Part shown: one piece after another, positions 1 through 64,000 of the stretch | Layout: every line of letters starts with the position of its first letter | Numbering within the stretch: the first letter of the stretch is position 1 | Translations under genes and position numbers: made by a program | The notes under the pieces: generated by a model | Told to the model about the DNA's origin: nothing | The model's database searches: none | Seen by the model: only the letters and a program-made list of their open reading frames with translations | Assembly: GCA_977017575.1 (NCBI GenBank) | Contig: CDRNVI010000140.1 | Location: 62,001-126,000 of the forward strand | DNA length: 64,000 nt | DNA from: Paramoeba atlantica | Lineage: Eukaryota > Protista > Discosea | Reading direction: 5' to 3'

Positions 1-324
1 AAAACACACAAGAAAAAGGATGTGGCGGAGAGATTAAATCATAGATAAATGTTACAGAACACAGGATTAATTGACATAAAGATTATATAAAATAAACAAA
101 TAAGATGGTGCAAAAATATTAAGGGAACAACTTGAATTCAGAGTGAGAACTGGGTGGGAAGAGCTCAGATGAGAGAGACAGGAATACATGCAGAATCAGA
201 ACAGTTTGTACAATCTTACAAATGTTCATCAGAGATATTCACACAACAGGGGAGCACAGTGGTGTACAAAGAGAAACAGATTAATTTGCACAACATGGAA
301 TCAGTTCACACCAGGATTCTGACA
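1..324 (-). repeat. Partial LTR (family LTR-1), inverted relative to the copies at 1021 and 6117; truncated by the window edge
   Basis: 1-324 is the reverse complement of ~1021-1344 and ends in CCAGGATTCTGACA, the complement of the LTR start TGTCAGAATCCTGG. Confidence 0.9.
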
Positions 325-325
325 A

Positions 326-505
326 TTTCTTGTTGACTCTGGTTGCTTGAACACTATTGTGACTTCTGAAGATAGAATAATGAATACTTGAAAACCTGAC
401 CCAATTGTTGCCATTTCACAAGCAAATGGTGAATTAATCCCTGTCTCTCTTGTGGGTGATTTAGAATTGGAGAAAAGTCTTCCCCCTATTGAGAATGTTT
501 CTTTA
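326..505 (+). pseudogene. Ty1/copia aspartic protease fragment
   Basis: Manual translation FLVDSGCLNTIV...ISQANGELIPVSLVGDL..LPPIENVS (one in-frame TGA) aligns with ALADSACSNTIV...IKQANGNLIPVTMQGDL..LPLQDVS in the copia ORF 25243-26094. Confidence 0.75.
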
Positions 506-1020
506 TCTTTTCAATCCCATTTTCAGAGACAAACCACAGGAAACACACAAAAAGAAAAAATGGGCAAAAAGCTTATCTCAAATATGGGTAATAGACCCTA
601 TTATTTAGACACCTAAATTTTGGTTATTTTTCATTTGCCCATTGGAGCTACAGCCTGTTGAGATGGTGAAAGCAATCCAATTCCTTATAGAGCAAAATGA
701 GAAATTGATGAGGCAGAATGAACATACTACAGTGAAAGAGATGGTTGGGAAGACTTTGTACAAGTCTCATGAGAGTCATCTCAAACTGGCTCTCAAGAAT
801 ATCAATTTCAAAGATCCATTGCAAGTTACTTGTTTCTGTGTTCAGGGTGAATGCAACTTGGAACAAGATGTTTGGCCCAACACACTTGAATTTGGAAGTC
901 AAATCAAACTTGCAATAACTCTCCCCACTGGTAGTTGGAATCTCTTAGGACTAAAGAAGGATGCTGGATTGCCAAGAGATATATTACTCACTCTGAATAG
1001 CTCTTTTGGGAGGCAGAATG

Positions 1021-1591
1021 TGTCAGAATCCTGGTGTGAACTGATTCCATGTTGTACAAATTAATTTGTTTCTCTTTATACACCACTGTGCTCCCCTGTT
1101 GTGTGAATATCCCTGATGAACATTTGTAAGACTATACAGACCATTCTGATTCTACATGTATTCCTGTCTCTCTCATCTGAGCTCTTCCCACCCAGTTCTC
1201 ACTTTGAATTCAAGTTGTTCCCTTAATATTTTCGCACCATCTTATTTGTTTATTTTATATAATCTTTATGTCAATTAATCCTGTGTTCTATAACATTTAT
1301 CTGTGATTTAATCTCTCCACCACATCCTTTTTCTTGTGTGTTTTTGTCTTTCATTCTGTTTTGCTTCTTGTCAATTCCACACTTGTTATATTTGTTGTCC
1401 CATATGAATACTCTTTTTGTTTGTTGGTAAAAGGAATAAACTTACTTGATTGGTTTCCCCTTGCGATGCACCACCAATCTTTTCCATGATTTGCTCTTGA
1501 CTTTTCTCTTTCTTTCTTTTCCCTTTCTTTCCTTTCCTTCTTTCCTTCACCTGCCCACTCTTTCCTTCTCCAAACTCCTGGCCACTTCACA
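1021..1591 (+). repeat. 5' LTR of LTR-1 element
   Basis: TGTCAGAATCC...GGCCACTTCACA; about 97% identical to 6117-6687. Confidence 0.95.
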
Positions 1592-1608
1592 GATTAAGAG
1601 TCTAGGCT
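1592..1608 (+). promoter_or_regulatory. Primer-binding site complementary to the anticodon arm of tRNA-Lys(CUU)
   Basis: GATTAAGAGTCTAGGCT abuts the LTR; its reverse complement AGCCTAGACTCTTAATC contains the tRNA-Lys anticodon loop GACTCTTAATC. Confidence 0.65.
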
Positions 1609-4600
1609 TCCGGCCTGAGTTTTGTTTTTTGAAAGTTTATCCTTCCTCCTCTTTCATCTTTGTTTTCTGGAAGCAGCGATTTCGAATCACTGTCCTCTCT
1701 GTTCTTTTTCATGTTTCTTTTCATGTGTTTTTTCTTTGTGTTGAAAACTCATTTTTCGTGTTTTGTTTTTTTGGGTCATGGTTATGGTTTTTGGCCAATT
1801 CTCGCGATTGTGATTCTGGCATTTGTGAATCTTGATTGTTTTCTCATTTGTTTGTTTTTGTTTTCTTGTTTTCTTCTTCATTGAGAAAGTCTATTTGTTG
1901 TTCTGTGAACTGAGCATCAAAATTGGAAACCATTTTTCAATTCCTGTTCTTTGTTTCAAACCAAGGAGATCAAGTTCTTTTGGTTTTGTTTTGAGTGAAG
2001 AAATTCTTCTCGGAAGATTTCTTTGCACCTCTGATCCTTGTTCTTGTACTTCTACACCTTAAGCCTGTTTGTTTTGTTTTCGGTCTCTTGTTTTTGTACT
2101 TTTGGATCGAGACTTTGTCCCTCATTGTCTCACTTTGCCCTTTACATTTTGTTCATTGCTCTTGATGATCATTCTGTCGTTTGTTCATCTTGTTGAATCT
2201 CTTGGTACGTTTATTTGTTGGTTTTGCTCCCGTCTTGAGATGTTTTCGATAATTCCTCATTTTATGAAGCGCATGTCTCATCTGTTTATTGTGTTCACGA
2301 CACATCTACAGTATTTTTGATCCTTCTTTTGTGGAATGTTTTTCCTGTTTGGATTTTATGTTTTGGACAACAATTTTGTCATTTTTGGTTTTATGGCTGC
2401 AATTAAGCTTTCCGTTTTGGTTTTTGGATCTTTCTTGTAGATGATCCTGGTTATTGATTTTTTGGCACTCTTGGCATGGATGATTGACATTTCTTTGTTT
2501 GTTTTCGTGATACAGAGCTGGTCATTCTCTTTTATCCCTCTCCTTTTGATTTATGTGGACGCACCATCTCTTCTATCCTCAGCGATCCCATTATCACTTA
2601 TTCTCCCCCCTTCTATCAGCCCTGACAAGGCATCAGCTTTTTAGCTTTCAGCTTACGATTTTATACCAGTGTGCACTGTTTTGAATTATATTTCTGGCAG
2701 CCATCTTTGACCTAGCACATGGTTTTTTGATAAGCACAGTTCTGATCACACTTGTTTTTGTTTTTCTCCTTATGTCATAGAAGATTCATGTTATTTTTCT
2801 CGTTTCTTGGAGATTATTCTTGTATTTGTCGATGTTTTTCTTTGCCTGTCATGACACTCTGTTTTGACTTTGTTCTTTGTTTTGTCCAACTGTTTTTTTG
2901 GTTCTATTCCTGTTTTATGGATTCTCTCTGCCTTTGATTCGCTCGAGACGATTTCTTGTTGATTTCCATGCTTCATTTTCGTTGGTAAATCAATTCAGTC
3001 CTCTTGCTCATTGTTTGTTTTGGTTATTTGTCTTTGGTTATGCTTTCAGAACAGCATATCATTTGGAATTAACATTCTTTTGCTGTTTGCACTTACACAG
3101 CACTGTTTCCTCATATAATCTTGACTTGAGTTTTGTTTGTCAACATTTCTCAATGCCTCTTCATGTTCCTCAATCTCTTCTTTGTGTTGGATATTGTGAT
3201 TGTTGATTCTATTCGAAAATTTTCATGATTCCTTCTGTTATTTCGATTGGTCTTTGTTGATGTTCGCCTCATGCTTACAAACTGCATTTTGATGATTACT
3301 TTATTGTTGATTTTGAGTTGAGCCCTGATCAAGCTTTCTCTCTTGATTCAATGAATGTTTGTTATCATTTGTATTGATTGAGTAATGGTTGTGTAGTTTT
3401 AATACTCATTTCTATCTCATTTTGGATTTGTGGATTTGTATTTTCGGATTTTTTTGTTCCTCAACTGCCACTTCTGATTGTGAATTTTATGATTGTGGAT
3501 TTGCCTGACTGGATTTATTCTTATGCTTGACAATTTCTCGTTTTGTTTTGTTTCCTCGAAGCTTGATTGGATTTTTCCCTCTGTCTTGATGATGTTCTTA
3601 AAAATTCCTGATATCTTCAAAGTAATTCTGGATTGAATTTGTACTTCTTGAATCTGAATGTACTCTGTTGTTAACCTCTTTGGATTTTTCACTTTGTTAT
3701 CTCAAATTCCCTGCCTGTGAATTTGAACTCTTATTTCTGATTGAATTCATCCCTGTGTTGATTTTATTGAAGAAATAATTGATTCCATCTCCTTGTTTTT
3801 CTTGTGACAATGTCATTCTGAATTTGTCATTCTTGGATTGATGCCTTGGGACGATTCTTCTTGTTCTTTTGTTTTTGGTTGATGATGGAAATTCTCCTGA
3901 TTTCCTTCCTTGCTTTGAAATTGTCGAATTTATACCTTCCCTTACCTTTTGTGATTTCGATTCTGGACTTTATTTTCACTTGGATTCCTCTCTCGGATAC
4001 TCCTACTTGAATTTTGAAACCCATTTTAGTGTTGGAAGGGTGTTCCATTAAAAAATTGTGTTTGTGTAATTTCGGATGTACCACCCCCAAAGCTGTTTTG
4101 ATTTTGGTTACTGCACTTTCCCTCAAGTTATGACCTTTCTAATTTGATCTGTTTGTTTTGAAGTTGACTTGATTGCTGATGCTTCTCTCTTATCATTGAT
4201 ACTCTCTGTTCTAAATTTCTTTTCTCTTTGAGAAACCTTGATTCACATTTTCCTCTGTCATAGTCTCATGTTTTTGTTTATTCTCTGGTAATGATGCTGA
4301 TTCTTGAATTTGATTTGTAGTGGCTCTATTTTCAGCAAGTTCCATTGAGCATCTTGCACCATTTACACCCTATCCTAATTATTGGTTGATTTATTGGAAT
4401 TAAGTCTTTTCTTGGTCTTTGATAAGTTGATTTTGGATTTCCTCTGTCGATTCGGTTTTGTGATTTGATGGTTAATACTCTCTCTTGTTTTGAAATGCCC
4501 TTATTGTGATGAGATCAAAATATCAAATTGGAAGAGAGCATTCATGTGACTCATGACTAATTTCTTGGCTTCACCTAAAAACATTTTGGTATTATTCGAT

Positions 4601-6105
4601 TTCCTTTGTTATTCCCCATAGTTTATTCTCATCAAATTATTGTTGTGCAATCTAATCTTTTGATCTGATTCTCGCTCTCCAATTCTCTCTTGTTTTATGG
4701 TTGATTGTGAATGTTGTTCCTTCTTCCTCTGTTTCGATGTTATCATCATTTTTGGAGATTGTTATCCCATTTCTTTCTGTTCTGCCTGCAATTTGATGAC
4801 TGCTTTTGTCTTTGCAATCCCTTAGACAATGCCCTCTGATGTTACTTTGCTTTTAAGACACCTGTTACCTTCAAAGGGAGTTCTCATGTCCTCTCTTTGT
4901 TCTTTTGTGACTCTATTACCTCGTCTTTGTTCTTTCAAGGGAGTTCTGAGTTTTATTTTCTCTAATTCTCTGAGTCTTTGTTTTTCTCACCCTTGCAATG
5001 GATTTTCACTGGCCCCATGACATTTTTCCTCGATGTTCTTCTTTCGGCTTGTATTCTTCTCACCTCTCTTCTCAAATCTCAATGCAATTGTAACATTTGT
5101 TGATTTGATCAACATTTATCTTTTGTGTGACAACATATTTGTTCCTACATACATGATGTGCGATTTATCTTTGAAAATTCATCCCCTGAATTTTGGAAAT
5201 GCATACCTGGAATGCTTTGCCTCTGAACCATGTTTTCAGCACTATTCTGGATGATCTTTTTTGTCTTTTTTGTTGTTGCTGCACTCCATTCCTGTTGCTC
5301 TCTGTCCAATGTTCTTCTCACCCATTCCTAATCATCTCTGAAGCTTGTGACACCTTGATAATTTCTGCTGGACTTTTGATTTCTTTGTCTCTATTGAAAT
5401 CATTTTTGATTTTCTACTCTCAATCTCACCGGTTCATCTTATGATGACTTGTTTTGCTTTTCTCTGAAAGATTCTTCTTTTCAACATCTTCAGCACCTTC
5501 CTCTCTCAATGATGAGTAAATGTAGCATACCCAGAGGAACTATGCAATAGTGATTCCTGTTGAACACTTATCCTTTCTCCCTTCCAATCCTCGCTCAATG
5601 ATGAGTGAACATAGCATTTCTGAGGATTCAATGCACCACCTGTGTCTCCAGTAGTGAACACAAATCCCTCTCTTCCTATTTCCTGCTGTTTTTGTTGGAT
5701 CGATTTCTCCTTTTCTGGGTTGTATTATTTTTGAATTCCTGAATTGAATTTTTCTGTCTTGTTCTCCATGTCCATGCCTTAAGTTCTCTGATTATTTCTT
5801 GTGCTCTCGTGTTGATCCTGCTTTTGCTTCAAAGTAATATGTTTTGGATTATTGATTGCTTCTGCACCAATTCCTTATGTTTTTCCATTCTGTTTGACTG
5901 ATATTTGTTCTTGTGATTTTGTGATTCATTTTGATTTCCTTGATGGCTTGATATTTGGTTCAATGATGGGTCTCTGTCTGTTCACCTCATCTTGATTTGC
6001 TGTGCTAAATGTAAATCCCACTTGTCTTGCTGCTTTGCTTTAATTGTTCTCGATTTCTGATGTGTTGTGAAATTCCTTCTTCTGATTTATGTGAAACATA
6101 TTCAT

Positions 6106-6116
6106 TTGGAAGGGTG
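6106..6116 (+). promoter_or_regulatory. Polypurine tract of LTR-1 element
   Basis: TTGGAAGGGTG immediately before the 3' LTR; compare GAAAGGGAG before the copia 3' LTR. Confidence 0.7.
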
Positions 6117-6687
6117 TGTCAGAATCCTGGTGTGAACTGATTCCATGTTGTGCAAATTAATCTGTTTCTCTTTGTACACCACTGTGCTCCCCTGTTGTGT
6201 GAATATCCCTGATGAACATTTGTAAGACTGTACAGACCATTCTGATTCTACATGTATTCCTGTCTCTCTCATCTGAGCTCTTCCCACCCAGTTCTCACTC
6301 TGAATTCAAGTTGTTTCCTTAATATTTTCGCACCATCTTATTTGTTTATTTTATATAATCTTTATGTCAATTAATCCTGTGTTCTGTAACATTTATCTGT
6401 GATTTAATCTCTCCACCACGTCCTTTTTTTTGTGTGTTTTTGTCTTTCATTCTGTTTTGCTTCTTGTCAATTCCACACTTGTTATATTTGTTGTCCCATA
6501 TGAATACTCCTTTTGTTTGTTGGTAAAAAGAATAAACTTACTTGGTTGGTTTCCCCTTGCGATGCGCTGCCAATCTTTCCCATGATTTGCTCTTGACTTT
6601 TCTCTTTCTTTCTTTTCCCTTTCTTTCCTTTTCTTCTTTCCTTCACCTGCCCACTCTTTCCTTCTCCAAACTCCTGGCCACTTCACA
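6117..6687 (+). repeat. 3' LTR of LTR-1 element
   Basis: Direct repeat of 1021-1591, followed by the TSD GAATG. Confidence 0.95.
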
Positions 6688-7380
6688 GAATGCAGTCCTT
6701 TCAGACAAAAAGAAATTCAACATTTTTCGAGTTCCTGATGAGAAGGTAACAGAAGACAATTTTCGACTTGTCACCTCTGAGTATATCCATCTTTTCTTGA
6801 AGGCAAAAGATACTGAATTGGACAAACTGGCTGTGAAGGAAGTGATGAAGGATTTTGGAAGAAGGTTTGAGAACCCAGCCTTTCAAGGAAAGTGGGACAA
6901 GTTGGCTGAGAAGGAAGAAATCTGGAATGAACTGATCCAAAATTTCTTAGAAGATATTGAGTTTACCCAAGTTGTAGTGAATCCTCAGGGTCTGAATAAA
7001 TTGTCTATGAGGAAAACAGACAAATACCAAAGGACAAAGAAAAGGCTGGGGAGGGGTCAAGAAAGATCCATTATCTGCTTCCTCATTATGGAATTTTTGT
7101 ATGGTGCCAACATGTCAATATTTGATTGGTTTTGTTTTAATTTAGAAGAAAAAGGGGTTTTTATTTCTAAATATGGAAGAGAAGTTTGAAAAAAAACCTT
7201 GAAATCAAAAAGACATTTGATTCTTTCAAGTGTATAAAAAATTGAATGTACAACTTTTAAAAAAGTGCTTTTTTAAAAACAAACTTCAGAGAACAATTTA
7301 ATTTTGAGCAAGCAAAAAGTAGAACCTTTCTCCTTCTTTTGTGGCATTGGTTTTGTTTTTGATTTGTTGAGAGAGTGAAG

Positions 7381-10209
7381 ATGAACAATTTGATTTTTGA
7401 GTTTGCCCAAGATGAGAATAGTCATGTTCATTTCAAGAAGGAAGAAAAAAGTCAAAAACAAAAACAAAAAAGTGAAAACCAAGGATCAGTCAAAAAAGTG
7501 GAGCAGGAACAAATGATCAAAACCCTTGAAAGAGACTTGTTTTGTGTTTTTTCAACATCAGGTTTCCCCAAGAACCCAGCAAATACCTTCTCATCTCATT
7601 TTTTCCAAGTTAAAGGGAAGATTGAGGCAATTCAAAACTTTCACAAAACTGCTTGTCATCTTGTTTATCAGAAGCTTGACACTCAAGTTCAATTGACTCT
7701 TAAAAACTTGCGATCTCAAAGTGACAGTTACTCATTTCCATTGAAAGAACAAATTTGTTTATTGAATATCAAAATTGAAAACAAAAAAAAGATGTGTTTT
7801 CTTCCTGAGATGTTGTCAGAAGAAGAAAAACAGTGTGAACTGCTTGCAATTGCTGAAGATGAAGAGTTAATTTTGTTTTTGAAGGACTTTCTCTTTGAAT
7901 TTGAAGCTGAAAATCGATATTTTGGAAGGTATTTGGAAGAAGAGTGAAGATTTTTGGAGAGTGGACAAAATATAAGCAAAAAAAATCAATTGCCTCCAAA
8001 CCCACCCCAAACCTTGAATGGACAAAAATGGTTGCTGAATATGATGAAAGCTTTTCGTGACCATGAAATGTTTGATGGAATGAAATTCCTTGAATTGTGG
8101 ATAAATTACATTGTTTTAAAGTGAAGCTTTTTTGAAACGAAATTTAAGACTGCAATGAATATTGTTGAAACTGTTCTTGATGAATTTGAGTCTGAAGTAA
8201 AAGAAGCTATTCAAATTCCACCACAACAGATGGCTTTTATTCTTGATAGCGCAAATATTTCTGTTAACAAGTATTGAATATTGGTAACTGCAGTTCAGCA
8301 ACATTTGAGTAGAACTAAATTTGAAGCCTTAAATTGTTTTTCTGAAGTGAAGGATGTTAAGAATGAAATTTAAAAACTTGAGCAGAAGGTCACCAACTTA
8401 TTTGAATTAAATGAAGATCATTCAAAGGAACAAAAAAATCAAGAAGTTGCTTGTTGTTGATTAGCTGTGGTGATTGACTGGATTTGTTGTTGTTTGGTAG
8501 GTGTTGATCAATGTAGTCCTGCAGCAATATGGAAACTTCATTTGGACACTCAAGAGATCTACAAGGGGAGAAACCAAGTTATTTTTTCTGTTCAACCTAT
8601 CGGTTTGCCTCTTTTCCATTTTACTTGTACTGCAACTAAAGGAAAAAAGAGGGGATTAAAAGAGAATCAGCAGTGGGCAAAAGATAGCTGCTATTTTGTT
8701 TTTTCTTTCCTTATCTTTCAAGGGAAAGAGGACATTTCTAGTTACTCAAAAGCAATTCCAAATCATGTTTTTTCAGATTTAATTCGATTTGAACATGATG
8801 GTTTACACTTTGAACTGCATCCTGAGAAGGTCAGTGGTACTTGGAAAAATCATGAATATTTACCAAAGTGCGATGAAGATGACTTGAAATGGATTGGAGG
8901 AATTTTATTTGAATGTAAAAGTGGTGACCAAAAGGAGTGGAGAGGGGGGCATCATTCACAAAGCAAAAGAAAATTTTCTTCTTTAACTAGTTCCCAAACA
9001 TGTTGTGGGGGGTGACATGGTGGTTTTCAGGAGGGAAAGTGGAAAGTGGTTGGAGGGATGCTAAGTGGCAATTGAAGAGATTTCAATGAAGACCTCAACT
9101 TGAAGATTAAGAATGTAGACCCAAAAGATTCTATTCTTTTATTGGATGCTGCTGGTGTAAGCTTAATGTACCATTATGTTTGTGGTTGGCAGATTCACAC
9201 TCTTCCACCAATCTTAGGCAATGAAGAAGACCCCACAATGTCACCAAAAGAATCTTTTTCGAGTACTCAATCTTGCAAACCTTTGACAAAAAAAAAATGT
9301 CACTGCTGTGTCTTTGTAATGTGTGGTGATCTCAAAAGTATGTGGGCACTGTTTGGATTTTGTTCTGGAATTTTTGGAAAAGAACAATATCCTTGTTGTA
9401 CAATTCAAAGGGTTGATCATTATGAAAAAGATGGTAAAATCGCATGGCAAGGGTACCAACCAGGTGATCCAATTCCTCTCTCTCCTTGTCTTCAATTCGT
9501 AATGTGTACTCTGCATGGTCTTCTTCAAATAATGGAATTTTCATTGGAGGTTCTCATTGCTGACTGTTGAAACAAAAATATTAAAACTGCTGGTAGCACC
9601 CCAACAATCACAATGGTCAAAAATGCATCTCAAATGAAACAAAAAGTTAATCATTCAAACTTTTGCTTGTATCATTCAATCAGTGGGAAAAAAGGAAGAG
9701 AGTTGGTTTCTGAGTTCAAAACTCAAATTCAAAATAAATTAAAGAAAAATAAGTGGGTGCCAGAAAAAGTATGCTCTTGGATTGGGGTTGGGGGGAGGTC
9801 TTAACAGAAATGCCATGATGAACTCAATCTCTTGCTTTTCTATCGATATTCTAACAAGAATACACAATTTCGAGAAGAGGAAAAATGGTTGGAAGGATTG
9901 AACAGCAAGTCATTGCAGGACAAATAGAAATCAAACTTTTGTAAGGAAAAGATATCAAAGAACTCATCTCATTCAATTTTGAGAATTGATTTAATAGCAA
10001 AGTGGTGGGCTGACTTTCAAGATTTCTCTTTACATTCATTCTCATCATTGAACTCACCTTTGTCTTCCTTACCCTCCTCATCTTCATCCTCTTCCTCTTC
10101 TTCTTTCTCTTCCTCTTCCTCTTCCTCTTCTTCTTCTTCACCTTCCTCTTTCCTTTTGTTGAAATCTCATCTAGAGGAAGAATATGAGAAAAGCTCCACA
10201 AAAGAATGA
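7381..10209 (+). pseudogene. DDE transposase, RAG1/Transib/Chapaev-like (degenerate)
   Basis: Largely one frame with TGA/TAA stops explicable as CGA/CAA transitions. Motifs: IPPQQMAFILDSANISVNKY*IL, WKLHLD (first Asp), FQGKED, CGDLKSMWALFG (second Asp), QYPCC, CTLHGLLQIME, SGKKGRELV. The third acidic residue is not securely placed (candidate LEGLN); the 3' end is approximate. Confidence 0.62.
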
Positions 10210-12329
10210 TTTGAGAAGAATCACTCATTGAAGACCAAATCATTGAAGTTGCTGGCCTTTGCGTTTTCTAAATGCAAAATTCCTTTTTGATTCCGAGTTG
10301 GTGATGATGGAAATTGGAAATTGGGGCAATACACAGGCACTCAAATGTGGCAAGTATTGGAGAATGTTGAAAGGATCTTTTGTTGCAATCCAAATCAACC
10401 ATCCACAATATTGTTGTGGGTTACCTTTTGAGAATGTTTTCAAATGCTGACAAGTAACCCCTCAAAAGGGTCAAATCGTGAAACAGTTGCTATTAATTTT
10501 GAAAAAAAAATTGGTTCTTAGAAGGAAAGTTTTGCAGATTGGGGAGAGATGGGTTCCACCTAGTGAATTTATTTCCATATTCTGGAAGCTCATGCAGCAG
10601 ATATGTATTGTCAGTTTAGGAATTTGTGACCTTGGGCAGCAGAAGCTGGGGAGCAGGTCCACTACTTGGATCAGATGCACTTCTATCAGAGTAACCAATG
10701 AGATTCTGCAAATCTGAACACTAAAGTCCTCACAACTGGACTTGTTTTCGATACAGCCATTCTTTAACAAATCAATATCAAACCTCTTTGGATATCCCAC
10801 AAGAAATTCAAGCAATCCAAATGAATTTAAATCGAAGAAATGAAGTGGTGACAAACCCAAAATTAATTCAAACTGCTCAGGAAGACCTTTTCCTCACATG
10901 GATGTATGATCTCAAAACTGAAATTTCTTTGGAAGAAGATAGTGATGAGAAATAAAATTTAAAAGTTTTTTATCAATTTCACTTCAACCAATTTTTTTAG
11001 AGGCTTTGGTTTGTGTGTTGCTTTCCTTTTATTTAGTTTTTCAGAGGATTTGATTTTTTTTTATGATTAACAAAAGATGCACCCATCATTTTCAACCCTA
11101 AATTGAGTGGCAAACTCATGTGAAAGTAATGACAAGTACAAATGGCCATTGCAGATTCTGGTGAATTTTTCCAAAGGATTTGAAGTTCAGAGAGACCAAC
11201 ACCACAATCACTTTCCCTCCAATTGAAACCCAAATATTGGCAAAATAACAAACCGAAGTTTGAAGCATCTTTATGGAGGAAGGTTCCACAGCCTCTTCCA
11301 ATCCAAATTTGTTGAGTACATTTCATTGGAAGTTGAACTCTTATATCTTTTCCTGTTTCCTTCCAAGTTGTTTGAAATTTCTCACACATTCCAATCTGTT
11401 CTGCAAAAAAGTTTGAATTCTTTTTTAATCCAGTTATTCACTTCATCAAGCAATACTCTCTTATCTCATATGCAATTAAAAGAGATGAAAGAATTTTCTT
11501 CATGTTGTCTGTTAGATGTTGAGTTTGAGCTCATTCCATTAAAGAGTTTTGAATTTTGTGAAGCCCAAAAGCTATGAGGTTCTACCCTCAAGCATTCTGC
11601 TTACATTTTGGTAGGAGAAGGTTCAAAGAGAGAAGCAAAGATTGAAGAATTGACATTTCATAAACCTCCTCTTCTGAAGCTACCTGGGAGCAAAAAAACA
11701 TGTCATTATGACCACTCTGAAACAAAATGTATAAATCCCTAGAAACAACATTTAAAAGGTTTTCCTCAACCAATAAATCCAAGTGCTTTAAAAACCCACT
11801 TAATCAATCTGAAAGTTGTTCCAAAATTTTGAGTCTGTTATTCAATTCTGGATAGATTCGAAGCCAACCTTTCCGATCCCATTTGTTATTTAACCCCCCT
11901 TCTGCCTCATCATTGAACCGAAGGATTTTCAATCCTTTCATCAAAAAAGCAAAATCAAAAGAAGTGAAGTCCTTCCTTTGAGCTTCGGAGGGAATCTTCT
12001 GGAAGTAACAATCCAAGTAGGAATGCATTCAACATGCAATCATGTGATCAGGTGTGAGAAGATGGCCTCGAAAACAAACCCCACTTCTTTCAAACTCAAA
12101 AACACCATGGTCCCCTTCACTTCCCTCAATTTTTAAATTCCAAATTTTCAATTGGATTTGCTTTGATAAGTTTTCCCAAAAAATGTTCAATTCTTGTCAA
12201 ATCTCTTAAGCGTTTTGAAAGCAACCCATTTTTCTCAAACTCTCCAAGTTTTTTGCCCTGCCTGCCTGCCTCACAAATTGTATTTGGGATATTTAGCCAC
12301 CACTCCTTTCTAAAATTTTTCAACAACAA
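9851..12329 (-). pseudogene. Unknown transposon-borne gene convergent with the transposase
   Basis: Chain of minus-strand ORFs (12126, 11804, 11588, 11033/11116, 10471, 10240, 9851) that is conserved in copy 2 (36134-38563); ends in a purine-rich low-complexity tract; no domain recognised. Confidence 0.5.
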
Positions 12330-12640
12330 AAAAATTCAAAAAGTTCCTCAAATTGAACTTTTTGAAGTGTTAAAATAAAAAAAGAGTATTTTTACTTCTC
12401 CACAAAAAAAAAAGTTTTTGTGAAAAAGGTTTTAAACCTTCAATAAAACTAAAAAATCCTTTTCAGAGGGAATTTAATTCATTTGAAATATTTAGCCACC
12501 ACTCCTTTCTAAAATTTTTCAACAATAAAAAAATTCAAAAAGTTCCTTAAATTGAACTTTTTGAAGTATTGAAATAAAAAAAGAGTATTTTTGCTTCTTT
12601 ACAAAAAAAAAGTTTTTTTGTGAAAAAGTTTTCAACCCTT
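12289..12640. repeat. Tandem duplication (~199-bp period) between divergent genes of the transposon, each unit with a 12-bp-arm palindrome
   Basis: ATATTTAGCCACCACTCC... at 12289 and 12488; TTCAAAAAGTTC-N8-GAACTTTTTGAA at 12335-12366; also duplicated in copy 2 (~38570-38900). Confidence 0.85.
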
Positions 12641-12683
12641 TCTTCCCTCAGTTTTCCACTTCTATTTTCTTTTCCTTTCCACA

Positions 12684-13850
12684 ATGAAGTGTTTATATTG
12701 CAATTTTAAGATTCAAAACAGTTCAGTTCATTATTGTTTCAAATGCAATGTCCTTTTTCATAGAAGTTGTTTGTTGAAAGAAAAGACTTGTCCAGCAAAA
12801 TGTCTCCTCCAACTGTTTCTCCAGAATCAAAACCCAGACTTCATCAACTTGAAACCCACAACCCCAACACAATTTGTCTTTGAGAAGAAAAGTGTTCATT
12901 ATTGACACTTTTTTTCTGAGGAGGAGGATTATTCATTTTCCAGAATCAATTTTGGTTCAGTGGACAGGATCAAATGAGACACATTTTCCCTTTCCCAAGT
13001 GGACTGGGAAGCAGGGTATTGGAATCAATTGCACATTATTAAGAAATCTAATGAGGAGGTGATGGATTTCTCTTATCAGGGCAATCAGTCTCTTGAACCA
13101 AAAACCTTTTTGGGGTTCTATATTGGGCACTTGACTGATTCTGAGGATAGAGATCAAAACCATCACCAAATGGTCTTGCAAAATAAATGGAAGATTGATG
13201 ATTCCTCAATTGGAAACAAAACTCGATTTGTGAATCATTCACACCTTCTTAATGTGGAATTTCGAATGGGGGGGTTGGCGCCTGTAGTTTAGTCGTAAAT
13301 TTGACTATGTCCAACCCTGGGGGGGCGAGTTCAAATCCCAGTTTTTCGATATTATGGAAAATTTTTCTGGTGCTGTAAAGTGATTTGATTGGAGTGAGGA
13401 GCTCTTGAAGAAGTGTGAAAATCAGAACAGGTTACATCTCAACCCTGTCTGCTAAAAAGTTGAGGATAAATTCCCTTGGAAGGAGCTTTGGATTATTCTC
13501 CCTTCTGATGTGCATCCTCCAGCCTGAACTTGCAGAAGTTCTAAAGTTCAGCATAAAGACCGACTGAACTAAGCTGAAGTTTAAAACTTCACCTCTTGTT
13601 AGAGGTTAAAAACAAACATAATTTAATGTAATTCAAATGGCTTAGATTAAGAACTACTAATTGAATAAAGTCTGCCTCAAAAAAAAAAAAAAAGAATTTC
13701 GAATGGGGTTTCTTGATTGTTGCTCTGGTTGGTTGCTCAGTTTAATTACAAAATCAAAAATTTAAAAAACACCAAACTTATTGCCAATTATCTCATTATA
13801 GTCTCCAATATTTCCAAGGGGTTTGATTATTGTGATTCTTGCTTGACAAG
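12684..13850 (+). pseudogene. Zn-finger + SET + post-SET protein carried by the transposon; interrupted by a SINE
   Basis: N-terminus CLYC...CFKC...FHRSC...CPAKC. SET motifs FLGFYIGHL and IDDSSIGNKTRFVNHSH..NVEF. After SINE removal the frame continues LITKSKI.KNTKLIANY; copy 2 adds DCNTAFCPGYIG (post-SET-like). Confidence 0.78.
13272..13693 (+). mobile_element. tRNA-derived SINE family B, full length
   Basis: A-box-like TAGTTTAGTCG, B-box GAGTTCAAATCC, AATAAA followed by poly(A), 15-bp TSD GAATTTCGAATGGGG at 13257-13271 and 13694-13708. Confidence 0.9.
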
Positions 13851-14335
13851 AACCAACTTCTTATGAAACATTTTCAACTCCACAAACAATAATTCAACTC
13901 CCACTTCCTCAATCTTTTCAAACCCAACCAAATTACAATTTCTGATCAGTTCCACAAAACCAAACTTCTTATCAAATACTTTCTATTCAATCATCCTAAC
14001 AATTCTAACAAAATTTCAATCCTTCACCCCAAATCTGATTTCAACAAAATGACAATTCACAAATTTATGGATTGGCTCAACAACCAATGTATCAATCAAC
14101 AGCAGTGGCAAACCCACAACCACTTCAAAATCCCTAACTATCAATGGTGTGTGGCAATGACACATCCTCACAAACCCAAGTATTTTTTTTTTGGATTTGA
14201 ATATTTCTCTTTTTCAATTAATACTTTTTATTAATTCATTTTTTTCAAAATTCAGATGAATCAAATTCTTTTACATCAAAGGCAGATGCAGCAAGAACTT
14301 AACAAACTGAAAAAGTTAGTTTTTTCATTTACTAA

Positions 14336-15183
14336 TTAAATTTTTTTCCCTTTTTTTTTCAACATTTTACTAACAATGGAAATAGATCCAAAAAATAGTT
14401 TTATTTTTTTCAAAATTTTTTTGTAAAATAAATTTAATTTTGTTTCAAAATAATTCAACAAATAATTTCCTTCAAGTGCAACAAAAGCCAGATGCATTTG
14501 TAACTTCAATGATTCCACAGCATTTGAATTGACTTTTTTTTTTTGTAAATTTTAAAATCAACTCAGATTCACACTCAATTTTCATCAGTTTGAATAACAT
14601 TAGATTCAATCCAATGATAAAAAACAATATTTACCTTCTCATTTAAAAAAATGTTGCTACAAGAACTTTGTGAAAGAATCTTTTTGGTTCACCATTCAGA
14701 ACAGTTCAAAAAGCAAGAATCCAGTTTTTTTAAATCATCTTAAGAACAGATTCGAGCACATTGTCCTGATTCATCAACTTGAAACTTCACTTTTTTGAAT
14801 TTTTTCAATGGTTTCCAAAAAATCTTACAGAAAATTTGTTTTGGCAATGGTAGCTGAATCCAAAAAGATTAAATTCATTTCTTCAAGGCAAAATCAAGTC
14901 ACTTTTCAAATTCAGGAAGAATCATGGAGTTCACCCACCACTTTGTCTCATTCAAATTGAAACTCTCTTCATCAACAGGAATGGTCTCTGTCAACAGTGG
15001 CTGCTGTGTTTTTTCTACTCCTCTTTTTTGGCGTTTTCTTCACTTCTCAACGGTTTTTTGTTTTCTCTTTTTTGTTTGTTGAATTTTCTCAGTAATGAAA
15101 TCAATCTCCATGATTTCATCTAATGAGATTGAAGGTTCTTTTGGTGTTCGTTTTGGCAGTTTCTCATTTCCTTTCATTGCCAT
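14336..15183 (-). pseudogene. Fourth transposon-borne gene (unknown, Lys/Arg-rich N-terminus) starting next to the right TIR
   Basis: Minus-strand frame MAMKGNEKLPKRTPKEPSISLDEIMEIDFITEKIQQTKKRKQK... with TGA stops at probable CGA codons; colinear in copy 2 (~41190-42037). Confidence 0.45.
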
Positions 15184-15907
15184 AATCAAAAATGGAGAAC
15201 AAAATGAAAAAAAGTCCAATTTATTTTTTAATCAATCAAATATTGACACATTGGCACCATACAAAAATTCTATAATGTTTGTTGGGGTAGTCATTCCCCC
15301 AAAAAATGTTTCATTCTGGATGAATTGAAACAGGAAGCTGCTGACTGCCTTGGAAGGGAATACTGTTTTCTTTATGGAAGATGTGACCATAAGAGCCTGG
15401 AGTGCCTTTGGTTAAGTGTTGCAAAATTCATAACAGAAAGAAAGATTAAACTTGTAGGAGATCATCCCTGGAAGGAAGCTGTGACTTGTTATGGTGAGTC
15501 TGCAGCTCAAAAATACAATTGTATAGAATCTGCTGACTGGAATAAGAAACTTCCAGGGAAAAGAGGAAGAGAAGTCCCTCAAGAGAAGAAGAAAGAAAAG
15601 AGGAGAAAATTGGAGAATACTCTTCAAGATTTGATGACTGGGAAAATGACTCTGGATGAGCTCAGAAATCAAGAAAATGGTTTGTCAATTTTTTCTAAGA
15701 GTAAAAAGGAATTTACTCAGAATATTGGGCAGCAGGACCACAAAGTGACAGTCAAGATGGGTGAAGAAGGCTTCACAATCTCTATTGGTGACTTAGTTAG
15801 AGACTTAAATCCTGAAATTTGCCAAATAAAAGACAAATTATTCACTATTCCTTGCATGGTTAATAATACCAAAAAAGCACAAAATAGTTGCTTTTGCAAG
15901 CCTGGCT

Positions 15908-16174
15908 TTGCCAAAAACTCATACAAAATACACAAATTCAGAACAAGAATGTTATGGGGCCTACTGGGCAATTAACAAGTTCAAAGAATTCATTATGGGA
16001 AGAGATGTAGTGATCTTCAGTGATCACCAGAGTCTGGTCAAACTGTGCAACTCCACAACAAGCACATCAAGGAGTGAACTTATCTGTGGATGGCTGCTGG
16101 AAATAGCTGCAGTGGCAAATCGAATTTTACATCAACCTGGGAAAACACTGGTTATCTCTAACACACTTAGTTGA
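15908..16174 (+). pseudogene. Gypsy A RNase H fragment
   Basis: ORF contains YTNSEQECYGAYWAINKFKEFIMGRDVVIFSDHQSL, a typical Ty3/gypsy RNase H pattern. Confidence 0.8.
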
Positions 16175-17155
16175 GCACACCATGTATCATATCAAGATGA
16201 AGATATACAAACTCCACTTAAAGAAGTCCTGAAAAGACTTGGAGTTAGTAATGTTGAAAACAAAACAACACAAGAACAAACAAAAATGGCAATATTAGGG
16301 CTCTGTTCTCTCTCAAAATCCTGTCATAGGGCAGATGAGTCCACTGGAGATGGAAATGAGTTATTGGCTAATATAGGTCAGCATGCAAATAGCATGGGTC
16401 AACTTGGTAGTCAATTTGCTCAAGGAAGGAGCAAGGGACTCTCTCAAGGACAATCTTCTGGGATAGCTGATGGGTCAACTTCACATAAAGCACTGGACAT
16501 AGTGATGGGTCAACTTCAGACAATTCCCAGCAGGACTGAGAGTGCTGATATTTCTGAGTCTTGGACAGATGAAGAATTTGGATCAAGCACACAATCAGGT
16601 GAACCTCTTAGAATTCACACAGTGCCCAAACATACTCTTCCAGTAGAAGAAGAAACAGAAAAATTATCAGAGACTGGTACTGGCCACACCAGATCTGAGA
16701 ATTAGAATGATTCAGAAAATCAATGGGTCATAAAGGACCAAGAATGTTACTGGAGAGGAGAACGAGCAATTGATGTTCAAGCTGAACAAATGAAGGATCA
16801 ATTTTGCCACAGTATAAGAAATTTACTTCTGAATAGAGAAATACCTGAGTACAAGAAGGATGCTCAGAAATTGCTTGAAAAGAGGTGACATTACTGCCTC
16901 AATAAAGCAGGAACTCTTTGTTGGGTGGATATCCCAACAGAGATGGGTGAACCCCCAATTGTTTTACCAGACTCAATGGTACTTGAGGTAGTAAAACATT
17001 TCCACAACTATCAAGAACATAGGAAGTTTCAGAAACTTTATGAAACTATGCGAGATAAGTTTTGGTTTAAAGAAATGATATAATATATCAGTGAATATTG
17101 CCAAACCTGTGAAATTTGTCAAAAAACAAAAACAACAAAATATATAAAACCACCA

Positions 17156-18091
17156 ATGGGTTCAACACATGTTGGGTACTCAAATGTGACAATATATATT
17201 GACTCAACAAAAGGGATTGAGGGTAACATCAGAGGATATACTTATATTCTGTCAATTGTGGATGCTTTCACTGGATATTTGACACTCTTTCCATTGAAAG
17301 CTGTAAACACAAGAGAGATGGCTGAATGTCTCTTGAAATATATCACAATCCATTCAATGCCACTTGAAATAGTGACCAATGGAGGCCTAGAGTTCAGAAA
17401 AGCACTCTTAAAAGAATTGATGAAAATTTAGAGCATACATCATGCCAAAGTATCTCCTCACAATCATAAAGGAAATGGCAAGGTTGAAACAATCCATTCA
17501 CCTGTCAAGAATATGATGAGAGCTTATATAAGAAAATATGAAAGAGACTGGGATTTGCTTCTTCTGATGGTGGAATTTGCTTACAACACCCAAGTCCACT
17601 CAGTAACAAAACAAAAACCTTTTATATTACAATTTGGTCAAATACCAACATACCCAATTGACATTACACTGGAAACATCAAATCCAGAACTGGTAAGCCC
17701 TGATGAATATGTGGCTAATGTAAGAGATAAAATGTCTGAAATCTTCAATCTTGTAAATGAAAAACAAAGAGAATTTAAAGAGAAAAGGGTTGATGATTAT
17801 AACATTAATCAGAAAACTCAGATCTTATCAGCAGGGGATAGAGTCCTCCTCCTGAATCACACAACAAAGAAGAAATTTAACTGGAAATTCAATTCAAGGA
17901 CTCAGGATGATGTCCATAGAATTGAAGAGGTCTTGACACCTCAAACTTACAAAGTAAGAAACCTCAAAACAGGATATATTCTCCCAGCACCTGTTCATGG
18001 AAGTCAATTAAGACTTTACTATCAAAGGGTTGAAGAGGAAAAGGAACAAGACTCTCTGGAAGAGAAAGAGCTCCCATCAAGAGCCAGATGA
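17156..18091 (+). pseudogene. Gypsy A integrase core and C-terminus (one internal stop)
   Basis: ORFs 17156-17431 and 17513-18091 are in the same frame and contain the integrase motifs YID, IVDAFTGY, NGG-EF, GNGKVET and FAYNTQVHSVTKQKPF. Confidence 0.85.
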
Positions 18092-19124
18092 AAAAGTCTG
18101 AAATATCAAATTGTTTTTGAAAGAATCTATGATGGATATCATCAATATCAAGTCCAAACCCAACCACCTGCTGGTTGAAAATGATGATTAAACAGATGAT
18201 TAAAGTTGGTCTCTCTTGGATATCAAGCCTTGAACAACAACTTGGAGTCTTCTTCAATAACCACCCAGCTTGTCCCAACAAGAAGTTCTCCTCCAAGGTG
18301 AGAGGAGTGATTGTTGATGGCATTTTGTCTTGTGACTCATCTACTGTGAGAGAAGCTATCAAGGGTTTTTGGGGTGATTTCTTAGGAACTGAATGCCCTT
18401 ATAACCTCAAAGCCCTGGATGAACTTCTGAACAACCACCCCTTCCACTTTCCAGACTCTGAAAATCATACAGTAGACCTTCTGAAAGTTGAGAAGCTGCT
18501 CCTTCAAGCCAACCATACCAGTGCAGGCCTTAATGGAATTCTCTTCTTCCTCTATTGGAAAACTTATAAGAAATATTAAGAGATGTGGGTTGAATTGATT
18601 CAACAAGCAGGAGAGAATATAAAATTCCTGATTCCTTTGGAGAGAGCCAATTGTGTTTGATTCCCAAGGTTGAGAACATTTCTTGCCTTGACAAGTTCAG
18701 ACCTATAAGTGTAACAAACTCTGATTATCAAATTGTAATGTGATATTGGATTCTTTGGTTTTCTGAAATTGCAAGTGGAGTAATCTTTGATACTCAATAT
18801 GCAATGTTTAAGGGGAGATTGATTGATGCAGCTGTAGAAACAATTTATAATGCCTTCTATGAGGCTTTGGCTAATGAACAAGATATTACTCTTCTCCAAA
18901 CTGACTTCTGCAAGGTTTAAGATTATGTAAACTATGATGCTCTGATTCACATTTTGAAGAGATTGAAGGCTTCTTTTCAAGCTGTTTTTGTGATTGAAAA
19001 AGTATTCTACCCTTCTAAAACCTGGTTACCCTCAATTGGAGGGAAACCTAGCTTCTCTCCAGCTGACTCTATTACTAGTAGAACTGAAGTTCAACAAGGC
19101 TGCCCAATCTTCCCTCTTCTCTTC

Positions 19125-19872
19125 TTTTTTTTTTTTTTTTTTAAGGTAGACTTTATTCAATTAGTAGTTTTTAATCTAAGCCATTTGAATTACATTAAAT
19201 TATGTTTGTTTTTTTAACTTCTAATGAAAGGTGAAGTTTTAAACTTTAGCTTAGTTCAATTAGTCTTTATGCTGAACTTTAGAACTTATACACATCAGAA
19301 GGGAGAATAATCCAAAGAATTGTGGTATAATGGCTTAGTTGGTAAAACAGCTATTGCTTCAATTCAGGGTTGCAGGTTCAATTCTAAAGAGGAAAATATT
19401 TAAAACATTATTTTCTCTTCCTACTCATTTGAATGTGAAAAACAGAATAGATTATCATCTACCCTATCTGCTAAAAAGCAAAGAATAAATTCCTTGAAAA
19501 GGAGTTTAAGTGAATTAAAGGTCTTTGAACCATTTGAACCTAAAGAGGTGAAACTCTATCCTTATTATCTTTAACCTTAAAAAATTAGTGGCTTTGGGTT
19601 AGGTCATTATCTAATAAAATCCAGTGTTAAAAAGAAAAAAGAGAGAATAATCCAAAGCTTTTTCCAAGGGAATTTTTCCTCAACTTTTTAGCAGACAGGG
19701 CTGAGATGTAACTTGTTCTGATTTTCACACTTCTTCAAGAGCTCCTCACTTCAATCAAATCACTTTATAGCACCAGAAAAATTTTCTATAATATTAAAAA
19801 ACTGAGATTTGAACTCACCCCCCCTAGAGTTGGACATAGTTGAATTTATAACTAAACTACAGGTGCCAACCC
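19125..19872 (-). mobile_element. SINE family B inserted in the LINE RT and itself carrying a SINE A
   Basis: Reverse complement of the 13272 copy, poly(T) on the left, CTTCTCTTC-containing TSD; removal restores RT PLLF/LIVFDLLL. Confidence 0.88.
19318..19642 (+). mobile_element. tRNA-derived SINE family A nested in SINE B
   Basis: A-box TGGCTTAGTTGGTAA, B-box-like GGTTCAATTC, 15-bp TSD GAGAATAATCCAAAG at 19303-19317 and 19643-19657. Confidence 0.9.
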
Positions 19873-21928
19873 TCCCCCCTTCTCTTCTTAATTGTTTTTG
19901 ATTTATTGCTGGTGAGTCTTAACAAAAACCACCCTCTTGAGAAGCTCTCTGGTTTCATGGATGACTTTGGACTACTTCTGAAAAAAGCTGATATTATTAT
20001 CTCTTGACCCCCACTTTTCAGAAGTATGAAAAGGCAACTGGTGCTCTCTTGAATTACTCAAAGTGTTTTGTTTTGACAACTCAAATGTATAAACCCTCTG
20101 GCCCTTGGTCTACAATGCCCAAAACCAACTTTAGAAGTGATGAGACAACTTATTTAGATGTGTGAATAAGCTATAAGATGGAATCAAGGAAGGATTGGTT
20201 TAAAGTGTGTAAAAAGATGTGAGGAGTAAGTAAGGCCATTAAAAATCAAGGAGGGTCCTTTACAGTAAGAGTAAGGATGATTAACATCTATTTAATTCCC
20301 TGTATGGACTACTTGGCCTGCTTTAAACTTATCCCCCAATCTGTATCTGTGATAGTATAGAAACTTATTCAAGCTACCTTGGGAGCATATGCCAATCTGA
20401 AAACCACCATTCTGACTGCTTGCCATCCTCTTATGGGTAGTAAATGTTAGGTTTGCCACTTCATCCTCTTTAATTGGGCTCTTCTTATCTCTTGTAAACC
20501 TCTAAGTTGTGAATACAAGAATCCCTTGGCTCTTGGAGCTATGAGACTTGATGCTTACTTTGCTGCTTCAAAAATCTCTAAAGAAGTGACTCTGGGAGGC
20601 CCAACCAAAACAAACTATAGTTCCCTTTCTTGCCAAGTACCTATTGTACTTGAAGATATCTACCAAGAGGGTGGAAAGATCAAATGTATTGTTTATAATT
20701 TAGCTTATACTCTTAAACCTCAGCTCTAACAAAATCTTACCAAATTTTTGATTCATGGTTTCTCTACAATGGATAAAATTTTCTATTTTACTTTGGAACT
20801 GCCTACTTGTCAATTATGTAAGAAAGAAAAAGAATCTTGAACTTACCTCCTTGAAACTTGTATTCATGCTAAAAGCTACCTTGAGAAGATGGGATGAAGC
20901 TGTATAAAGTTGAAACTTCCATCTTAGGAATCCTCTTCCTTTGTGTGTGGACTTACTACTCAATACTGCTCAAACCTCTTCACCTCAATAGTGAGTGCTG
21001 CCTTACTTGCACTGTGGTTAACTGTGTGTGCTGAAGGATCCCAATCTGCTGAGTATGCTATTGATATCTTTCACAAAATCTTAAAAAGAACAAACTCCTT
21101 CCCAAACCTCCTCATAAAAACCCAACCTCTGCAAAGAAAAAGAGAGAGATCATAAAGTTCAAGTTTAAAGGATTACAAGTTTTCTATAATGGTTCAGGTT
21201 ATACTGATCCTCATTTTGGTGGTGCTGGCAAAACTATTTTCAGAGATGAAAAGGAAATTCTGACTAGTGCTGAAACTATTCCCTTTGGTACAAATAATGT
21301 TGGTGAATTCAAAGGCTGTCTCTTGGGATTAAAGAGTGCAAAAGGTTTGGGTTCCCACATCCAAATTGTTGGTGATTGTATAATACTAACCAAGGCAGCT
21401 CCTAAGAATTGCAATATTAGTAACCATGAACTTAACTTCCTGTTGATTGAGATTAAAGCAACTGTTGCTAGATTTGAAGATGCTGAATTTATCCATGTTT
21501 TTTATGAACTTAACAAACATGCTGATGCTATTGCTATTGCTGCTAGTTGGTTAGTTATGAATGGAATAGCTGCTGTTAATGATCTCAAATAGAACCCTCA
21601 TATTAAACAAGTTGGAAAAACTGAAGAAGAATGGATTGTTGATAATTCTCTCTTATAGACTAAATTAAACAACTCCCTTGAGTGAAATTGAAGTTATTCC
21701 ATCCCCTCTTCTACACTTTTAAGGAAATTCCAAGGCTTAGTGATTACAACTCAAGTGGTATACTTCTCCAAACATCTCTCTCCTGATGGAACTGATAACA
21801 CCTGTAACCCTTTCTAAAGACTTTTATGATATATATTCTATTTCAATCCTAAGTGATAAGTTATATGAAAGTATGTTGAACAATGAAAAGAAAAGAAAAA
21901 GAAAAAAAAGAAAATATGTAACCTTTAT

Positions 21929-22248
21929 AATTGTGGTATGATGGCTTAGTTGGTAAAACAGCTATTGCTTCAATTTGGGGTTGCAGGTTCAAATTCCAAA
22001 GAGGAAAATATTAAAATATTATTTTCTCTTCTTGCTCACTTGAATGTGAAAAATGAAACAGATTATCCTCTGTCCTGTCTGCTAAAAAGTAGAAAATAAA
22101 TTCCCTGAAAAGGAGTTTAAGTGAATTAAAGGTCTTTAAACTATTTGAACCTAAAGAGGTGAAACTCTATCCTCATTATCTTTAACCTTAAAAAATTAGT
22201 GGCTTTGGGTTAAGCCATCACCTAATAAAGTCCAGTGTTAAAAAGAAG
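21929..22248 (+). mobile_element. SINE family A
   Basis: Same head, body and tail as the other copies; TSD ATATGTAACCTTTA at 21914-21927 and 22249-22262. Confidence 0.9.
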
Positions 22249-22451
22249 ATATGTAACCTTTAAAGAAAGTAGATTTCCTTCAAGTAATGATGAAGATTAA
22301 CTAATTTTTCTAAAAATTAACTGATTTAAATATAATCAACCATATCTATATTATCAATTGGTAAGACTTAAACTATCTTTTCTATCTAGATGATGGTTTT
22401 TTACCTTAATAAATTAATGGCATCTTCTGATATCTAGTAAAAAAAAAAAAA

Positions 22452-23548
22452 TATCTACCAAGAGGGTGGAAAGATCAAATGTATTGTAAATTGTGGTATG
22501 ATGGCTTAGTTGGTAAAACAGCTATTGCTTCAATTTGGGGTTGCAGGTTCAAATCCCAAAGAGGAAAATATTAAAAACATTATTTTCTCTTCCTGTTCAC
22601 TTGAATATGAAAAATAAAACAGATTATTCTCTACTTTGTCTACTAAAAAGTAGAAAATAAATTCTTTGAGAAGGAGTTTAAGTGAATTAAAAGTCTTTGG
22701 ACCATTTGAACCTAAAGAGGTGAAACTCTATCCTCATTATCTTTAACCTTAAAAAATTAGTAGCTTTGGGTTAAACCATCACCTAATAAAGTCCAGTGTT
22801 AAAAAGAAAAGATCAAATGTATTATCTATAACTTAACTCATACTCTTAAATCTCAGCTTCAATAAAATCTTATCAAATTCTTGATTTATGGTCTCCCTAC
22901 AATGGATAAAATTTCTCATTTTACTTTGAAACCTCCTACCTGTCAATTATGTAAGAAAGAAAAAGAATCTCAAACCCACCTCTTTAAAACTTGTATTTGT
23001 GCTAAAAGTTACCTTGAGAAGATGGAACAAAACTGCATAAAGTTAAAACTTTCATCTTGGGAATCCTCTTCCTTTGTGTGTGGACTTACTACTCAATACT
23101 ACTCAAACCTCTTCACCTCAATAGTGAGTGTTGCCTTACTTGCACTGTGGTTAACTATGTGTGTTGAAGGATTCCAATCTGCTGAGTTTTCTATTGATAT
23201 CTTTTACAAAATCTTAAAAAAGAATAAACTCCTTCCCAAACCTCCTTGTAAAGACCCAACCTCTGCAAAGAAAAAGAGAGAGATTGAAAAGTTCAAGTTT
23301 AAAAGCTTACAAGTTTTCTATGATGGTTCAGATTGTACTAATTCTTACTTTGGTGGTGCTGGCTATGCTATTTTCAGAGATGGAAAGGAAATCCTAGCTG
23401 GTGTTGAAACTATTTCCTTTGGTACAAATAATGTTGGTGAATTCAAAGGCTATCTTTTGGAATTAAAGAATGCAAGAGGTTTGGGTTTCTACATCCAAAT
23501 TGTTGGTGATTGTATGATACTAACCAAGGCAACTCTTAAGAATCACAA
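22452..23548 (+). mobile_element. Second 5'-truncated copy of the same LINE (zf-RVT + RNase H ORF 22881-~23548)
   Basis: Repeats ~20656-21420; ORF GLPTMDKI...CQLCKKEKESQTHLFKTC...FYDGSD...GTNNVGEF...IVGDC. Confidence 0.85.
22489..22807 (+). mobile_element. SINE family A
   Basis: Head AATTGTGGTATGATGGCTTAGTTGGTAA, B-box GGTTCAAATCC, TSD AAAGATCAAATGTATT. Confidence 0.9.
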
Positions 23549-23827
23549 TATTACCTTTAAAAAAACCCTTAGAAGTCATCTAAAAATTCTTTTTTATTGT
23601 TATCTTCCCTTTCTCAAGTTTGCTGTGGTAGAAGACCACCCCATGGGAAGCTAAACATATCTGCTGATAGTTCTCAACTTACTCTATCCAATTATGTTCT
23701 CCAAAAGCTTTGATTTGTCTTTCAACAGAGTTGTTGGAGGAAATGCTAATTTAGCACCATTATTCCTGAAAAAAGCAGTTCCATACAGGTATGAATCAAA
23801 TGATTGCTAAGCTTTGGGAGATGATTG

Positions 23828-24353
23828 TGTCAAGTGGCAGGGTTTGGTGGAAGAAGATTGCTGAGAAAAGAAAAAAAAGGTGCAAACTTCATTCCATAGT
23901 GAGAGCTGGGAATATGAAAAAACAAAGTCTCTCACGTGTTTATTTATGAACAGGTTTCAAGCACACATTTGTCAATGTGACACCAAGTGCAAAAGCAGAG
24001 AAACACACACAAATAAAAGCACATATAAGAGACACAAAGACACAACAAGTTTAAGAAAGGGAACAACAGATGATATCAGCACAAATAAATTTACAGGCTG
24101 AAAGATCAGAATATGGAGAATAAACTATGCAATCAAATTGGGTCTGAAATAGGGCAAAGGTATTCTTGAAGGCACAATTCAATGATTGATCAATATCTCA
24201 GTGTGTAGTTGTCAGATTCAGATGGAACTAGCACCATTCGAAAGAGGAAGATGAGGCGCTTCAGGATAGCACAACTCATGATCATAGAATTCACAAATGA
24301 TGTTCTCCATTAAGTCAAACATTCTTCAAACCAAGAATACTGATATTCTAACA
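23828..24353 (-). repeat. Copia 3' LTR (526 bp)
   Basis: Direct repeat of 27112-27545, with 92 extra bp. Confidence 0.93.
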
Positions 24354-24371
24354 CTCCCTTTCATCATGAAG

Positions 24372-25277
24372 TTAATTCGCAGAGCAACAGGGACAAATAA
24401 AATTACTCCAGTGAGGTGTAAACACATTGAGTCCAAGGGGTTTTGTAAAAATATCAGCAAGGTTATCTTTAGTGGGCACATAATCCAATTCAATCAGGCC
24501 ATCTTGCAATGCTTTTCTTGTGTAATGATCAAAGGCTTCAATTTGCTTAGTTCTTTGGTTTACACAAGGTATCTTTGCAATAGCCATCACAGGTTTAGAA
24601 TCAGATTGGAGCAAGAAAGGTCTTTTGTACAGGATGCACAACTCAGAGAGAATGTTATCAACAAATTTCAATTCACAGGATGCTTCAGCAAGGGTATGGT
24701 ATTTAGATTCACAACTGGACCAACAAACTTGAGGAGATTTCTTGGAATGCCAGGATATGGAAGAACCATTTGCAAAAATAGCAAAACTGTAAGATGAGGA
24801 TCTGTCTTCTGTAACATCTTGATGGCTTGAGTCAGCTTGGGCAGAAATCACAAGTTTTTTAGTCTCAGATTTAGATTTGGGAAATACCAATTCATAATTA
24901 GGATATTTGGCAAGATAACTGAGAATTCGCAGAGCAGCTTTATCATAATCTTCAGTGTGGGTGTTCAAGAAGCAAAAGCATTGGGAAACAGCATATGAAA
25001 TATCAGGGCGAGTTTTTGTCAACCAAATTAGAGAACCAACAAGACTTGCATAGGGAAAATCAGTAGGGGGTTCATCAGGCTTAGGCATAGGCAGAACTTT
25101 ACTCACAGCAGGAGTATCACTCTTTCTTATTTTGTGGCAGTCAAAACTCTCCAATAAATTGTTGAGGAAGGCACGCTGATTGAAAGAAATTTCTTTGTGA
25201 TTTTGTTTCACACCACAACCAAGGAACCAGAAGCATTTTCCACTAGGCTTCCACAACAGAAGCATCCCAAGTTTCAC
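24372..25277 (-). pseudogene. Copia RT C-terminus + RNase H
   Basis: FPYASLVGSLIWLTKTRPDISYAVS, ADSS, SWHSKK, NQRTKQI and DNLADIFTKPL motifs. Confidence 0.92.
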
Positions 25278-26770
25278 ACATGTGAGCCACAGAGAAAAGA
25301 TTCATTTCACAATTGGGAACTACAGAGACATCTTGAAGAGGCAGCAAATCAAGATGAATTGCTAAGTCTCCTTGCATTGTAACAGGAATCAGATTGCCAT
25401 TTGCTTGCTTGATGCTTATGGTCATTGCAGGTGGAGTGTTTCTTGTTGTGAGATTTGGATCATTCACAATTGTGTTTGAACAAGCTGAATCAGCAAGAGC
25501 AGTTGCTCCATTTGATTGTTTTGCAACAAAAGCAGATTGAATTGAAGATTGAGAAGAAGAAACAAGAGCAGAAACACAACAAGAGTAAACAGGAATATTG
25601 ATTTTATTTATTTTCATCTTCCAAGCATTGATCTTTTGAACAAAAGCATCGAAATTCACCTTAGCTTGTTGTCCCACAGCATTTTGGTTTGCTGGGTTTG
25701 TGTTGCAACCTTTCACAATGTGACTAGTGGCACCACAATGAAAACAGGCTTTAGCCAGAGGGGTGGGAGGATCTTCCCATTCAGGGTAATTTTGAAACTG
25801 GTTGCATGTTTGAGGAGAAGGAATTAGGGGACTACAGTGAGGAGGACCATTTCCTTGTCTTCCTTGGCAAGGAGGGGCAACATTTCCTTGTTGATTAGGA
25901 TTGGCAGCAGAGTTATTCTTCTTCTGAAAAGCAACATAAGCAGCGGCATTCTCCTTGGTCTTCAAGGCTTGTTTCTTCTTGTTGGCGCTGAAGTGACTAC
26001 CTTCAATTTGTTTTAACTCCAAAAAAGCACTCTCCACTGTCCACTCTCCTATTCTAAGCAATCTTTGAAAGGCTTCCCAACATTGTTGCAGCATGGAATC
26101 TCAAATGTAACCCAATTTCTTGTTCATTGGTATTGGTTTCCCTTTCAATGCTTCAATGTGAAGAAATAACTCCTTCAGTCTCAACTCAAAACTAGAGATC
26201 ATTTCATTTTCTCTGATACAACAATCTTTTAACTTACTTTTCACTTCCTTTACATTGTGAACAATCACAATACTCAGATTTAAGATCAATATATCTCAAA
26301 TAAGTTTTGGTGTTCTTTTCTTCAAATTGCTAAGATACCCCTTCACTTGACCAACACAAGCCTTATTCAGTAAGTTTGTAAGATTCATTTGATTGTCCAT
26401 ATGGTCATTGAAATGTCTTTGGTTGATTTGCTGCTTGTACTTCAATTTCTCTTTGTGTCTCACCTCCAACTCCTTTCTTTCTGCCAAGATTCTTTTCTTC
26501 TCAGCTTTTTCCATTTTTTCTGTAATCTTCTCCAGCTCCTCCTCAAACTTAATTAGAACAGGTTCACCTGTAAGAACTTTGTCAAGAAATAGATGATGTA
26601 CAAGGTTCTAAGTGCTGAGTCGAATGAGTGTTTCTTTTTGCCAGAGCATGAATTCAATGGTGGATTCACCTTTGAGTTCATTAATCTTGAGTGCACCCTT
26701 CCATGTCTTGTTCTTTGGTTCAAACTCTGGCCAATCTACTACTCTATAATCATCTTCCATAGTTGAGGAT
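25243..26770 (-). pseudogene. Copia Gag-protease (fragmented)
   Basis: Start MEDDYRVVDWPEF at ~26760; CCHC knuckle CFHCGATSHIVKGC; protease LADSACS; copia-type V.VVP...NLFSV. Confidence 0.88.
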
Positions 26771-27094
26771 GTGGCAAATGTAAAAGAGTGAGAGAGAAAA
26801 GCAAAAAACAGTGACAGAAGAAGACAGGTGAAAAAAACTGAGAAAACCACACAAAATTGTGAAAACACACAATTAAAACAAACAGAAAGACAGGCAAAAG
26901 GAATGAAAGAGCAAGAGCAATAAAAAGAAATTGAGTGAAGTTGTTGAATGAACAAGAAAATGGGTGCGGATAAGCAAAAACAAAAACAAAAACAAAAAAC
27001 AAAAAAACAAAAAATAAAACAAAAATAAAACAAAAAATAAAACAAAGAAAGTTGTAGAACATTGAAGTTCTACTGATGACAAGATCAGACAGAG

Positions 27095-27111
27095 AGCCTA
27101 GACTTTTAATC
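27095..27111 (-). promoter_or_regulatory. Primer-binding site complementary to the anticodon arm of tRNA-Lys(UUU)
   Basis: Plus strand AGCCTAGACTTTTAATC abuts the 5' LTR; 16/17 identical to the PBS at 1592. Confidence 0.65.
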
Positions 27112-27545
27112 TGTCAAGTGGCAGGGTTTGGTGGAAGAAGATTGCTGAGAAAAGAAAAGAAAGATACAAACTTCATTCCATGGTGAGAGTTAGGAATGTG
27201 AAAAAACAAAGTCTCTCACATGTTTATTTATGAACAGGTTTCAAGCACACATTTGTCAATGTGACACCAAGTGCAAATAAATTCACAGGCTGAAAGATCA
27301 GAATATGGAGAATAAACTATGCAATCAAATTGGGTCTGAAATAGGGCAAAGGTATTCTTGAAGGCACAATTCAATGATTGATCAATATCTCAGTGTGTAG
27401 TTGTCAGATTCAGATGGAACTAGCACCATTCGAAAGAGGAAGATGAGGCGCTTTAGGATAGTACAACTTGTGATCATAGAATTCACAAATGATGTTCTCC
27501 ATTAAGTCAAACATTCTTCAAACCAAGAATACTGATATTTTAACA
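27112..27545 (-). repeat. Copia 5' LTR (434 bp)
   Basis: Direct repeat of 23828-24353 with a 92-bp internal deletion. Confidence 0.93.
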
Positions 27546-29713
27546 GATTGATATAAAGAATGCCTCTCTGTCCACTCACCTTGCTACCAAACTGAATTTG
27601 ACTCTCATCAAAAGAGCCAAAGTACACCCCCTCTTCTCAGTAGGAGCCTTTGCCTTCCCCAATGAGATTCCTACCTTCCCCAACTTCCTGAGAGCTATTG
27701 AAAGCCAAACTAACCTCAAGGGAAGTATTAGAGTGGAGGCAAGGGTCAAAAACTATGCTATCCTTGCCCACAAAGAGGAAGATATCCTCATAATCCAATT
27801 TATTATTGAAGAGAAAGGAAACTTGATTATCCATCAACTTGAGAGTTCCTGTATCTGGAAAATCAATCATAATGCCCATTTGTAGGGGATCAAGATCAAA
27901 CTCCCTTACCAAGTTTCAGAAAATAAGTGGATTTACAATTTATTCAATAGAGAGGACTGCCTTCCCTCTCTCAATCTTAAAAAAGTGGTACAAGTCTCTG
28001 ATGACTGCATCATCATCTTCTATAAATCCATTCCTCTCTCTCTAGTTTGCTTTATTGCCAAGACCAAAGGATTCATCTGAATCAATACTTTGATCAAAGC
28101 CAAGTGTTCCATTTGGATGCCTATGAAACCATACCATCTTTTTGTTGAGTGCCCCCTATGTGGGGTGAACCATCTTACAAGCCTTACTTGCACTGTGGAG
28201 ATCATCCAGAAACAAGGTAAAAATGCTATTAGCAAGCTTTTTGAAGATGAGCAACAAAGCTTTAGTCTTGAGAAAAACCAAATCATGATCACAAATGTAA
28301 AAAAGTATGAAGGAATGAAATTTATTTACAAAAAAGAAAAGCCAACTGAAGAACAGATCTCTAAGAAAAAAGTTGAAATTGTTGGAATGGAGAGCAAGGA
28401 GGAAGGAATGAGCAATAACTTTGAAATGAAAGGTAAGAATGAACAAGAAAAGAGGGAAGTGAATGAATAGAAAAAAAGGGAAAAGGATGGTGATGGAGAT
28501 ATAATTATGATCAGAGAGAGAATAGTTGACAGTGAGGAAGAAAGTGAGGAAGAGAGGAAGAAGGATGGATTAGTTATAGTGAAAGTCCCCTTGGAAGGAG
28601 GAAGGATTGAAGAAATGAGTTTCAGTATAGGTGAGGAAGCTTGAGCATGGTTGGGGGATCTCTCAACCAAATTTGGGTAGAAGCAGGAAATGAAAGAACT
28701 CAAAAAAACAGTTATAAATCTTGAAAACAGGAAATATAAATTACCAAATGAAAAACTTCAACAAGTTTTGATTGAAACAGTTAAATTTATAGCTTCAAAC
28801 ATGGCTAAATTTAAGAAAAGACCAAAACAATTATCAGTTAAAGAAACAAGGAAAATAATTGATAAAGATAGTGAGAAAGTGAGGCAAAGCAAAAAGAAAT
28901 TAAAAGGCAACACAGACAAAAGGTTGGAGGTCAAAAAATCAAATGCAATTTCCAAAACCATTATTAATGGTTCAAGATCTGGAAACCAGCAGGGTGAGAA
29001 ATTTTGAAGGTGTCCTTCTTTTGTTTTCCTCCACTGGTGTTCCTTTCCCCTCTTTTTCCACTGGTGTTCCTCCCCCTTCTTCCTTTACTAGTGTTCAGAG
29101 TGTTCCCCCTTCCAAAGGTGTCTTTGGAGTCCCTAGATCACAAGTCAAAATAGCAACCTAGAAAAAGAATGTTACCAGCCTGTAAAACCAAAAAAAAACA
29201 CTACTTCTTTTAGTAATTCAGACAAACATAAATTTTCAACTTTTTTATTTGATTCTCATTTTGGCAATAGCCAAAAAATTACTAATTCCCCCTTTCCCTC
29301 TTGATTTTGGGATGTTGGCCTTGATGGAAGCCCAAATTTATCCCCTGATGACCCTCAGAGAAGCTTCTCTATTGTTTAAAAGGAAAAAGAAGAAAAGTTT
29401 AAAGAAAAAAGAAAAAAAAAAAAGAAAAAACTAGAAAAAAAAAGAAAAAAAAGTTGAAGAAAGTTGAAGAAAGAAAAAAAGTTGAAAAAAAGTTCTAAGT
29501 TGAAAGTTAATTAAAAAAAAAGAAAAGAAATACCAGAAAATAGAACAAAAGATGGTGAACAAAAGAAAAAAAAAAGGAAAAAAGAATAATCAAGATATTA
29601 GAAAATATGGACTCCTTCAACCCCTCTCTCTGAGATCTGATGTGTAAAATGAAGAAAAACTTAAGATCTGCAAGAGGATAGCAGCTAGCTCCCAGCTCCT
29701 GTTCATTTTTCTC

Positions 29714-30046
29714 TTTTTTCTTTTTAACACTGGACTTTATTAGGTGATAGCCTAATCCAAAGCTACTAATTTTTTAAAGTTAAAGATAACAAGGATAGAG
29801 TTTCATCTCTTTAAGTTCAAATGGTCTAAAGACCTTTAATTCACTTAAACTCCTTCTTAGAGAATTTATTCTCTGCTTTTTAGCAAACAGAGCAGAAGAT
29901 AACCTATTCTGTTTTTCACATTCAAGTGAGCAGGAAGAGAAAATAATGTTTTTAATATTTTCTTCTTTAGGATTTAAACCTGCAACCCTGAATTGAAGCA
30001 ATAGCTGTTTTACCAACTAAGCCATTATAAATAATTTGCCACAATT
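29714..30046 (-). mobile_element. SINE family A inserted in the LINE endonuclease
   Basis: Reverse complement of SINE A; imperfect TSD TGTTCATYTTYCTC; removal restores SQLLFIFLQEI. Confidence 0.88.
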
Positions 30047-31230
30047 ACTTGTTCATCTTCCTCCAGGAAATCTATACAACATCTGAAAATGATCTTGATC
30101 ATCTTAAAAACCACTTAAGGAAGTACATTTGGTTTCATGACTCTTTCTCTGAGAGGAAACATGGTCTTGCAATTGGGATTAGATGTGTGGAAGAATTGAG
30201 AGATCCTTCTCCTTTCTGTTTTAAGAAAAATGAAGGTGGATTGTTTGGTTTAAAAGTTTTCATCCAAAATCAGGAATTCTTGGCCCTTAATGTTTATCAC
30301 CACCCTAGTCTGAAATTGAAACACCTAATGGAAGAATCCTCCTGGTTTTTCTCCCCTTAGAGCAAAAATATTCTGGCTGAGAACCTCAATTGGGACTTGA
30401 ATGAAACCAATTGCTAGAAATTAATTGAACACCTCTCTGATTTGAATCTGTTTTGCCTCAACTGGTCAGAACCTACCCATTTTCAAGGCTGATGCATTGA
30501 CCACATCTTCCTTCCTTCTGAGGCTTCTGAAGATCATTTGTTTGTGAATGCAATCTCATTTGGATTTAAAGATCATGCTGTAATGATTAGAGGAGCCAGT
30601 ATAAAAAAGTGGAAGATCAACTCTCAGAAGAAGAGGATTCTTGAATATCTAATTAATGACCCTAAATTTATCTCTGCTCTCTTTGAAGCTGTTAGAAACT
30701 ACTTTGTGGGTGACCTTGTGATCTGTTTTGATAAAATGAAATCTGAAGTCTGGAGATTGACTGCTCTGTGGAAGAACAAGCACAAGGAAGCTCATCTCTT
30801 TAAGAAACTTTGGAAACTACAGACTTTAGTTAAGAAGCTGAAAACAATTCAAATCCTTAGAAAGGATAGCCCAACCCACCCCTTCACCTTCCTAAAAGCT
30901 GAACTGAGAGAAGCAGCTGTTGAAAATTGGGATAACCCTCTGAAAGGGCAGAAATGGAGATTAAAGATTATACCTTGGATGATTAAAGTTAGTCTCTCTT
31001 GGATATCAAGCCTTGAACAACAACTTGGAGTCTTCCTTGACAACCACCCAACTCATTCCAACAAGAAGTCCTCCCACAAGGTGAGAAGAGTGATTGTTGA
31101 TGGCATCTTGTCTCATGACTCATCTATTGTGAGAGAAGCTATTAAAGGCTTTTGGAGCAATCTTTTGAGAACTGAATGTTCTTCTGATCTTAAAGCCCTT
31201 GATGAACTTCTTAACAACCACCCCTTTCAC

Positions 31231-31557
31231 TTTCTTCTTTTTAACACTAGACTTTTTTATTAAGTGATGGCTTAACCTAAAGCCACTAATTTTTTAAGGT
31301 TAAAGATAATAAAGATAGAGTTTCACCTCTTTAGGTTCAAAAGGTCTAAAGACCTTTAATTCACTTAAACTCTTTCTTAGGGAATTTATTCTCTGCTTTT
31401 TAGCAGACAGGGCAGAGAATAATCTGTTCTATTTTTCACATTCAAGTGAGCAGGAAGAGAAAATAATGTTTTTAATATTTTCCTCTTTGGGATTTGAACC
31501 TGCAACCTTGAATTGAAATAATACCTGTTTTACCAACTAAGCTATCATGCCACAATC
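31231..31557 (-). mobile_element. SINE family A
   Basis: Reverse complement of SINE A, including TACCAACTAAGC (A-box complement) and GGATTTGAACC (B-box complement). Confidence 0.88.
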
Positions 31558-31708
31558 AGCTTATCAGTATGCTTCTTTGTGTAGCCAATCTCTTCAGGAT
31601 ACTTTAGATCTAATAATAAATTATCAATCCTCTTCTCATCATCACAACACCTGCTCTTTCAACCCTTCATCACACTACATGTCTTCCCAAACCACTTCAA
31701 TTAACCTC

Positions 31709-31800
31709 TCTTCCCCTTCCCCTTCCTCTTCCCCTTCTCCTTCCCCTTCTCCTTCCCCTTCCTCTTCCCCTTCCCCTTCCCCTTCCCCTTCCCCTTCTTC
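31709..31800. repeat. Imperfect (TTCCCC/TTCTCC)n hexamer microsatellite
   Basis: About 15 tandem pyrimidine hexamers. Confidence 0.9.
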
Positions 31801-32742
31801 TCTTTCTCAATCACCAGGAAAAAACTCTCAATTTCCCTTTTCCCATTCTTCCTTTCCACTACCATCCTAAAGTAATTTCTCTCCTTCCACTCATCTCTCA
31901 GAAAGTTCACATTCTTCTTTTCCTTCTCCATCTCCTTCTTTCCAAACTACATCCTCTCCAATCCACATTTCTTCCCCTCCCTTTTCTCTTTCCCAATCTT
32001 TCACAACTCTTTTTCCCCCATTATCAACCTTAAAAATGAATAATTTTCTATTTTCTTTTATTCCTTTCTCAGTTTATTCTCTTTGTTCCCCTTTCTTTGA
32101 GAAACCCCAAGTTAAACACCTTATTTTGTTCAACTGGGCTCTGCTGATATCGAGGAAATCTCTTCAAGATCATTATAGGAATCCATTGTCTATTGGGGCC
32201 ATGAGGATTAATGCTCTGGAAGCGAGTGGTGCTATTTCAGAACAAGTGAAGCTAGGCTCTAAAATGAAAAGATTCTTCTCTCTCCTCTCTCAGAACATTT
32301 TTGTGGGAGTGGAGAACTTCTATGTGGGGGATGAGTGCTTGAAATGTGTGATCTACAATTTGTCTCTTCCACAAAGACTTTAGATTAAACAAAACCTTCT
32401 AAAGTTCTTCTTGAGGGGCCTCCCAACTGTGGATAAGATTGCCCACTTCACATCTGTGAGTCCACTTTGTCAGCTGTGTAAGAAAGCCAAAGAGTCAAGG
32501 GTGCACCTCCTTGAAGAATGTCTGAAAGCTAAGGCAATTTTGGAAACTATTGAGAAGAGATGCTTTGTTTTAAAAATTCTTAGGTGGGAGAGTGCTAACT
32601 TTGTGTGTGGTTTCATAAACCAGTATTTAAAGAAGGTTGAAGCATCTGCAGTGAGTGCAGCTCTATTGAGCTTGTGGATCACTGTATATGCAGAAGAATC
32701 TAAGTCACCAAGCTTTGCTATTAAAATTTTTGATGAGATTGC

Positions 32743-32933
32743 TGCAATGGAGAAATTGACAACTCCTTGATAAAGACATTTATGTCTTTTTGATTTACTA
32801 AATAAAGGAGAATGAGTGTTGACATGAAACCACCAAATTCTAAAACAGTCTAACATTCACTTTTCAAATTCTAAAATTGCACAACAACATTTTAATTGCT
32901 TTTATTATTCACTGTAAAATCTATCATTTTACA
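32743..32933 (+). repeat. Gypsy B 5' LTR
   Basis: TGCAATGGAG...CATTTTACA; repeated at 47151-47341, where the terminal CA has become TA. Confidence 0.9.
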
Positions 32934-32946
32934 TTTGAAGGCTTCA

Positions 32947-34898
32947 ATGGGAAGGGATAAAAATAAGAAACAAGAAAGAGGGACTCCTGGTAAGATGAAA
33001 AAGTCACTTAAGAAACATTCTGGAATACTCAAGCTCAGTTTTCCTTCTCTTGGTGAAACTCCCAGCACTGAAAGTGATTCCTCTCTTGATTTTGGTACCC
33101 TCTCTTCCTATCATTCTGATCCTTCTGGTCTTCCTGATTCCTTGGAAATGCAAGTAGTAGTCATAAATGGTGCCCTCTACTAGCAAAAGGTCAATAACAA
33201 GGGCAAAGTTGAATTGATTCCCCTGCTCAAAGTTATAGTTGCTGCTTTGAATGTGGGTGTGAGATGAACTCTGATCCAAGAACTTGATTAAAGTATCTCT
33301 TCATCTTCAACAACACAAAACCATCATTTGGAAAAGAATGCTTTGGTATTGATACTGAATGAGAAATCTTTTGTGACTGACAAAGCTCTCCAACAATCAA
33401 TTGAAAGAGTGATCAATAACCTCTCGAAGAATCTAACCAAAACAGAAAAGCTTGATGCTCTTTATCAAGTTTGGAAAACCAATAGGTGGTCAAATAATGA
33501 ACTCACTGTAACCCTGACATGACCCAAGTTGATAGCATTCAGACTTGACATCATTAGTCATCCTCAAACCTTCCAGAAGTTGGTTTTTGATCTCTGTATA
33601 GCTTCAAGTCACATTTACAAACCCCTTGATACTGATACAAGTGCTTTTTACTTATACAAATTCAATATCTCTAAAGACTTCATAACTCATACAATAAAGT
33701 TCTTGAATATTGTTGTCAAGGAAAAGAAGAGTGAGGACACCCAACTCAAAGAAGTTAGAGACATTTTCAAAGCCTGAGTACAAGATTCTTCATACCATTA
33801 GGCATAGGAGGGAGCAAAAGCTACAGCTAAAGGAAGTGACATGCTTTCTATTGCTCTGACTGTTCAATACCAAAAGGACTACCCAATGAAACAACTTACT
33901 GATAAGACTCAAAACTTCCTTTCATGAGTCTTGAACCTTAATGGACAAGAGCTGAAAGAGGCAAGAAAGAGGGCACAGGAGTTGCAATGCTGAGCCTGTG
34001 AAGACTTTGGTCATGTACCCAAAAATTGTCATTTGGTGAAAAAAGCAATGTAAAAAGGGTTGAAATATTGCCACTATTGTAGTAATCAAGACATCTACAT
34101 TACACAACACTGCAAAGTAACCAGAAAAAGGAAAAGAGGGTTGAAAGATCAAAATCCAAGAGGACAACAAAAACAACAAGATCAAGGTTCAAATAGAGAT
34201 CAAGACCTACATAAAAAAAGAAAACAAGAATTTGAAGAATTTGCCCACAAAATGGATGAAAAGATGAACCAACAATTCAATGAATTGAAAAGTCTCTTCA
34301 TACAAAGTAGTGATCAAACTCAACAAACTCCAATAAATCATGATACATTGTATTTTAATCTTTCTTGTAAAAATTCAAGTAAAAATCCTTCTCCACAAGA
34401 GAAAGAAAATACACAAAAGAAAGAAAATAGATAATTTATGGATATCCATGATATTCCAACTAAACATTACAAAATGGCAATTAATTCTCTAGAATTAACC
34501 AATTCAGAACTCATTTGCATCCTCTCCTTAAGTCAAATTGAACAAAAAAGAAAAGAAAGCCATGATGTTGGGGGATCTCTGGAATTTGAGTTGAAAATAG
34601 GCAATCTAAATTCAACAACATGCCTCGACACAAGATTTAGAATTAATGTAATCAGTTTACAACAATTAAAAAGACTTGATATTCAAATATTAAGAAGAAG
34701 AAAAATCCATACTTTAAAAATCATAGTTGGAAATTCTTCCAAAGTTGTTGTAAATGAAGAAGTTTTACTAAGAGTAAAATTCTCACATTTTGAAGCCAAT
34801 TTATGGTTTTTCATCTTTGACCACCTTCCTGTTCAAACATTGATAGGCTGGCCAGCTATGAAAAGACTAAAACTTGGAATGGATGGCAATTATATTCT
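32947..34898 (+). pseudogene. Gypsy B Gag and aspartic protease
   Basis: ATG 13 nt after the LTR; knuckles C*ACEDFGHVPKNC and CHYC...HC; protease CLDT..INVIS and LIGWPAMKRL. Confidence 0.8.
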
Positions 34899-37800
34899 CA
34901 TTACAGAATTTTTGTATGGTGCCAATGTGTCAATATTTGATTGGTTTTATTTTAATTTAGAAGAAAAAAGGGTTTTTATTTCTAAATATGGAAGAAAAGT
35001 TTGAAAAAAGCCTTGAAATCAAAAAAACATTTGATTCTTTAAAGTACATAAAAAATTGAATGTACAACTTTTAAAAAAGTGTTTTTTTAAATACAAACTT
35101 CAAAGAACAATTTAATTTTGAGCAAGCAAAAAGTGGAACCTTTCTCCTTCTTTTGTGGCATTGGTTTTGTTTTTGATTTGTTGAGAGAGTGAAGATGAAC
35201 AATTTAATTTTTGAGTTTGCTCAAGAGAATAGTCATGTTCATTTCAAGAAGGAAGAAAAAAGTTGAAAACAAAAATGAAAAAGTGAAAACCAAGGATCAG
35301 CTGAAAAAGTGGAGCAGGAACAAATGATCAAAACCCTCAAAAGAGACTTGTTTTGTGATTTTTCAACATTAGGTTTCCTCAAGAACCCAGCAAATATCTT
35401 CTCATCTCATTTTTTCCAAGTTAAGGGAAAGATTGAGGTGATTCACAACTTTCACAAAACTGCTTGTCATCTTGTTTATCAGGAGCTCAACACTTAAGTT
35501 CAATTGACTCTTAAAAACTTGCAATCTCAAAGTGACAGTTACTTATCTCCATTGAAAGAACAAATTTATTTATTGAATATCGAAATTAAAAACAAAAAAA
35601 AGATATATTCTCTTCCTGGGATGTTGTCAAAAGAAGAAAAACAGTGTGAACTACTTGCAATTGCTGAAGACAAAGAGTCAATTTCATTTTTGAAGGACTT
35701 TCTCTTTGAATTTAAAGTTGAAAATCAATATTTTGGAAGGTATTTGGAAGAAAAGCAAAGATTTTTAGAGAGTGGATAAAATATAAGCAAAAAGGATCAA
35801 TTGCCTCCAAACCCACCCCAAACCTTGAATGGACAAAAATGGTTGCTGAATATGATGAAAGCTTTTCATAGCCATGAAATGTTTGATGGAATGAAATTCC
35901 TTGAATTGTGGATAAATTATGTCATTTTAAAGTGAGGCTTTTTTGAAACAAAATTTGAGACTGCAATGAATATTGTTGAAACTGTTCTCAATAAATTTGC
36001 CAAAACTCAAATTCAAAACAAATTGAAGGAAAATAAGTGGGTGCCAGAAAAGTATGTTCTCAGATTGGGGTTGAGGGGAGGTCTCAACAGAAATGCCATG
36101 ATGAACTTAATTTTTTGCTTTTCTATTGATATTTTAACAAGAATACACAATTTTAAGAAGAAGAAAAATGGTTGGAAGGATTGAACAGTGAGTCATTGCA
36201 GGACAAATGGAAATTAAACTTTTGTAAAAAAAAGATACCAAAGAACTCAGCTCATTTAATTTTGAGAATTGATTTAATGACAAAGTGGTGGGCTGACTTT
36301 CAAGATTTCTCTTCATGTTCATCCTCATCATTGAACTCACCTTCATCTTCCTTATCCTTCTCATCTTCATTCTCTTCCTCTTCCTCTTTTTCTTCCTCTT
36401 TGTCTTCTTCTTCTTCACCTTCCTCTTTCCTTTTGTTGAAATCTCATCTGGAGGAAGAATATAAGAAAAGCTCCACAAAAGAACAATTTAAGAAGAATCA
36501 CTCATTGAAGCCCAAATCATTGAAGTTGCTGGTCTTTGCATTTTCTAAATACAAAATTCCTTTTCGATTCTGAGTTGGTGATGATGGAAATTGGAAATTA
36601 GGGTGATACACAGGCACTCAAATGCAACAAATATTGGAGAATGTTGAAAGAATCTTTTGTTGCAATCCAAATCAATCATCCATAATATTATTGTAGGTTA
36701 CCTTTTGAGAATGTTTTCAAATGCTGATAAGTAACCCCCTAAAAAGGTCAAATTGTGAAGCAGTCACCATTAATTTTGAAAAAAAAATTGGTTCTTAGAA
36801 GGAAAGCTTCACAGATTGGGGAGGGGAGATGGGTTCCACCTGGTGAATTTATTTCCACATTCTAGAAGCTCACACAGTAGATATGTATTGTTAGTTTAGG
36901 AATTTGTGACCTTGGGCAGCAGAAGCTGGGGAGCAGGTCCACTACTTGGATTGTATGCACTTCCATCAGAGTAGTCAACAAGGTTCTGCAAATCTGAACA
37001 CTAAAGTCCTCACAACTGGACTTTGTTTTTAATATAGCCATTTTTTAGCAAATCAATATCAAACCTCTTTGGATATTCCACAAGAAATTTGAGCAACCCA
37101 AACAAATTTAAATCAAAGAAGTGAAGTGGTGATGGACCCAAAATTGATTTGAACTGCTTAAGAAGACTTTTTCCTCCCATGAATGTATGATCTTGAAACT
37201 GAAATTTCTTTGAAAAAAGATGGTGATGAGAAATAAAATTTATAAGTTTTTTATTAATTTCACTTCAACCAATTTTTTTGAGAGCTTTGGTTTGTGTGTT
37301 GCTTTCCTTTTATTTAGTTTTTCAGAGGATTTGATTTTTTTTTATGATTAACAAAAGACACACCCATCATTTTCAACCCTAAATCAAGTGGCAAACTCAT
37401 GTGAAAGTAATGACAAGCATGAATGGCCATTGCAGATTTTGGTGAATTTTTCCAAAGGATTTGAAGTTTGGGGAGACCAACACCACAATCACTTTCCCCT
37501 CAATTAAAACCCAAATATTGGCAAAATGACAAACCAAAGTTTGAAGCATCTTTGTGGAGGAGGGTTCCATGGCCTCCTCCAATCCAAATTTGTTGAGTAC
37601 ATTTCATTAGAAGTTGAACTCTCATATCTTTTCCTGTTTCCTTTCAAGCTGTTTGAAATTTCTCACACATTCCAATCTGTTCCACAAAAAAGTTTGAATT
37701 CTTTTTTAATCCAGTTATCCACTTCACCAAGCAATGCTCTCCTATCTCATATGCAATTAAAAGAGATGAAAGAATTTTCTTTATGTCATCTGTTAGATGT

Positions 37801-40800
37801 TGAGTTTGAGCCCATTTCATTAAAAAGTTTTGAATTTTGTGAAGCCCAAGAGCTATGAGGTTCCACCCTCAAGCATTCTGCTTACATTTTGGTAGGAGGA
37901 GGTTCAAAGAGAGAAGCAAAGATTGAAGAATTGACATTTTATAAACCTCCTCTTCTGAAGCTACCTGAGAGCAAAAAAACATATCATTATGACCACTCTG
38001 AAACAAAATGGATAAATCTGCAGAAATGATATTTAAAAGGTTTTCCTCAACCAATAAATTCAAGTGCTTTAAAAACCCACCTGATTGATCTGAAAGTTGT
38101 TCTAAAATTTTGGGTCTGTCATTCAATTCTGGATAGATTCAAAGCCAACCTTTCTGATTCCATTTGTTATTTAACCCCCCTTCTAACTCATTGTTGAACT
38201 GAAGGATTTTCAATCCTTTTGTCAAAAAAGCAAAATCAAAGGAGGTGAAGACCTTCCTTTGAGCTTCAGAGGGAACCTCTTGGAAGTAATGATCCAAGTA
38301 GGATGCATTCAACATGCAATCATGTGATCAGGTGCAAGAGGACAGCCTTGAAAACAAACCCCACTTCCTCCAAACTCAAGAACACCATGGTTCCCTTCAC
38401 TTCCCTCAATTTTTAAATCCCAAATTTTTGATTGGATTTGCTTTGATAAGTTTTCCCAAGAAATGTTCAATTCTTGTAAAATCTCACAAGTGTTTTGAAA
38501 GTGGTCCATTTTTCTCAAACTCCTCAAGTTTTTTGCCTTGCCTGCCTGCTCCACAAATTGCATTTGAGGTATTTAGCCACCACTCCTTTTTAAAATTTTT
38601 CAATAATAAAAAAATTCAAAAAGTTTCTCAAATTGAACTTTTTGAGGTATTGAAATGAAAAAAGAGTATTTTTGCTTCCCCACAAAAAAAAAAGTTTTTG
38701 TGGAAAAAGTTTTAAACCTTTAATAAAACTAAAAAATCCTTTTCAGAGTTTAATTCATTTGAAATATTTAGCCACCACTTCTTTTTAAAATTTTTCAATA
38801 ATAAAAAAATTCAAAAAGTTCCTCAAATTGAACTTTTTGAAGTGTTGAAATGAAAAAAGAGTAGTTTTGCTTCTCCACAAAAAAAAGTTTTTTTGTGAAA
38901 AAGATCTTTCAACCCTTTCTTCCTTCAGTTTTCCACTTCTATTTTCTTTTTCTTTTCACAATGAAGTGTTTATATTGCAATTCTGAGATTCAAAACAGTT
39001 TAGTTCATTATTGAGGTTTCTTGATTGTTGCTCTGGTTGGTTGCTCAGTTTAATTACAAAATCAAAAATTGAAAAAAACACCAAACTCATTGCCAATTAT
39101 CTCATTGAAGTCTTTGATATTTCCAAGGAGTTCAATTATTTTGATTGCAACACAGCTTTTTGTCCAGGTTACATTGGATACTCAAATTATTGTGGTGGTT
39201 CCTATATGGATTTTTTGAAGCAAACATCATGGTTGGCATGAGTCTTCCCCACTTTGAAACCACAATAAAAGTGGATACAAACTCACCCCAAATTGACCAT
39301 GAGAAAAAAAAATATTTCAACCTTAGTGAACAAACAAAAAAGGAGGTTACTTTTTTTTCATCAGTTTCAGCTCAGGAATTGGTGAGTCTTCAACTTACCA
39401 CCCTCAGTTCTGGATTTGGGAAGAGGTCCTTGAAGAAGGTTCCTTTTGGTATTTGAATCCCAGAAAATTATAAAATTTGCAAAGCAACAAAACTTTCCCT
39501 CCCCTTTTGAGGCCTCTTATCTTCGATGAAAAGAAACCACTTGTTGGTCAAGTTGAAACCCTCTGTAGTTAGGGGAAACAGGGATATTCCTGCTTGCTCC
39601 AACTCTGCTTACCCTTTCCAAATCAAGGGGATCTTTTTGTTGGAAGTAATTCTTGTAGTGAACCATGGGATCCATCAACATCACTAACTTTGTGCCCACT
39701 TTTATTTCTAAAGGATTATTTGCTGGTTCTGAGTAAGAAAGAACTTTTTGATTCATTGCTGAATGAAGTTTTCATTTTTATTCAAGAAGATAATTTCCCT
39801 GCAACCAGCCAAGTGATTTTAGAGAAGTTGAACCCCTCCAAACCACTCAATCCAAGGGATGTTTTTGAACTTGTTCACTCAATGCCATTGATTAAAGAAA
39901 AGATTCAATTGAACAGAGTGGATTCTCTTTTTCCAAGTTCTGATTACCTCTTCATCAAGGCCTTGAACACTGACTGTCATCTCCCTTGGCAAAAATCAAC
40001 CAACCAAAAAGCCTCAAAGGAGTTTCAACAAGGAAAGGAAATGCCAAAGCACAAGAGGAAGGAAAAATCAGCCTGAGAAACCTCTCCTCTTCCCTCAATG
40101 ATCCCCAAGCAACCTCAGACTGCACATCCTCAAAATAATAAGAAACAAACTCCAAAACCCTCCCTGTGTCCCACATAACACAACCATTCAGAAGATTACA
40201 TTTTCAATTCCTTCCCAAATGAAAAAAAGCAAAAAAAAGCCAACATGAATAAGGAAACTGATCACTCATTACCAGCAACCTCATTTCCATGAGGTTCCCC
40301 ACTTCCCCAATCACCAGAACTTCAACAATCTCCTTCACCAACTGAAACTAACCAATCCTTACAACCTGAAAAACCTGTCTCCAGTCAATTAATACTCCAC
40401 TCTCCTTCAACAAAAATGAAACAATTACAATTAAACACCAATCCACTAACTTTTGAGCTAATGATTTCAAATGTACCAACACTTGACCACATTTAACAAT
40501 TCCACTCTAATTCCACTTCCTCTGATCCAATAGATTGAAACAAATCTATAATTCAACAACTGCCACTTCAGTCTTTTCAATCAAATTCCACCCTCATTCC
40601 ATTCAAAGAAGGAGCAACAAACCCCTATCTTTTTATTCAAAATCAACCACCACCAATACCTCAGGTCATTCAAATTCAATCCAACCCATTTTTTCCTTGA
40701 CAAGAACCAACTTCTTATGAAACATTTTCAACTCCACAAACAATAATTCAACTTCCACTTCTTCAATCTTTTCAAACCCAACCAAATTACAATTTCTGAC

Positions 40801-42131
40801 CAGTTCCACAAAACTGAACTTCCTATCAAATACTTTCTATTCAATCACCCCAACAATTCCAACAAAATTTCAATCCTTCACCCCAAATCTGATTTCAACA
40901 AAATGACAATTCACAAATTTATGGATTGGCTCAACAACCAATGTATCAATCAACAGCAGTGGCAAACCCACAACCACTTCAAAATCCCTAACTATCAATG
41001 GTGTGTGGCAATGACACATCCTCACAAACCCAAGTATTTTTTTTTTGGATTTGAATATTTCTCTTTTTCAATTAATACTTTTTATTAATTCATTTTTTTC
41101 AAAATTCAAATGAATCAAATTCTTTTACATCAAAGGCAGATGCAGCAAGAACTTAACAAACTGAAAAAGTTAGTTTTTTCATTTACTAATTAAATTTTTT
41201 TCCCTTTTTTTTTCAACATTTTACTAATAATGGAAATAGATCCAAAAAATAGTTTTATTTTTTTCAAAATTTTTTTGTAAAATAAATTTAATTTTGTTTC
41301 AAAATAATTCAACAAATAATTTCCTTCAAGTGCAACAAAAGCCAGATGCATTTGTAACTTCAATGATTCCACAGCATTTGAATTGACTTTTTTTTTTTGT
41401 AAATTTTAAAATCAACTCAGATTCACACTCAATTTTCATCAGTTTGAATAACATTAGATTCAATCCAATGATAAAAAATGATATTTACCTTCTCATTTAA
41501 AAAAATGTTGCTACAAGAACTTTGTGAAAGAATCTTTTTGGTTCACCATTCAGAACAGTTCAAAAAGCAAGAATTCAGTTTTTTTAAATCATCTTAAGAA
41601 CAGATTCGAGCACATTGTCCTGATTCATCAACTTGAAACTTCACTTTTTTGAATTTTTTCAATGGTTCCCAAAAAATCTTACAGAAAATTTGTTTTGGCA
41701 ATGGTAGCTGAATCCAAAAAGATTAAATTCATTTCTTCAAGGCAAAATCAAGTCACTTTTCAAATTCAAGAAGAATCATGGAGTTCACCCATCACTTTGT
41801 CTTATTCAAATTGAAACTCTCTTCATCAACAGGAATGGTCTCCATCAGCAGTGGCTGCTATGTTTTTTCCACTCCTCTTTTTCAGTGTTTTCTTTGCTTC
41901 TCAACAGTTTTTTGTTTCCTCTTTTTCATTTGTTGAATTTTCTCAGTAATGAAATCAATCTTTATGATTTCATCTAATGAGATTGGAGGTTCTTTTGGTG
42001 TTCATTTTGGCAGTTTCTCATTTCCTTTCATTGCTATAATCAAAAATGGAAAACAAAACGAAAAAAAGTCTGATTTATTTTTTAATCAATCAAATATTGA
42101 CATGTTAGCACCATACAAAAATTCTGTAATG
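34899..42131 (+). mobile_element. Large TIR DNA transposon, copy 2 (transposase core and SET core deleted)
   Basis: TIRs at 34899-34943 and 42087-42131; colinear with copy 1 apart from deletions; interrupts gypsy B Pol just after the protease. Confidence 0.9.
38961..41240 (+). pseudogene. SET-gene remnant in transposon copy 2: retains the post-SET region and a long C-terminal region missing from copy 1
   Basis: MKCLYCN start fused to FLDCCSGWLLSLITKSKIEKNTKLIANY...DCNTAFCPGYIG, followed by ORFs 39145 and 39594 and a Q/P/S/T/N-rich tail. Confidence 0.6.
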
Positions 42132-43974
42132 TGTGGCAAGAAAAAAAGCTTATCCAAGCAAAGCCAAAAGAAAATAATCTTCAAATGAATGAACTTAGTC
42201 CAGACTTAGAACTTCTTGATGATAGAAGGAACCAGAGAAGTAAGACCCTGGTCACAATGACAGTAACCAGTGGCATTCCCTCAAGATTGGCTGTGATAGT
42301 GCCACTCACAGCAAAAGGACAAGTCTCATCACCAGAATGTTTTTTCTTTCCAAGAAATAGTGGAAAAGACAAATTAATTGCTCCACAAGATCTTATCTCA
42401 ATTACTCAAAAAGAAAAACCTGAAAGAAAGAAAAACATCTATCAATCAAATATATTGGTAATTAATCCAACAAACAAATATGTAAAACTTAAAAAAGGAT
42501 GGGAACTTGGTTCCATATATGAGATTAATGATGATAATGTTGAACAAACAGAACTTCTTCAAATATCAAATTGTTCACTCCTTGATCTTCAAGATATTCA
42601 ACCTATAAAAAAGGTGAATACAAAAGAACAAGATCAAAAATCAAAAGAAAAGAAACCATTTAATTCAAAAGTGGAAGCAAACTATTTTAAAGCTCTCAAC
42701 AGCCCTTGGCTTGACACTTGGGTTGCTAAAGAAAATAAGATGTTGTTTTTTAAAGAGGGATGAAAACACAAATTTTCAGAAAATTTTGCAGAAAAAATCT
42801 CCCTAATTCAAAGTCAAAAACAACTTAAAATAAATCCAACAATGGAAACAGATGCTTTTGACAAATCAAAGATAAATCAAGTTTTTGCTCTCTTTGCAAA
42901 TCCAAAAAATGAACCACTGGATTTTGGTGAAGAAAATCAAATGAAATCTGAATTAAAAGAAGCATATGAGACATTTCAAATCAATGCTACAAACTTGAAT
43001 TCTCAACAACAAATTAAATTAGCAAAACTGCTAACTGAATTTAAAAACCTTTGAGATAAACAAAAAAGAGAAGGTCCATTGACCCAAACAACAGCAACAA
43101 AGCATAAGATTGAAACTGATGCAACTGCTAAACCAGTTTGCACAGTTCCTTGAAAAACAATTCCTGCTGAAGATTACATTATTTGGAAACATATTGATAA
43201 AATGGTGAAAAGAAAAGTAATTCAACCTTCAACCTTACCATGGGCTTCACCAATTCTATTAGCAAACAAAAAGAATGGCAAAATCCGATTTTATGTTGAT
43301 TTTCATCATCTTAATAATGTCACAAAGAAGGATGCATATCCTCTTCTAAGAATGGATACAATTCTTGAAGCTCTTGGCAATTCCTCATATTTCTCATCAG
43401 TTGATCTGATAGATGCCTTTTAATCAATTCTGATCCAACAACAAGATGTTGAAAAAACAGCTTTTATAAGCAAATATGAACTTTGGGAATTTCTCTCAAT
43501 GCCATTTGGATTGTGTAATGCTCCAGCAATACAACAATGTTATATTGAAGCTGTATTGAATGAACTTATATGGAGATGCTGTTTTGCATATGTCAATAAC
43601 ATTATCTGTTTCAGCAATTTCTTTGAAAAACATTTAAAAGACTTGAGGGATATACTAGAAAGACTAAAGGAACATAATTTAATTTTACAACCTTTAAAAT
43701 GTTCTTTCTGTAAACCAACTTTTGAAATACTTGGCTTTGTTGCTACAAAGGATGGTTTATCACCAAATCCAAAAAAGGTTGAAGCAATCCAAAATTATTC
43801 CCTTCTAAAATCACCAAAGGAGGTTGAGATATTTATAGGAATGGTTACTTGGTTGAAAAAATTCATACCAAACCTCTCCAAATTAACTTTTCATCTAAGA
43901 AAAGCAAAAACATGAAAAGAATTAAGATTTTTCCTATCAGAAAAAGCTGAAAAAGAATTTCAAATACTGAAAAA
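42132..43974 (+). pseudogene. Gypsy B Pol linker and reverse transcriptase
   Basis: INPTNKYVKLKKGWELG linker; PWASPILL, RFYVDF..LNNVTKKDAYPL, MPFGLCNAPA, AYVNNII (degenerate YxDD), KCSF. Confidence 0.9.
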
Positions 43975-44367
43975 TGTCACGATCCTGTTGGTTCTTGGTT
44001 TTGTCCATTTGGAGCCATTCTCACATTCATCACTGCTGCTCTGTCTGCTCTCTCTTTTCCCCTCTCTTCTTTCTCTTTTCTCTTTGTTTTCCTCCTTTAG
44101 TTTTCTCCTGTTCTTTTTCTTCTTTTCCTGCTTTTTGTGATGTTGATTTCTGCTTTGTTCTGTTGCAGTTATCTTTGATCTCACACTGATTTGTCTTCCT
44201 TTTTGTCTTTTTCCTCTTTTTGATTTGTCTTGCTTTTTCCCTTTTCCCATCTGATGTCACATTCATTTGTTCCCTCTTTTGTGTTTCTTGTTACCAATAA
44301 ACACTTTTCTTCACTCTCTTTGGGTTTGTGCCTTTGCTCTTGTTCCTTGCCCCACCCATGGCCACAC
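43975..44367. repeat. Solo LTR (393 bp) of a third family, inserted between gypsy B RT and RNase H
   Basis: TGTCACGATCC...GGCCACACA flanked by a 5-bp AAAAA duplication; termini resemble LTR-1. Confidence 0.75.
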
Positions 44368-44372
44368 AAAAA

Positions 44373-44772
44373 ACATACTCAAAAAGAAACTTGTGTAGCA
44401 CATCTAGATCTCTCAAAAAGATTCTTCATCCATGTTAATGCTAGTTCTCAAGGTCTTGGAGCTATCCTAACACAATTAGATGACAAAGGTTATCTCAGAG
44501 TAATCAAGTATGCTTCAAAGGCATTAACACCAACTCAATAAAAATATACTAATCTTATCAGAGAAGGATTAGAAATTATTTAAATTTTAAAAAACTTTAA
44601 GTATTATGTTCACAGAAGAGAATCAATTGTAGTTTGCAATTGTCAAGCTCTGCACTCAGTCTTCTCAAGAACTGAAACAAAAATCCCTGAATATGCAATG
44701 TTGTGTGATTGGGTTGCCTGAACATTAAAATAGAATCCTCTCATCATACATAAACCTGAAAAGCTGATGGCT
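44373..44772 (+). pseudogene. Gypsy B RNase H
   Basis: CVAHLDLSKRFFIHVNASSQGLGAILTQ...YASKALTPTQ*KY...IIHKPEKLMA. Confidence 0.85.
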
Positions 44773-45643
44773 CACACAGGGGTGGGCTCAAGCTGCACTT
44801 GCAGTTAGGGCAATTTGTGGGTTTGAATTGGACTACTAGAGAGATTTCAACACCCTGAAAGTTAGCTGATGTTATTGCTCACCTCAGCTCACAAACAGCC
44901 TCAACTTAACTTTCTTTCATTGTTCAAACTTTTGATTATCAAAAAAAAACCAAGAAAAACATCAATTGTCAAAAAAATAACTTCAACAGTTGAAAAAAAA
45001 CAACAAAGATTTCAACCATCAAAAAAATAATTTTGACAGTCAAAAAAATAATTTCAACAGTTAAAAAAAAACAAAAAAAAAATCAACCATTGAAAAAAAA
45101 GTGCTTTTTTTTTGACCACCAAAAAACAAAGCTGCCACCAGTTTTTTGTTTTGTTTTTCCTTTCCAGAACTGAAAGAAAGGTTGAAAAGAGTGTTTGAGA
45201 GTGAGTTTTGAGGTGTTTTTTGAAGAAAAAAAAAAGAATTTGTTTCTCTTTTCACTTTTTTATTATCAAATGAATTTACAGTAAGAAATCTCTTTCTGTT
45301 TGGATCAATCAACAAAACAGATTCTTTTTTTTCCTTTCACAACATCATCATCTTCAACTTCAACACACATTCAACCTTTTCTTTCAAATTAAACAATCCA
45401 ATCATCAAAAAAATAACAAATACACACTTTTTTTCCTTTTTCTTTTTCTTTTTTGTTCCATTTCTTCAACCTTCACCATTTTCATTCAACCAAAAAACAA
45501 ACAAATCAAAAGAGAGACCACAAGAGTGAACATGTGGATATGATGTTAGATTTTTTTTTGAAGGCTCAAAAGGAATATCTGAAGTCACTTCAACCCCAAA
45601 AAATGCCACAATTGCAAGTGCAGCTTGAGCTCACCCCTGTGTG
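44773..45643. mobile_element. MITE / non-autonomous TIR element (871 bp) with CAC ends
   Basis: 34-bp TIR CACACAGGGGTGRGCTCAAGCTGCACTTGCARTT with 2 mismatches; internal degenerate TTCAAC...AAAAAA repeats at ~44950-45100; interrupts the KPEKLMA/ISDVLSR motif. Confidence 0.88.
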
Positions 45644-47040
45644 ATTTCAGATGTGTTGAGTAGGCACTTTGTTGGATACAAAGACAACAAAGATGAAAAG
45701 AAAGATTACATAACAAATTGTTTTGAAAAAATAATTGACCTTGCACAAGATGAAATGTCAAAAAGCAGAGCAATGTTGAGACAAAAAGATATCTTTGAAA
45801 AAATAGAGGCAATTGATTCTTCACTAGACCAAACATTTGATCTCTCTAAGATCAGAACACTTTGGCAAAAAGGCAAAAAACTTTCTCAAGGGGAGGACAC
45901 CATAGATTGTCTTCTTGTTTTGCTTCCTTTCTTGGCTCAAGCCCAAAGATATGACAAGTTTTGCTCAAAAATCATCAACTATCTTTATGGGATACTCTCA
46001 AAATGCCAGGAATGTGAATGGTATTTTAAGAAAGATTGATGAATCAGCTCCAGCCAAGATCAGACCTCCTGCTGTATTACCTCAAGCACTTTGGGATGAT
46101 GTCCTAAAGGCCTATCATGACTCCCTTGTCTCTGGACATCAGAAGTATGAATGTTTCTATCAAGCAATTGCTGCTTCTTATTATTTTCCAGGTATGTCCC
46201 TTTATATTAAAAGCTATTGTCATCAATGCTTGAATTGTGCAATTAACTCAAAAGGAAAGACCTTGACATCTGAATTGAACCCATATATGGCTTCATATCC
46301 TAGAGTCACTGTTTACCTTGATTGTACAAAAGGCCCAAAGACTTCAGCCAGGGGAAATACTCATTTATTGGCAATTGTGGAATATATTGGCTGTATGTGA
46401 CCAGAGATGAATATGTGAGTAAACTTCAAACTGACTGAGATAGAGTCATTGAGTGGGTTCAAGCTGAACAATTGCAAGTTGTTGAAAGTCAATCTAAACT
46501 CTATAATCGAACTCATAAGTTAAGGATCACACAACTCAAAATTGATGACCATGTATTATTAAGAAAATTCAGAACAACTACAGATGAAGCTGATCTTGGA
46601 AAGAAATATTGAACCTTATTCCATTGAAAAGTGTATATGGTTGTGGAAGATTATGAGAATGGAAGTTATACATTACAAGATCAATCCTGAAAAGATCTTC
46701 CATTCAAAGCAAACATCTCAATTATCAAGAAACTCCAATTCCATCATGAGATTAACCTGGACCCTGGGTCAAACAAAATTGGTCTTGAAGACTCCTCTGA
46801 ACTGAAGAATGTCTCCTTTGACGATCATGAATATGATTTTGAGATTGAAAAAATCCTGAACCATGCTGTTCATAATGGAGAACTCTTTTACAAGATTCAA
46901 TTTAAAGGATTCTGAAAAACATCAGTTGAATGGTGCCAAGCAAGTGATGTTGATGCTAAGGAGCTCTTAGATGATTATCATCTGCATAACCCCATCAACT
47001 TTGATACACTTGGTGCTGATTGTGAAGAATCCTGAGTGGC
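45644..47040 (+). pseudogene. Gypsy B integrase (core largely deleted) and chromodomain
   Basis: HHCC region YHDSLVSGH...CHQCLNC, YLDC..GP; chromodomain at ~46830-46990 FEIEKILNH...FYKIQFKGF*KTSVEWC..DVDAKELLDDY. Confidence 0.85.
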
Positions 47041-47150
47041 TTCACCAACAAATGTTCCAACTGGTCAACCTGCTAATGAGTCTACTCCTTCTTTCCCTCC
47101 TTCATCTTTAGAAATATCTGAGGAGCTGAAGTTCTCATCACATGGGAGGA

Positions 47151-47341
47151 TGCAATGGAGAAATTGACAACTCCTTGATAAAGACATCTATGCCTTTTTG
47201 ATTTACTAAATAAAGGAGAATGAGTGCTGATGTGGAACCACCAAATTCTGAAATGGTCCAACATTCACTTTTCAAATTCTAAAATTGCACAACAACATTT
47301 TGATTGCTTTTATTATTCACTGTAAAATCTATCATTTTATA
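47151..47341 (+). repeat. Gypsy B 3' LTR
   Basis: Direct repeat of 32743-32933, preceded by GGGAGGA and followed by the TSD TTGC. Confidence 0.9.
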
Positions 47342-48278
47342 TTGCTAAGACAAACAAAATGATCCCCAAACCTCAGGCTATAAGGAAGGCTCCCCTCAAA
47401 GGTAAAAGAGAAGTGAAACAACCAAAGTTCAAGTACCCTGCCTTGCAAGTGTTTTATGATGGCTCTGGGCATGTAGATCCTCACATTGGGGGATCTGAAT
47501 ATGTGATTATTAAGGAAGGTTTGGAGGTTGGAGGTGGATTTGAAACAATCCCATTAGGCTCAAATAACTTGGGTGAATTTTCAGGTTGCTTAGCTGGTCT
47601 ACAACAAGTTATTGGTTTTGGGCAATGTGTAGAGATGGTGGGAGATTGTAAAATTCTAACTGAGGCAGCACCTAAGACAAAGCCAATCAATAATTTTGAG
47701 CTCAATGAGATCCTATCTGAGATCAGGAATATTGCAGGAGTAGGTAATGAAACTTTTGAATTTGGATTGGAGCTTCCCTGTGGAAAAAGTTCAGTTTAAG
47801 AGGAGGTTTAAGAACAAGGTGATTACAACTAATAATGTTTATTTCCCAGTACAAGTTGCACTGGATGGGTTGATGATTTCTCTTGTGTTCATTTCAGATG
47901 ATATTGTTAAGTGGTTTTTAGAAAGAGCTGCACCTGGTGAGATGTTAGAAAGTTTTGTTGAGAAAAAAAACCAAAAGTGGAGAGAGGAGTATGAACAAGC
48001 AAGGAACTGCTGGTTGAAGAGTGCAATGAGACCTTCCATTGTAAGGAAGATTATTAGGCCTATTAAAGTTGGTGAGAAGAAAAGAATTTTGAAAGTGATT
48101 CAAATGAGAAATAGAAAGAAACATTAGACCTTTTGGCCACTAAGTTGGCACTGAAGTGGGTTGATCCTACTTGAATATAACAATTTAATTTAAGTGTATC
48201 CTTGGGTGTCCAGATTACACTTCATTTTAATAAATGGCATCTCTGATGTCTAAATTTTAAAAAAAAAAAAAAAAAAAA

Positions 48279-50973
48279 TGATAAACAATGTAGAAGTTGT
48301 AATCCAACAGAAAATCCAACCAGTCCAAAATCATAAACTTTGTACTTGAATTCAAATACACAAGCACCTTATGATCCATCTCCACTCTAAACTTCCACCC
48401 AAAAACATATGAACAGAACTTCTTAATTGCAAAAATAATTGCTAAAAGTTCCTTCTTTGGTGCAGGATAATTTCATTGTTCCACTTGAAGAGTTTTCAAT
48501 GCAAATACAATATAATGTTTCTTGTCATTTGCATCAACTTGGTACAATACTGCACCAACTGCATATTGTGATGCATCAGTTGCAATTCAAAATTCTCAAT
48601 CCCAATCTGGCTGAGACAAAACTGGAGCATTCAAGATAACCTCTTTGAAAAAATCAAAAGACTTGTTTTGCTCCTCACCCCACACCTTACCAAGACACCT
48701 CATCTTTCACAACTTATCCAATGGAGCCACAATAGTCACATAATTTGGGACAAAATCCCTCAAAAAATTCAGAAAACCAAGAAGACTTTCAACTTGCTTT
48801 CCAGTCTGAGGTTTCACCATCTTCTGAGCCATTTTTTTCTTGAATGAATCAATCTCTTGAGTAAAACCATCAATCAAATGACCCATGAATTGAATCCTCT
48901 TCATGCAGAATTTTGATTTCTTCATCTTAATCTGAAATCCTGCTCTTGTCAACTTTTGGATGACTCTGTGAGCTTCATTAGAATGATTTTCCAGCTCTTT
49001 AGAAAAAACTAGAAAATTATCCAAATAACTTGCAGCTTCATCTGAAACACCAATAACTTGTTTTCCTTGAACTTGAAAATGCATAACTGCACCTTTCAGC
49101 CCAAATGGCATCCTCACATACACATACTGACTCTTATCAGGTGCCAGAAAACCCAACAATGGTTGACTCTTTTCTGACACCACAATATGATGATAAGCCT
49201 CTGTGAGATTGATTTCAGAAGAAGGGTTGGCACCCATAGTTTAGTTATACATTCAACTATGTCCAACCCTGGGGGGGGGCAAGTTTAAATCCCAGTTTTT
49301 CAATATTATAGAAAATTTTTCTGGTGCTGTAGAGTGATTTGATTGGAGTGAGGAGCTTTTGAAGAAGTGTGAAAATTGGAACAGGTTACATCTCAGCCCT
49401 GTCTGCTAAAAAGTTGAGGATAAATTCCCTTGGAAGGAGCTTTGGATTATTCTCCCTTTTAATGTGCATCCCCCAGCCTGAACTTGCAGAAGTTCTAAAG
49501 TTCAGCATAAAGACCAACTGAACTAAGCTGAAGTTTAAAACTTCACCTCTCGTTAGAGGTTAAAAACAAATATAATTTAATGTAATTCAAATGGCTTAGA
49601 TTAAGAACTACTAATTGAATAAAGTTTGTCTCAAAAAGAAAAAAAAAAAATTGATTTCAGTAAAATATTTCACACCCTGAACACATTTAAACAATTCTGC
49701 AGAAGCTGGCAAAATATTATTTGGATCCTTTGTTAAAGCATTTACCACTCTCAAATCCAAACAAACTCTAATATCATCAGGATCCACCTGACCACCAGAC
49801 TTCTTAGGGACTGCTAAAAGAGGGGAATTCCACAAGTTCTTCTTGTCCTTGTCCCACTTCTTAACAAATCCTTTTTTCACCCACTCATTCACTCACTCCA
49901 TAACCTTTCCTTTCAATTTCTCAGGGATTGGATACTGTGGCACAAACTTCAGAGTGTCTTCTTTTAAAGAAATTTTAAACTCAGAACCTGGGAGCACACA
50001 ATGAGAATTTTCCTATAATCTCTGGTTTTCCTTCAAAGCATCATTAATACTTTGAATAAACAACTTGACCAACTCATCATCCCATTGCTCCTCTTGACTC
50101 TGATCCTCATCATCATCCAACCACTGCTGATCATCAACTTGGACTTGACAAGCAATACTTGGGAAAACCACTTCAATTCCTTGAACAGTCACCCCCAACC
50201 ACTTTGCATCTTCATGAGGAATCAACAAACAATTACCAGTCAAGGCTGGATTTCTCCAAACCTTAACTACAGTTGCATAAAACAAAGTATATGCAGCAAC
50301 CATCTTAAAACAAGTAAGTGTTTGTACTGCAGCACCAATGCCACCAAATTGATGCTTCCCTTGACCTTCTTCACCTTCCAACTGATTCTATAATCTTGAA
50401 TCAGCCATTGTCACTGTAACTGCTGAATCATGAATAGTCCAAATATCCAGCAATTTCAAATCACCCCATGTAATTGGAACATACAATTTCATTGAATCTG
50501 GAGGTGGTGAAATTGGGCCAAAAGCATTCTCCTCACTCACACTGAGAGGTGAATTAACATCTCTCAAAAATTGTTTATACATCTTGTCTTCTTTCATTGA
50601 AGATGAAGCACTGGCATCAGCACTGGCTCCTTCCTCTGGTAGCAGAAAACAACCATCTTTGAGAGTTGAGCATTTAGAACAGTCTTTCTTCTTGTGACCA
50701 GGTTGCAAACATTTGATACACAAATTTTTCCCTTTGATCTCTTTCCAAGAAATTTTTTTCTCCTTCACACTCTTGTTCCCATTCTCATTTGAAGATGGAT
50801 TTACAACTGATTAAACTTGATGCACATGAGGAAAAGACCAAAAAAAAGTTAAGTCCTCTATGGAATAGTATGGAAATAGAGACAAGAACAGAGAACAAGA
50901 ACAAAGAACAAAGAAAGAACAAGCTTGGTTCAATGTCTTTTATCAAATGCATTCCAAAAGCCAAAAAGAACAA
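48279..50973 (-). mobile_element. Ty3/gypsy element C remnant (Gag knuckle, protease, RT, RNase H)
   Basis: CIKCLQPGHKKKDC; HDSAVT; WNSPLLAVPKK, VCLDLRVVN, MPFGLKGA, YLDNFLVFS; RNase H APVLSQPDW and KFRVEMDHKVL; LTRs not found. Confidence 0.85.
49224..49649 (+). mobile_element. SINE family B inserted in gypsy C RT
   Basis: Full-length match to the 13272 copy; imperfect TSD ATTGATTTCAG(A/T)A(G/A)AA; removal restores KYF(T/S)EINLTEAY. Confidence 0.9.
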
Positions 50974-51154
50974 AAGAAAGTTTACACTCTTTTACCCACA
51001 AATGGATTCAAAAAACAAAACCTCTTTTGTACAAAAAAGAGCAACAAATAATTTACAATTATTCACAATCAGAAAACACACACAAAACAGTTCAGTGTTT
51101 CTGCTCACCAACAAAATGACAAAGTCAACAAAACCAACTATAACAACCCAACAC

Positions 51155-51439
51155 TAACTCAAAGCTACTAATTTTTTAAGATTAAAGATAATGAGGATAG
51201 AATTTCACCTCTTTAGGTTCAAATGGTTCAAAGACCTTTAATTCACTTAAACTCCTTTTTAGGGAATTTATTTTCTGCTTTTTAGCAGATAGGGCAAAGG
51301 ATAACCTGTTCCATTTTTCACATTCAAGTGAGCAGAAAGAGAAAATAATGTTTTTAATATTTTCCTCTTTAGGATTTGAACCTGCAACCCTGAATTGAAG
51401 CAATAGTTGTTTTATCAACTAAGCCATCATGCTACAATT
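51155..51439 (-). mobile_element. SINE family A (tail truncated)
   Basis: Reverse complement of the SINE A head and body. Confidence 0.85.
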
Positions 51440-51587
51440 AGTGGTGTTATATTCTTTAATGAGTTTTTGTTTTAGTTTATATCTAAAATTTTCAAACTTT
51501 TTTTGAATTTTTTACATTTTATTTCCTTCACCAAAGAGATAATATTTTTACTTTTTTTTGATTTTTTGGTTTTTTGAATTGACTGTT

Positions 51588-51647
51588 GGTTGATTTTGTG
51601 GAGGTTGATTCTGTGGAGGTTGATTTTATAAAGGTTGATTCTGTAGA
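51588..51647. repeat. Four tandem 15-bp units GGTTGATTYTRTRRA
   Basis: Units start at 51588, 51603, 51618 and 51633. Confidence 0.85.
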
Positions 51648-52129
51648 AGACCACCTTCTACAAAAACATTTCACTTTAGGTTCTTTTTTCAATTTCTTTT
51701 TTGTTTTGAAATGAGTTTTTCAAGGAGAGTATGAATGAAAAGTGAGAATGATGATTGAAAAAAGCTCATTCACAAGGAGCAAAAAAACAAAAAACCTTTC
51801 ACCCATGAACAACTGAAAGCAAAGTTCCCCAACACAACTGCTGGGTCACTTTGAGCCAAACATTGTGTTATGTGGAACAAGATAAAGAATGAGGAAAATA
51901 TTGATTTATCTTTGTATGTAATTGAAGCAAAAGCAGCAAATTTCTTTAATTTTTCTTTTCTTTTTTCCTTCTTTTTTATTCAACACTTCTCTAATTTAAT
52001 TTTAAATAGGAAAAAAAAGAAAATTGTTAGAATCAGTAACAAAAACAATTAAGACACTTTCTTAACTTTGTGAGAAAGTAGCAAAAAAACCAAAAGTGGA
52101 CTACAACTCAAAAAGTGATGAGGAGAGTG

Positions 52130-53130
52130 AGTGTGATGCAGAGAGTGAGCATGACAATGGCCCCTTCCTCAACAGCTACAATCATTCTCCAAAACTTCTT
52201 CCAAGAGTGCTTTAGTGACTGGAACAGAAGCATTAAAGATGGGTTCTTCCTAGAACTAAGAGTTTTGAAAAAGATCCAAACATTTGATCAAGAGAGAATT
52301 TCATATGTCCTATCATTAACTAATTTAAATTAACTTTATCAAATAACCCTGATAAAACCATTACAACTGCTGCTCCACAAAGTAAATACAATTTGTAATT
52401 GTTTTTATCAGCTTGAGCCCATGTGGAATTCTCTTCCAATACTTCTTGTTTTTCCTCTTACACTTCCTTTTATCTTCATTTTGGAAGACATTCAATTATG
52501 CCAATTGATGTTTATTATGGTTCAATCAACAAACCCATCATGTTGATTGATGATTATGTTAAAACCCTCCAAACCAGCAAGAGAAAGTAATCAAATAGGT
52601 TAGAAGAGAAAGAGAAAAGGTTGCTCTTGCTCAAAAAGATCAGCATGACAAGAAACACAAAAATACAATGGGTAAACTTTATGTTGGTGATCAAGTCCTT
52701 AGAAGGAATCAAACCACTACTGATAAAATCAGAAAGAGTTACAGAACTGCTTATTTACAAAGACATTTATGTTGTCCTTGAAGATTGTGAAAATGGAAAT
52801 TACAAGATTCAGGATCAGAAGAAAGAGAAACCTCCATAGCCTTGTTCTTCCCTCATACGTTCCTCAAGTTGTGAAGAACTGGACATTGTGATTAGTTGAT
52901 CTCGAGTGTTGAAGTCAATCTCATGTCAGCTTTTCAAATTCTTGATGTTGTGAATCTCTGGAGGTTAACACTGAATGGTGCCTCAAAAGTCTGGATGATG
53001 CCCCTGATCTCCTTTCTGAATATCACAAACTTCCCTCGTCCTTGTCATCCTCAATCTCATCCTCCTCAAGTGATTCGACCTTGGAAACTACTCCTTCTGA
53101 ATCAAAGGCTAGTTTCTCTTCGTGAGGGAA
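52130..53130 (+). mobile_element. Ty3/gypsy element D remnant: integrase C-terminus and partial chromodomain
   Basis: YTSFYLHFGRHSIMPIDVYYG, YVGDQVLRRN; FQILDVVN...EVNTEWCLKSLDDAPDLLSEYHK resembles the gypsy B chromodomain; possible PPT GAGGGAAAA at ~53123. Confidence 0.6.
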
Positions 53131-53887
53131 AATGCACAGAGGCAGCAAGCGTTACTCTTCTGATATCTGGGTTGCTCTCATATGTGTTTGATCATTCCCC
53201 AAAGTTGACCTCTGGTCCTTCTTCCCAATCTCTCTCTCTCTCTTTCGATGTTGGATCGTCTGCAAAGCCGATCCAGTCGTTCTTCTCGATGACAAAAAAA
53301 GACAAAGAGCACATATTTAGCACGTCCTGCAATTTCGCATGACCGCCGTTCACTCGATTATTATTCACCCACACGTCCTTCTCTTCTTGTTAGCGCCCAA
53401 GTAAGACGTGTGCACCTCCTCTTCCCAGCATTTCTGCCAAAATGGAGTTATCATTCGGGTTTCGAAAAAGTGCTATTGTGATTTGAAAGGAATTTATTAA
53501 CAAAACACCAAAAAAATCTTTGTTTAGCTCGACTAGTGAGTTAACAGCAATCAAAGGTGAATGAAAAGAAATTATCATGAAAAGAATGGACAATGTCAAC
53601 GAAAAAGAATCGATAATGAATTAATTTAAAAAAAGAACAAAACTGACCAAGAAAAACAATTCCTGTGGAACAAGGCAGATGTTATGATCACTTTCAGTCG
53701 CGTTTGGAAAAGTTTTTGGCGTTCAAAGCGGATGAAGGAGAGTTCCTGTTGGGAAACAAAAAAAAAACCAAACAAAAAGAAAGACAACGATTTTTTCGGA
53801 AGAGAACTTTGCACTGTATTTTAGTGAGGGTGTCGGAACCTCTTTTTTTTTCGTTTTGGGTTTGTTTCTGAAAACGGGCCAGGAAAA

Positions 53888-55166
53888 ATGTGCGACCAAT
53901 ATTCTCGAGCTCTTCTTAGAGCAGCTGTGAGTGAAATTCTTCGAAAAGAAGGATTTTCTCATGCACAGTTATCTTCTTTGCAAACACTGACTGATGCCAT
54001 CGAACACTTCTATTCAAAGGTGTGATTTTAAAAACTTTTTTCCTTTTTTTTGTATTTTGTTTGATGGCTTTTTAGATTGCAGCTGGGGCACTTTCCCTTT
54101 CTCGACAACACTTCAAGGAGACCCAAGAAGTATTATTAGTTGATGTCATTGAAGCTTTGAGAGAACTCGCCTTCACTCAGCGGGATCTCAAGGAATATCG
54201 GGTTGACTTAGATGATGATGCTCAGCCATTCCCAATTTGTTTTCCCAAATTCCCGATCAAAAGAGAAAGAGAAAATGAAACCTCTAATATATCTTCTCAC
54301 AAAGGAGGGGCATCCTCATCATTTCAAACAACGACGCATTATTCAACAACAACAAGAACTTCACCAATGCCACCAACCCCTCTCGCAACAACTACCACCA
54401 CCCCTTTTGGGTCCGAAATTTCATCTTATGGGATATCACAAGCCCCAAATGGACCACCTCGTCTCCCAGTCTCATCACAACAACCAATTTCTCATCCGCA
54501 ACAACCTCCAAGAAAGCAACCTCGAATCTCATACATAACAACACCAAATAACCCCCATATCCCTCCTTGGTTGCCATCCTTTCCTCATCACCGAACATAT
54601 AAAACAACAGATGTAATTGATGTTCCCACTCCTTCTGAGACTAACTCAAAAGCTCTTCATGCAAAAAGAAAACGTCAGGCTGAATCTGGTTTGTTTTTTT
54701 CTTCTGCATGACTCAGATTTACTGATTTATTTTTTCAAACCTTTTTTCTGAGTAATTATCCTTTTTTTCCAAAGCATTAGCGAAAGTTCAACCACAATGT
54801 ATCGCAAACTATGACCTTATTCGATCAATGGGGACTTATGTGCCAAATTCAGAAACTCTTGATGCTACTACATCAGTTTCTTCTCTTGTTCCCGCAAACA
54901 CACAAAATCCATATCTTCGACCGACAAAAACTTCAGCACAATATTTTTCAGGAGAAGGGCAACCTTCACAGACCTCCATAGAAAAGAAAGATTTGATTCC
55001 TTTTTTAAAGTATGGAGAGGATCCTGTTACAGCTCTCGAACGGATTGAACAATTAAAACCGGTGAATCTTCGGGAAACTGTGGAGGTAAAATTAAACTTT
55101 GTGTATGAGTTTGAAATTTCATCTCACAAAAAAAAAAATAGGATTCTGGTCGGGTCAAAAAGGTGA
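53888..55166 (+). CDS. TAF8: TFIID subunit 8 (bromodomain-associated histone fold + TAF8 C-terminal motif), intron-containing
   Basis: Exon 1 53888-54019 MCDQYSRALLRAAVSEILRKEGFSHAQLSSLQTLTDAI; GT-AG intron 54020-54075; exon 2 contains HIPPWLPSFPHHRTYKTT (TAF8-C); the 3' exon structure and end are approximate. Confidence 0.8.
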
Positions 55167-55523
55167 TCAAAACAAATACAATCTTGACAAACTCAAAAGT
55201 TCTGAAAAAGAAAGACAAGTAAAATAAAAGAAACAAAATCACAAAAAAAATAACAAAGGAATCCCACAGAGAGATAACTTGTAAGAGGATTTTTTTTTAG
55301 TTGGTCAACTTCTTCCCCTTTTCAGGAGGGAGAACAAAGATCGAAAAAAAGAAGAAGGATAATCCAAACCAAAAAATCAAACTCCTTTTCCGAACACCAA
55401 CCGGCGTGTGCTTTCTTGCAAGATTCCAAGAAGAAGGGAAATGAGAAGAGGGAAGACCGCTTTTTTTTTTTTTGGAAAGGGGTTTTTTTTTGTGTGTTCT
55501 TTGGTTTTGTTTTGGGGGTCCGA

Positions 55524-58500
55524 ATGGCCTCCAAAACAAGGGTCACCGTTTGTTTGGATGGAGATGCTGAAAACCAAAAATGCATGCTTGTTCCACAAGT
55601 TGAATGGGGTGTTTTCTTGGCTTCCATTCAGAAAAAATTTTGTTTGGATGAAATTCCACTTACGGTAAAAATAGGAACTGTTGTTCCAGAATCTCAAACC
55701 CAAAGAAAAGTTTTTAATAATCTCTTGAAAAAACAGGTGAGAAATGAAAAAGGTGGCGAGATTGATGATGTTGATTTAATTCGTGATGACGAGACCCTTT
55801 TCGCCTTCTCGGAGAGAGAAAAATTCAGAAACAGCATTTCTGACAAAAAACGATCACCAAGAAAACTTCCTCGCTTTTCCGATCGGAAAAGAGCAAAAAG
55901 GTCCTCTTTGTGAAATCTACCTTACAATTCGAGATACTGACCAGGTTATCCTCCAATAGCTCATCTGACCTCAAAGTGCAACTCCTCCGTCCAAAAGACC
56001 CCAAGCCCAAGGCTGCGTCTTCCCCAACCACAGATCGAAAGAAAGGTCAAAAGAGAGAATTTAAAAAAAGAAAGACGAAAAGAAAAACGGTTGCTGTTGA
56101 TGGGCAAGACGGAGACCAAGAACAAGGAAATGGAAGAAGAAGGGGGGAGAGTTTTGATGGTATATTGAAAGAAGAGAAGAAAAAAGGGAAAAAAGAGACT
56201 CTCTCTAGTAGAACCAGAGAGAAAAAAAAAGAAAGAGGGAACAGTGATACACAAGAAACTCCACTCAAAAAAGGATTGAAACCAAGAGGCAAAAAAAGAA
56301 AAACCCTAGTTGAAGAGAACAAAAGTAGTCCATACAACCAAAATCTGTCTTTGCAGACAACAAGTGAAGCATTCTTTCCTTTCCAATCTCAAGAAGAAGA
56401 ACCATCGGATTTTTTTCAAAGTGTTCATTTATCAGAGGTTTTTTTTGTCTCTTTCTTCACAAATAAGAGAATTTGAAGCTGAATGTAATTTCTAATATTT
56501 TTTAGCCTTGGATTCGATCAGGAGAGAAAGATTTTGATATTAATGAAATTGATGCGGAAAGAGTGGCCATTAGTGAGAGGCCAAACAAAGATTCACTCGA
56601 CATTCTCTCCTCCGTTGCCCGACTTGAACGACTCCTCTCTTTGATGAAGAAATGTTTTTTTTATTTTTCCATTTTTTTTTTCTTTCTTGAAGTTTTGTAA
56701 AACCAAAGGAAAATAGATTTGGATCAAGAGAATTCAAATGAAGCACTCACTGCAAAAGTGGTGGATTTGGTGACTGTTGTTCTTCTTGAAAAAAAAGAAC
56801 TTGAACTTCGATTGGATCCCACAGAAGTTACGACAACGAAAAAAAAGACCTCCCCGGATCCAACATATCAACCTATTGAGACTCCAAAACAGAAGGATTT
56901 GCGCAACAGGGTATGTTTTTCCATCTTTTCTCATTTTATTTTTTTCTTTTTTTCAGTCAGTTCAATTGATCATTTTCTCTCTCCCCATTCTCTTCATCTG
57001 CCGATCTAGGTGTGGATATCTGGATCGTTTTATTGTGATTACGAGAGCCAAATTGAATCATTTATTAAATTAAAGAAGCCCGATTATGAACACCGCCAAA
57101 GTTTAATTCAGGTCTTTTCTTTTGGCTCAATCCTTGTTTTTTCGAGAGTTTGATGCTTATCAAAATGAGCACACTAGGAGCTGGCAGGCATGTATCTTTC
57201 AGATGAAATTGGAGATGATCTCACTACCTTAACTGTCATGCGTTCATTGGCTTCTCTTGACAGTATTGATGATTCTTTCACGACAGTTGTGTGTGGGAGT
57301 AATACAATTGCTGTGAAGGTTTTTTCTTTTTTTTTCGTTGATATTTTTGGTCTTTTGATTGATTCATTCCATTTTTTTAGACTGAGACAGGGAAGTTAAT
57401 GATGATGGGAGGAAGGAAACTGAAGAATTCCTGTCTTAATAGGTCAGCCTTCCATCACAATCCTAATGTGGTTCCAGCTCCTGTAGAGGTTTTGTTTTGG
57501 CTCACTTGCCTCTTTTATCCTGAACTACACCACCCTAAAATTACCAATAGGGAGATTTCAAAAATGTTCTCCTTTTTGAGAGTGGAACATCCCATACACT
57601 TCTCTCAGACAACAAAAACCATCTTTTTTCTTTTGGGTACAATATTGATCTTACAACAAGGGTTCAAGATTCTCAATTCCAATCAAAAACACTAATTACT
57701 GGGCAACTTGGTACTTTTTTCTCTGGTATTTTCTGAATGATTTTTACTTCTCCCCTAAAAATGATTTCTAGGTCACTCCCTTGGTTCAGCTGATTCTGAG
57801 ATCGATATTGTTGAGGTTGCTTCCCCACACCAATCTTTTTGCAAAAATTCATTCTCGTCGTCAAGAGTTTCTCATCTCGTATGAATAGGCACTCCCTTCT
57901 GGGATTGTTTTCAAAAGCTTAGCATGTGGTGGGGCACATAGTTGTGTGCTGGTTGAACAGCCGGAACTTGGTTCTTCCTCTCCTGTGTATTCTTGGGGAT
58001 CTAATGAACAAGTTAGTGATCGATTCAATTGAATAACCACACACACATATCTGTTTGGCACTCTTAACGTTTTTTTTTAGGGTCAGTTGGGACATGATGG
58101 TCAATCAACGAAATCTGTGTGGTTGCCACGATGTGTCTCTGCTCTCGAAACAGTGGATGTTGTCCAAATTGTGTGTGGAGGAGAACACACACTAGCCCTG
58201 AGTCGATCAGGGTCGATTTATGGTTGGGGGTGCAACAAATTCGGACAATCTGGCCATAGCCAGGGCCCATCAAGCTCTCACCCAATTTTAGTTGCTGATT
58301 TGGAAGATAAGAATGCCACTCAAATTGCTGCAGGGGCCCAATTTTCTGGGGCGTTAACAAGAGGTCTAGACCTTGTTGAAAAAAAGATCAATTTTTTTGA
58401 GAAATTAATTTTTATTTTTTTTTGATAGATGGGCGTGTACATACTTGGGGAAGTAACATACATGGTGAATTGGGAAGAGCAACAAAAAATTTTTCATTTA

Positions 58501-60589
58501 AACCCAAGATTGTCCCATCGATTCAAGGCGTCAAATATCTGCGATGTGGGGATTATAGATGTTCTGTGATCACTTTTGATGGATATCTGTACGCTTGGGG
58601 TCAACTCTGCTCCAAAGATTTTGTGAGAGACACCCAAACCCCTATTTTGATTGACCATTTTTACAACAAAAAAGATGTTTGGGTTGGTGATGGAGATTGT
58701 GGGAAAACCCATTGTGTTGCATTAGAGGATGGGAAGCTGTCTCATTCACTTCATTTCTTTAAGAAAGAGGTGAAACACAAGTTCCAAAACCTTTCTCTAT
58801 TGCAAGAAACTCTCGCGAAAGTTCCTCCACATTTGTTGTCTGCTTTACAAATGAGGGCTTATAATGAGCTTCTAAAGGTTTGCTTTTTGATTAGGAAAAA
58901 GAAAAAAACAAATTCAATTTACTCGTTGAGACTGAGCTGACTCTTTTCAGAGCCAATCTCTGGAGCTAGCGATGTTGTCTCTCAGTACTTACGAAATCCA
59001 TTTGTGTGAGAAAGGAGCAGATCACAACAAAGGCCCCTTTGATGAAAAAAGTTCGTCTCATCCTTCAGAGATTGCAGAGATTTCCATTCAAAATCTCTCT
59101 GGGTATCTCTTTTTTTTTCTCTTTTCTTCTTTCTTTGCTTTCTTTTGATAATTGGATTTTCCAAAGTTGGAAAGTAGATGTTGAGTTAATAGCACCAATG
59201 CCAGCACCGTTTGTTGTCGATAAGATACAGTTTCAACTTAAAAAAACAGAAACTAAATCTTTTCGTTTCTGTCTGAGGCAAAGTAATTTTTTCTTTTTTT
59301 AATTTTAAAAATTGCAATTTGTTAATTGTTCAAAAGATACAAAACGACAGCGAGGGGAAAAAGGAATATTCCACATCAAGACGTATCACAGTCGATTTCC
59401 AGAACTAATGAGTTTGTATTTTATCTTTTTTGAGATTCACTCTGCAGTTCGAGAATATAAGGTTTTCTCTTTTTTTTTACAATTCCTTTTTTTCCTTCTC
59501 ACACTTCTCTCTTTTTTAATTTTGGATCTTTTTTCAATTTCTTTCTTCTTTTAAAATAGAATATTCGGTCTCTGGTCCAAGTCCCAGGAAAAGCTTCAGT
59601 CTTCAAAGTAAAAGATGTTGCAGGGGGTGGGACATTTGTCCAAAAGAAATTGTCAAAAATTGGGACTCCTGATGGAGAACATGAGGCAATGAGAGCGGAA
59701 ATTGAGCTCATGCGTAATTTGACCTCTCTTGGATGTGGTTATGTGGTCAAATATGTGGATGAGAGCGAAGATAACGAGAGTATTTCTTTGTATATGGAAT
59801 ATTTTGAGTGTAGTTTGTTGGATTTGATTCGGGGAAAGAGAGAGAGAGGAAAAATATTTTCAGATCTCAGGATATGTGACTATATTATGCAAATTGCACA
59901 GGGGTTTGTTCTTTTTTCCTGCCACTGCTTTCCTGTTTTTATTTACTTACTATTTTAAACAGGCTCAATTACTTTCACAGCCTCTCTCCTCCAATGCTCC
60001 ATCGAGATATCAAAAGTGATAACATTTTTGTTGAAGGAGAAGGGAAAGAGAGAGTAATGAAGATCGGTGACTTAGGGGAATGTGCGCGACTCAGTGAAGA
60101 TGTGAATGTTTTGCCAATTGCAGGAACACCCGGTTTTATTGATGCTTCAATTCTTCAAAAACAACCTGCGACTCTATTTGCTGATGGTTTGTCATCTTCT
60201 CTTTTTTTTTCTTTGATTCTTTTCTTAATTTTTTTTTTGTTTTCAGTGTTTTCTCTGGGAATGGTGATGTTTGAACTGCTTTCTCTTCAAAGACCATTCT
60301 TCGATGCAAAAAATAGATTTGAAATCGAAAAAAGAATTCTTCAAGGACTTCGACCAAAATTCCCAGAAGATTGTCCTGGATTGTCTGACAGGTATTTTTC
60401 TCTTTCTCTTTACTCCTTATCTTTTTTCTCACAAGTCAAAAAAACAGAGATCCAAGACTGATGGAGTTATATCTCAAGATGACAGATCGAGGAGAAGAAC
60501 GCCCAAATGTGAAGGAAATTGCTCAAAGACTAAAACTCATCCAAGATGACCTCTTGAACCAAAAGCAGAAAGAAAAAGAAAAAATTTAA
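55524..60589 (+). CDS. Multi-exon protein: ubiquitin-like/KHA-like N-terminus, Lys-rich region, RCC1 repeats, C-terminal Ser/Thr protein kinase
   Basis: GGEIDDVDLIRDDE; RCC1 motifs GQLGH...CGGEHTLAL...YGWGCNKFGQSG and HTWGSNIHGELG; kinase YMEY, HRDIKSDN, KIGDLG, GTPGFID, DVFSLG. Many short GT-AG introns. A single-gene model is inferred and it could be two genes. Confidence 0.72.
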
Positions 60590-60780
60590 ATTAACAGAAC
60601 AAAAATCATCAAATGAAAAAAATGAAAGAACAAAAAAACTAATCCAAGAGTTGTTGTATTTTTTTTGAGATCAATTTTGAATTGCTTTCCAAAAAATCGG
60701 TCCCAGAAAAAGAGCCCTATTTTTTGTGTTCGGGGTTTTTTTTTAGGTTGTGGGTTGGGAAAAACCGTGGGTTGAGAAAG

Positions 60781-63700
60781 ATGAGCTCCTCCAACAAGAA
60801 AAGATTTGGTGATGAGGATGAGGAGGACGATGATGACTTTGATGGTGATGATGATGACGATGACGATGGTGATTATGATGAAGAAGAGAGTGACGATGAC
60901 GGTGATGGGCTTTGGGTGATCTCTTCATCGGATGAGGAAAAAGATGAAGAGATCGAAACTAAACCTCATCAAATTCTGATTGAAGGAGAAGCAACCGTCG
61001 CTTCTATTTATTCCCCCTCTCTTGAGGCTGCAAGTGATCACGATTCCAATTCCGATTCTGAGAATGATGAACCTGAAGGAAAGTACGATTCGCCGAGCTG
61101 TTCTTCACAAGAAGAAACCACTCTCAAGACCTCGCAATCCTTCATCTCTGTTGGAAAAGTTCAACCTTCGACGACGTCCAATGCAACATCTTCTTTCACT
61201 CTTGGTTCTGCAAGAAGTCGCAGTCCACCTCCGACAGATGAAGAAATGAATTTGTCTCGAGTCAGGGCAAGGGCTGGAACCGTTGCCCCAACACAAATTG
61301 GGATGGAGTTGATCAATAAGTATTCTTCAAAGGAATACCACGAAAGGGCTCGCCTTGCAACCTCATCAGCCATTGAGGGGAGTCTGAGTGGGTCTCAATC
61401 TCTCGAAAACCTTGCTCTATCTTCTCGGTTAAGTTTGGCTGCAGAACCTGCTTTTCATACCCCGATTGTATCTACTCCGTTTTTTAAACGTTCTGAAGAC
61501 GCCCCTTCACTTCCCAAAGGAAAAAGGAAGATGGTGATTGGTAAACGTCCAGCTTCTTCGATGGCAGTACCAAAAGAGCAAGAGAGTGAGTCCCAGACAG
61601 AAAAGGAAGAAAAGGAAGAAAAGGAAGAAAAGGAAGAAAAGGAAGAAAAAGATGAAAAAGATGAAAGTGAAGGAGAAAAAGGCACAAGACAACAAGATGA
61701 GATCGAAGAGAAAAAAGAAGAGAAGTTGAATGAAAGTGAAGTGACAAGGACTGAAGAAGAAGCAAACGAAGAGCAAGAAAGTGATCAAATCGATGAAAAT
61801 CAAATTGAATTACAGAAAAAATTCGAGGAACTGAATGAAAAAGAGTCCGTTGAAGATCAACAAAAGAGAGAAGAGAAAGAAAGAAAGAGTCTTAAGGCTG
61901 CTCGAAACCATGTGTTGCAGGAGTTTGTAATGACAGAAAACAAGTATGTGAGAGATCTGCGTCTTTGTTTGAAGAAATTTGTTGCCCCAATCACAGAGAA
62001 GAGTCTTTTAGGAGAGAGAGAGATTTATGCTGTCTTTTGTAATATGTCTCAGGTTCATTTTTTGTTCAACAAAATTCTTTTCTCCTTTAATTTGTTTCTT
62101 ACCTTTTTTCTTTCTTTCTTTCCTTTACAGCTGGCAGATGCCAATGAACTCGTCTTGCATGACCTTGAACGGGAAGTTGTAATGACTGAGACAGAAGATA
62201 TTTGCATCGGCAGAATCTTTGAATCCCATCTTGAGGTGCACATTTTTCCCCCATCTCCGTTTTGTCTTTCCTTTATTTTAATGTCAACAAAATAGAACTT
62301 AATGCCACTCTATGCGATTTTTTGTGTCAATCAATCACGAACAATGCGTTTGCTTGAATTACATAAAGAACAAAATAGCCCTTTTGCTCAGTTTGTCGAA
62401 GAGATGATTTCTGATCAAGAGTTGAGTGGTTTACCTCTTCTCAGTTACGTCATCAAACCAGTACAAAGGTTGTGTAAATATCCTCTTTTACTCCGGGAGT
62501 TGATAAAAGCAACCCCTCCATCCCATCCTGACCATTTCCCTATCCTTTCTGCGTTTCAAAGAACACAAGAGCTTGTGGATGAAGTCAATGAACTTCAGGT
62601 TTTAAATATTTTGGGTGGAAAGAATCTATCTTGAAAATTTACCTTTGTTTGGACAGAGATTATCAGATACAACAAGACAACTATTGGAAATTGAAAAGCA
62701 GTTGAATGGAGCGCTTGACACACAATTGCTCAAACCTGATCGGCATCTCATTAAAACTGGCAGGTTTTTTCCCTTTTTCAGTCTTTTTTTTCATTTTTTT
62801 CGCCTAACTCTTATTTTTGCAAATTAATAGAGTTGAGAGTGGCCAACAAGTGTGGTTATTTGATGATGCTATTTTATTTGCCGTTCGGCAGCGTAGTATT
62901 TTAGGAAATGCCTTTGGAGATGCCTTTTTAGGAGATACCAAGTTCTCTTTCATTTTATTATCTCTCCCTAGCTTTTTTTCTCTCTTTAGCACCTCCTTAT
63001 TTTTCACTCCCTTACAAAATTGACAGGTATGATGTGGAAGTGTTTTTTAGCTTAAAAGGTAAGAATATGAACCTGAGCCAGTGTGAAGATGGTAAAGTTA
63101 ATACGGAATTGGCAATTGATGGGCAGGTATATTTTTCTTTTCCACAAAAATCAAAGAAGTTAGGAGAAAGAGACATTCTGGAAGAAGAGGGAAGAGAGAG
63201 AAAAAAATCCTCTGAGTTGTGATAAAAACAGATTCTGTATTCTTTTGTTATTGGAGAAAATTCTGTAGAGTGGCCGAAGGCAATTCGATCTTCGATTGAT
63301 CGCGCAAACGGATCGAAGTTCTTCTGCTGTTCTTTTTTTCTCTATTATTTCGTTTTCTGAATGAACCTAAACAGATGTACTTGCTCAACTTGTGCTGGAG
63401 TGGCAAATCCCCCGCCCAACAGAAACTATGGGACAGAAGAAGAAGGGGCTAAAATTTGTTTGAAATATGTTGATCCGGAAGAACGCATTTTGGGTTGGAA
63501 TAGTCTCACCATGAGGACCCTTGTCCTTGAGTCAGGGGGTTTTACACTCCGTTCTGATGAATCTCAGGTTAATTCTCATTCCTTTCTTTGGTAATAAGGG
63601 TTCGAAAAAAGGATTGGGTAAGTGAATGTTAATGATGACCTTTTTTTTATTTTCAGAAACGATATTTATATTTGTTTACTGATGCATTGGTGATTACGGA

Positions 63701-64000
63701 ACGAGTATCAGCAAACTTTTTTGCCTTTAAAAAATTGATTATTTTGAAGAATCTTCGAGTCTTGGAGACAGAGGTTTTCTTTCTTTTTTTCCCTCCTTTC
63801 CTTTTTGTTCTCTCTTTCCTCTGAGATAACCATCCCCTGTGAATAGGAGAAAAATGGCCTCCCGCTTGTGTATGTTCGGAAAAATGGGCGTTATCTCTCC
63901 TCGACTTTCAATTGTAATCGAGAAGTTGCAGCTCTTTGGATCGAAGTTTTGAAAGAAGATCTTAAAGTTAAAACAATAGCTGAATCTGTACTCTTTTTTG
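60781..64000 (+). CDS. Dbl-family RhoGEF (acidic N-terminus, DH, PH, probable second PH); 3' end outside the window
   Basis: RNHVLQEFVMTENKYVRDL and LPLLSYVIKPVQRLCKYPLLLRELIKATP (DH); RHLIKTG/VWLFDDAILF (PH); KRYLYLFTDALVIT...WIEVL (second PH-like); GT-AG introns. Confidence 0.88.

Follow-up and report, generated by a model that had tools for sequence, protein, structure and literature searches.

DNA transposons of the KDZ (Kyakuja-Dileera-Zisupton) group reportedly carry TET/JBP genes, a finding attributed to Iyer and colleagues in 2014. TET/JBP-carrying DNA transposons are also known from fungi, with their lineages counted as 11 (PMC12730594) and, elsewhere, as three. ESTA and the TET-carrying EnSpm and Plavaka elements are CMCT transposons of rust and mushroom fungi, and ESTA is RAG1-like by HHpred (PMC12730594). 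The CMCT clade covers EnSpm/CACTA, Mirage, Chapaev, Transib, Plavaka, ESTA, Lanisha, and RAG1; it is defined by C(2)C and H(3-4)H motifs and CA..TG termini, and its target site duplications (TSDs) measure 2-5 bp (Kojima 2025, PMC12730594). SET genes, in turn, are encoded by the HarbingerS and MuDR families of Phytophthora (Repbase Reports 2014, cited in PMC12730594).

Here, we describe an element that pairs both kinds of cargo, found in a 64-kb window (the whole stretch of DNA that was analyzed). The explanation that we consider likely, taken as a whole, is that a 9.3-kb family represents an extinct cut-and-paste DNA transposon with four genes between 45-63-bp terminal inverted repeats (TIRs). 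Gene 1 is the predicted CMCT-clade DDE transposase, with RAG1-like spacing of its zinc motifs, and the SET/post-SET region of the third gene appears closest to the H3K36 class (SETD2/ASH1L/NSD). The element resembles ESTA, EnSpm, and Plavaka in its CA..TG termini, and those elements are likewise multigene TIR transposons with complete TET/JBP genes in genomes showing C-to-T repeat hypermutation (PMC12730594). Compared by termini and TSDs, ESTA has CACCAC..GTGGTG ends, is GC-rich, and makes TA duplications, whereas this element has CATTAY ends, flanks that are not TA, an apparent 1-bp TSD, and an added SET gene. EnSpm makes 3-bp TSDs; here, the duplication is apparently 1 bp, no 3-bp TSD is present, the termini read CATTA, and the transposase has no PF02992 (Tnp2) match. 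The Phytophthora families share the plan of a TIR DNA transposon with its own SET gene but use PIF/Harbinger and Mutator transposases, and the passages of PMC12730594 that cite them report no TET partner. This TIR is absent from the part of the PMC12730594 sequence file that was covered. A first-pass annotation of this DNA had proposed an undescribed multigene family carrying its own chromatin modifier; its cargo genes do recur between copies, but transposons with SET or TET cargo had already been described (PMC12730594).

Two TIR-bounded copies lie in the window, copy 1 at 7084-15277 and copy 2 at 34899-42131. As that annotation had it, both are bounded by a 45-nt degenerate CATTAY... pattern, which has exact matches only at 7084, 15277 (minus strand), 34899, and 42131 (minus strand), with a chance expectation of 0. 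The inverted arms run beyond the pattern, to 48-63 nt at the copy ends. In copy 1, the left TIR (7084-7131, plus strand) begins CATTATGG and the right TIR (15230-15277, minus strand) ends ...CTATAATG; those of copy 2 lie at 34899-34946 (plus) and 42084-42131 (minus). The termini read 5'-CA...TG-3' (CATTAY...RTAATG) at all nine ends examined. By blastn, identity between the copies is 90.8-92.4% along most of the sequence and reaches 96.7% in the right 1.44 kb. A public assembly, of this genome or one very close to it, contains at least 10 further copies. All copies that are complete enough have the cargo genes, and thus, one-off capture is not the explanation.

The earlier picture of a four-gene element of about 9 kb holds for the family, whose full length is ~9.3 kb judged from two other copies (L004 and L009), but each window copy carries deletions of its own. 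Specifically, copy 2 lacks the segments matching 8189-9716 (transposase core) and 12737-13703 (SET core) of copy 1, and copy 1 lacks 1,543 bp that are present in copy 2 (39147-40689). Within the window, therefore, copy 1 alone has the SET core. The transposase-core deletion is common to copy 2 and L009, and the recovered L006 copy, missing its left part, starts at that junction; the SET-core deletion is common to copy 2, L006, an L003 fragment, P0030, and P0031. No intact copy of the 9.3-kb family was found among the window and public-assembly copies, so activity of the family cannot be demonstrated. The proposed gene order of plus, minus, plus, minus is essentially right. However, the ORF at 10474-10893 (minus strand) runs antisense to the end of the transposase gene and was rejected as spurious; the real minus-strand gene lies at 11036-12292.

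That gene, previously annotated as having no known identity, probably encodes a TET/JBP dioxygenase. In copy 1, this putative 2OG-Fe(II) dioxygenase pseudogene spans ~419 codons and faces the transposase gene in convergent orientation; its copy 2 match lies at 37317-38572 (minus strand). The motifs run HKD...PGS...distal H...K-x-x-x-x-S, and the sequence reads GTLLHKDASNF ... PGSAMAIHACHYFHMSLP...LKMMGVSF. In the ESM Atlas, the protein scores 0.95 with 200 shared features, and Tet_JBP (PF12851) occurs in 69 of the 100 nearest clusters. TET/JBP-like ORFs of 270-429 amino acids had no match to PF12851 or to any other Pfam, PHROG, or PDB profile; longer ORFs occur in other copies (P0014-P0016). 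Fold evidence is absent because the AlphaFold model is poor (mean pLDDT 35).

The third gene, identified in the first-pass annotation as a zinc-finger/SET gene, is upheld as such. In copy 1, its 5' part (12684-13267, plus strand) holds a CxxC..CxxC..HxxC..CxxxC finger and, after it, the SET core as far as NHSHLLNVEF, where a SINE interrupts it. The SET remainder and post-SET follow at 13699-13863 (plus), cut at 13837/13838 by the 1,543-bp deletion specific to copy 1, which takes most of the C-terminal extension; L004 and L009 have this region uninterrupted. Copy 2 (38961-40715, plus) has the finger start, the SET C-terminus and post-SET, and an extension of ~460 codons that copy 1 is missing, its SET core being deleted at 39013. 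In P0027, the reading frame passes from SET into the extension. Together, the pieces probably form one gene of ~760 codons, with a zinc finger, SET/post-SET, and a long C-terminal extension. Pfam SET (PF00856) matches three different copies at 15.5-18.4 bits (E 0.003-0.023), below the gathering score of 22.4 bits; the copy 1 5' part gives E=0.003, along with weak RING/C1 matches. SET methyltransferases make up 11 of the 11 PDB matches for copy 1 and 20 of 21 and 25 of 27 in separate searches. For intact-core ORFs from other copies (P0028 and P0032), the best PDB match is SETD2 (E=0.008), and the two align at the NHS core. The core motifs IGN(K/E)TRFVNHS and KNTKLIANY and the post-SET CDCNTAFC..C are all present. 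On this sequence evidence, the SET domain is genuine, although decayed.

Two tandem units of 179-199 bp (12271-12648), detected by repeat-family detection and blastn, separate the divergently oriented TET and SET genes. They are also present in copy 2, and L004 has one extra; a shared promoter or regulatory region is their probable, if putative, function. The SINE in copy 1 (13268-13698, plus strand) is tRNA-derived, has a poly(A) tail, and is flanked by a 15-bp TSD, GAATTTCGAATGGGG, at 13256-13270 and 13695-13709. It is a later insertion, foreign to the element. Other copies of this SINE occur in the window at 49224-49652 and 19125-19876, and 96% identical ones occur in L002. The fourth gene, ORF4, had been annotated as an unknown minus-strand gene, and a small basic ORF is indeed present at the right end of both copies. 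In copy 1 (14572-15183, minus), it spans ~200 codons, reads inward from the right end, and contains the sequence MAMKGNEKLPKRTPKE... and the basic stretch KKRKQK/RRKRRKR; its copy 2 counterpart (41426-42037, minus) is gap-free and 96.7% identical. A Pfam search of ORF4 gave no informative match.

The host attacks these repeats via cytosine methylation and/or deamination. Between the copies, there are 794 transitions and 22 transversions, a ratio of 36:1. Per copy, 48% of inferred CpG cytosines are mutated, versus 8-14% in other contexts, and the CpG observed/expected ratio is 0.16-0.18. Reversing C-to-T changes, along the lines of a check proposed at the outset, reopens all four genes, with ORFs of 1134 codons for the transposase, 419 for the TET/JBP-like protein, 284+462 for SET (the 462 codons being the extension, in the same frame), and 235 for ORF4, for which copy 1 shows same-frame minus-strand pieces. 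Most other frames stay closed. These results bear on the notion that TET and SET are passenger fragments of host genes, acquired by transduplication in the style of Pack-MULEs and never expressed or useful, so that the element would be a plain Transib/CACTA-like transposon with junk cargo. Consistent with that notion, every copy is dead, the SET and TET HMM scores are subthreshold, and L001 and L002, sister transposase genes from this genome, come without either cargo gene. We nonetheless judge it unlikely, given that long ORFs reopen in all four gene frames, with most other frames still closed, and that the TET HxD/H and SET NHS/Y motifs are retained. Moreover, the genes have their own orientations and an intergenic repeat region, unlike fragmentary transduplicates, and in fungi, TET cargo genes are found in complete form across many DNA transposons (PMC12730594).

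The transposase pseudogene of copy 1 (7381-10810, plus strand) lacks introns and occupies a single frame, at least 1,143 codons long, that 19 stops and probably a frameshift near 10750 disrupt. It had been annotated as ending at 10209, which is too early: the same frame continues to ~10810, and tblastn with P0003 and P0005 as queries covers 9217-10743. Copy 2 keeps a remnant (35195-37092, plus) from which the catalytic core (1,528 bp) is deleted at 35999/36001. The 19 stops of copy 1 fall to 10 in the majority sequence and to one when C-to-T changes are reversed with polymorphisms as the guide, whereas 34-71 stops are left in the other five frames. The relatives of this protein number only eight among 1.84 billion representative proteins, and it has no Pfam model. 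P0002-P0008 and the intact, intron-containing L001 gene share the blocks WKLH.D, GGE, MCGD-x20-CPxC, and YFHxxExH-x13-W-x2-E-x2-E, and MCGD-x20-CPxC and YFHxxExH-x20-E are kept in the window copies, L001, L002, and P0002-P0008. A conserved WK(L/V)H.D block followed by QVV.SVQPIGL could plausibly form beta1-beta2 with the putative first catalytic D.

The case for a RAG1/Transib-like transposase, as first proposed, lies in motif order and spacing and in language-model neighbors, but it does not extend to the HMM level. The second D, CxxC, HxxxxH, and E occur in the RAG1 order, with spacings of D-20-CxxC and HxxxxH-20-E (20/3/5/20) versus 19/3/5/20 in RAG1; in mouse RAG1, these are D708-19-C727xxC730 and H937xxxxH942-20-E962 (PMC4914335). 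W-x2-E-x2-E is shared, and both the zinc motifs and the CA...TG termini that define the CMCT clade are present. By contrast, CxxC and HxxxxH lie ~430 residues apart here and ~207 in RAG1. The ESM neighbors of both protein halves, searched separately, carry RAG1_RNase_H, ZnC2, and ZnH2 (proximity 0.80-0.85), and RAG1-domain clusters are the nearest named neighbors. Neither sequence nor profile comparison gave significant similarity to Transib or RAG1: Pfam RAG1_* models gave no match at E up to 1, the PDB profile matches include no RAG1 or Transib entry, and there was no HMM-level match to RAG1, Transib, Tnp2, KDZ, or any Pfam transposase family. Fold evidence is weak because the AlphaFold model is poor (mean pLDDT 51). 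RAG1 and HzTransib have the top probabilities among the listed Foldseek PDB matches (E-values at least 0.7), and VIA-align places model residues 415-526 on RAG1 847-956, a weak match (Z 4-4.8) in which the motif register is kept. The convergent two-gene layout at the element's left recalls the RAG1L/RAG2L pair of ProtoRAG, but the partner here is a dioxygenase rather than a RAG2-like propeller.

Could the transposase instead belong outside RAG1/Transib/CMC, to another or wholly new DDE lineage, for example one like KDZ, the usual TET carriers, with convergent CxxC/HxxxxH/E spacing? The lack of HMM matches to RAG1 and Tnp2 models would fit, as would Foldseek and VIA-align values (E at least 0.7 and Z below 5) in the noise range for helical segments and a 1-bp TSD that suits no CMCT member. 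KDZ elements do resemble this one in their TET/JBP cargo and its presumed antimethylation role, but their catalytic motif architecture differs, and no KDZ transposase or CxC Pfam domain was found in L001, L002, or P0002-P0008. Against convergence stand four independent spacing matches plus the W-x2-E-x2-E string, the CA..TG termini, the recurrence of RAG1-domain clusters as neighbors of both halves, and a structural alignment that falls in the predicted register. We regard such an origin as quite improbable.

The insertion sites carry an unusual signature. Each complete copy, of which there are three, has the same single base on its two sides (T/T, T/T, and A/A), flanking ORFs are shifted +1 by the insertion, and no TSD of 2 bp or more is present at any of the three, at odds with the 2-5 bp of the CMCT clade. 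The single repeated base at all three complete copies suggests a target duplication of 1 bp. Likewise, the termini are CATTAYRGAATTTTTG with no 5-bp flank repeat, in place of the 5-bp TSD and RSS-like TIR (CAC heptamer plus nonamer) of Transib/RAG1. The same termini mark 12 or more separate loci and, together with the internal deletions that copies at different loci have in common, speak for a transposon. Segmental duplication or recombination of the window copies, which would account for the missing normal TSD at both and to which 96.7% identity across the right 1.44 kb versus ~91% elsewhere lends a hint of gene conversion, is largely refuted and very improbable, given unrelated flanks, ends at exactly the same base at five right and four left termini across different loci, one copy nested within another, and window copies that both cleanly break retroelement ORFs.

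If the element is the transposon that we propose, its transposase would have excised and reinserted it, apparently with a 1-bp staggered cut, as family membership and the copies suggest. The host, for its part, attacks repeats through cytosine methylation and/or deamination, as the 36:1 transition bias with its CpG preference shows. The TET/JBP enzyme would oxidize 5-methylcytosine on the element, the SET enzyme would deposit an active or antirepressive histone mark, and together they would keep the element transcribed. By analogy with the fungal TET-carrying transposons, in which the role is likewise presumed (PMC12730594), the cargo apparently serves to resist silencing. Deleted forms, whether without the transposase core or without the SET core, would still have been mobilized in trans. 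The family would then have died; every copy seen is full of C-to-T stops. More tentatively, and as a possibility that we do not favor, the family could be a new RAG1/Transib-like lineage at the superfamily level, marked by a 1-bp stagger and a two-enzyme counterdefense cassette (5mC oxidase plus H3K36-type methyltransferase), with L001 as a surviving active or domesticated member.

TET/JBP-carrying DNA transposons have so far been recorded only in three lineages of fungi and SET-carrying ones in oomycetes. TET and SET on a RAG1-like backbone would show mobile elements striking DNA and histone silencing simultaneously, and the 36:1 transition bias makes the host side of the conflict visible in the same sequences. 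A 1-bp target duplication, if true, would be an uncommon feature among DDE transposases, with implications for how the integration stagger is determined by the active-site geometry of RAG/Transib. L001 offers an intact relative that can be used for biochemistry. Finally, given its eight relatives and lack of a Pfam model, the family would add a deep branch to the clade that gave rise to the V(D)J recombinase.

The element is an extinct, multi-copy, four-gene family of transposons with terminal inverted repeats (TIRs). A degenerate 45-nt TIR pattern, CATTAYRGAATTTTTGTATGGTGCYAAYRTGTCAATATTTGATTG, built from the TIR of the first-pass annotation, has four exact matches in the window, at 7084 (+), 15277 (-), 34899 (+), and 42131 (-), and none in 100 shuffles. 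The annotated pair of copies bounded by 45-bp TIRs (copy 1, 7084-15277; copy 2, 34899-42131) is thus confirmed, with inverted arms that reach 48-63 nt. At least ten additional copies or fragments are present in loci outside the window (L003-L009). All five right ends terminate in ...TAATG, all four left ends begin with CATTA, and the flanking DNA is unrelated. Contigs of the ENA assembly ERZ24900291, reached via one transposase match and then via searches with the right-end, TET, and SET ORFs, carry the element at 86-94% identity and a SINE nested in copy 1 at 96%. Thus, these contigs belong to the same genome or one very close to it.

The two window copies are 92.4% identical over 7084-8188, 90.8% over 9717-12736, and 96.7% over 13836-15277. 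Copy 2 lacks 8189-9716 and 12737-13703, while 1,543 bp of copy 2 (39147-40689) are missing from copy 1. Assembled without interruptions, the element is a 9,306-bp composite (copy 1 to 13267, 13699-13837, copy 2 39147-40689, and 13838-15277), a structure shown by loci L004 (6054-10183) and L009 (5348-14509). The transposase-core deletion of copy 2 also exists in L009, and the L006 copy starts at the same junction. The SET-core deletion of copy 2 is likewise shared by L006, a fragment in L003, and P0030 and P0031, SET-gene ORFs of other copies. Because they are common to separate loci, these deletions mark derivatives that were moved in trans, and they give direct evidence that the element transposed. 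In L003 (7773-8028), one copy interrupts the TET gene of a second, inverted copy; the family has thus nested into itself. Finally, the right 1.44 kb of the window copies (13836-15277 versus 40690-42131) aligns without gaps at 96.7% identity, compared with about 91% for the rest. Gene conversion or a separate history of this segment could underlie the difference.

In the ancestral element all four genes were intact; cytosine-to-thymine change then killed them. Scored against the majority over 2.5 kb, nine aligned copies contain 794 transitions versus 22 transversions (C>T 318, G>A 283, A>G 97, T>C 96). The observed/expected CpG ratio is 0.16-0.18 in the window and element (0.18 window-wide). 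A transition excess with CpG bias of this kind is the signature of a RIP-like process or of methylation/deamination in all contexts. With C/T and G/A polymorphisms read as C-to-T damage, each copy has lost 48% of its CpG cytosines versus 8-14% of those in other contexts (~5-fold), and the inferred ancestral element has 42% G+C and a CpG ratio of 0.84. Polymorphism-guided reversal of this damage reduces the stops in the transposase frame from 19 to 1 in 1,143 codons; the other five frames keep 34-71. Across the whole element, reversal opens ORFs of 1134 (+), 419 (-), 284 plus 462 (+, same frame), and 235 (-) codons. The stop reversal suggested in the first-pass annotation therefore succeeds in reopening the frames of all four genes. 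The reversed and majority sequences served stop counting and ORF delimitation only.

Gene 1, the transposase, runs from 7375 in a single frame that has stops and no frameshift. Homology to the transposase relatives P0003 and P0005 extends to 10743 in copy 1 and to 37110 in copy 2, so gene 1 comprises at least 1,143 codons and continues well past 10209, where it had been taken to end. A HMMER search of 1.84 billion representative proteins with the piece 9076-9567 returned only nine matches. One of them, P0009, is a weak match (E = 4e-5) and an unrelated repetitive protein. The relatives are a near-intact sister gene (L001), a decayed paralogue (L002), and five metagenomic fragments. In L001 (1725-6130), an 83-nt GT-AG intron (4054-4136) separates two ORFs that splice in frame to about 1,440 aa. 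L001 has a C-terminal B-box-like Cys cluster, and neither a TET nor a SET gene lies beside it. A TIR search around the transposase genes of L001 and L002 detected no TIRs, only low-complexity repeats. Both loci have the transposase in common with the element and nothing else of it; thus, the cargo is specific to the TET/SET-carrying family. L001 could represent either an active element without cargo or a gene that has been domesticated.

The transposase relatives align in a series of blocks: WK(L/V)H.D followed by QVV.SVQPIGLPL; FLVFPFLIF.G.E; IP..VFSD..R.EHDGL.F; HHCVF.MCGDL...W.LFG.C.G..G.E.CP.C; LHC.LR.G.FALE; and IYFHI.E.H.......G.L.PW..EAGE..H.LD. In P0003, residues D57, C77, C80, H507, H512, and E532 have spacings of 20, 3, 5, and 20. 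The mouse RAG1 counterparts D708, C727, C730, H937, H942, and E962 have spacings of 19, 3, 5, and 20 (PMC4914335). Pfam gave no match to any stop-free transposase piece or intact relative, and a PDB profile search gave irrelevant matches only. As weaker evidence, ESM Atlas neighbours of the two transposase halves, searched separately, include many RAG1_RNase_H, ZnC2, and ZnH2 clusters, as well as DUF1280, mostly from nematodes; with scores of 0.80-0.88, all of these are leads only. The AlphaFold2 model of P0003, the C-terminal half, is poor (mean pLDDT 51) and usable at residues 430-560 only. Foldseek found nothing significant with it (no match with E below 0.7); mouse RAG1 and HzTransib rank 3, 4, and 26 of 350,542 chains, with the top probabilities among the matches listed. 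VIA-align places model residues 415-526 on RAG1 847-956 and HzTransib 331-427, in the register expected from the motifs, at Z scores of 4.0-4.8, which lie within the helix noise range. We conclude that the gene 1 product is a CMCT-type DDE transposase (the EnSpm/CACTA, Mirage, Chapaev, Transib, and RAG1 group; Kojima 2025, PMC12730594) with RAG1-like zinc-module spacing. The RAG1/Transib-like assignment made earlier is supported as to catalytic architecture, but not as to membership in a family such as Transib proper.

The first-pass annotation placed a gene of no known type on the minus strand downstream of the transposase. A minus-strand gene indeed exists, at 11036-12292, and it can be given a probable identity. 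Specifically, 69 of 100 ESM Atlas matches to a 134-aa piece are Tet_JBP (PF12851), including all ten of the best named matches (top score 0.95, 200 shared features). In other copies, gene 2 ORFs of 270-429 aa survive (P0014-P0016 and L004 4616-5425). They contain, in order, GTLLHKDASNF, PGSAMAIHACHYFHMSLP, and LKMMGVSF, the HxD/distal-His/basic-residue pattern of 2OG-Fe(II) dioxygenases, and the layout is that of fungal transposon TET sequences in Kojima's Table S1 (PMC12730594). Searches of Pfam, PHROGs, and PDB profiles with these ORFs gave no match, and the AlphaFold2 model of ORF P0015 is uninformative (pLDDT 35). Taken together, there is good reason to regard gene 2 as a TET/JBP dioxygenase. 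A second minus-strand ORF, 10474-10893, is spurious; it lies antisense to the end of the transposase gene. A RAG2-like partner for the transposase was also considered and rejected, the convergent gene being dioxygenase-like and not a kelch propeller.

The SET gene proposed earlier is real. The piece 12978-13289 matches Pfam SET at E = 0.003 (18.4 bits, below the 22.4 cut-off), and P0028 and P0032, ORFs of other copies with an uninterrupted core, match at E = 0.009-0.02. Over all stop-free gene pieces and intact relatives, Pfam yielded sub-threshold SET and RING/C1 matches only. Against PDB sequences, SET lysine methyltransferases make up 11 of 11, 20 of 21, and 25 of 27 matches, led by the H3K36 enzymes SETD2, ASH1L, and NSD (best E = 0.008, on the RF.NHS core). 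The ATG at 12684 starts a CxxC..CxxC..HxxC..CxxxC finger, which bridges the copy 2 deletion junction; thus, the original sequence is that of copy 1. In ORF P0027, the SET C-terminus runs directly into downstream sequence, and both the majority and the damage-reversed sequences maintain the same single frame for 462 more codons past SET. Gene 3 thus probably spans about 760 codons as a single gene, whose product would consist of the finger, SET plus post-SET, a ~180-aa unmatched region, and a P/Q/S/T-rich tail. Same-frame pieces had initially pointed to a gene on the minus strand at 39370-41067. Its frame retains 12 stops after damage reversal, and it was rejected because the plus-strand 462-codon frame opens and is continuous with SET.

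Gene 4 (15183 to 14572, minus strand) starts just inside the right TIR and would encode a basic product of about 200-235 codons. Searches with it gave no informative match; the case for a real gene is that, within an AT-rich stretch, damage reversal leaves its frame open.

The SINE at 13268-13698 in copy 1 is tRNA-derived and poly(A)-tailed, with a 15-bp flanking duplication. Other copies lie at 49224-49652 and 19125-19876 (inverted) in the window and at 2907-3325 and 13355-13779 in L002. The SINE is about 430 bp long, makes 10-15-bp target duplications, is 93-96% identical among copies, and is younger than the transposon. Rfam, including its tRNA models, gave no match in the window and four loci and did not recognise the SINE. 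On its right side, the SET-core deletion shared by copy 2, L006, and others (12736/12737) ends within the 15 bp duplicated by the SINE (13256-13270), an unexplained coincidence, as the two events are independent. The window itself is eukaryotic in character, with 30-40% G+C, and repeat-rich. The sole non-repeat coding sequences recognised in it are probable host genes for a RhoGEF (DH) domain protein (60682-62292) and a TAF8 C-terminal domain (54157-54708).

At their target sites, the three complete copies all lack flanking direct repeats of 2 bp or longer. The left and right flanks read ...CCT and TTT... for copy 1, ...TCT and TGT... for copy 2, and ...TCA and AGA... for L009. Thus, one identical base occurs on both sides in all three (chance ~0.27 cubed, or 0.02, given base composition). 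The window copies split host ORFs at 6542-7083 plus 15278-15975 and at 34438-34898 plus 42132-42763. These are retroelement ORFs, one gag-like with a CX2CX3HX4C knuckle and one aspartic-protease-like, and each is a continuous 160-codon frame only with exactly one junction base removed. A 1-bp target duplication is the simplest reading; alternatively, a small deletion could have accompanied integration. In the DNA examined, no empty site was found for either window insertion or for any of four other ends.

Complete TET/JBP genes are present in 11 fungal DNA transposon lineages, including the CMCT members EnSpm, ESTA, and Plavaka, and in Phytophthora, HarbingerS and MuDR have captured SET genes (Kojima 2025, PMC12730594). 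The same study states that TET-carrying transposons encode no additional modifying protein; it therefore describes no TET-plus-SET pair, nor did we find one elsewhere in the literature searched. The ESTA consensus has CACCAC...GTGGTG ends and a TA target-site duplication, both of which differ from those of the element, and the element TIR is absent from the examined part of that study's sequence file. As to the first-pass annotation's claim of a novel multi-gene system, the element is not categorically new, since TET carriers and SET carriers were already known (PMC12730594). TET/JBP cargo has been proposed to provide escape from methylation or RIP-like silencing (PMC12730594). Given that gene 2 is probably TET/JBP, the element is likely a double anti-silencing carrier, equipped with a putative TET/JBP dioxygenase and a SET protein.

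Follow-up and report, generated by a model that had tools for sequence, protein, structure and literature searches.

Positions 12684-14179 of the window, a 64,000-nucleotide stretch of Paramoeba atlantica DNA, hold what we take, at a probability of roughly 60%, to be the dead accessory gene of an amoeba cut-and-paste DNA transposon, the ancestral product being a chromatin methyltransferase that would have altered the chromatin of the element's own copies. We found the gene as a separate ORF inside the terminal inverted repeats (TIRs) of a multi-copy element and, judged by its sequence, it represents a rare SET subfamily otherwise known only from four metagenomic proteins. The window copy itself is an ordinary dead pseudogene.

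The transposon that carries the SET gene

An earlier note, made from the letters of this stretch alone, had called the gene transposon-encoded. This holds: the element has TIRs of about 45 bp, occurs in multiple copies, and keeps constant ends at different loci (both ends in copies 1, 2, C155 and C209, and one end in L026 and L051). Outside the SET gene, the window copy (copy 1) consists of the following features.

7084-15277, + strand: TIR DNA transposon copy 1, 8.2 kb, delimited by similarity edges against copy 2, C155, C209 and the ENA contigs L026 and L051
7084-7128, + strand: left terminal inverted repeat, about 45 bp, matching the right end when that is reverse-complemented
7375-9570, + strand: decayed putative transposase frame, three ORFs in one frame, from language-model look-alikes
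12271-12648, + strand: two tandem repeats of about 199 bp each (family D3), immediately 5' of the gene's ATG
15233-15277, - strand: right terminal inverted repeat, pairing with the left one

Similarity to copy 1 starts at 7081-7084 and stops at 15277-15281 in every compared copy that extends to the end in question. The termini, 5'-CATTAYGG...CCRTAATG-3' (CATTAC...GTAATG), are of the CA...TG type and are flanked by a single T per side and nothing longer. About nine copies are present in the 45.7-Mb genome, none of them intact, and the window copy, which sits in a nest of other repeats, is the sole one to keep the SET core. The tandem repeats occur in copy 2 as well, at 38551-38924.

The look-alikes of the putative transposase lie in Transposase_21 (CACTA) and RAG1 RNase-H clusters, which we treat as a lead only; its pieces had no sequence match in Pfam or the PDB. 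By eye, H-x4-H followed 20 residues on by E can be read in L022:6659-7546. The CMCT clade (CACTA/EnSpm-Mirage-Chapaev-Transib) has CA..TG termini, a 2-5 bp target duplication and a DDE transposase that bears C(2)C and H(3-4)H motifs (PMC12730594), and the transposase here is probably of a CACTA/Transib-like group, again as a lead only. The transposase core (8189-9716) is absent from all other copies of this genome, where it occurs once at the DNA level, and no second genomic place was found for the proteins of its two ORFs. An ORF on the opposite strand divides this frame from the SET gene, upholding the earlier claim that the gene stands apart and starts at an ATG of its own, unlike a SETMAR-type fusion.

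Layout and lesions of the gene

The first ~570 codons of the gene are a single exon, and the encoded protein runs from a Cys/His cross-brace finger through a divergent SET domain and a post-SET CxCx4C motif to a conserved middle region of ~250 residues and a P/Q/S/T-rich tail with basic patches. The proposed order of finger, SET and post-SET is thereby borne out. In Pfam, the middle region matched no known family, and neither the tail nor the opposite-strand ORF had a match. Uninterrupted natural copies come from a public assembly: P0017 is continuous from its start codon across the finger and on into SET, and the contiguous copies P0007 and P0008 carry the whole SET and post-SET without interruption. 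L063 is open for 572 codons save one TGA. In the window, the gene is reduced to the following pieces.

12684-12803, + strand: ATG and Cys/His finger, C-x2-C-x11-C-x2-C-x4-H-x2-C-x6-C-x3-C
12903-12905, + strand: in-frame TGA at codon 74, CAA in the other copies compared
12975-12977, + strand: in-frame TGA at codon 98, CAA or TAA in other copies
12978-13271, + strand: N-terminal part of the SET domain, ending ...GNKTRFVNHSHLLNVEFRMG (Pfam SET E 0.003, 18.4 bits)
13272-13693, + strand: poly(A)-tailed SINE-like retroposon within the SET domain, with a 15-bp target duplication
13709-13837, + strand: C-terminal remnant of the SET domain (FLDCCSGWLLSLITKSKI...), by comparison with copy 2 and L063
13838-14179, + strand: tail remnant, 3' of a 1543-bp deletion; the match in copy 2 to the sequence from 13836 on begins at 40691

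The earlier note had read a finger, FLGFYIGHL and GNKTRFVNHS in copy 1, and each was found in its place. The finger, MKCLYCNFKIQNSSVHYCFKCNVLFHRSCLLKEKTCPAKC, takes up 12684-12803 from the ATG onward, FLGFYIGHL lies at 13107-13133, and GNKTRFVNHS at 13212-13241 (GNKTRFVNHSH at 13212-13244) supplies the RFxNHS motif of the SAM pocket and pseudoknot. The gene's proposed extent, 12684-13850, was right at its start, which is identical in P0017 and L063, and fell short at its end, as the frame continues to about 14179; that of C155 is open to the equivalent of about 14196.

Five lesions disable the window copy, namely two TGA codons, the SINE-like insertion, a stop with a frameshift, and the 1.5-kb deletion. 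At codon 98 the protein has R in L051 and P0019, and the TGA there fits a decayed CGA codon. The SINE-like insert is bounded by the 15-bp duplication GAATTTCGAATGGGG at 13257-13271 and 13694-13708. Its candidate copies number at least 157, of which the 40 best among those scored are 94-100% identical to it, and no tRNA or other RNA head was recognised in it with ARAGORN or Rfam. Removing it, as the earlier note had done, restores a natural join: the site is empty in C178, L051 and L063, and the proteins P0007 and P0008 are contiguous across it.

Downstream of the insert, copy 1 reads KSKI*KTPNLLPII, with a TAA at 13763-13765 and then one A lost from the following A-run, so KSKIEKNTKLIANY is readable only in copy 2 and other copies. 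The sequence previously said to follow the insert is accordingly legible in those copies and broken in copy 1. The 1543-bp deletion, with its junction at 13837/13838, then removes most of the post-SET and cuts the motif after 'CD'. Copy 2, in which the earlier note had reported additional sequence, does supply it.

34899-42131, + strand: copy 2, a deletion derivative without the transposase core and SET core, by comparison with copy 1
38961-39011, + strand: first 17 codons of the gene in copy 2, then a deletion junction common to C155, C209, C154, C178:177965 and L026
39014-39238, + strand: C-terminal SET and post-SET in copy 2, with KSKIEKNTKLIANY at 39059-39100 and DCNTAFCPGYIG at 39143-39178

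SET homology and departures from the canonical motifs

We searched the pieces of the gene separately and used the natural contiguous copies P0007, P0008 and P0017 in place of a joined model. For the 97-aa piece at 12981-13271, SET (PF00856) was the best Pfam family at E 0.003 and 18.4 bits, below the curated threshold of 22.4 bits, and it was again the top family, below threshold, for P0007 and P0008 (16.9 and 15.5 bits). The profile search that the earlier note had proposed as a check on its SET call thus names SET first and leaves it under the cut-off. All 14 PDB matches listed for this piece up to E 10 were SET lysine methyltransferases, none individually significant (E 0.19-1.9), with EHMT1 the best and its printed alignments in register.

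With the same piece, a search of 1.84e9 protein representatives returned four SET proteins, whose E-values range from 8e-7 to 1.5e-4. These metagenomic relatives, P0003-P0006 from JGI 3300060904, 3300045300 and 3300061568, are 31-44% identical to it, all four exceed the Pfam SET cut-off (29.6-39.6 bits), and they have in common with the element the unusual NHSH, PNVE-R and post-SET signatures. Against a profile of the four, the stretch at 12978-13271 scored 62 bits. L063, entered into a local script with X at its sole stop, scored 91 bits over a stretch that starts in the linker and ends with the ...ANY tyrosine, and the best of 200 shuffles reached 8.4 bits. The two halves of the gene aligned separately to the relative P0003 (E 9e-10 and 2e-13); the L063 stretch equivalent to 39014-39238 of copy 2 is 35% identical to it (E 2e-13), in an alignment that spans NHSH, the ...NY/DY tyrosine, CxCx4C and Y..F...TS..RVS. 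P0003 has an N-terminal Cys-rich segment too, and the ORF downstream of it on contig L049 matches the gene's middle region at 30% over 207 aa (E 5e-6, tblastx, low-complexity filtered). A metagenome scan with the relatives' profile found only generic SET genes at 25-32% identity.

One could suppose that short motifs in AT-rich junk resemble SET by chance and that there is no SET domain at all, as the sub-threshold Pfam scores of the window sequence and the lack of any SET match in Pfam or the PDB for the C-terminal piece alone might suggest. The homology of that piece is visible only against the family profile and P0003. We regard chance resemblance as refuted, given that both halves are collinear with proteins that pass the SET threshold and that the shuffles fall so far below the 91 bits of the real sequence.

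A family profile, A3, built from the four relatives and three element pieces, matched ASH1L at 5e-12 and also MLL1, NSD1, EHMT2, SUV39H2 and EZH2 (best solved matches to about 1e-9). In the alignments shown, ASH1L is matched through the post-SET, and the EZH rows stop before it. ASH1L, MLL1 and NSD1 score the same as or above EHMT/SUV39, and since the scores favour no single SET class, the substrate is not inferable from them.

The earlier reading of the SET motifs stands for NHS and the post-SET cysteines; where it had EL..DY, every copy reads KL.ANY. At this C-terminal EL..[DN]Y position all copies have TKLIANY or TKLVANY, with Tyr and Leu kept and Glu changed to Lys; in copy 1 it lies behind the stop and frameshift. 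P0005 also has ...TNY there, and this relative scores above the Pfam SET cut-off. Directly behind NHS, where the post-SET zinc motif of the SET1, SET2 and SUV39 classes has its fourth ligand, the element carries His rather than Cys, so that NHSH replaces NHSC (GNET.FVNHSH in other copies), and the first SAM-binding (GxG-type) motif reads DFS(Y) in the element as against G-L/C/V-F(Y) in the relatives. Because of DFS in the SAM motif and KL.ANY for EL..DY, the catalytic competence of the ancestral protein is uncertain. The post-SET reads CDCNTAFC or CDCNAAFC in L051, L063, P0007 and P0011-P0013 and FDCNTAFC in copy 2, and its counterpart in P0003 is CKCKAPFC; the family-profile alignment pairs it with the post-SET of ASH1L. 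Upstream of SET, inspection by eye gave no Cys cluster like the pre-SET of SUV39/EHMT. In the finger, the C4HC3 ligand order fits a PHD or RING cross-brace, but the last loop is short (x6, then x3), and its Pfam matches are sub-threshold RING/PHD-type families (Prok-RING_1, E 0.0064, 16.9 versus 29.1 bits; PHD_2, 12.6). An AlphaFold2 model of P0008 from a 15-row alignment had a mean pLDDT of 34, too low for the model to be of use.

As a refuting case, the earlier note had named a recent origin of the gene as a piece of a host SET gene. The gene is not such a piece: the best tblastn E-value against all 19 host SET loci was 0.97, and on sequence grounds the gene is unlike any host SET gene of this genome. 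The stretch of SET core at 12978-13271 is the sole instance of its kind in the 45.7-Mb genome. Between two element lineages, dN/dS was 0.35 in the middle region (from small numbers); for the C-terminal SET and post-SET it was about 1.1, L063 versus C155.

Readings of the gene and comparison with known systems

The heavy C-to-T decay described earlier is real: C>T/G>A changes account for 76-82% of private substitutions, and the window copies have a CpG observed/expected ratio of 0.01-0.16, compared with 0.60 for the youngest copies. The SET-core deletion has one junction in five copies of this genome and one ENA copy (L026), and it is out of frame in C155. C155 and C209 match each other at 99.6% identity but lie in different flanking sequence, which argues that they moved recently without the SET core. 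As these youngest, recently mobile copies lack the core through an out-of-frame deletion, the SET protein was unneeded in cis. A word search with the 683-aa ORF of the SET-less C155 matched only another element copy. Three copies of the other assembly have a TGA at codon 181, which could mean either that transposition continued after the gene had died or that CpG decay struck in parallel; the comparison of copy 1 with L063 covers the first 181 codons. In this genome the function of the gene is gone, with five lesions in the window copy, no intact copy, and the latest movers already SET-less.

We propose that the ancestral protein would have used SAM to methylate protein lysines in chromatin, with histone H3 as the likeliest target; its closest solved counterparts are ASH1L, MLL1, NSD1, EHMT and SUV39. 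An element carrying such an enzyme may have altered the chromatin state of its own copies. By analogy, counter-silencing is the most attractive guess for the role of this cargo and a plausible one, and as far as sequence comparison goes the closest solved relatives fail to separate activating from repressive marks.

The gene might instead have been a passenger, a whole host-type SET gene that was captured, was never of use to the element, and then decayed and was deleted. We consider this unlikely while giving it appreciable weight: the SET core has been lost from the most successful, youngest copies and is kept by a single copy in the genome, the C-terminal SET and post-SET have the dN/dS near 1.1 given above, and the Pfam scores are sub-threshold with altered motifs. 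However, the SET-core deletion derivatives also lack the transposase core, and loss in such non-autonomous copies therefore tells little about use by an autonomous element. The gene moreover has no host paralogue in this genome, is a whole gene that has a start of its own and the architecture of its distant relatives, and stays open in L063 bar that one stop.

Alternatively, the protein may have written a repressive mark, for instance by methylating H3K9, or guided integration, and would then have served self-restraint, heterochromatin targeting or rivalry with other elements instead of anti-silencing. The element does lie within a nest of other repeats, and the close solved relatives include EHMT1/2 and SUV39H2, EHMT1 being the best match of the window piece; yet the equal or higher scores of ASH1L, MLL1 and NSD1 and the want of a SUV39/EHMT-type pre-SET Cys cluster on inspection make this improbable. 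Quite improbable, too, is a SET-like pseudoenzyme that, with no catalytic activity, served as a scaffold or reader and bound chromatin or the transposase through its finger, SET fold and tail. DFS in place of the GxG-type motif, K for E in EL..DY, Pfam scores below threshold in all element copies, and constraint in the middle region rather than the C-terminal SET would suit it, but NHS, the ...ANY tyrosine and CxCx4C are kept, P0005 passes Pfam with ...TNY, and many of the deviating residues are, as inferred from codons, the products expected of G-to-A decay.

The preferred reading, a lost chromatin methyltransferase encoded by the transposon, matters in that transposons carrying mark enzymes are natural experiments on the ways in which mobile elements withstand host silencing or make use of it, and the present set of SET-bearing, SET-deleted and nearly intact copies is comparison material for the anti-silencing idea. 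Among host enzymes, ASH1L/NSD/MLL (SET2, SET1) and EHMT/SUV39 have in common with the element a SET core with NHS, the C-terminal Tyr and the post-SET CxCx4C; the element differs by NHSH for NHSC, by DFS and KL..NY for GxG and EL..DY, and by having neither AWS nor a pre-SET Cys cluster. Primate SETMAR likewise unites SET and transposase in one locus, but there a host gene has been joined with a transposase that became domesticated, whereas here a separate SET ORF lies inside a mobile element. Viral SET genes (chlorovirus vSET and those of giant viruses) also place SET in a mobile or parasitic genome. Our viral scan found two SET genes in giant-virus MAGs, which have GNEMR[FY]IND rather than NHSH and no CxCx4C post-SET, and by sequence there is no special kinship with viral SET.

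The VANC protein of Arabidopsis VANDAL elements, as described in the account cited, is an accessory protein that counters the silencing of its own element; its anti-silencing effect is demonstrated and it is not a SET enzyme (PMC5735166, cited in PMC12730594). For the SET gene here such an effect is conjecture. Fungal transposons that carry TET/JBP genes (KDZ, Plavaka, ESTA and others) follow the same logic, a CACTA/Transib-like DNA transposon with a mark-editing enzyme, and CA..TG termini are typical of that clade (PMC12730594). Their cargo is a DNA-base dioxygenase, whereas the element here encodes a predicted protein methyltransferase, with no TET gene seen in it. It is conceivable, though we hold it doubtful, that CACTA/Transib-like transposons of this amoeba lineage carry differing counter-silencing enzymes, TET/JBP in sister families and here a histone methyltransferase of the rare NHSH-type SET subfamily that deposited an activating or methylation-blocking mark (H3K4 or H3K36 type) on the element's own copies. 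Loss of the gene would in that case accompany the heavy C-to-T decay of the SET-less and dead copies.

Closest in design are the SET-carrying DNA transposons HarbingerS and the Phytophthora MuDR families (Kojima & Jurka 2014, Repbase Reports, as cited in PMC12730594), which, as described there, are like this element cut-and-paste transposons with a separate SET cargo gene beside the transposase. They are probably of a lineage apart from the present element, which has CA...TG termini and transposase look-alikes of CACTA/Transib rather than Harbinger or Mutator type, as leads only. The element also differs from them in its amoeba host and, probably, in its rare NHSH SET, N-terminal finger and long tail. 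SET-carrying transposons are thus already in print, and this element joins them as a protist example, probably of another transposon lineage, whose SET cargo is of a rare subfamily.

The SET gene and its transposon

A Cys/His finger and SET-like motifs had been read in copies 1 and 2 of the transposon (window 7084-15277 and 34899-42131), and translation bore out all of these motifs. The copy 1 features are as follows.

12684-13271, + strand: SET frame, starting with the ATG and then the Cys/His finger MKCLYCNFKIQNSSVHYCFKCNVLFHRSCLLKEKTCPAKC
Between the finger and the SET stretch, in the 12684-13271 frame: linker
13107-13133, same frame as the ATG at 12684: FLGFYIGHL
13212-13271, same frame as the ATG at 12684: GNKTRFVNHSHLLNVEFRMG

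This frame is broken by in-frame TGA codons at 12903 and 12975, and is followed at 13272-13693 by a poly(A)-tailed insert of ~420 bp bordered by a 15-bp duplication, GAATTTCGAATGGGG. Beyond the insert the frame goes on as FLDCCSGWLLSLITKSKI, followed by a TAA and a 1-nt loss, and the post-SET motif is cut at 13837/13838 by a deletion of 1543 bp, as measured against copy 2. The window copy of the gene is a dead pseudogene. KSKIEKNTKLIANY cannot be read in copy 1, only in other copies including copy 2. From 38961, copy 2 has the first 17 codons of the gene joined directly to GFLDCC...KSKIEKNTKLIANY...FDCNTAFCPGYIG.

The insert has at least 157 candidate copies in the genome, and identity to window 13272-13693 is 94-100% for the best 40 scored; such numbers and similarity mark it as a young SINE-like retroposon. 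No tRNA, 5S or 7SL was recognised in its head by ARAGORN or Rfam. The same retroposon also lies at window 49273-49572. Empty sites occur in C178, a contig of the same genome, and in L051 and L063, contigs of a public ENA assembly; these and two natural proteins, P0007 and P0008, confirm the join that the earlier note had made by excising the insert.

The gene is indeed transposon-borne. Wherever a compared copy (copy 2, those on contigs C155 and C209, and two ENA contigs) reaches a given end, copy 1 similarity stops at 7081-7084 and 15277-15281. Both ends carry inverted repeats of 45 bp, 5'-CATTAYGGAATTTTTGTATGGTGCC..., flanking DNA is unlike between copies, and about nine copies or fragments are present in the genome. 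A single T borders CATTAC...GTAATG on both sides of each insertion (7083/7084, 15277/15278; 34898/34899, 42131/42132). The pattern would point to a target duplication of 1 bp or to asymmetry of the end, unusual beside the 2-5 bp duplications of CACTA/Transib-like elements (PMC12730594).

An ORF of 332-398 aa on the opposite strand, matching no family, precedes the + strand SET gene by ~650 bp. As this ORF stands between the SET gene and the long decayed transposase frame, the former is a separate gene with its own ATG and not a SETMAR-type fusion, as had been proposed. Directly upstream of the ATG, in every copy looked at, are two tandem repeats of ~199 bp (window 12271-12648, 38551-38924), with a similar array apparently in the ENA contig L026; they may form a promoter or transposase-binding array.

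Searches of the transposase returned no Pfam or PDB sequence match. Its look-alikes by protein language model were Transposase_21 (CACTA) and the RAG1 RNase-H/Zn clusters, and the element termini are CA..TG. By eye, the C-terminal transposase ORF (L022:6659-7546, + strand, in the C155 copy; ~ window 9980-10870) contains FHILEAH (H-x4-H) with a Glu 20 residues on, spaced like the ZnH2 histidines and last catalytic Glu of RAG1. Look-alikes, H-x4-H...E and termini together provide a lead to membership of the 'CMCT' group, the CACTA/Transib-like clade of transposons (PMC12730594).

Gene model and SET homology

Further copies were found in ENA assembly ERZ24900291 by word and profile searches and contig look-ups. 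The natural protein P0017 runs uninterrupted from ATG through finger and linker to SET, P0007 and P0008 are continuous through SET, NHSH, the C-terminal part of SET (SET-C) and CDCNTAFC, and the L063 copy, absent from the window's genome, has 572 codons open bar a single TGA, which stands for the Arg of GNETRF. From this read-through, the first ~570 codons are one exon. In C155, the frame is open for 683 codons past a deletion junction. Downstream of the post-SET lies a conserved middle region of ~200-250 residues, ...DLFVRSNSCGEPWDPSTSL...LLDSLLNEVFVFIRED... (L024:1038-1595; L049:1708-3375), for which no Pfam family was found; the ORF downstream of the metagenomic relative P0003 matches it at 30% over 207 aa (E 5e-6). 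The gene within this DNA transposon is complete, comprising finger, SET, post-SET, middle region and low-complexity tail. A 76-nt GT...AG interval at window 14180-14255, exactly where the long frame ends, is followed by in-frame MNQILLHQRQMQQELNKLKK and another GT, which suggests further predicted exons; small 3' introns may carry the gene towards ~15100.

SET is the best Pfam family for a 97-aa window piece, although below threshold (E 0.003; 18.4 vs 22.4 bits), and all four metagenomic relatives (P0003-P0006) pass at 29.6-39.6 bits. Each of the 14 listed PDB matches (limit E 10) is to a SET lysine methyltransferase (EHMT1, ASH1L, SETD2), none individually significant (E 0.19-1.9), and the printed EHMT1 alignments are in register. 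In an exhaustive search of 1.84 billion representative proteins, five reached E <= 0.001: one fragment of the same element and P0003-P0006, 31-44% identical to the window piece. Peculiarities of the window gene recur in these relatives as TF[LI]RFYVG, GNE.RF.NHSH, PNVE.R, EL..[DN]Y and a post-SET C.C....CC..IG followed by Y..F...TS...RVS; most SET proteins have Cys in place of the His of NHSH. A pattern search turned up two giant-virus SET genes; neither has the NHSH signature or a CxCx4C post-SET motif.

Against a profile of P0003-P0006 only, the best element copy, L063 (scored with X at its one stop), reached 91 bits from the linker to the ...ANY tyrosine, and the window piece 62 bits, compared with 8.4 bits for the best of 200 shuffles. 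Aligned separately to P0003, the two halves of the element SET gave E 9e-10 and 2e-13. A family profile, A3, built from P0003-P0006 and three element pieces, matched ASH1L (5e-12) and also MLL1, NSD1, EHMT2, SUV39H2 and EZH2; in the alignments shown, ASH1L extends through the post-SET and the EZH rows stop short of it. Together these profile, shuffle, pairwise and A3 scores make the SET homology firm. The A3 scores lie too close together to assign a SET class or substrate.

Decay, deletion and recent movement

The C-to-T decay described earlier is evident: of the substitutions private to the window copies, 76-82% are C>T or G>A, and while the youngest copies have a CpG observed/expected ratio of 0.60, copy 1 has 0.16 and copy 2 has 0.01. 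CGA codons of the SET gene are nonsense hot spots. Codon 98 varies by copy among TGA, TAA and CAA, with Arg in two further copies; at codon 181, copy 1 has CGA, three ENA copies have TGA and one copy has CAA. Changes from CGA to TGA, TAA or CAA are seen independently in several copies (window 12903, 12975, 13224; L051, L062, L063, L064). Such losses fit deamination at methylated CpG.

In the 45.7-Mb assembly the SET part before the insert site survives as a core in copy 1 only; C178 keeps the finger and fragments of the SET domain. One C178 locus (L002, G000:C178:143254-145133) is a complex rearrangement: it has two or three SINE-like inserts and a duplicated post-SET fragment sited after the linker, and of that N-terminal part it retains just the final ~16 codons. 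A single deletion that joins codon 17 to GFLDCC is common to C155, C209, C154, C178:177965, copy 2 and L026, and is out of frame in C155. All four derivatives compared at 8189-9716 (C155, C209, copy 2, L026) lack most or all of this putative transposase core, which at the DNA level was found within the genome only in copy 1; protein searches with its two ORFs gave no second place. The C155 (41290-48555) and C209 (9260-16530) copies are 99.6% identical with unlike flanks, so this doubly deleted derivative moved recently, as independent insertions, presumably by transposase supplied in trans. Despite these insertions, no intact transposase of the family was found in the assembly.

Origin, function and known SET-carrying transposons

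Origin as a recent fragment of a host SET gene, with dN/dS near 1 among copies, was the rival named in the earlier note. A SET profile picks out 19 loci in the genome, most of them in near-identical pairs split between contigs. None of the 19 resembles the element gene (best tblastn E-value 0.97), so it is not a recent host fragment. Between two element lineages dN/dS is ~1.1 in SET-C/post-SET and 0.35 in the middle region, from small numbers and with a SET-less copy as one partner. Host pairs have identical scores (L030-L045; e.g. C6:178282 / C55:86223, C20:335168 / C63:100703), and the assembly seems to represent two haplotypes or a duplicated genome.

For the transposon's own SET gene, we infer an ancestral lysine methyltransferase that depended on SAM and acted on chromatin. 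This reading falls short of full confidence because the N-terminal SAM motif reads DFS, EL..DY has Lys for Glu in every copy, Pfam SET scores of element copies are sub-threshold, and the structure model (pLDDT 34) has no usable fold. An anti-silencing role might be proposed by analogy. SET-less derivatives were mobile and also transposase-less, so their mobility tells only whether SET is needed in cis and does not address a need in trans.

SET histone methyltransferase genes have been taken up by several transposon lineages, and TET-carrying transposons of the CACTA/Transib-like clade have been reviewed (PMC12730594). As SET-bearing transposons are already published, this kind of element is known and ours is a further member. 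Compared with the carriers named there, HarbingerS and Phytophthora MuDR families (Kojima & Jurka 2014, as cited in PMC12730594), it differs in its amoeba host, its probable transposon lineage and its rare SET subfamily; unlike SETMAR, its SET gene is a separate ORF, not fused to the transposase.
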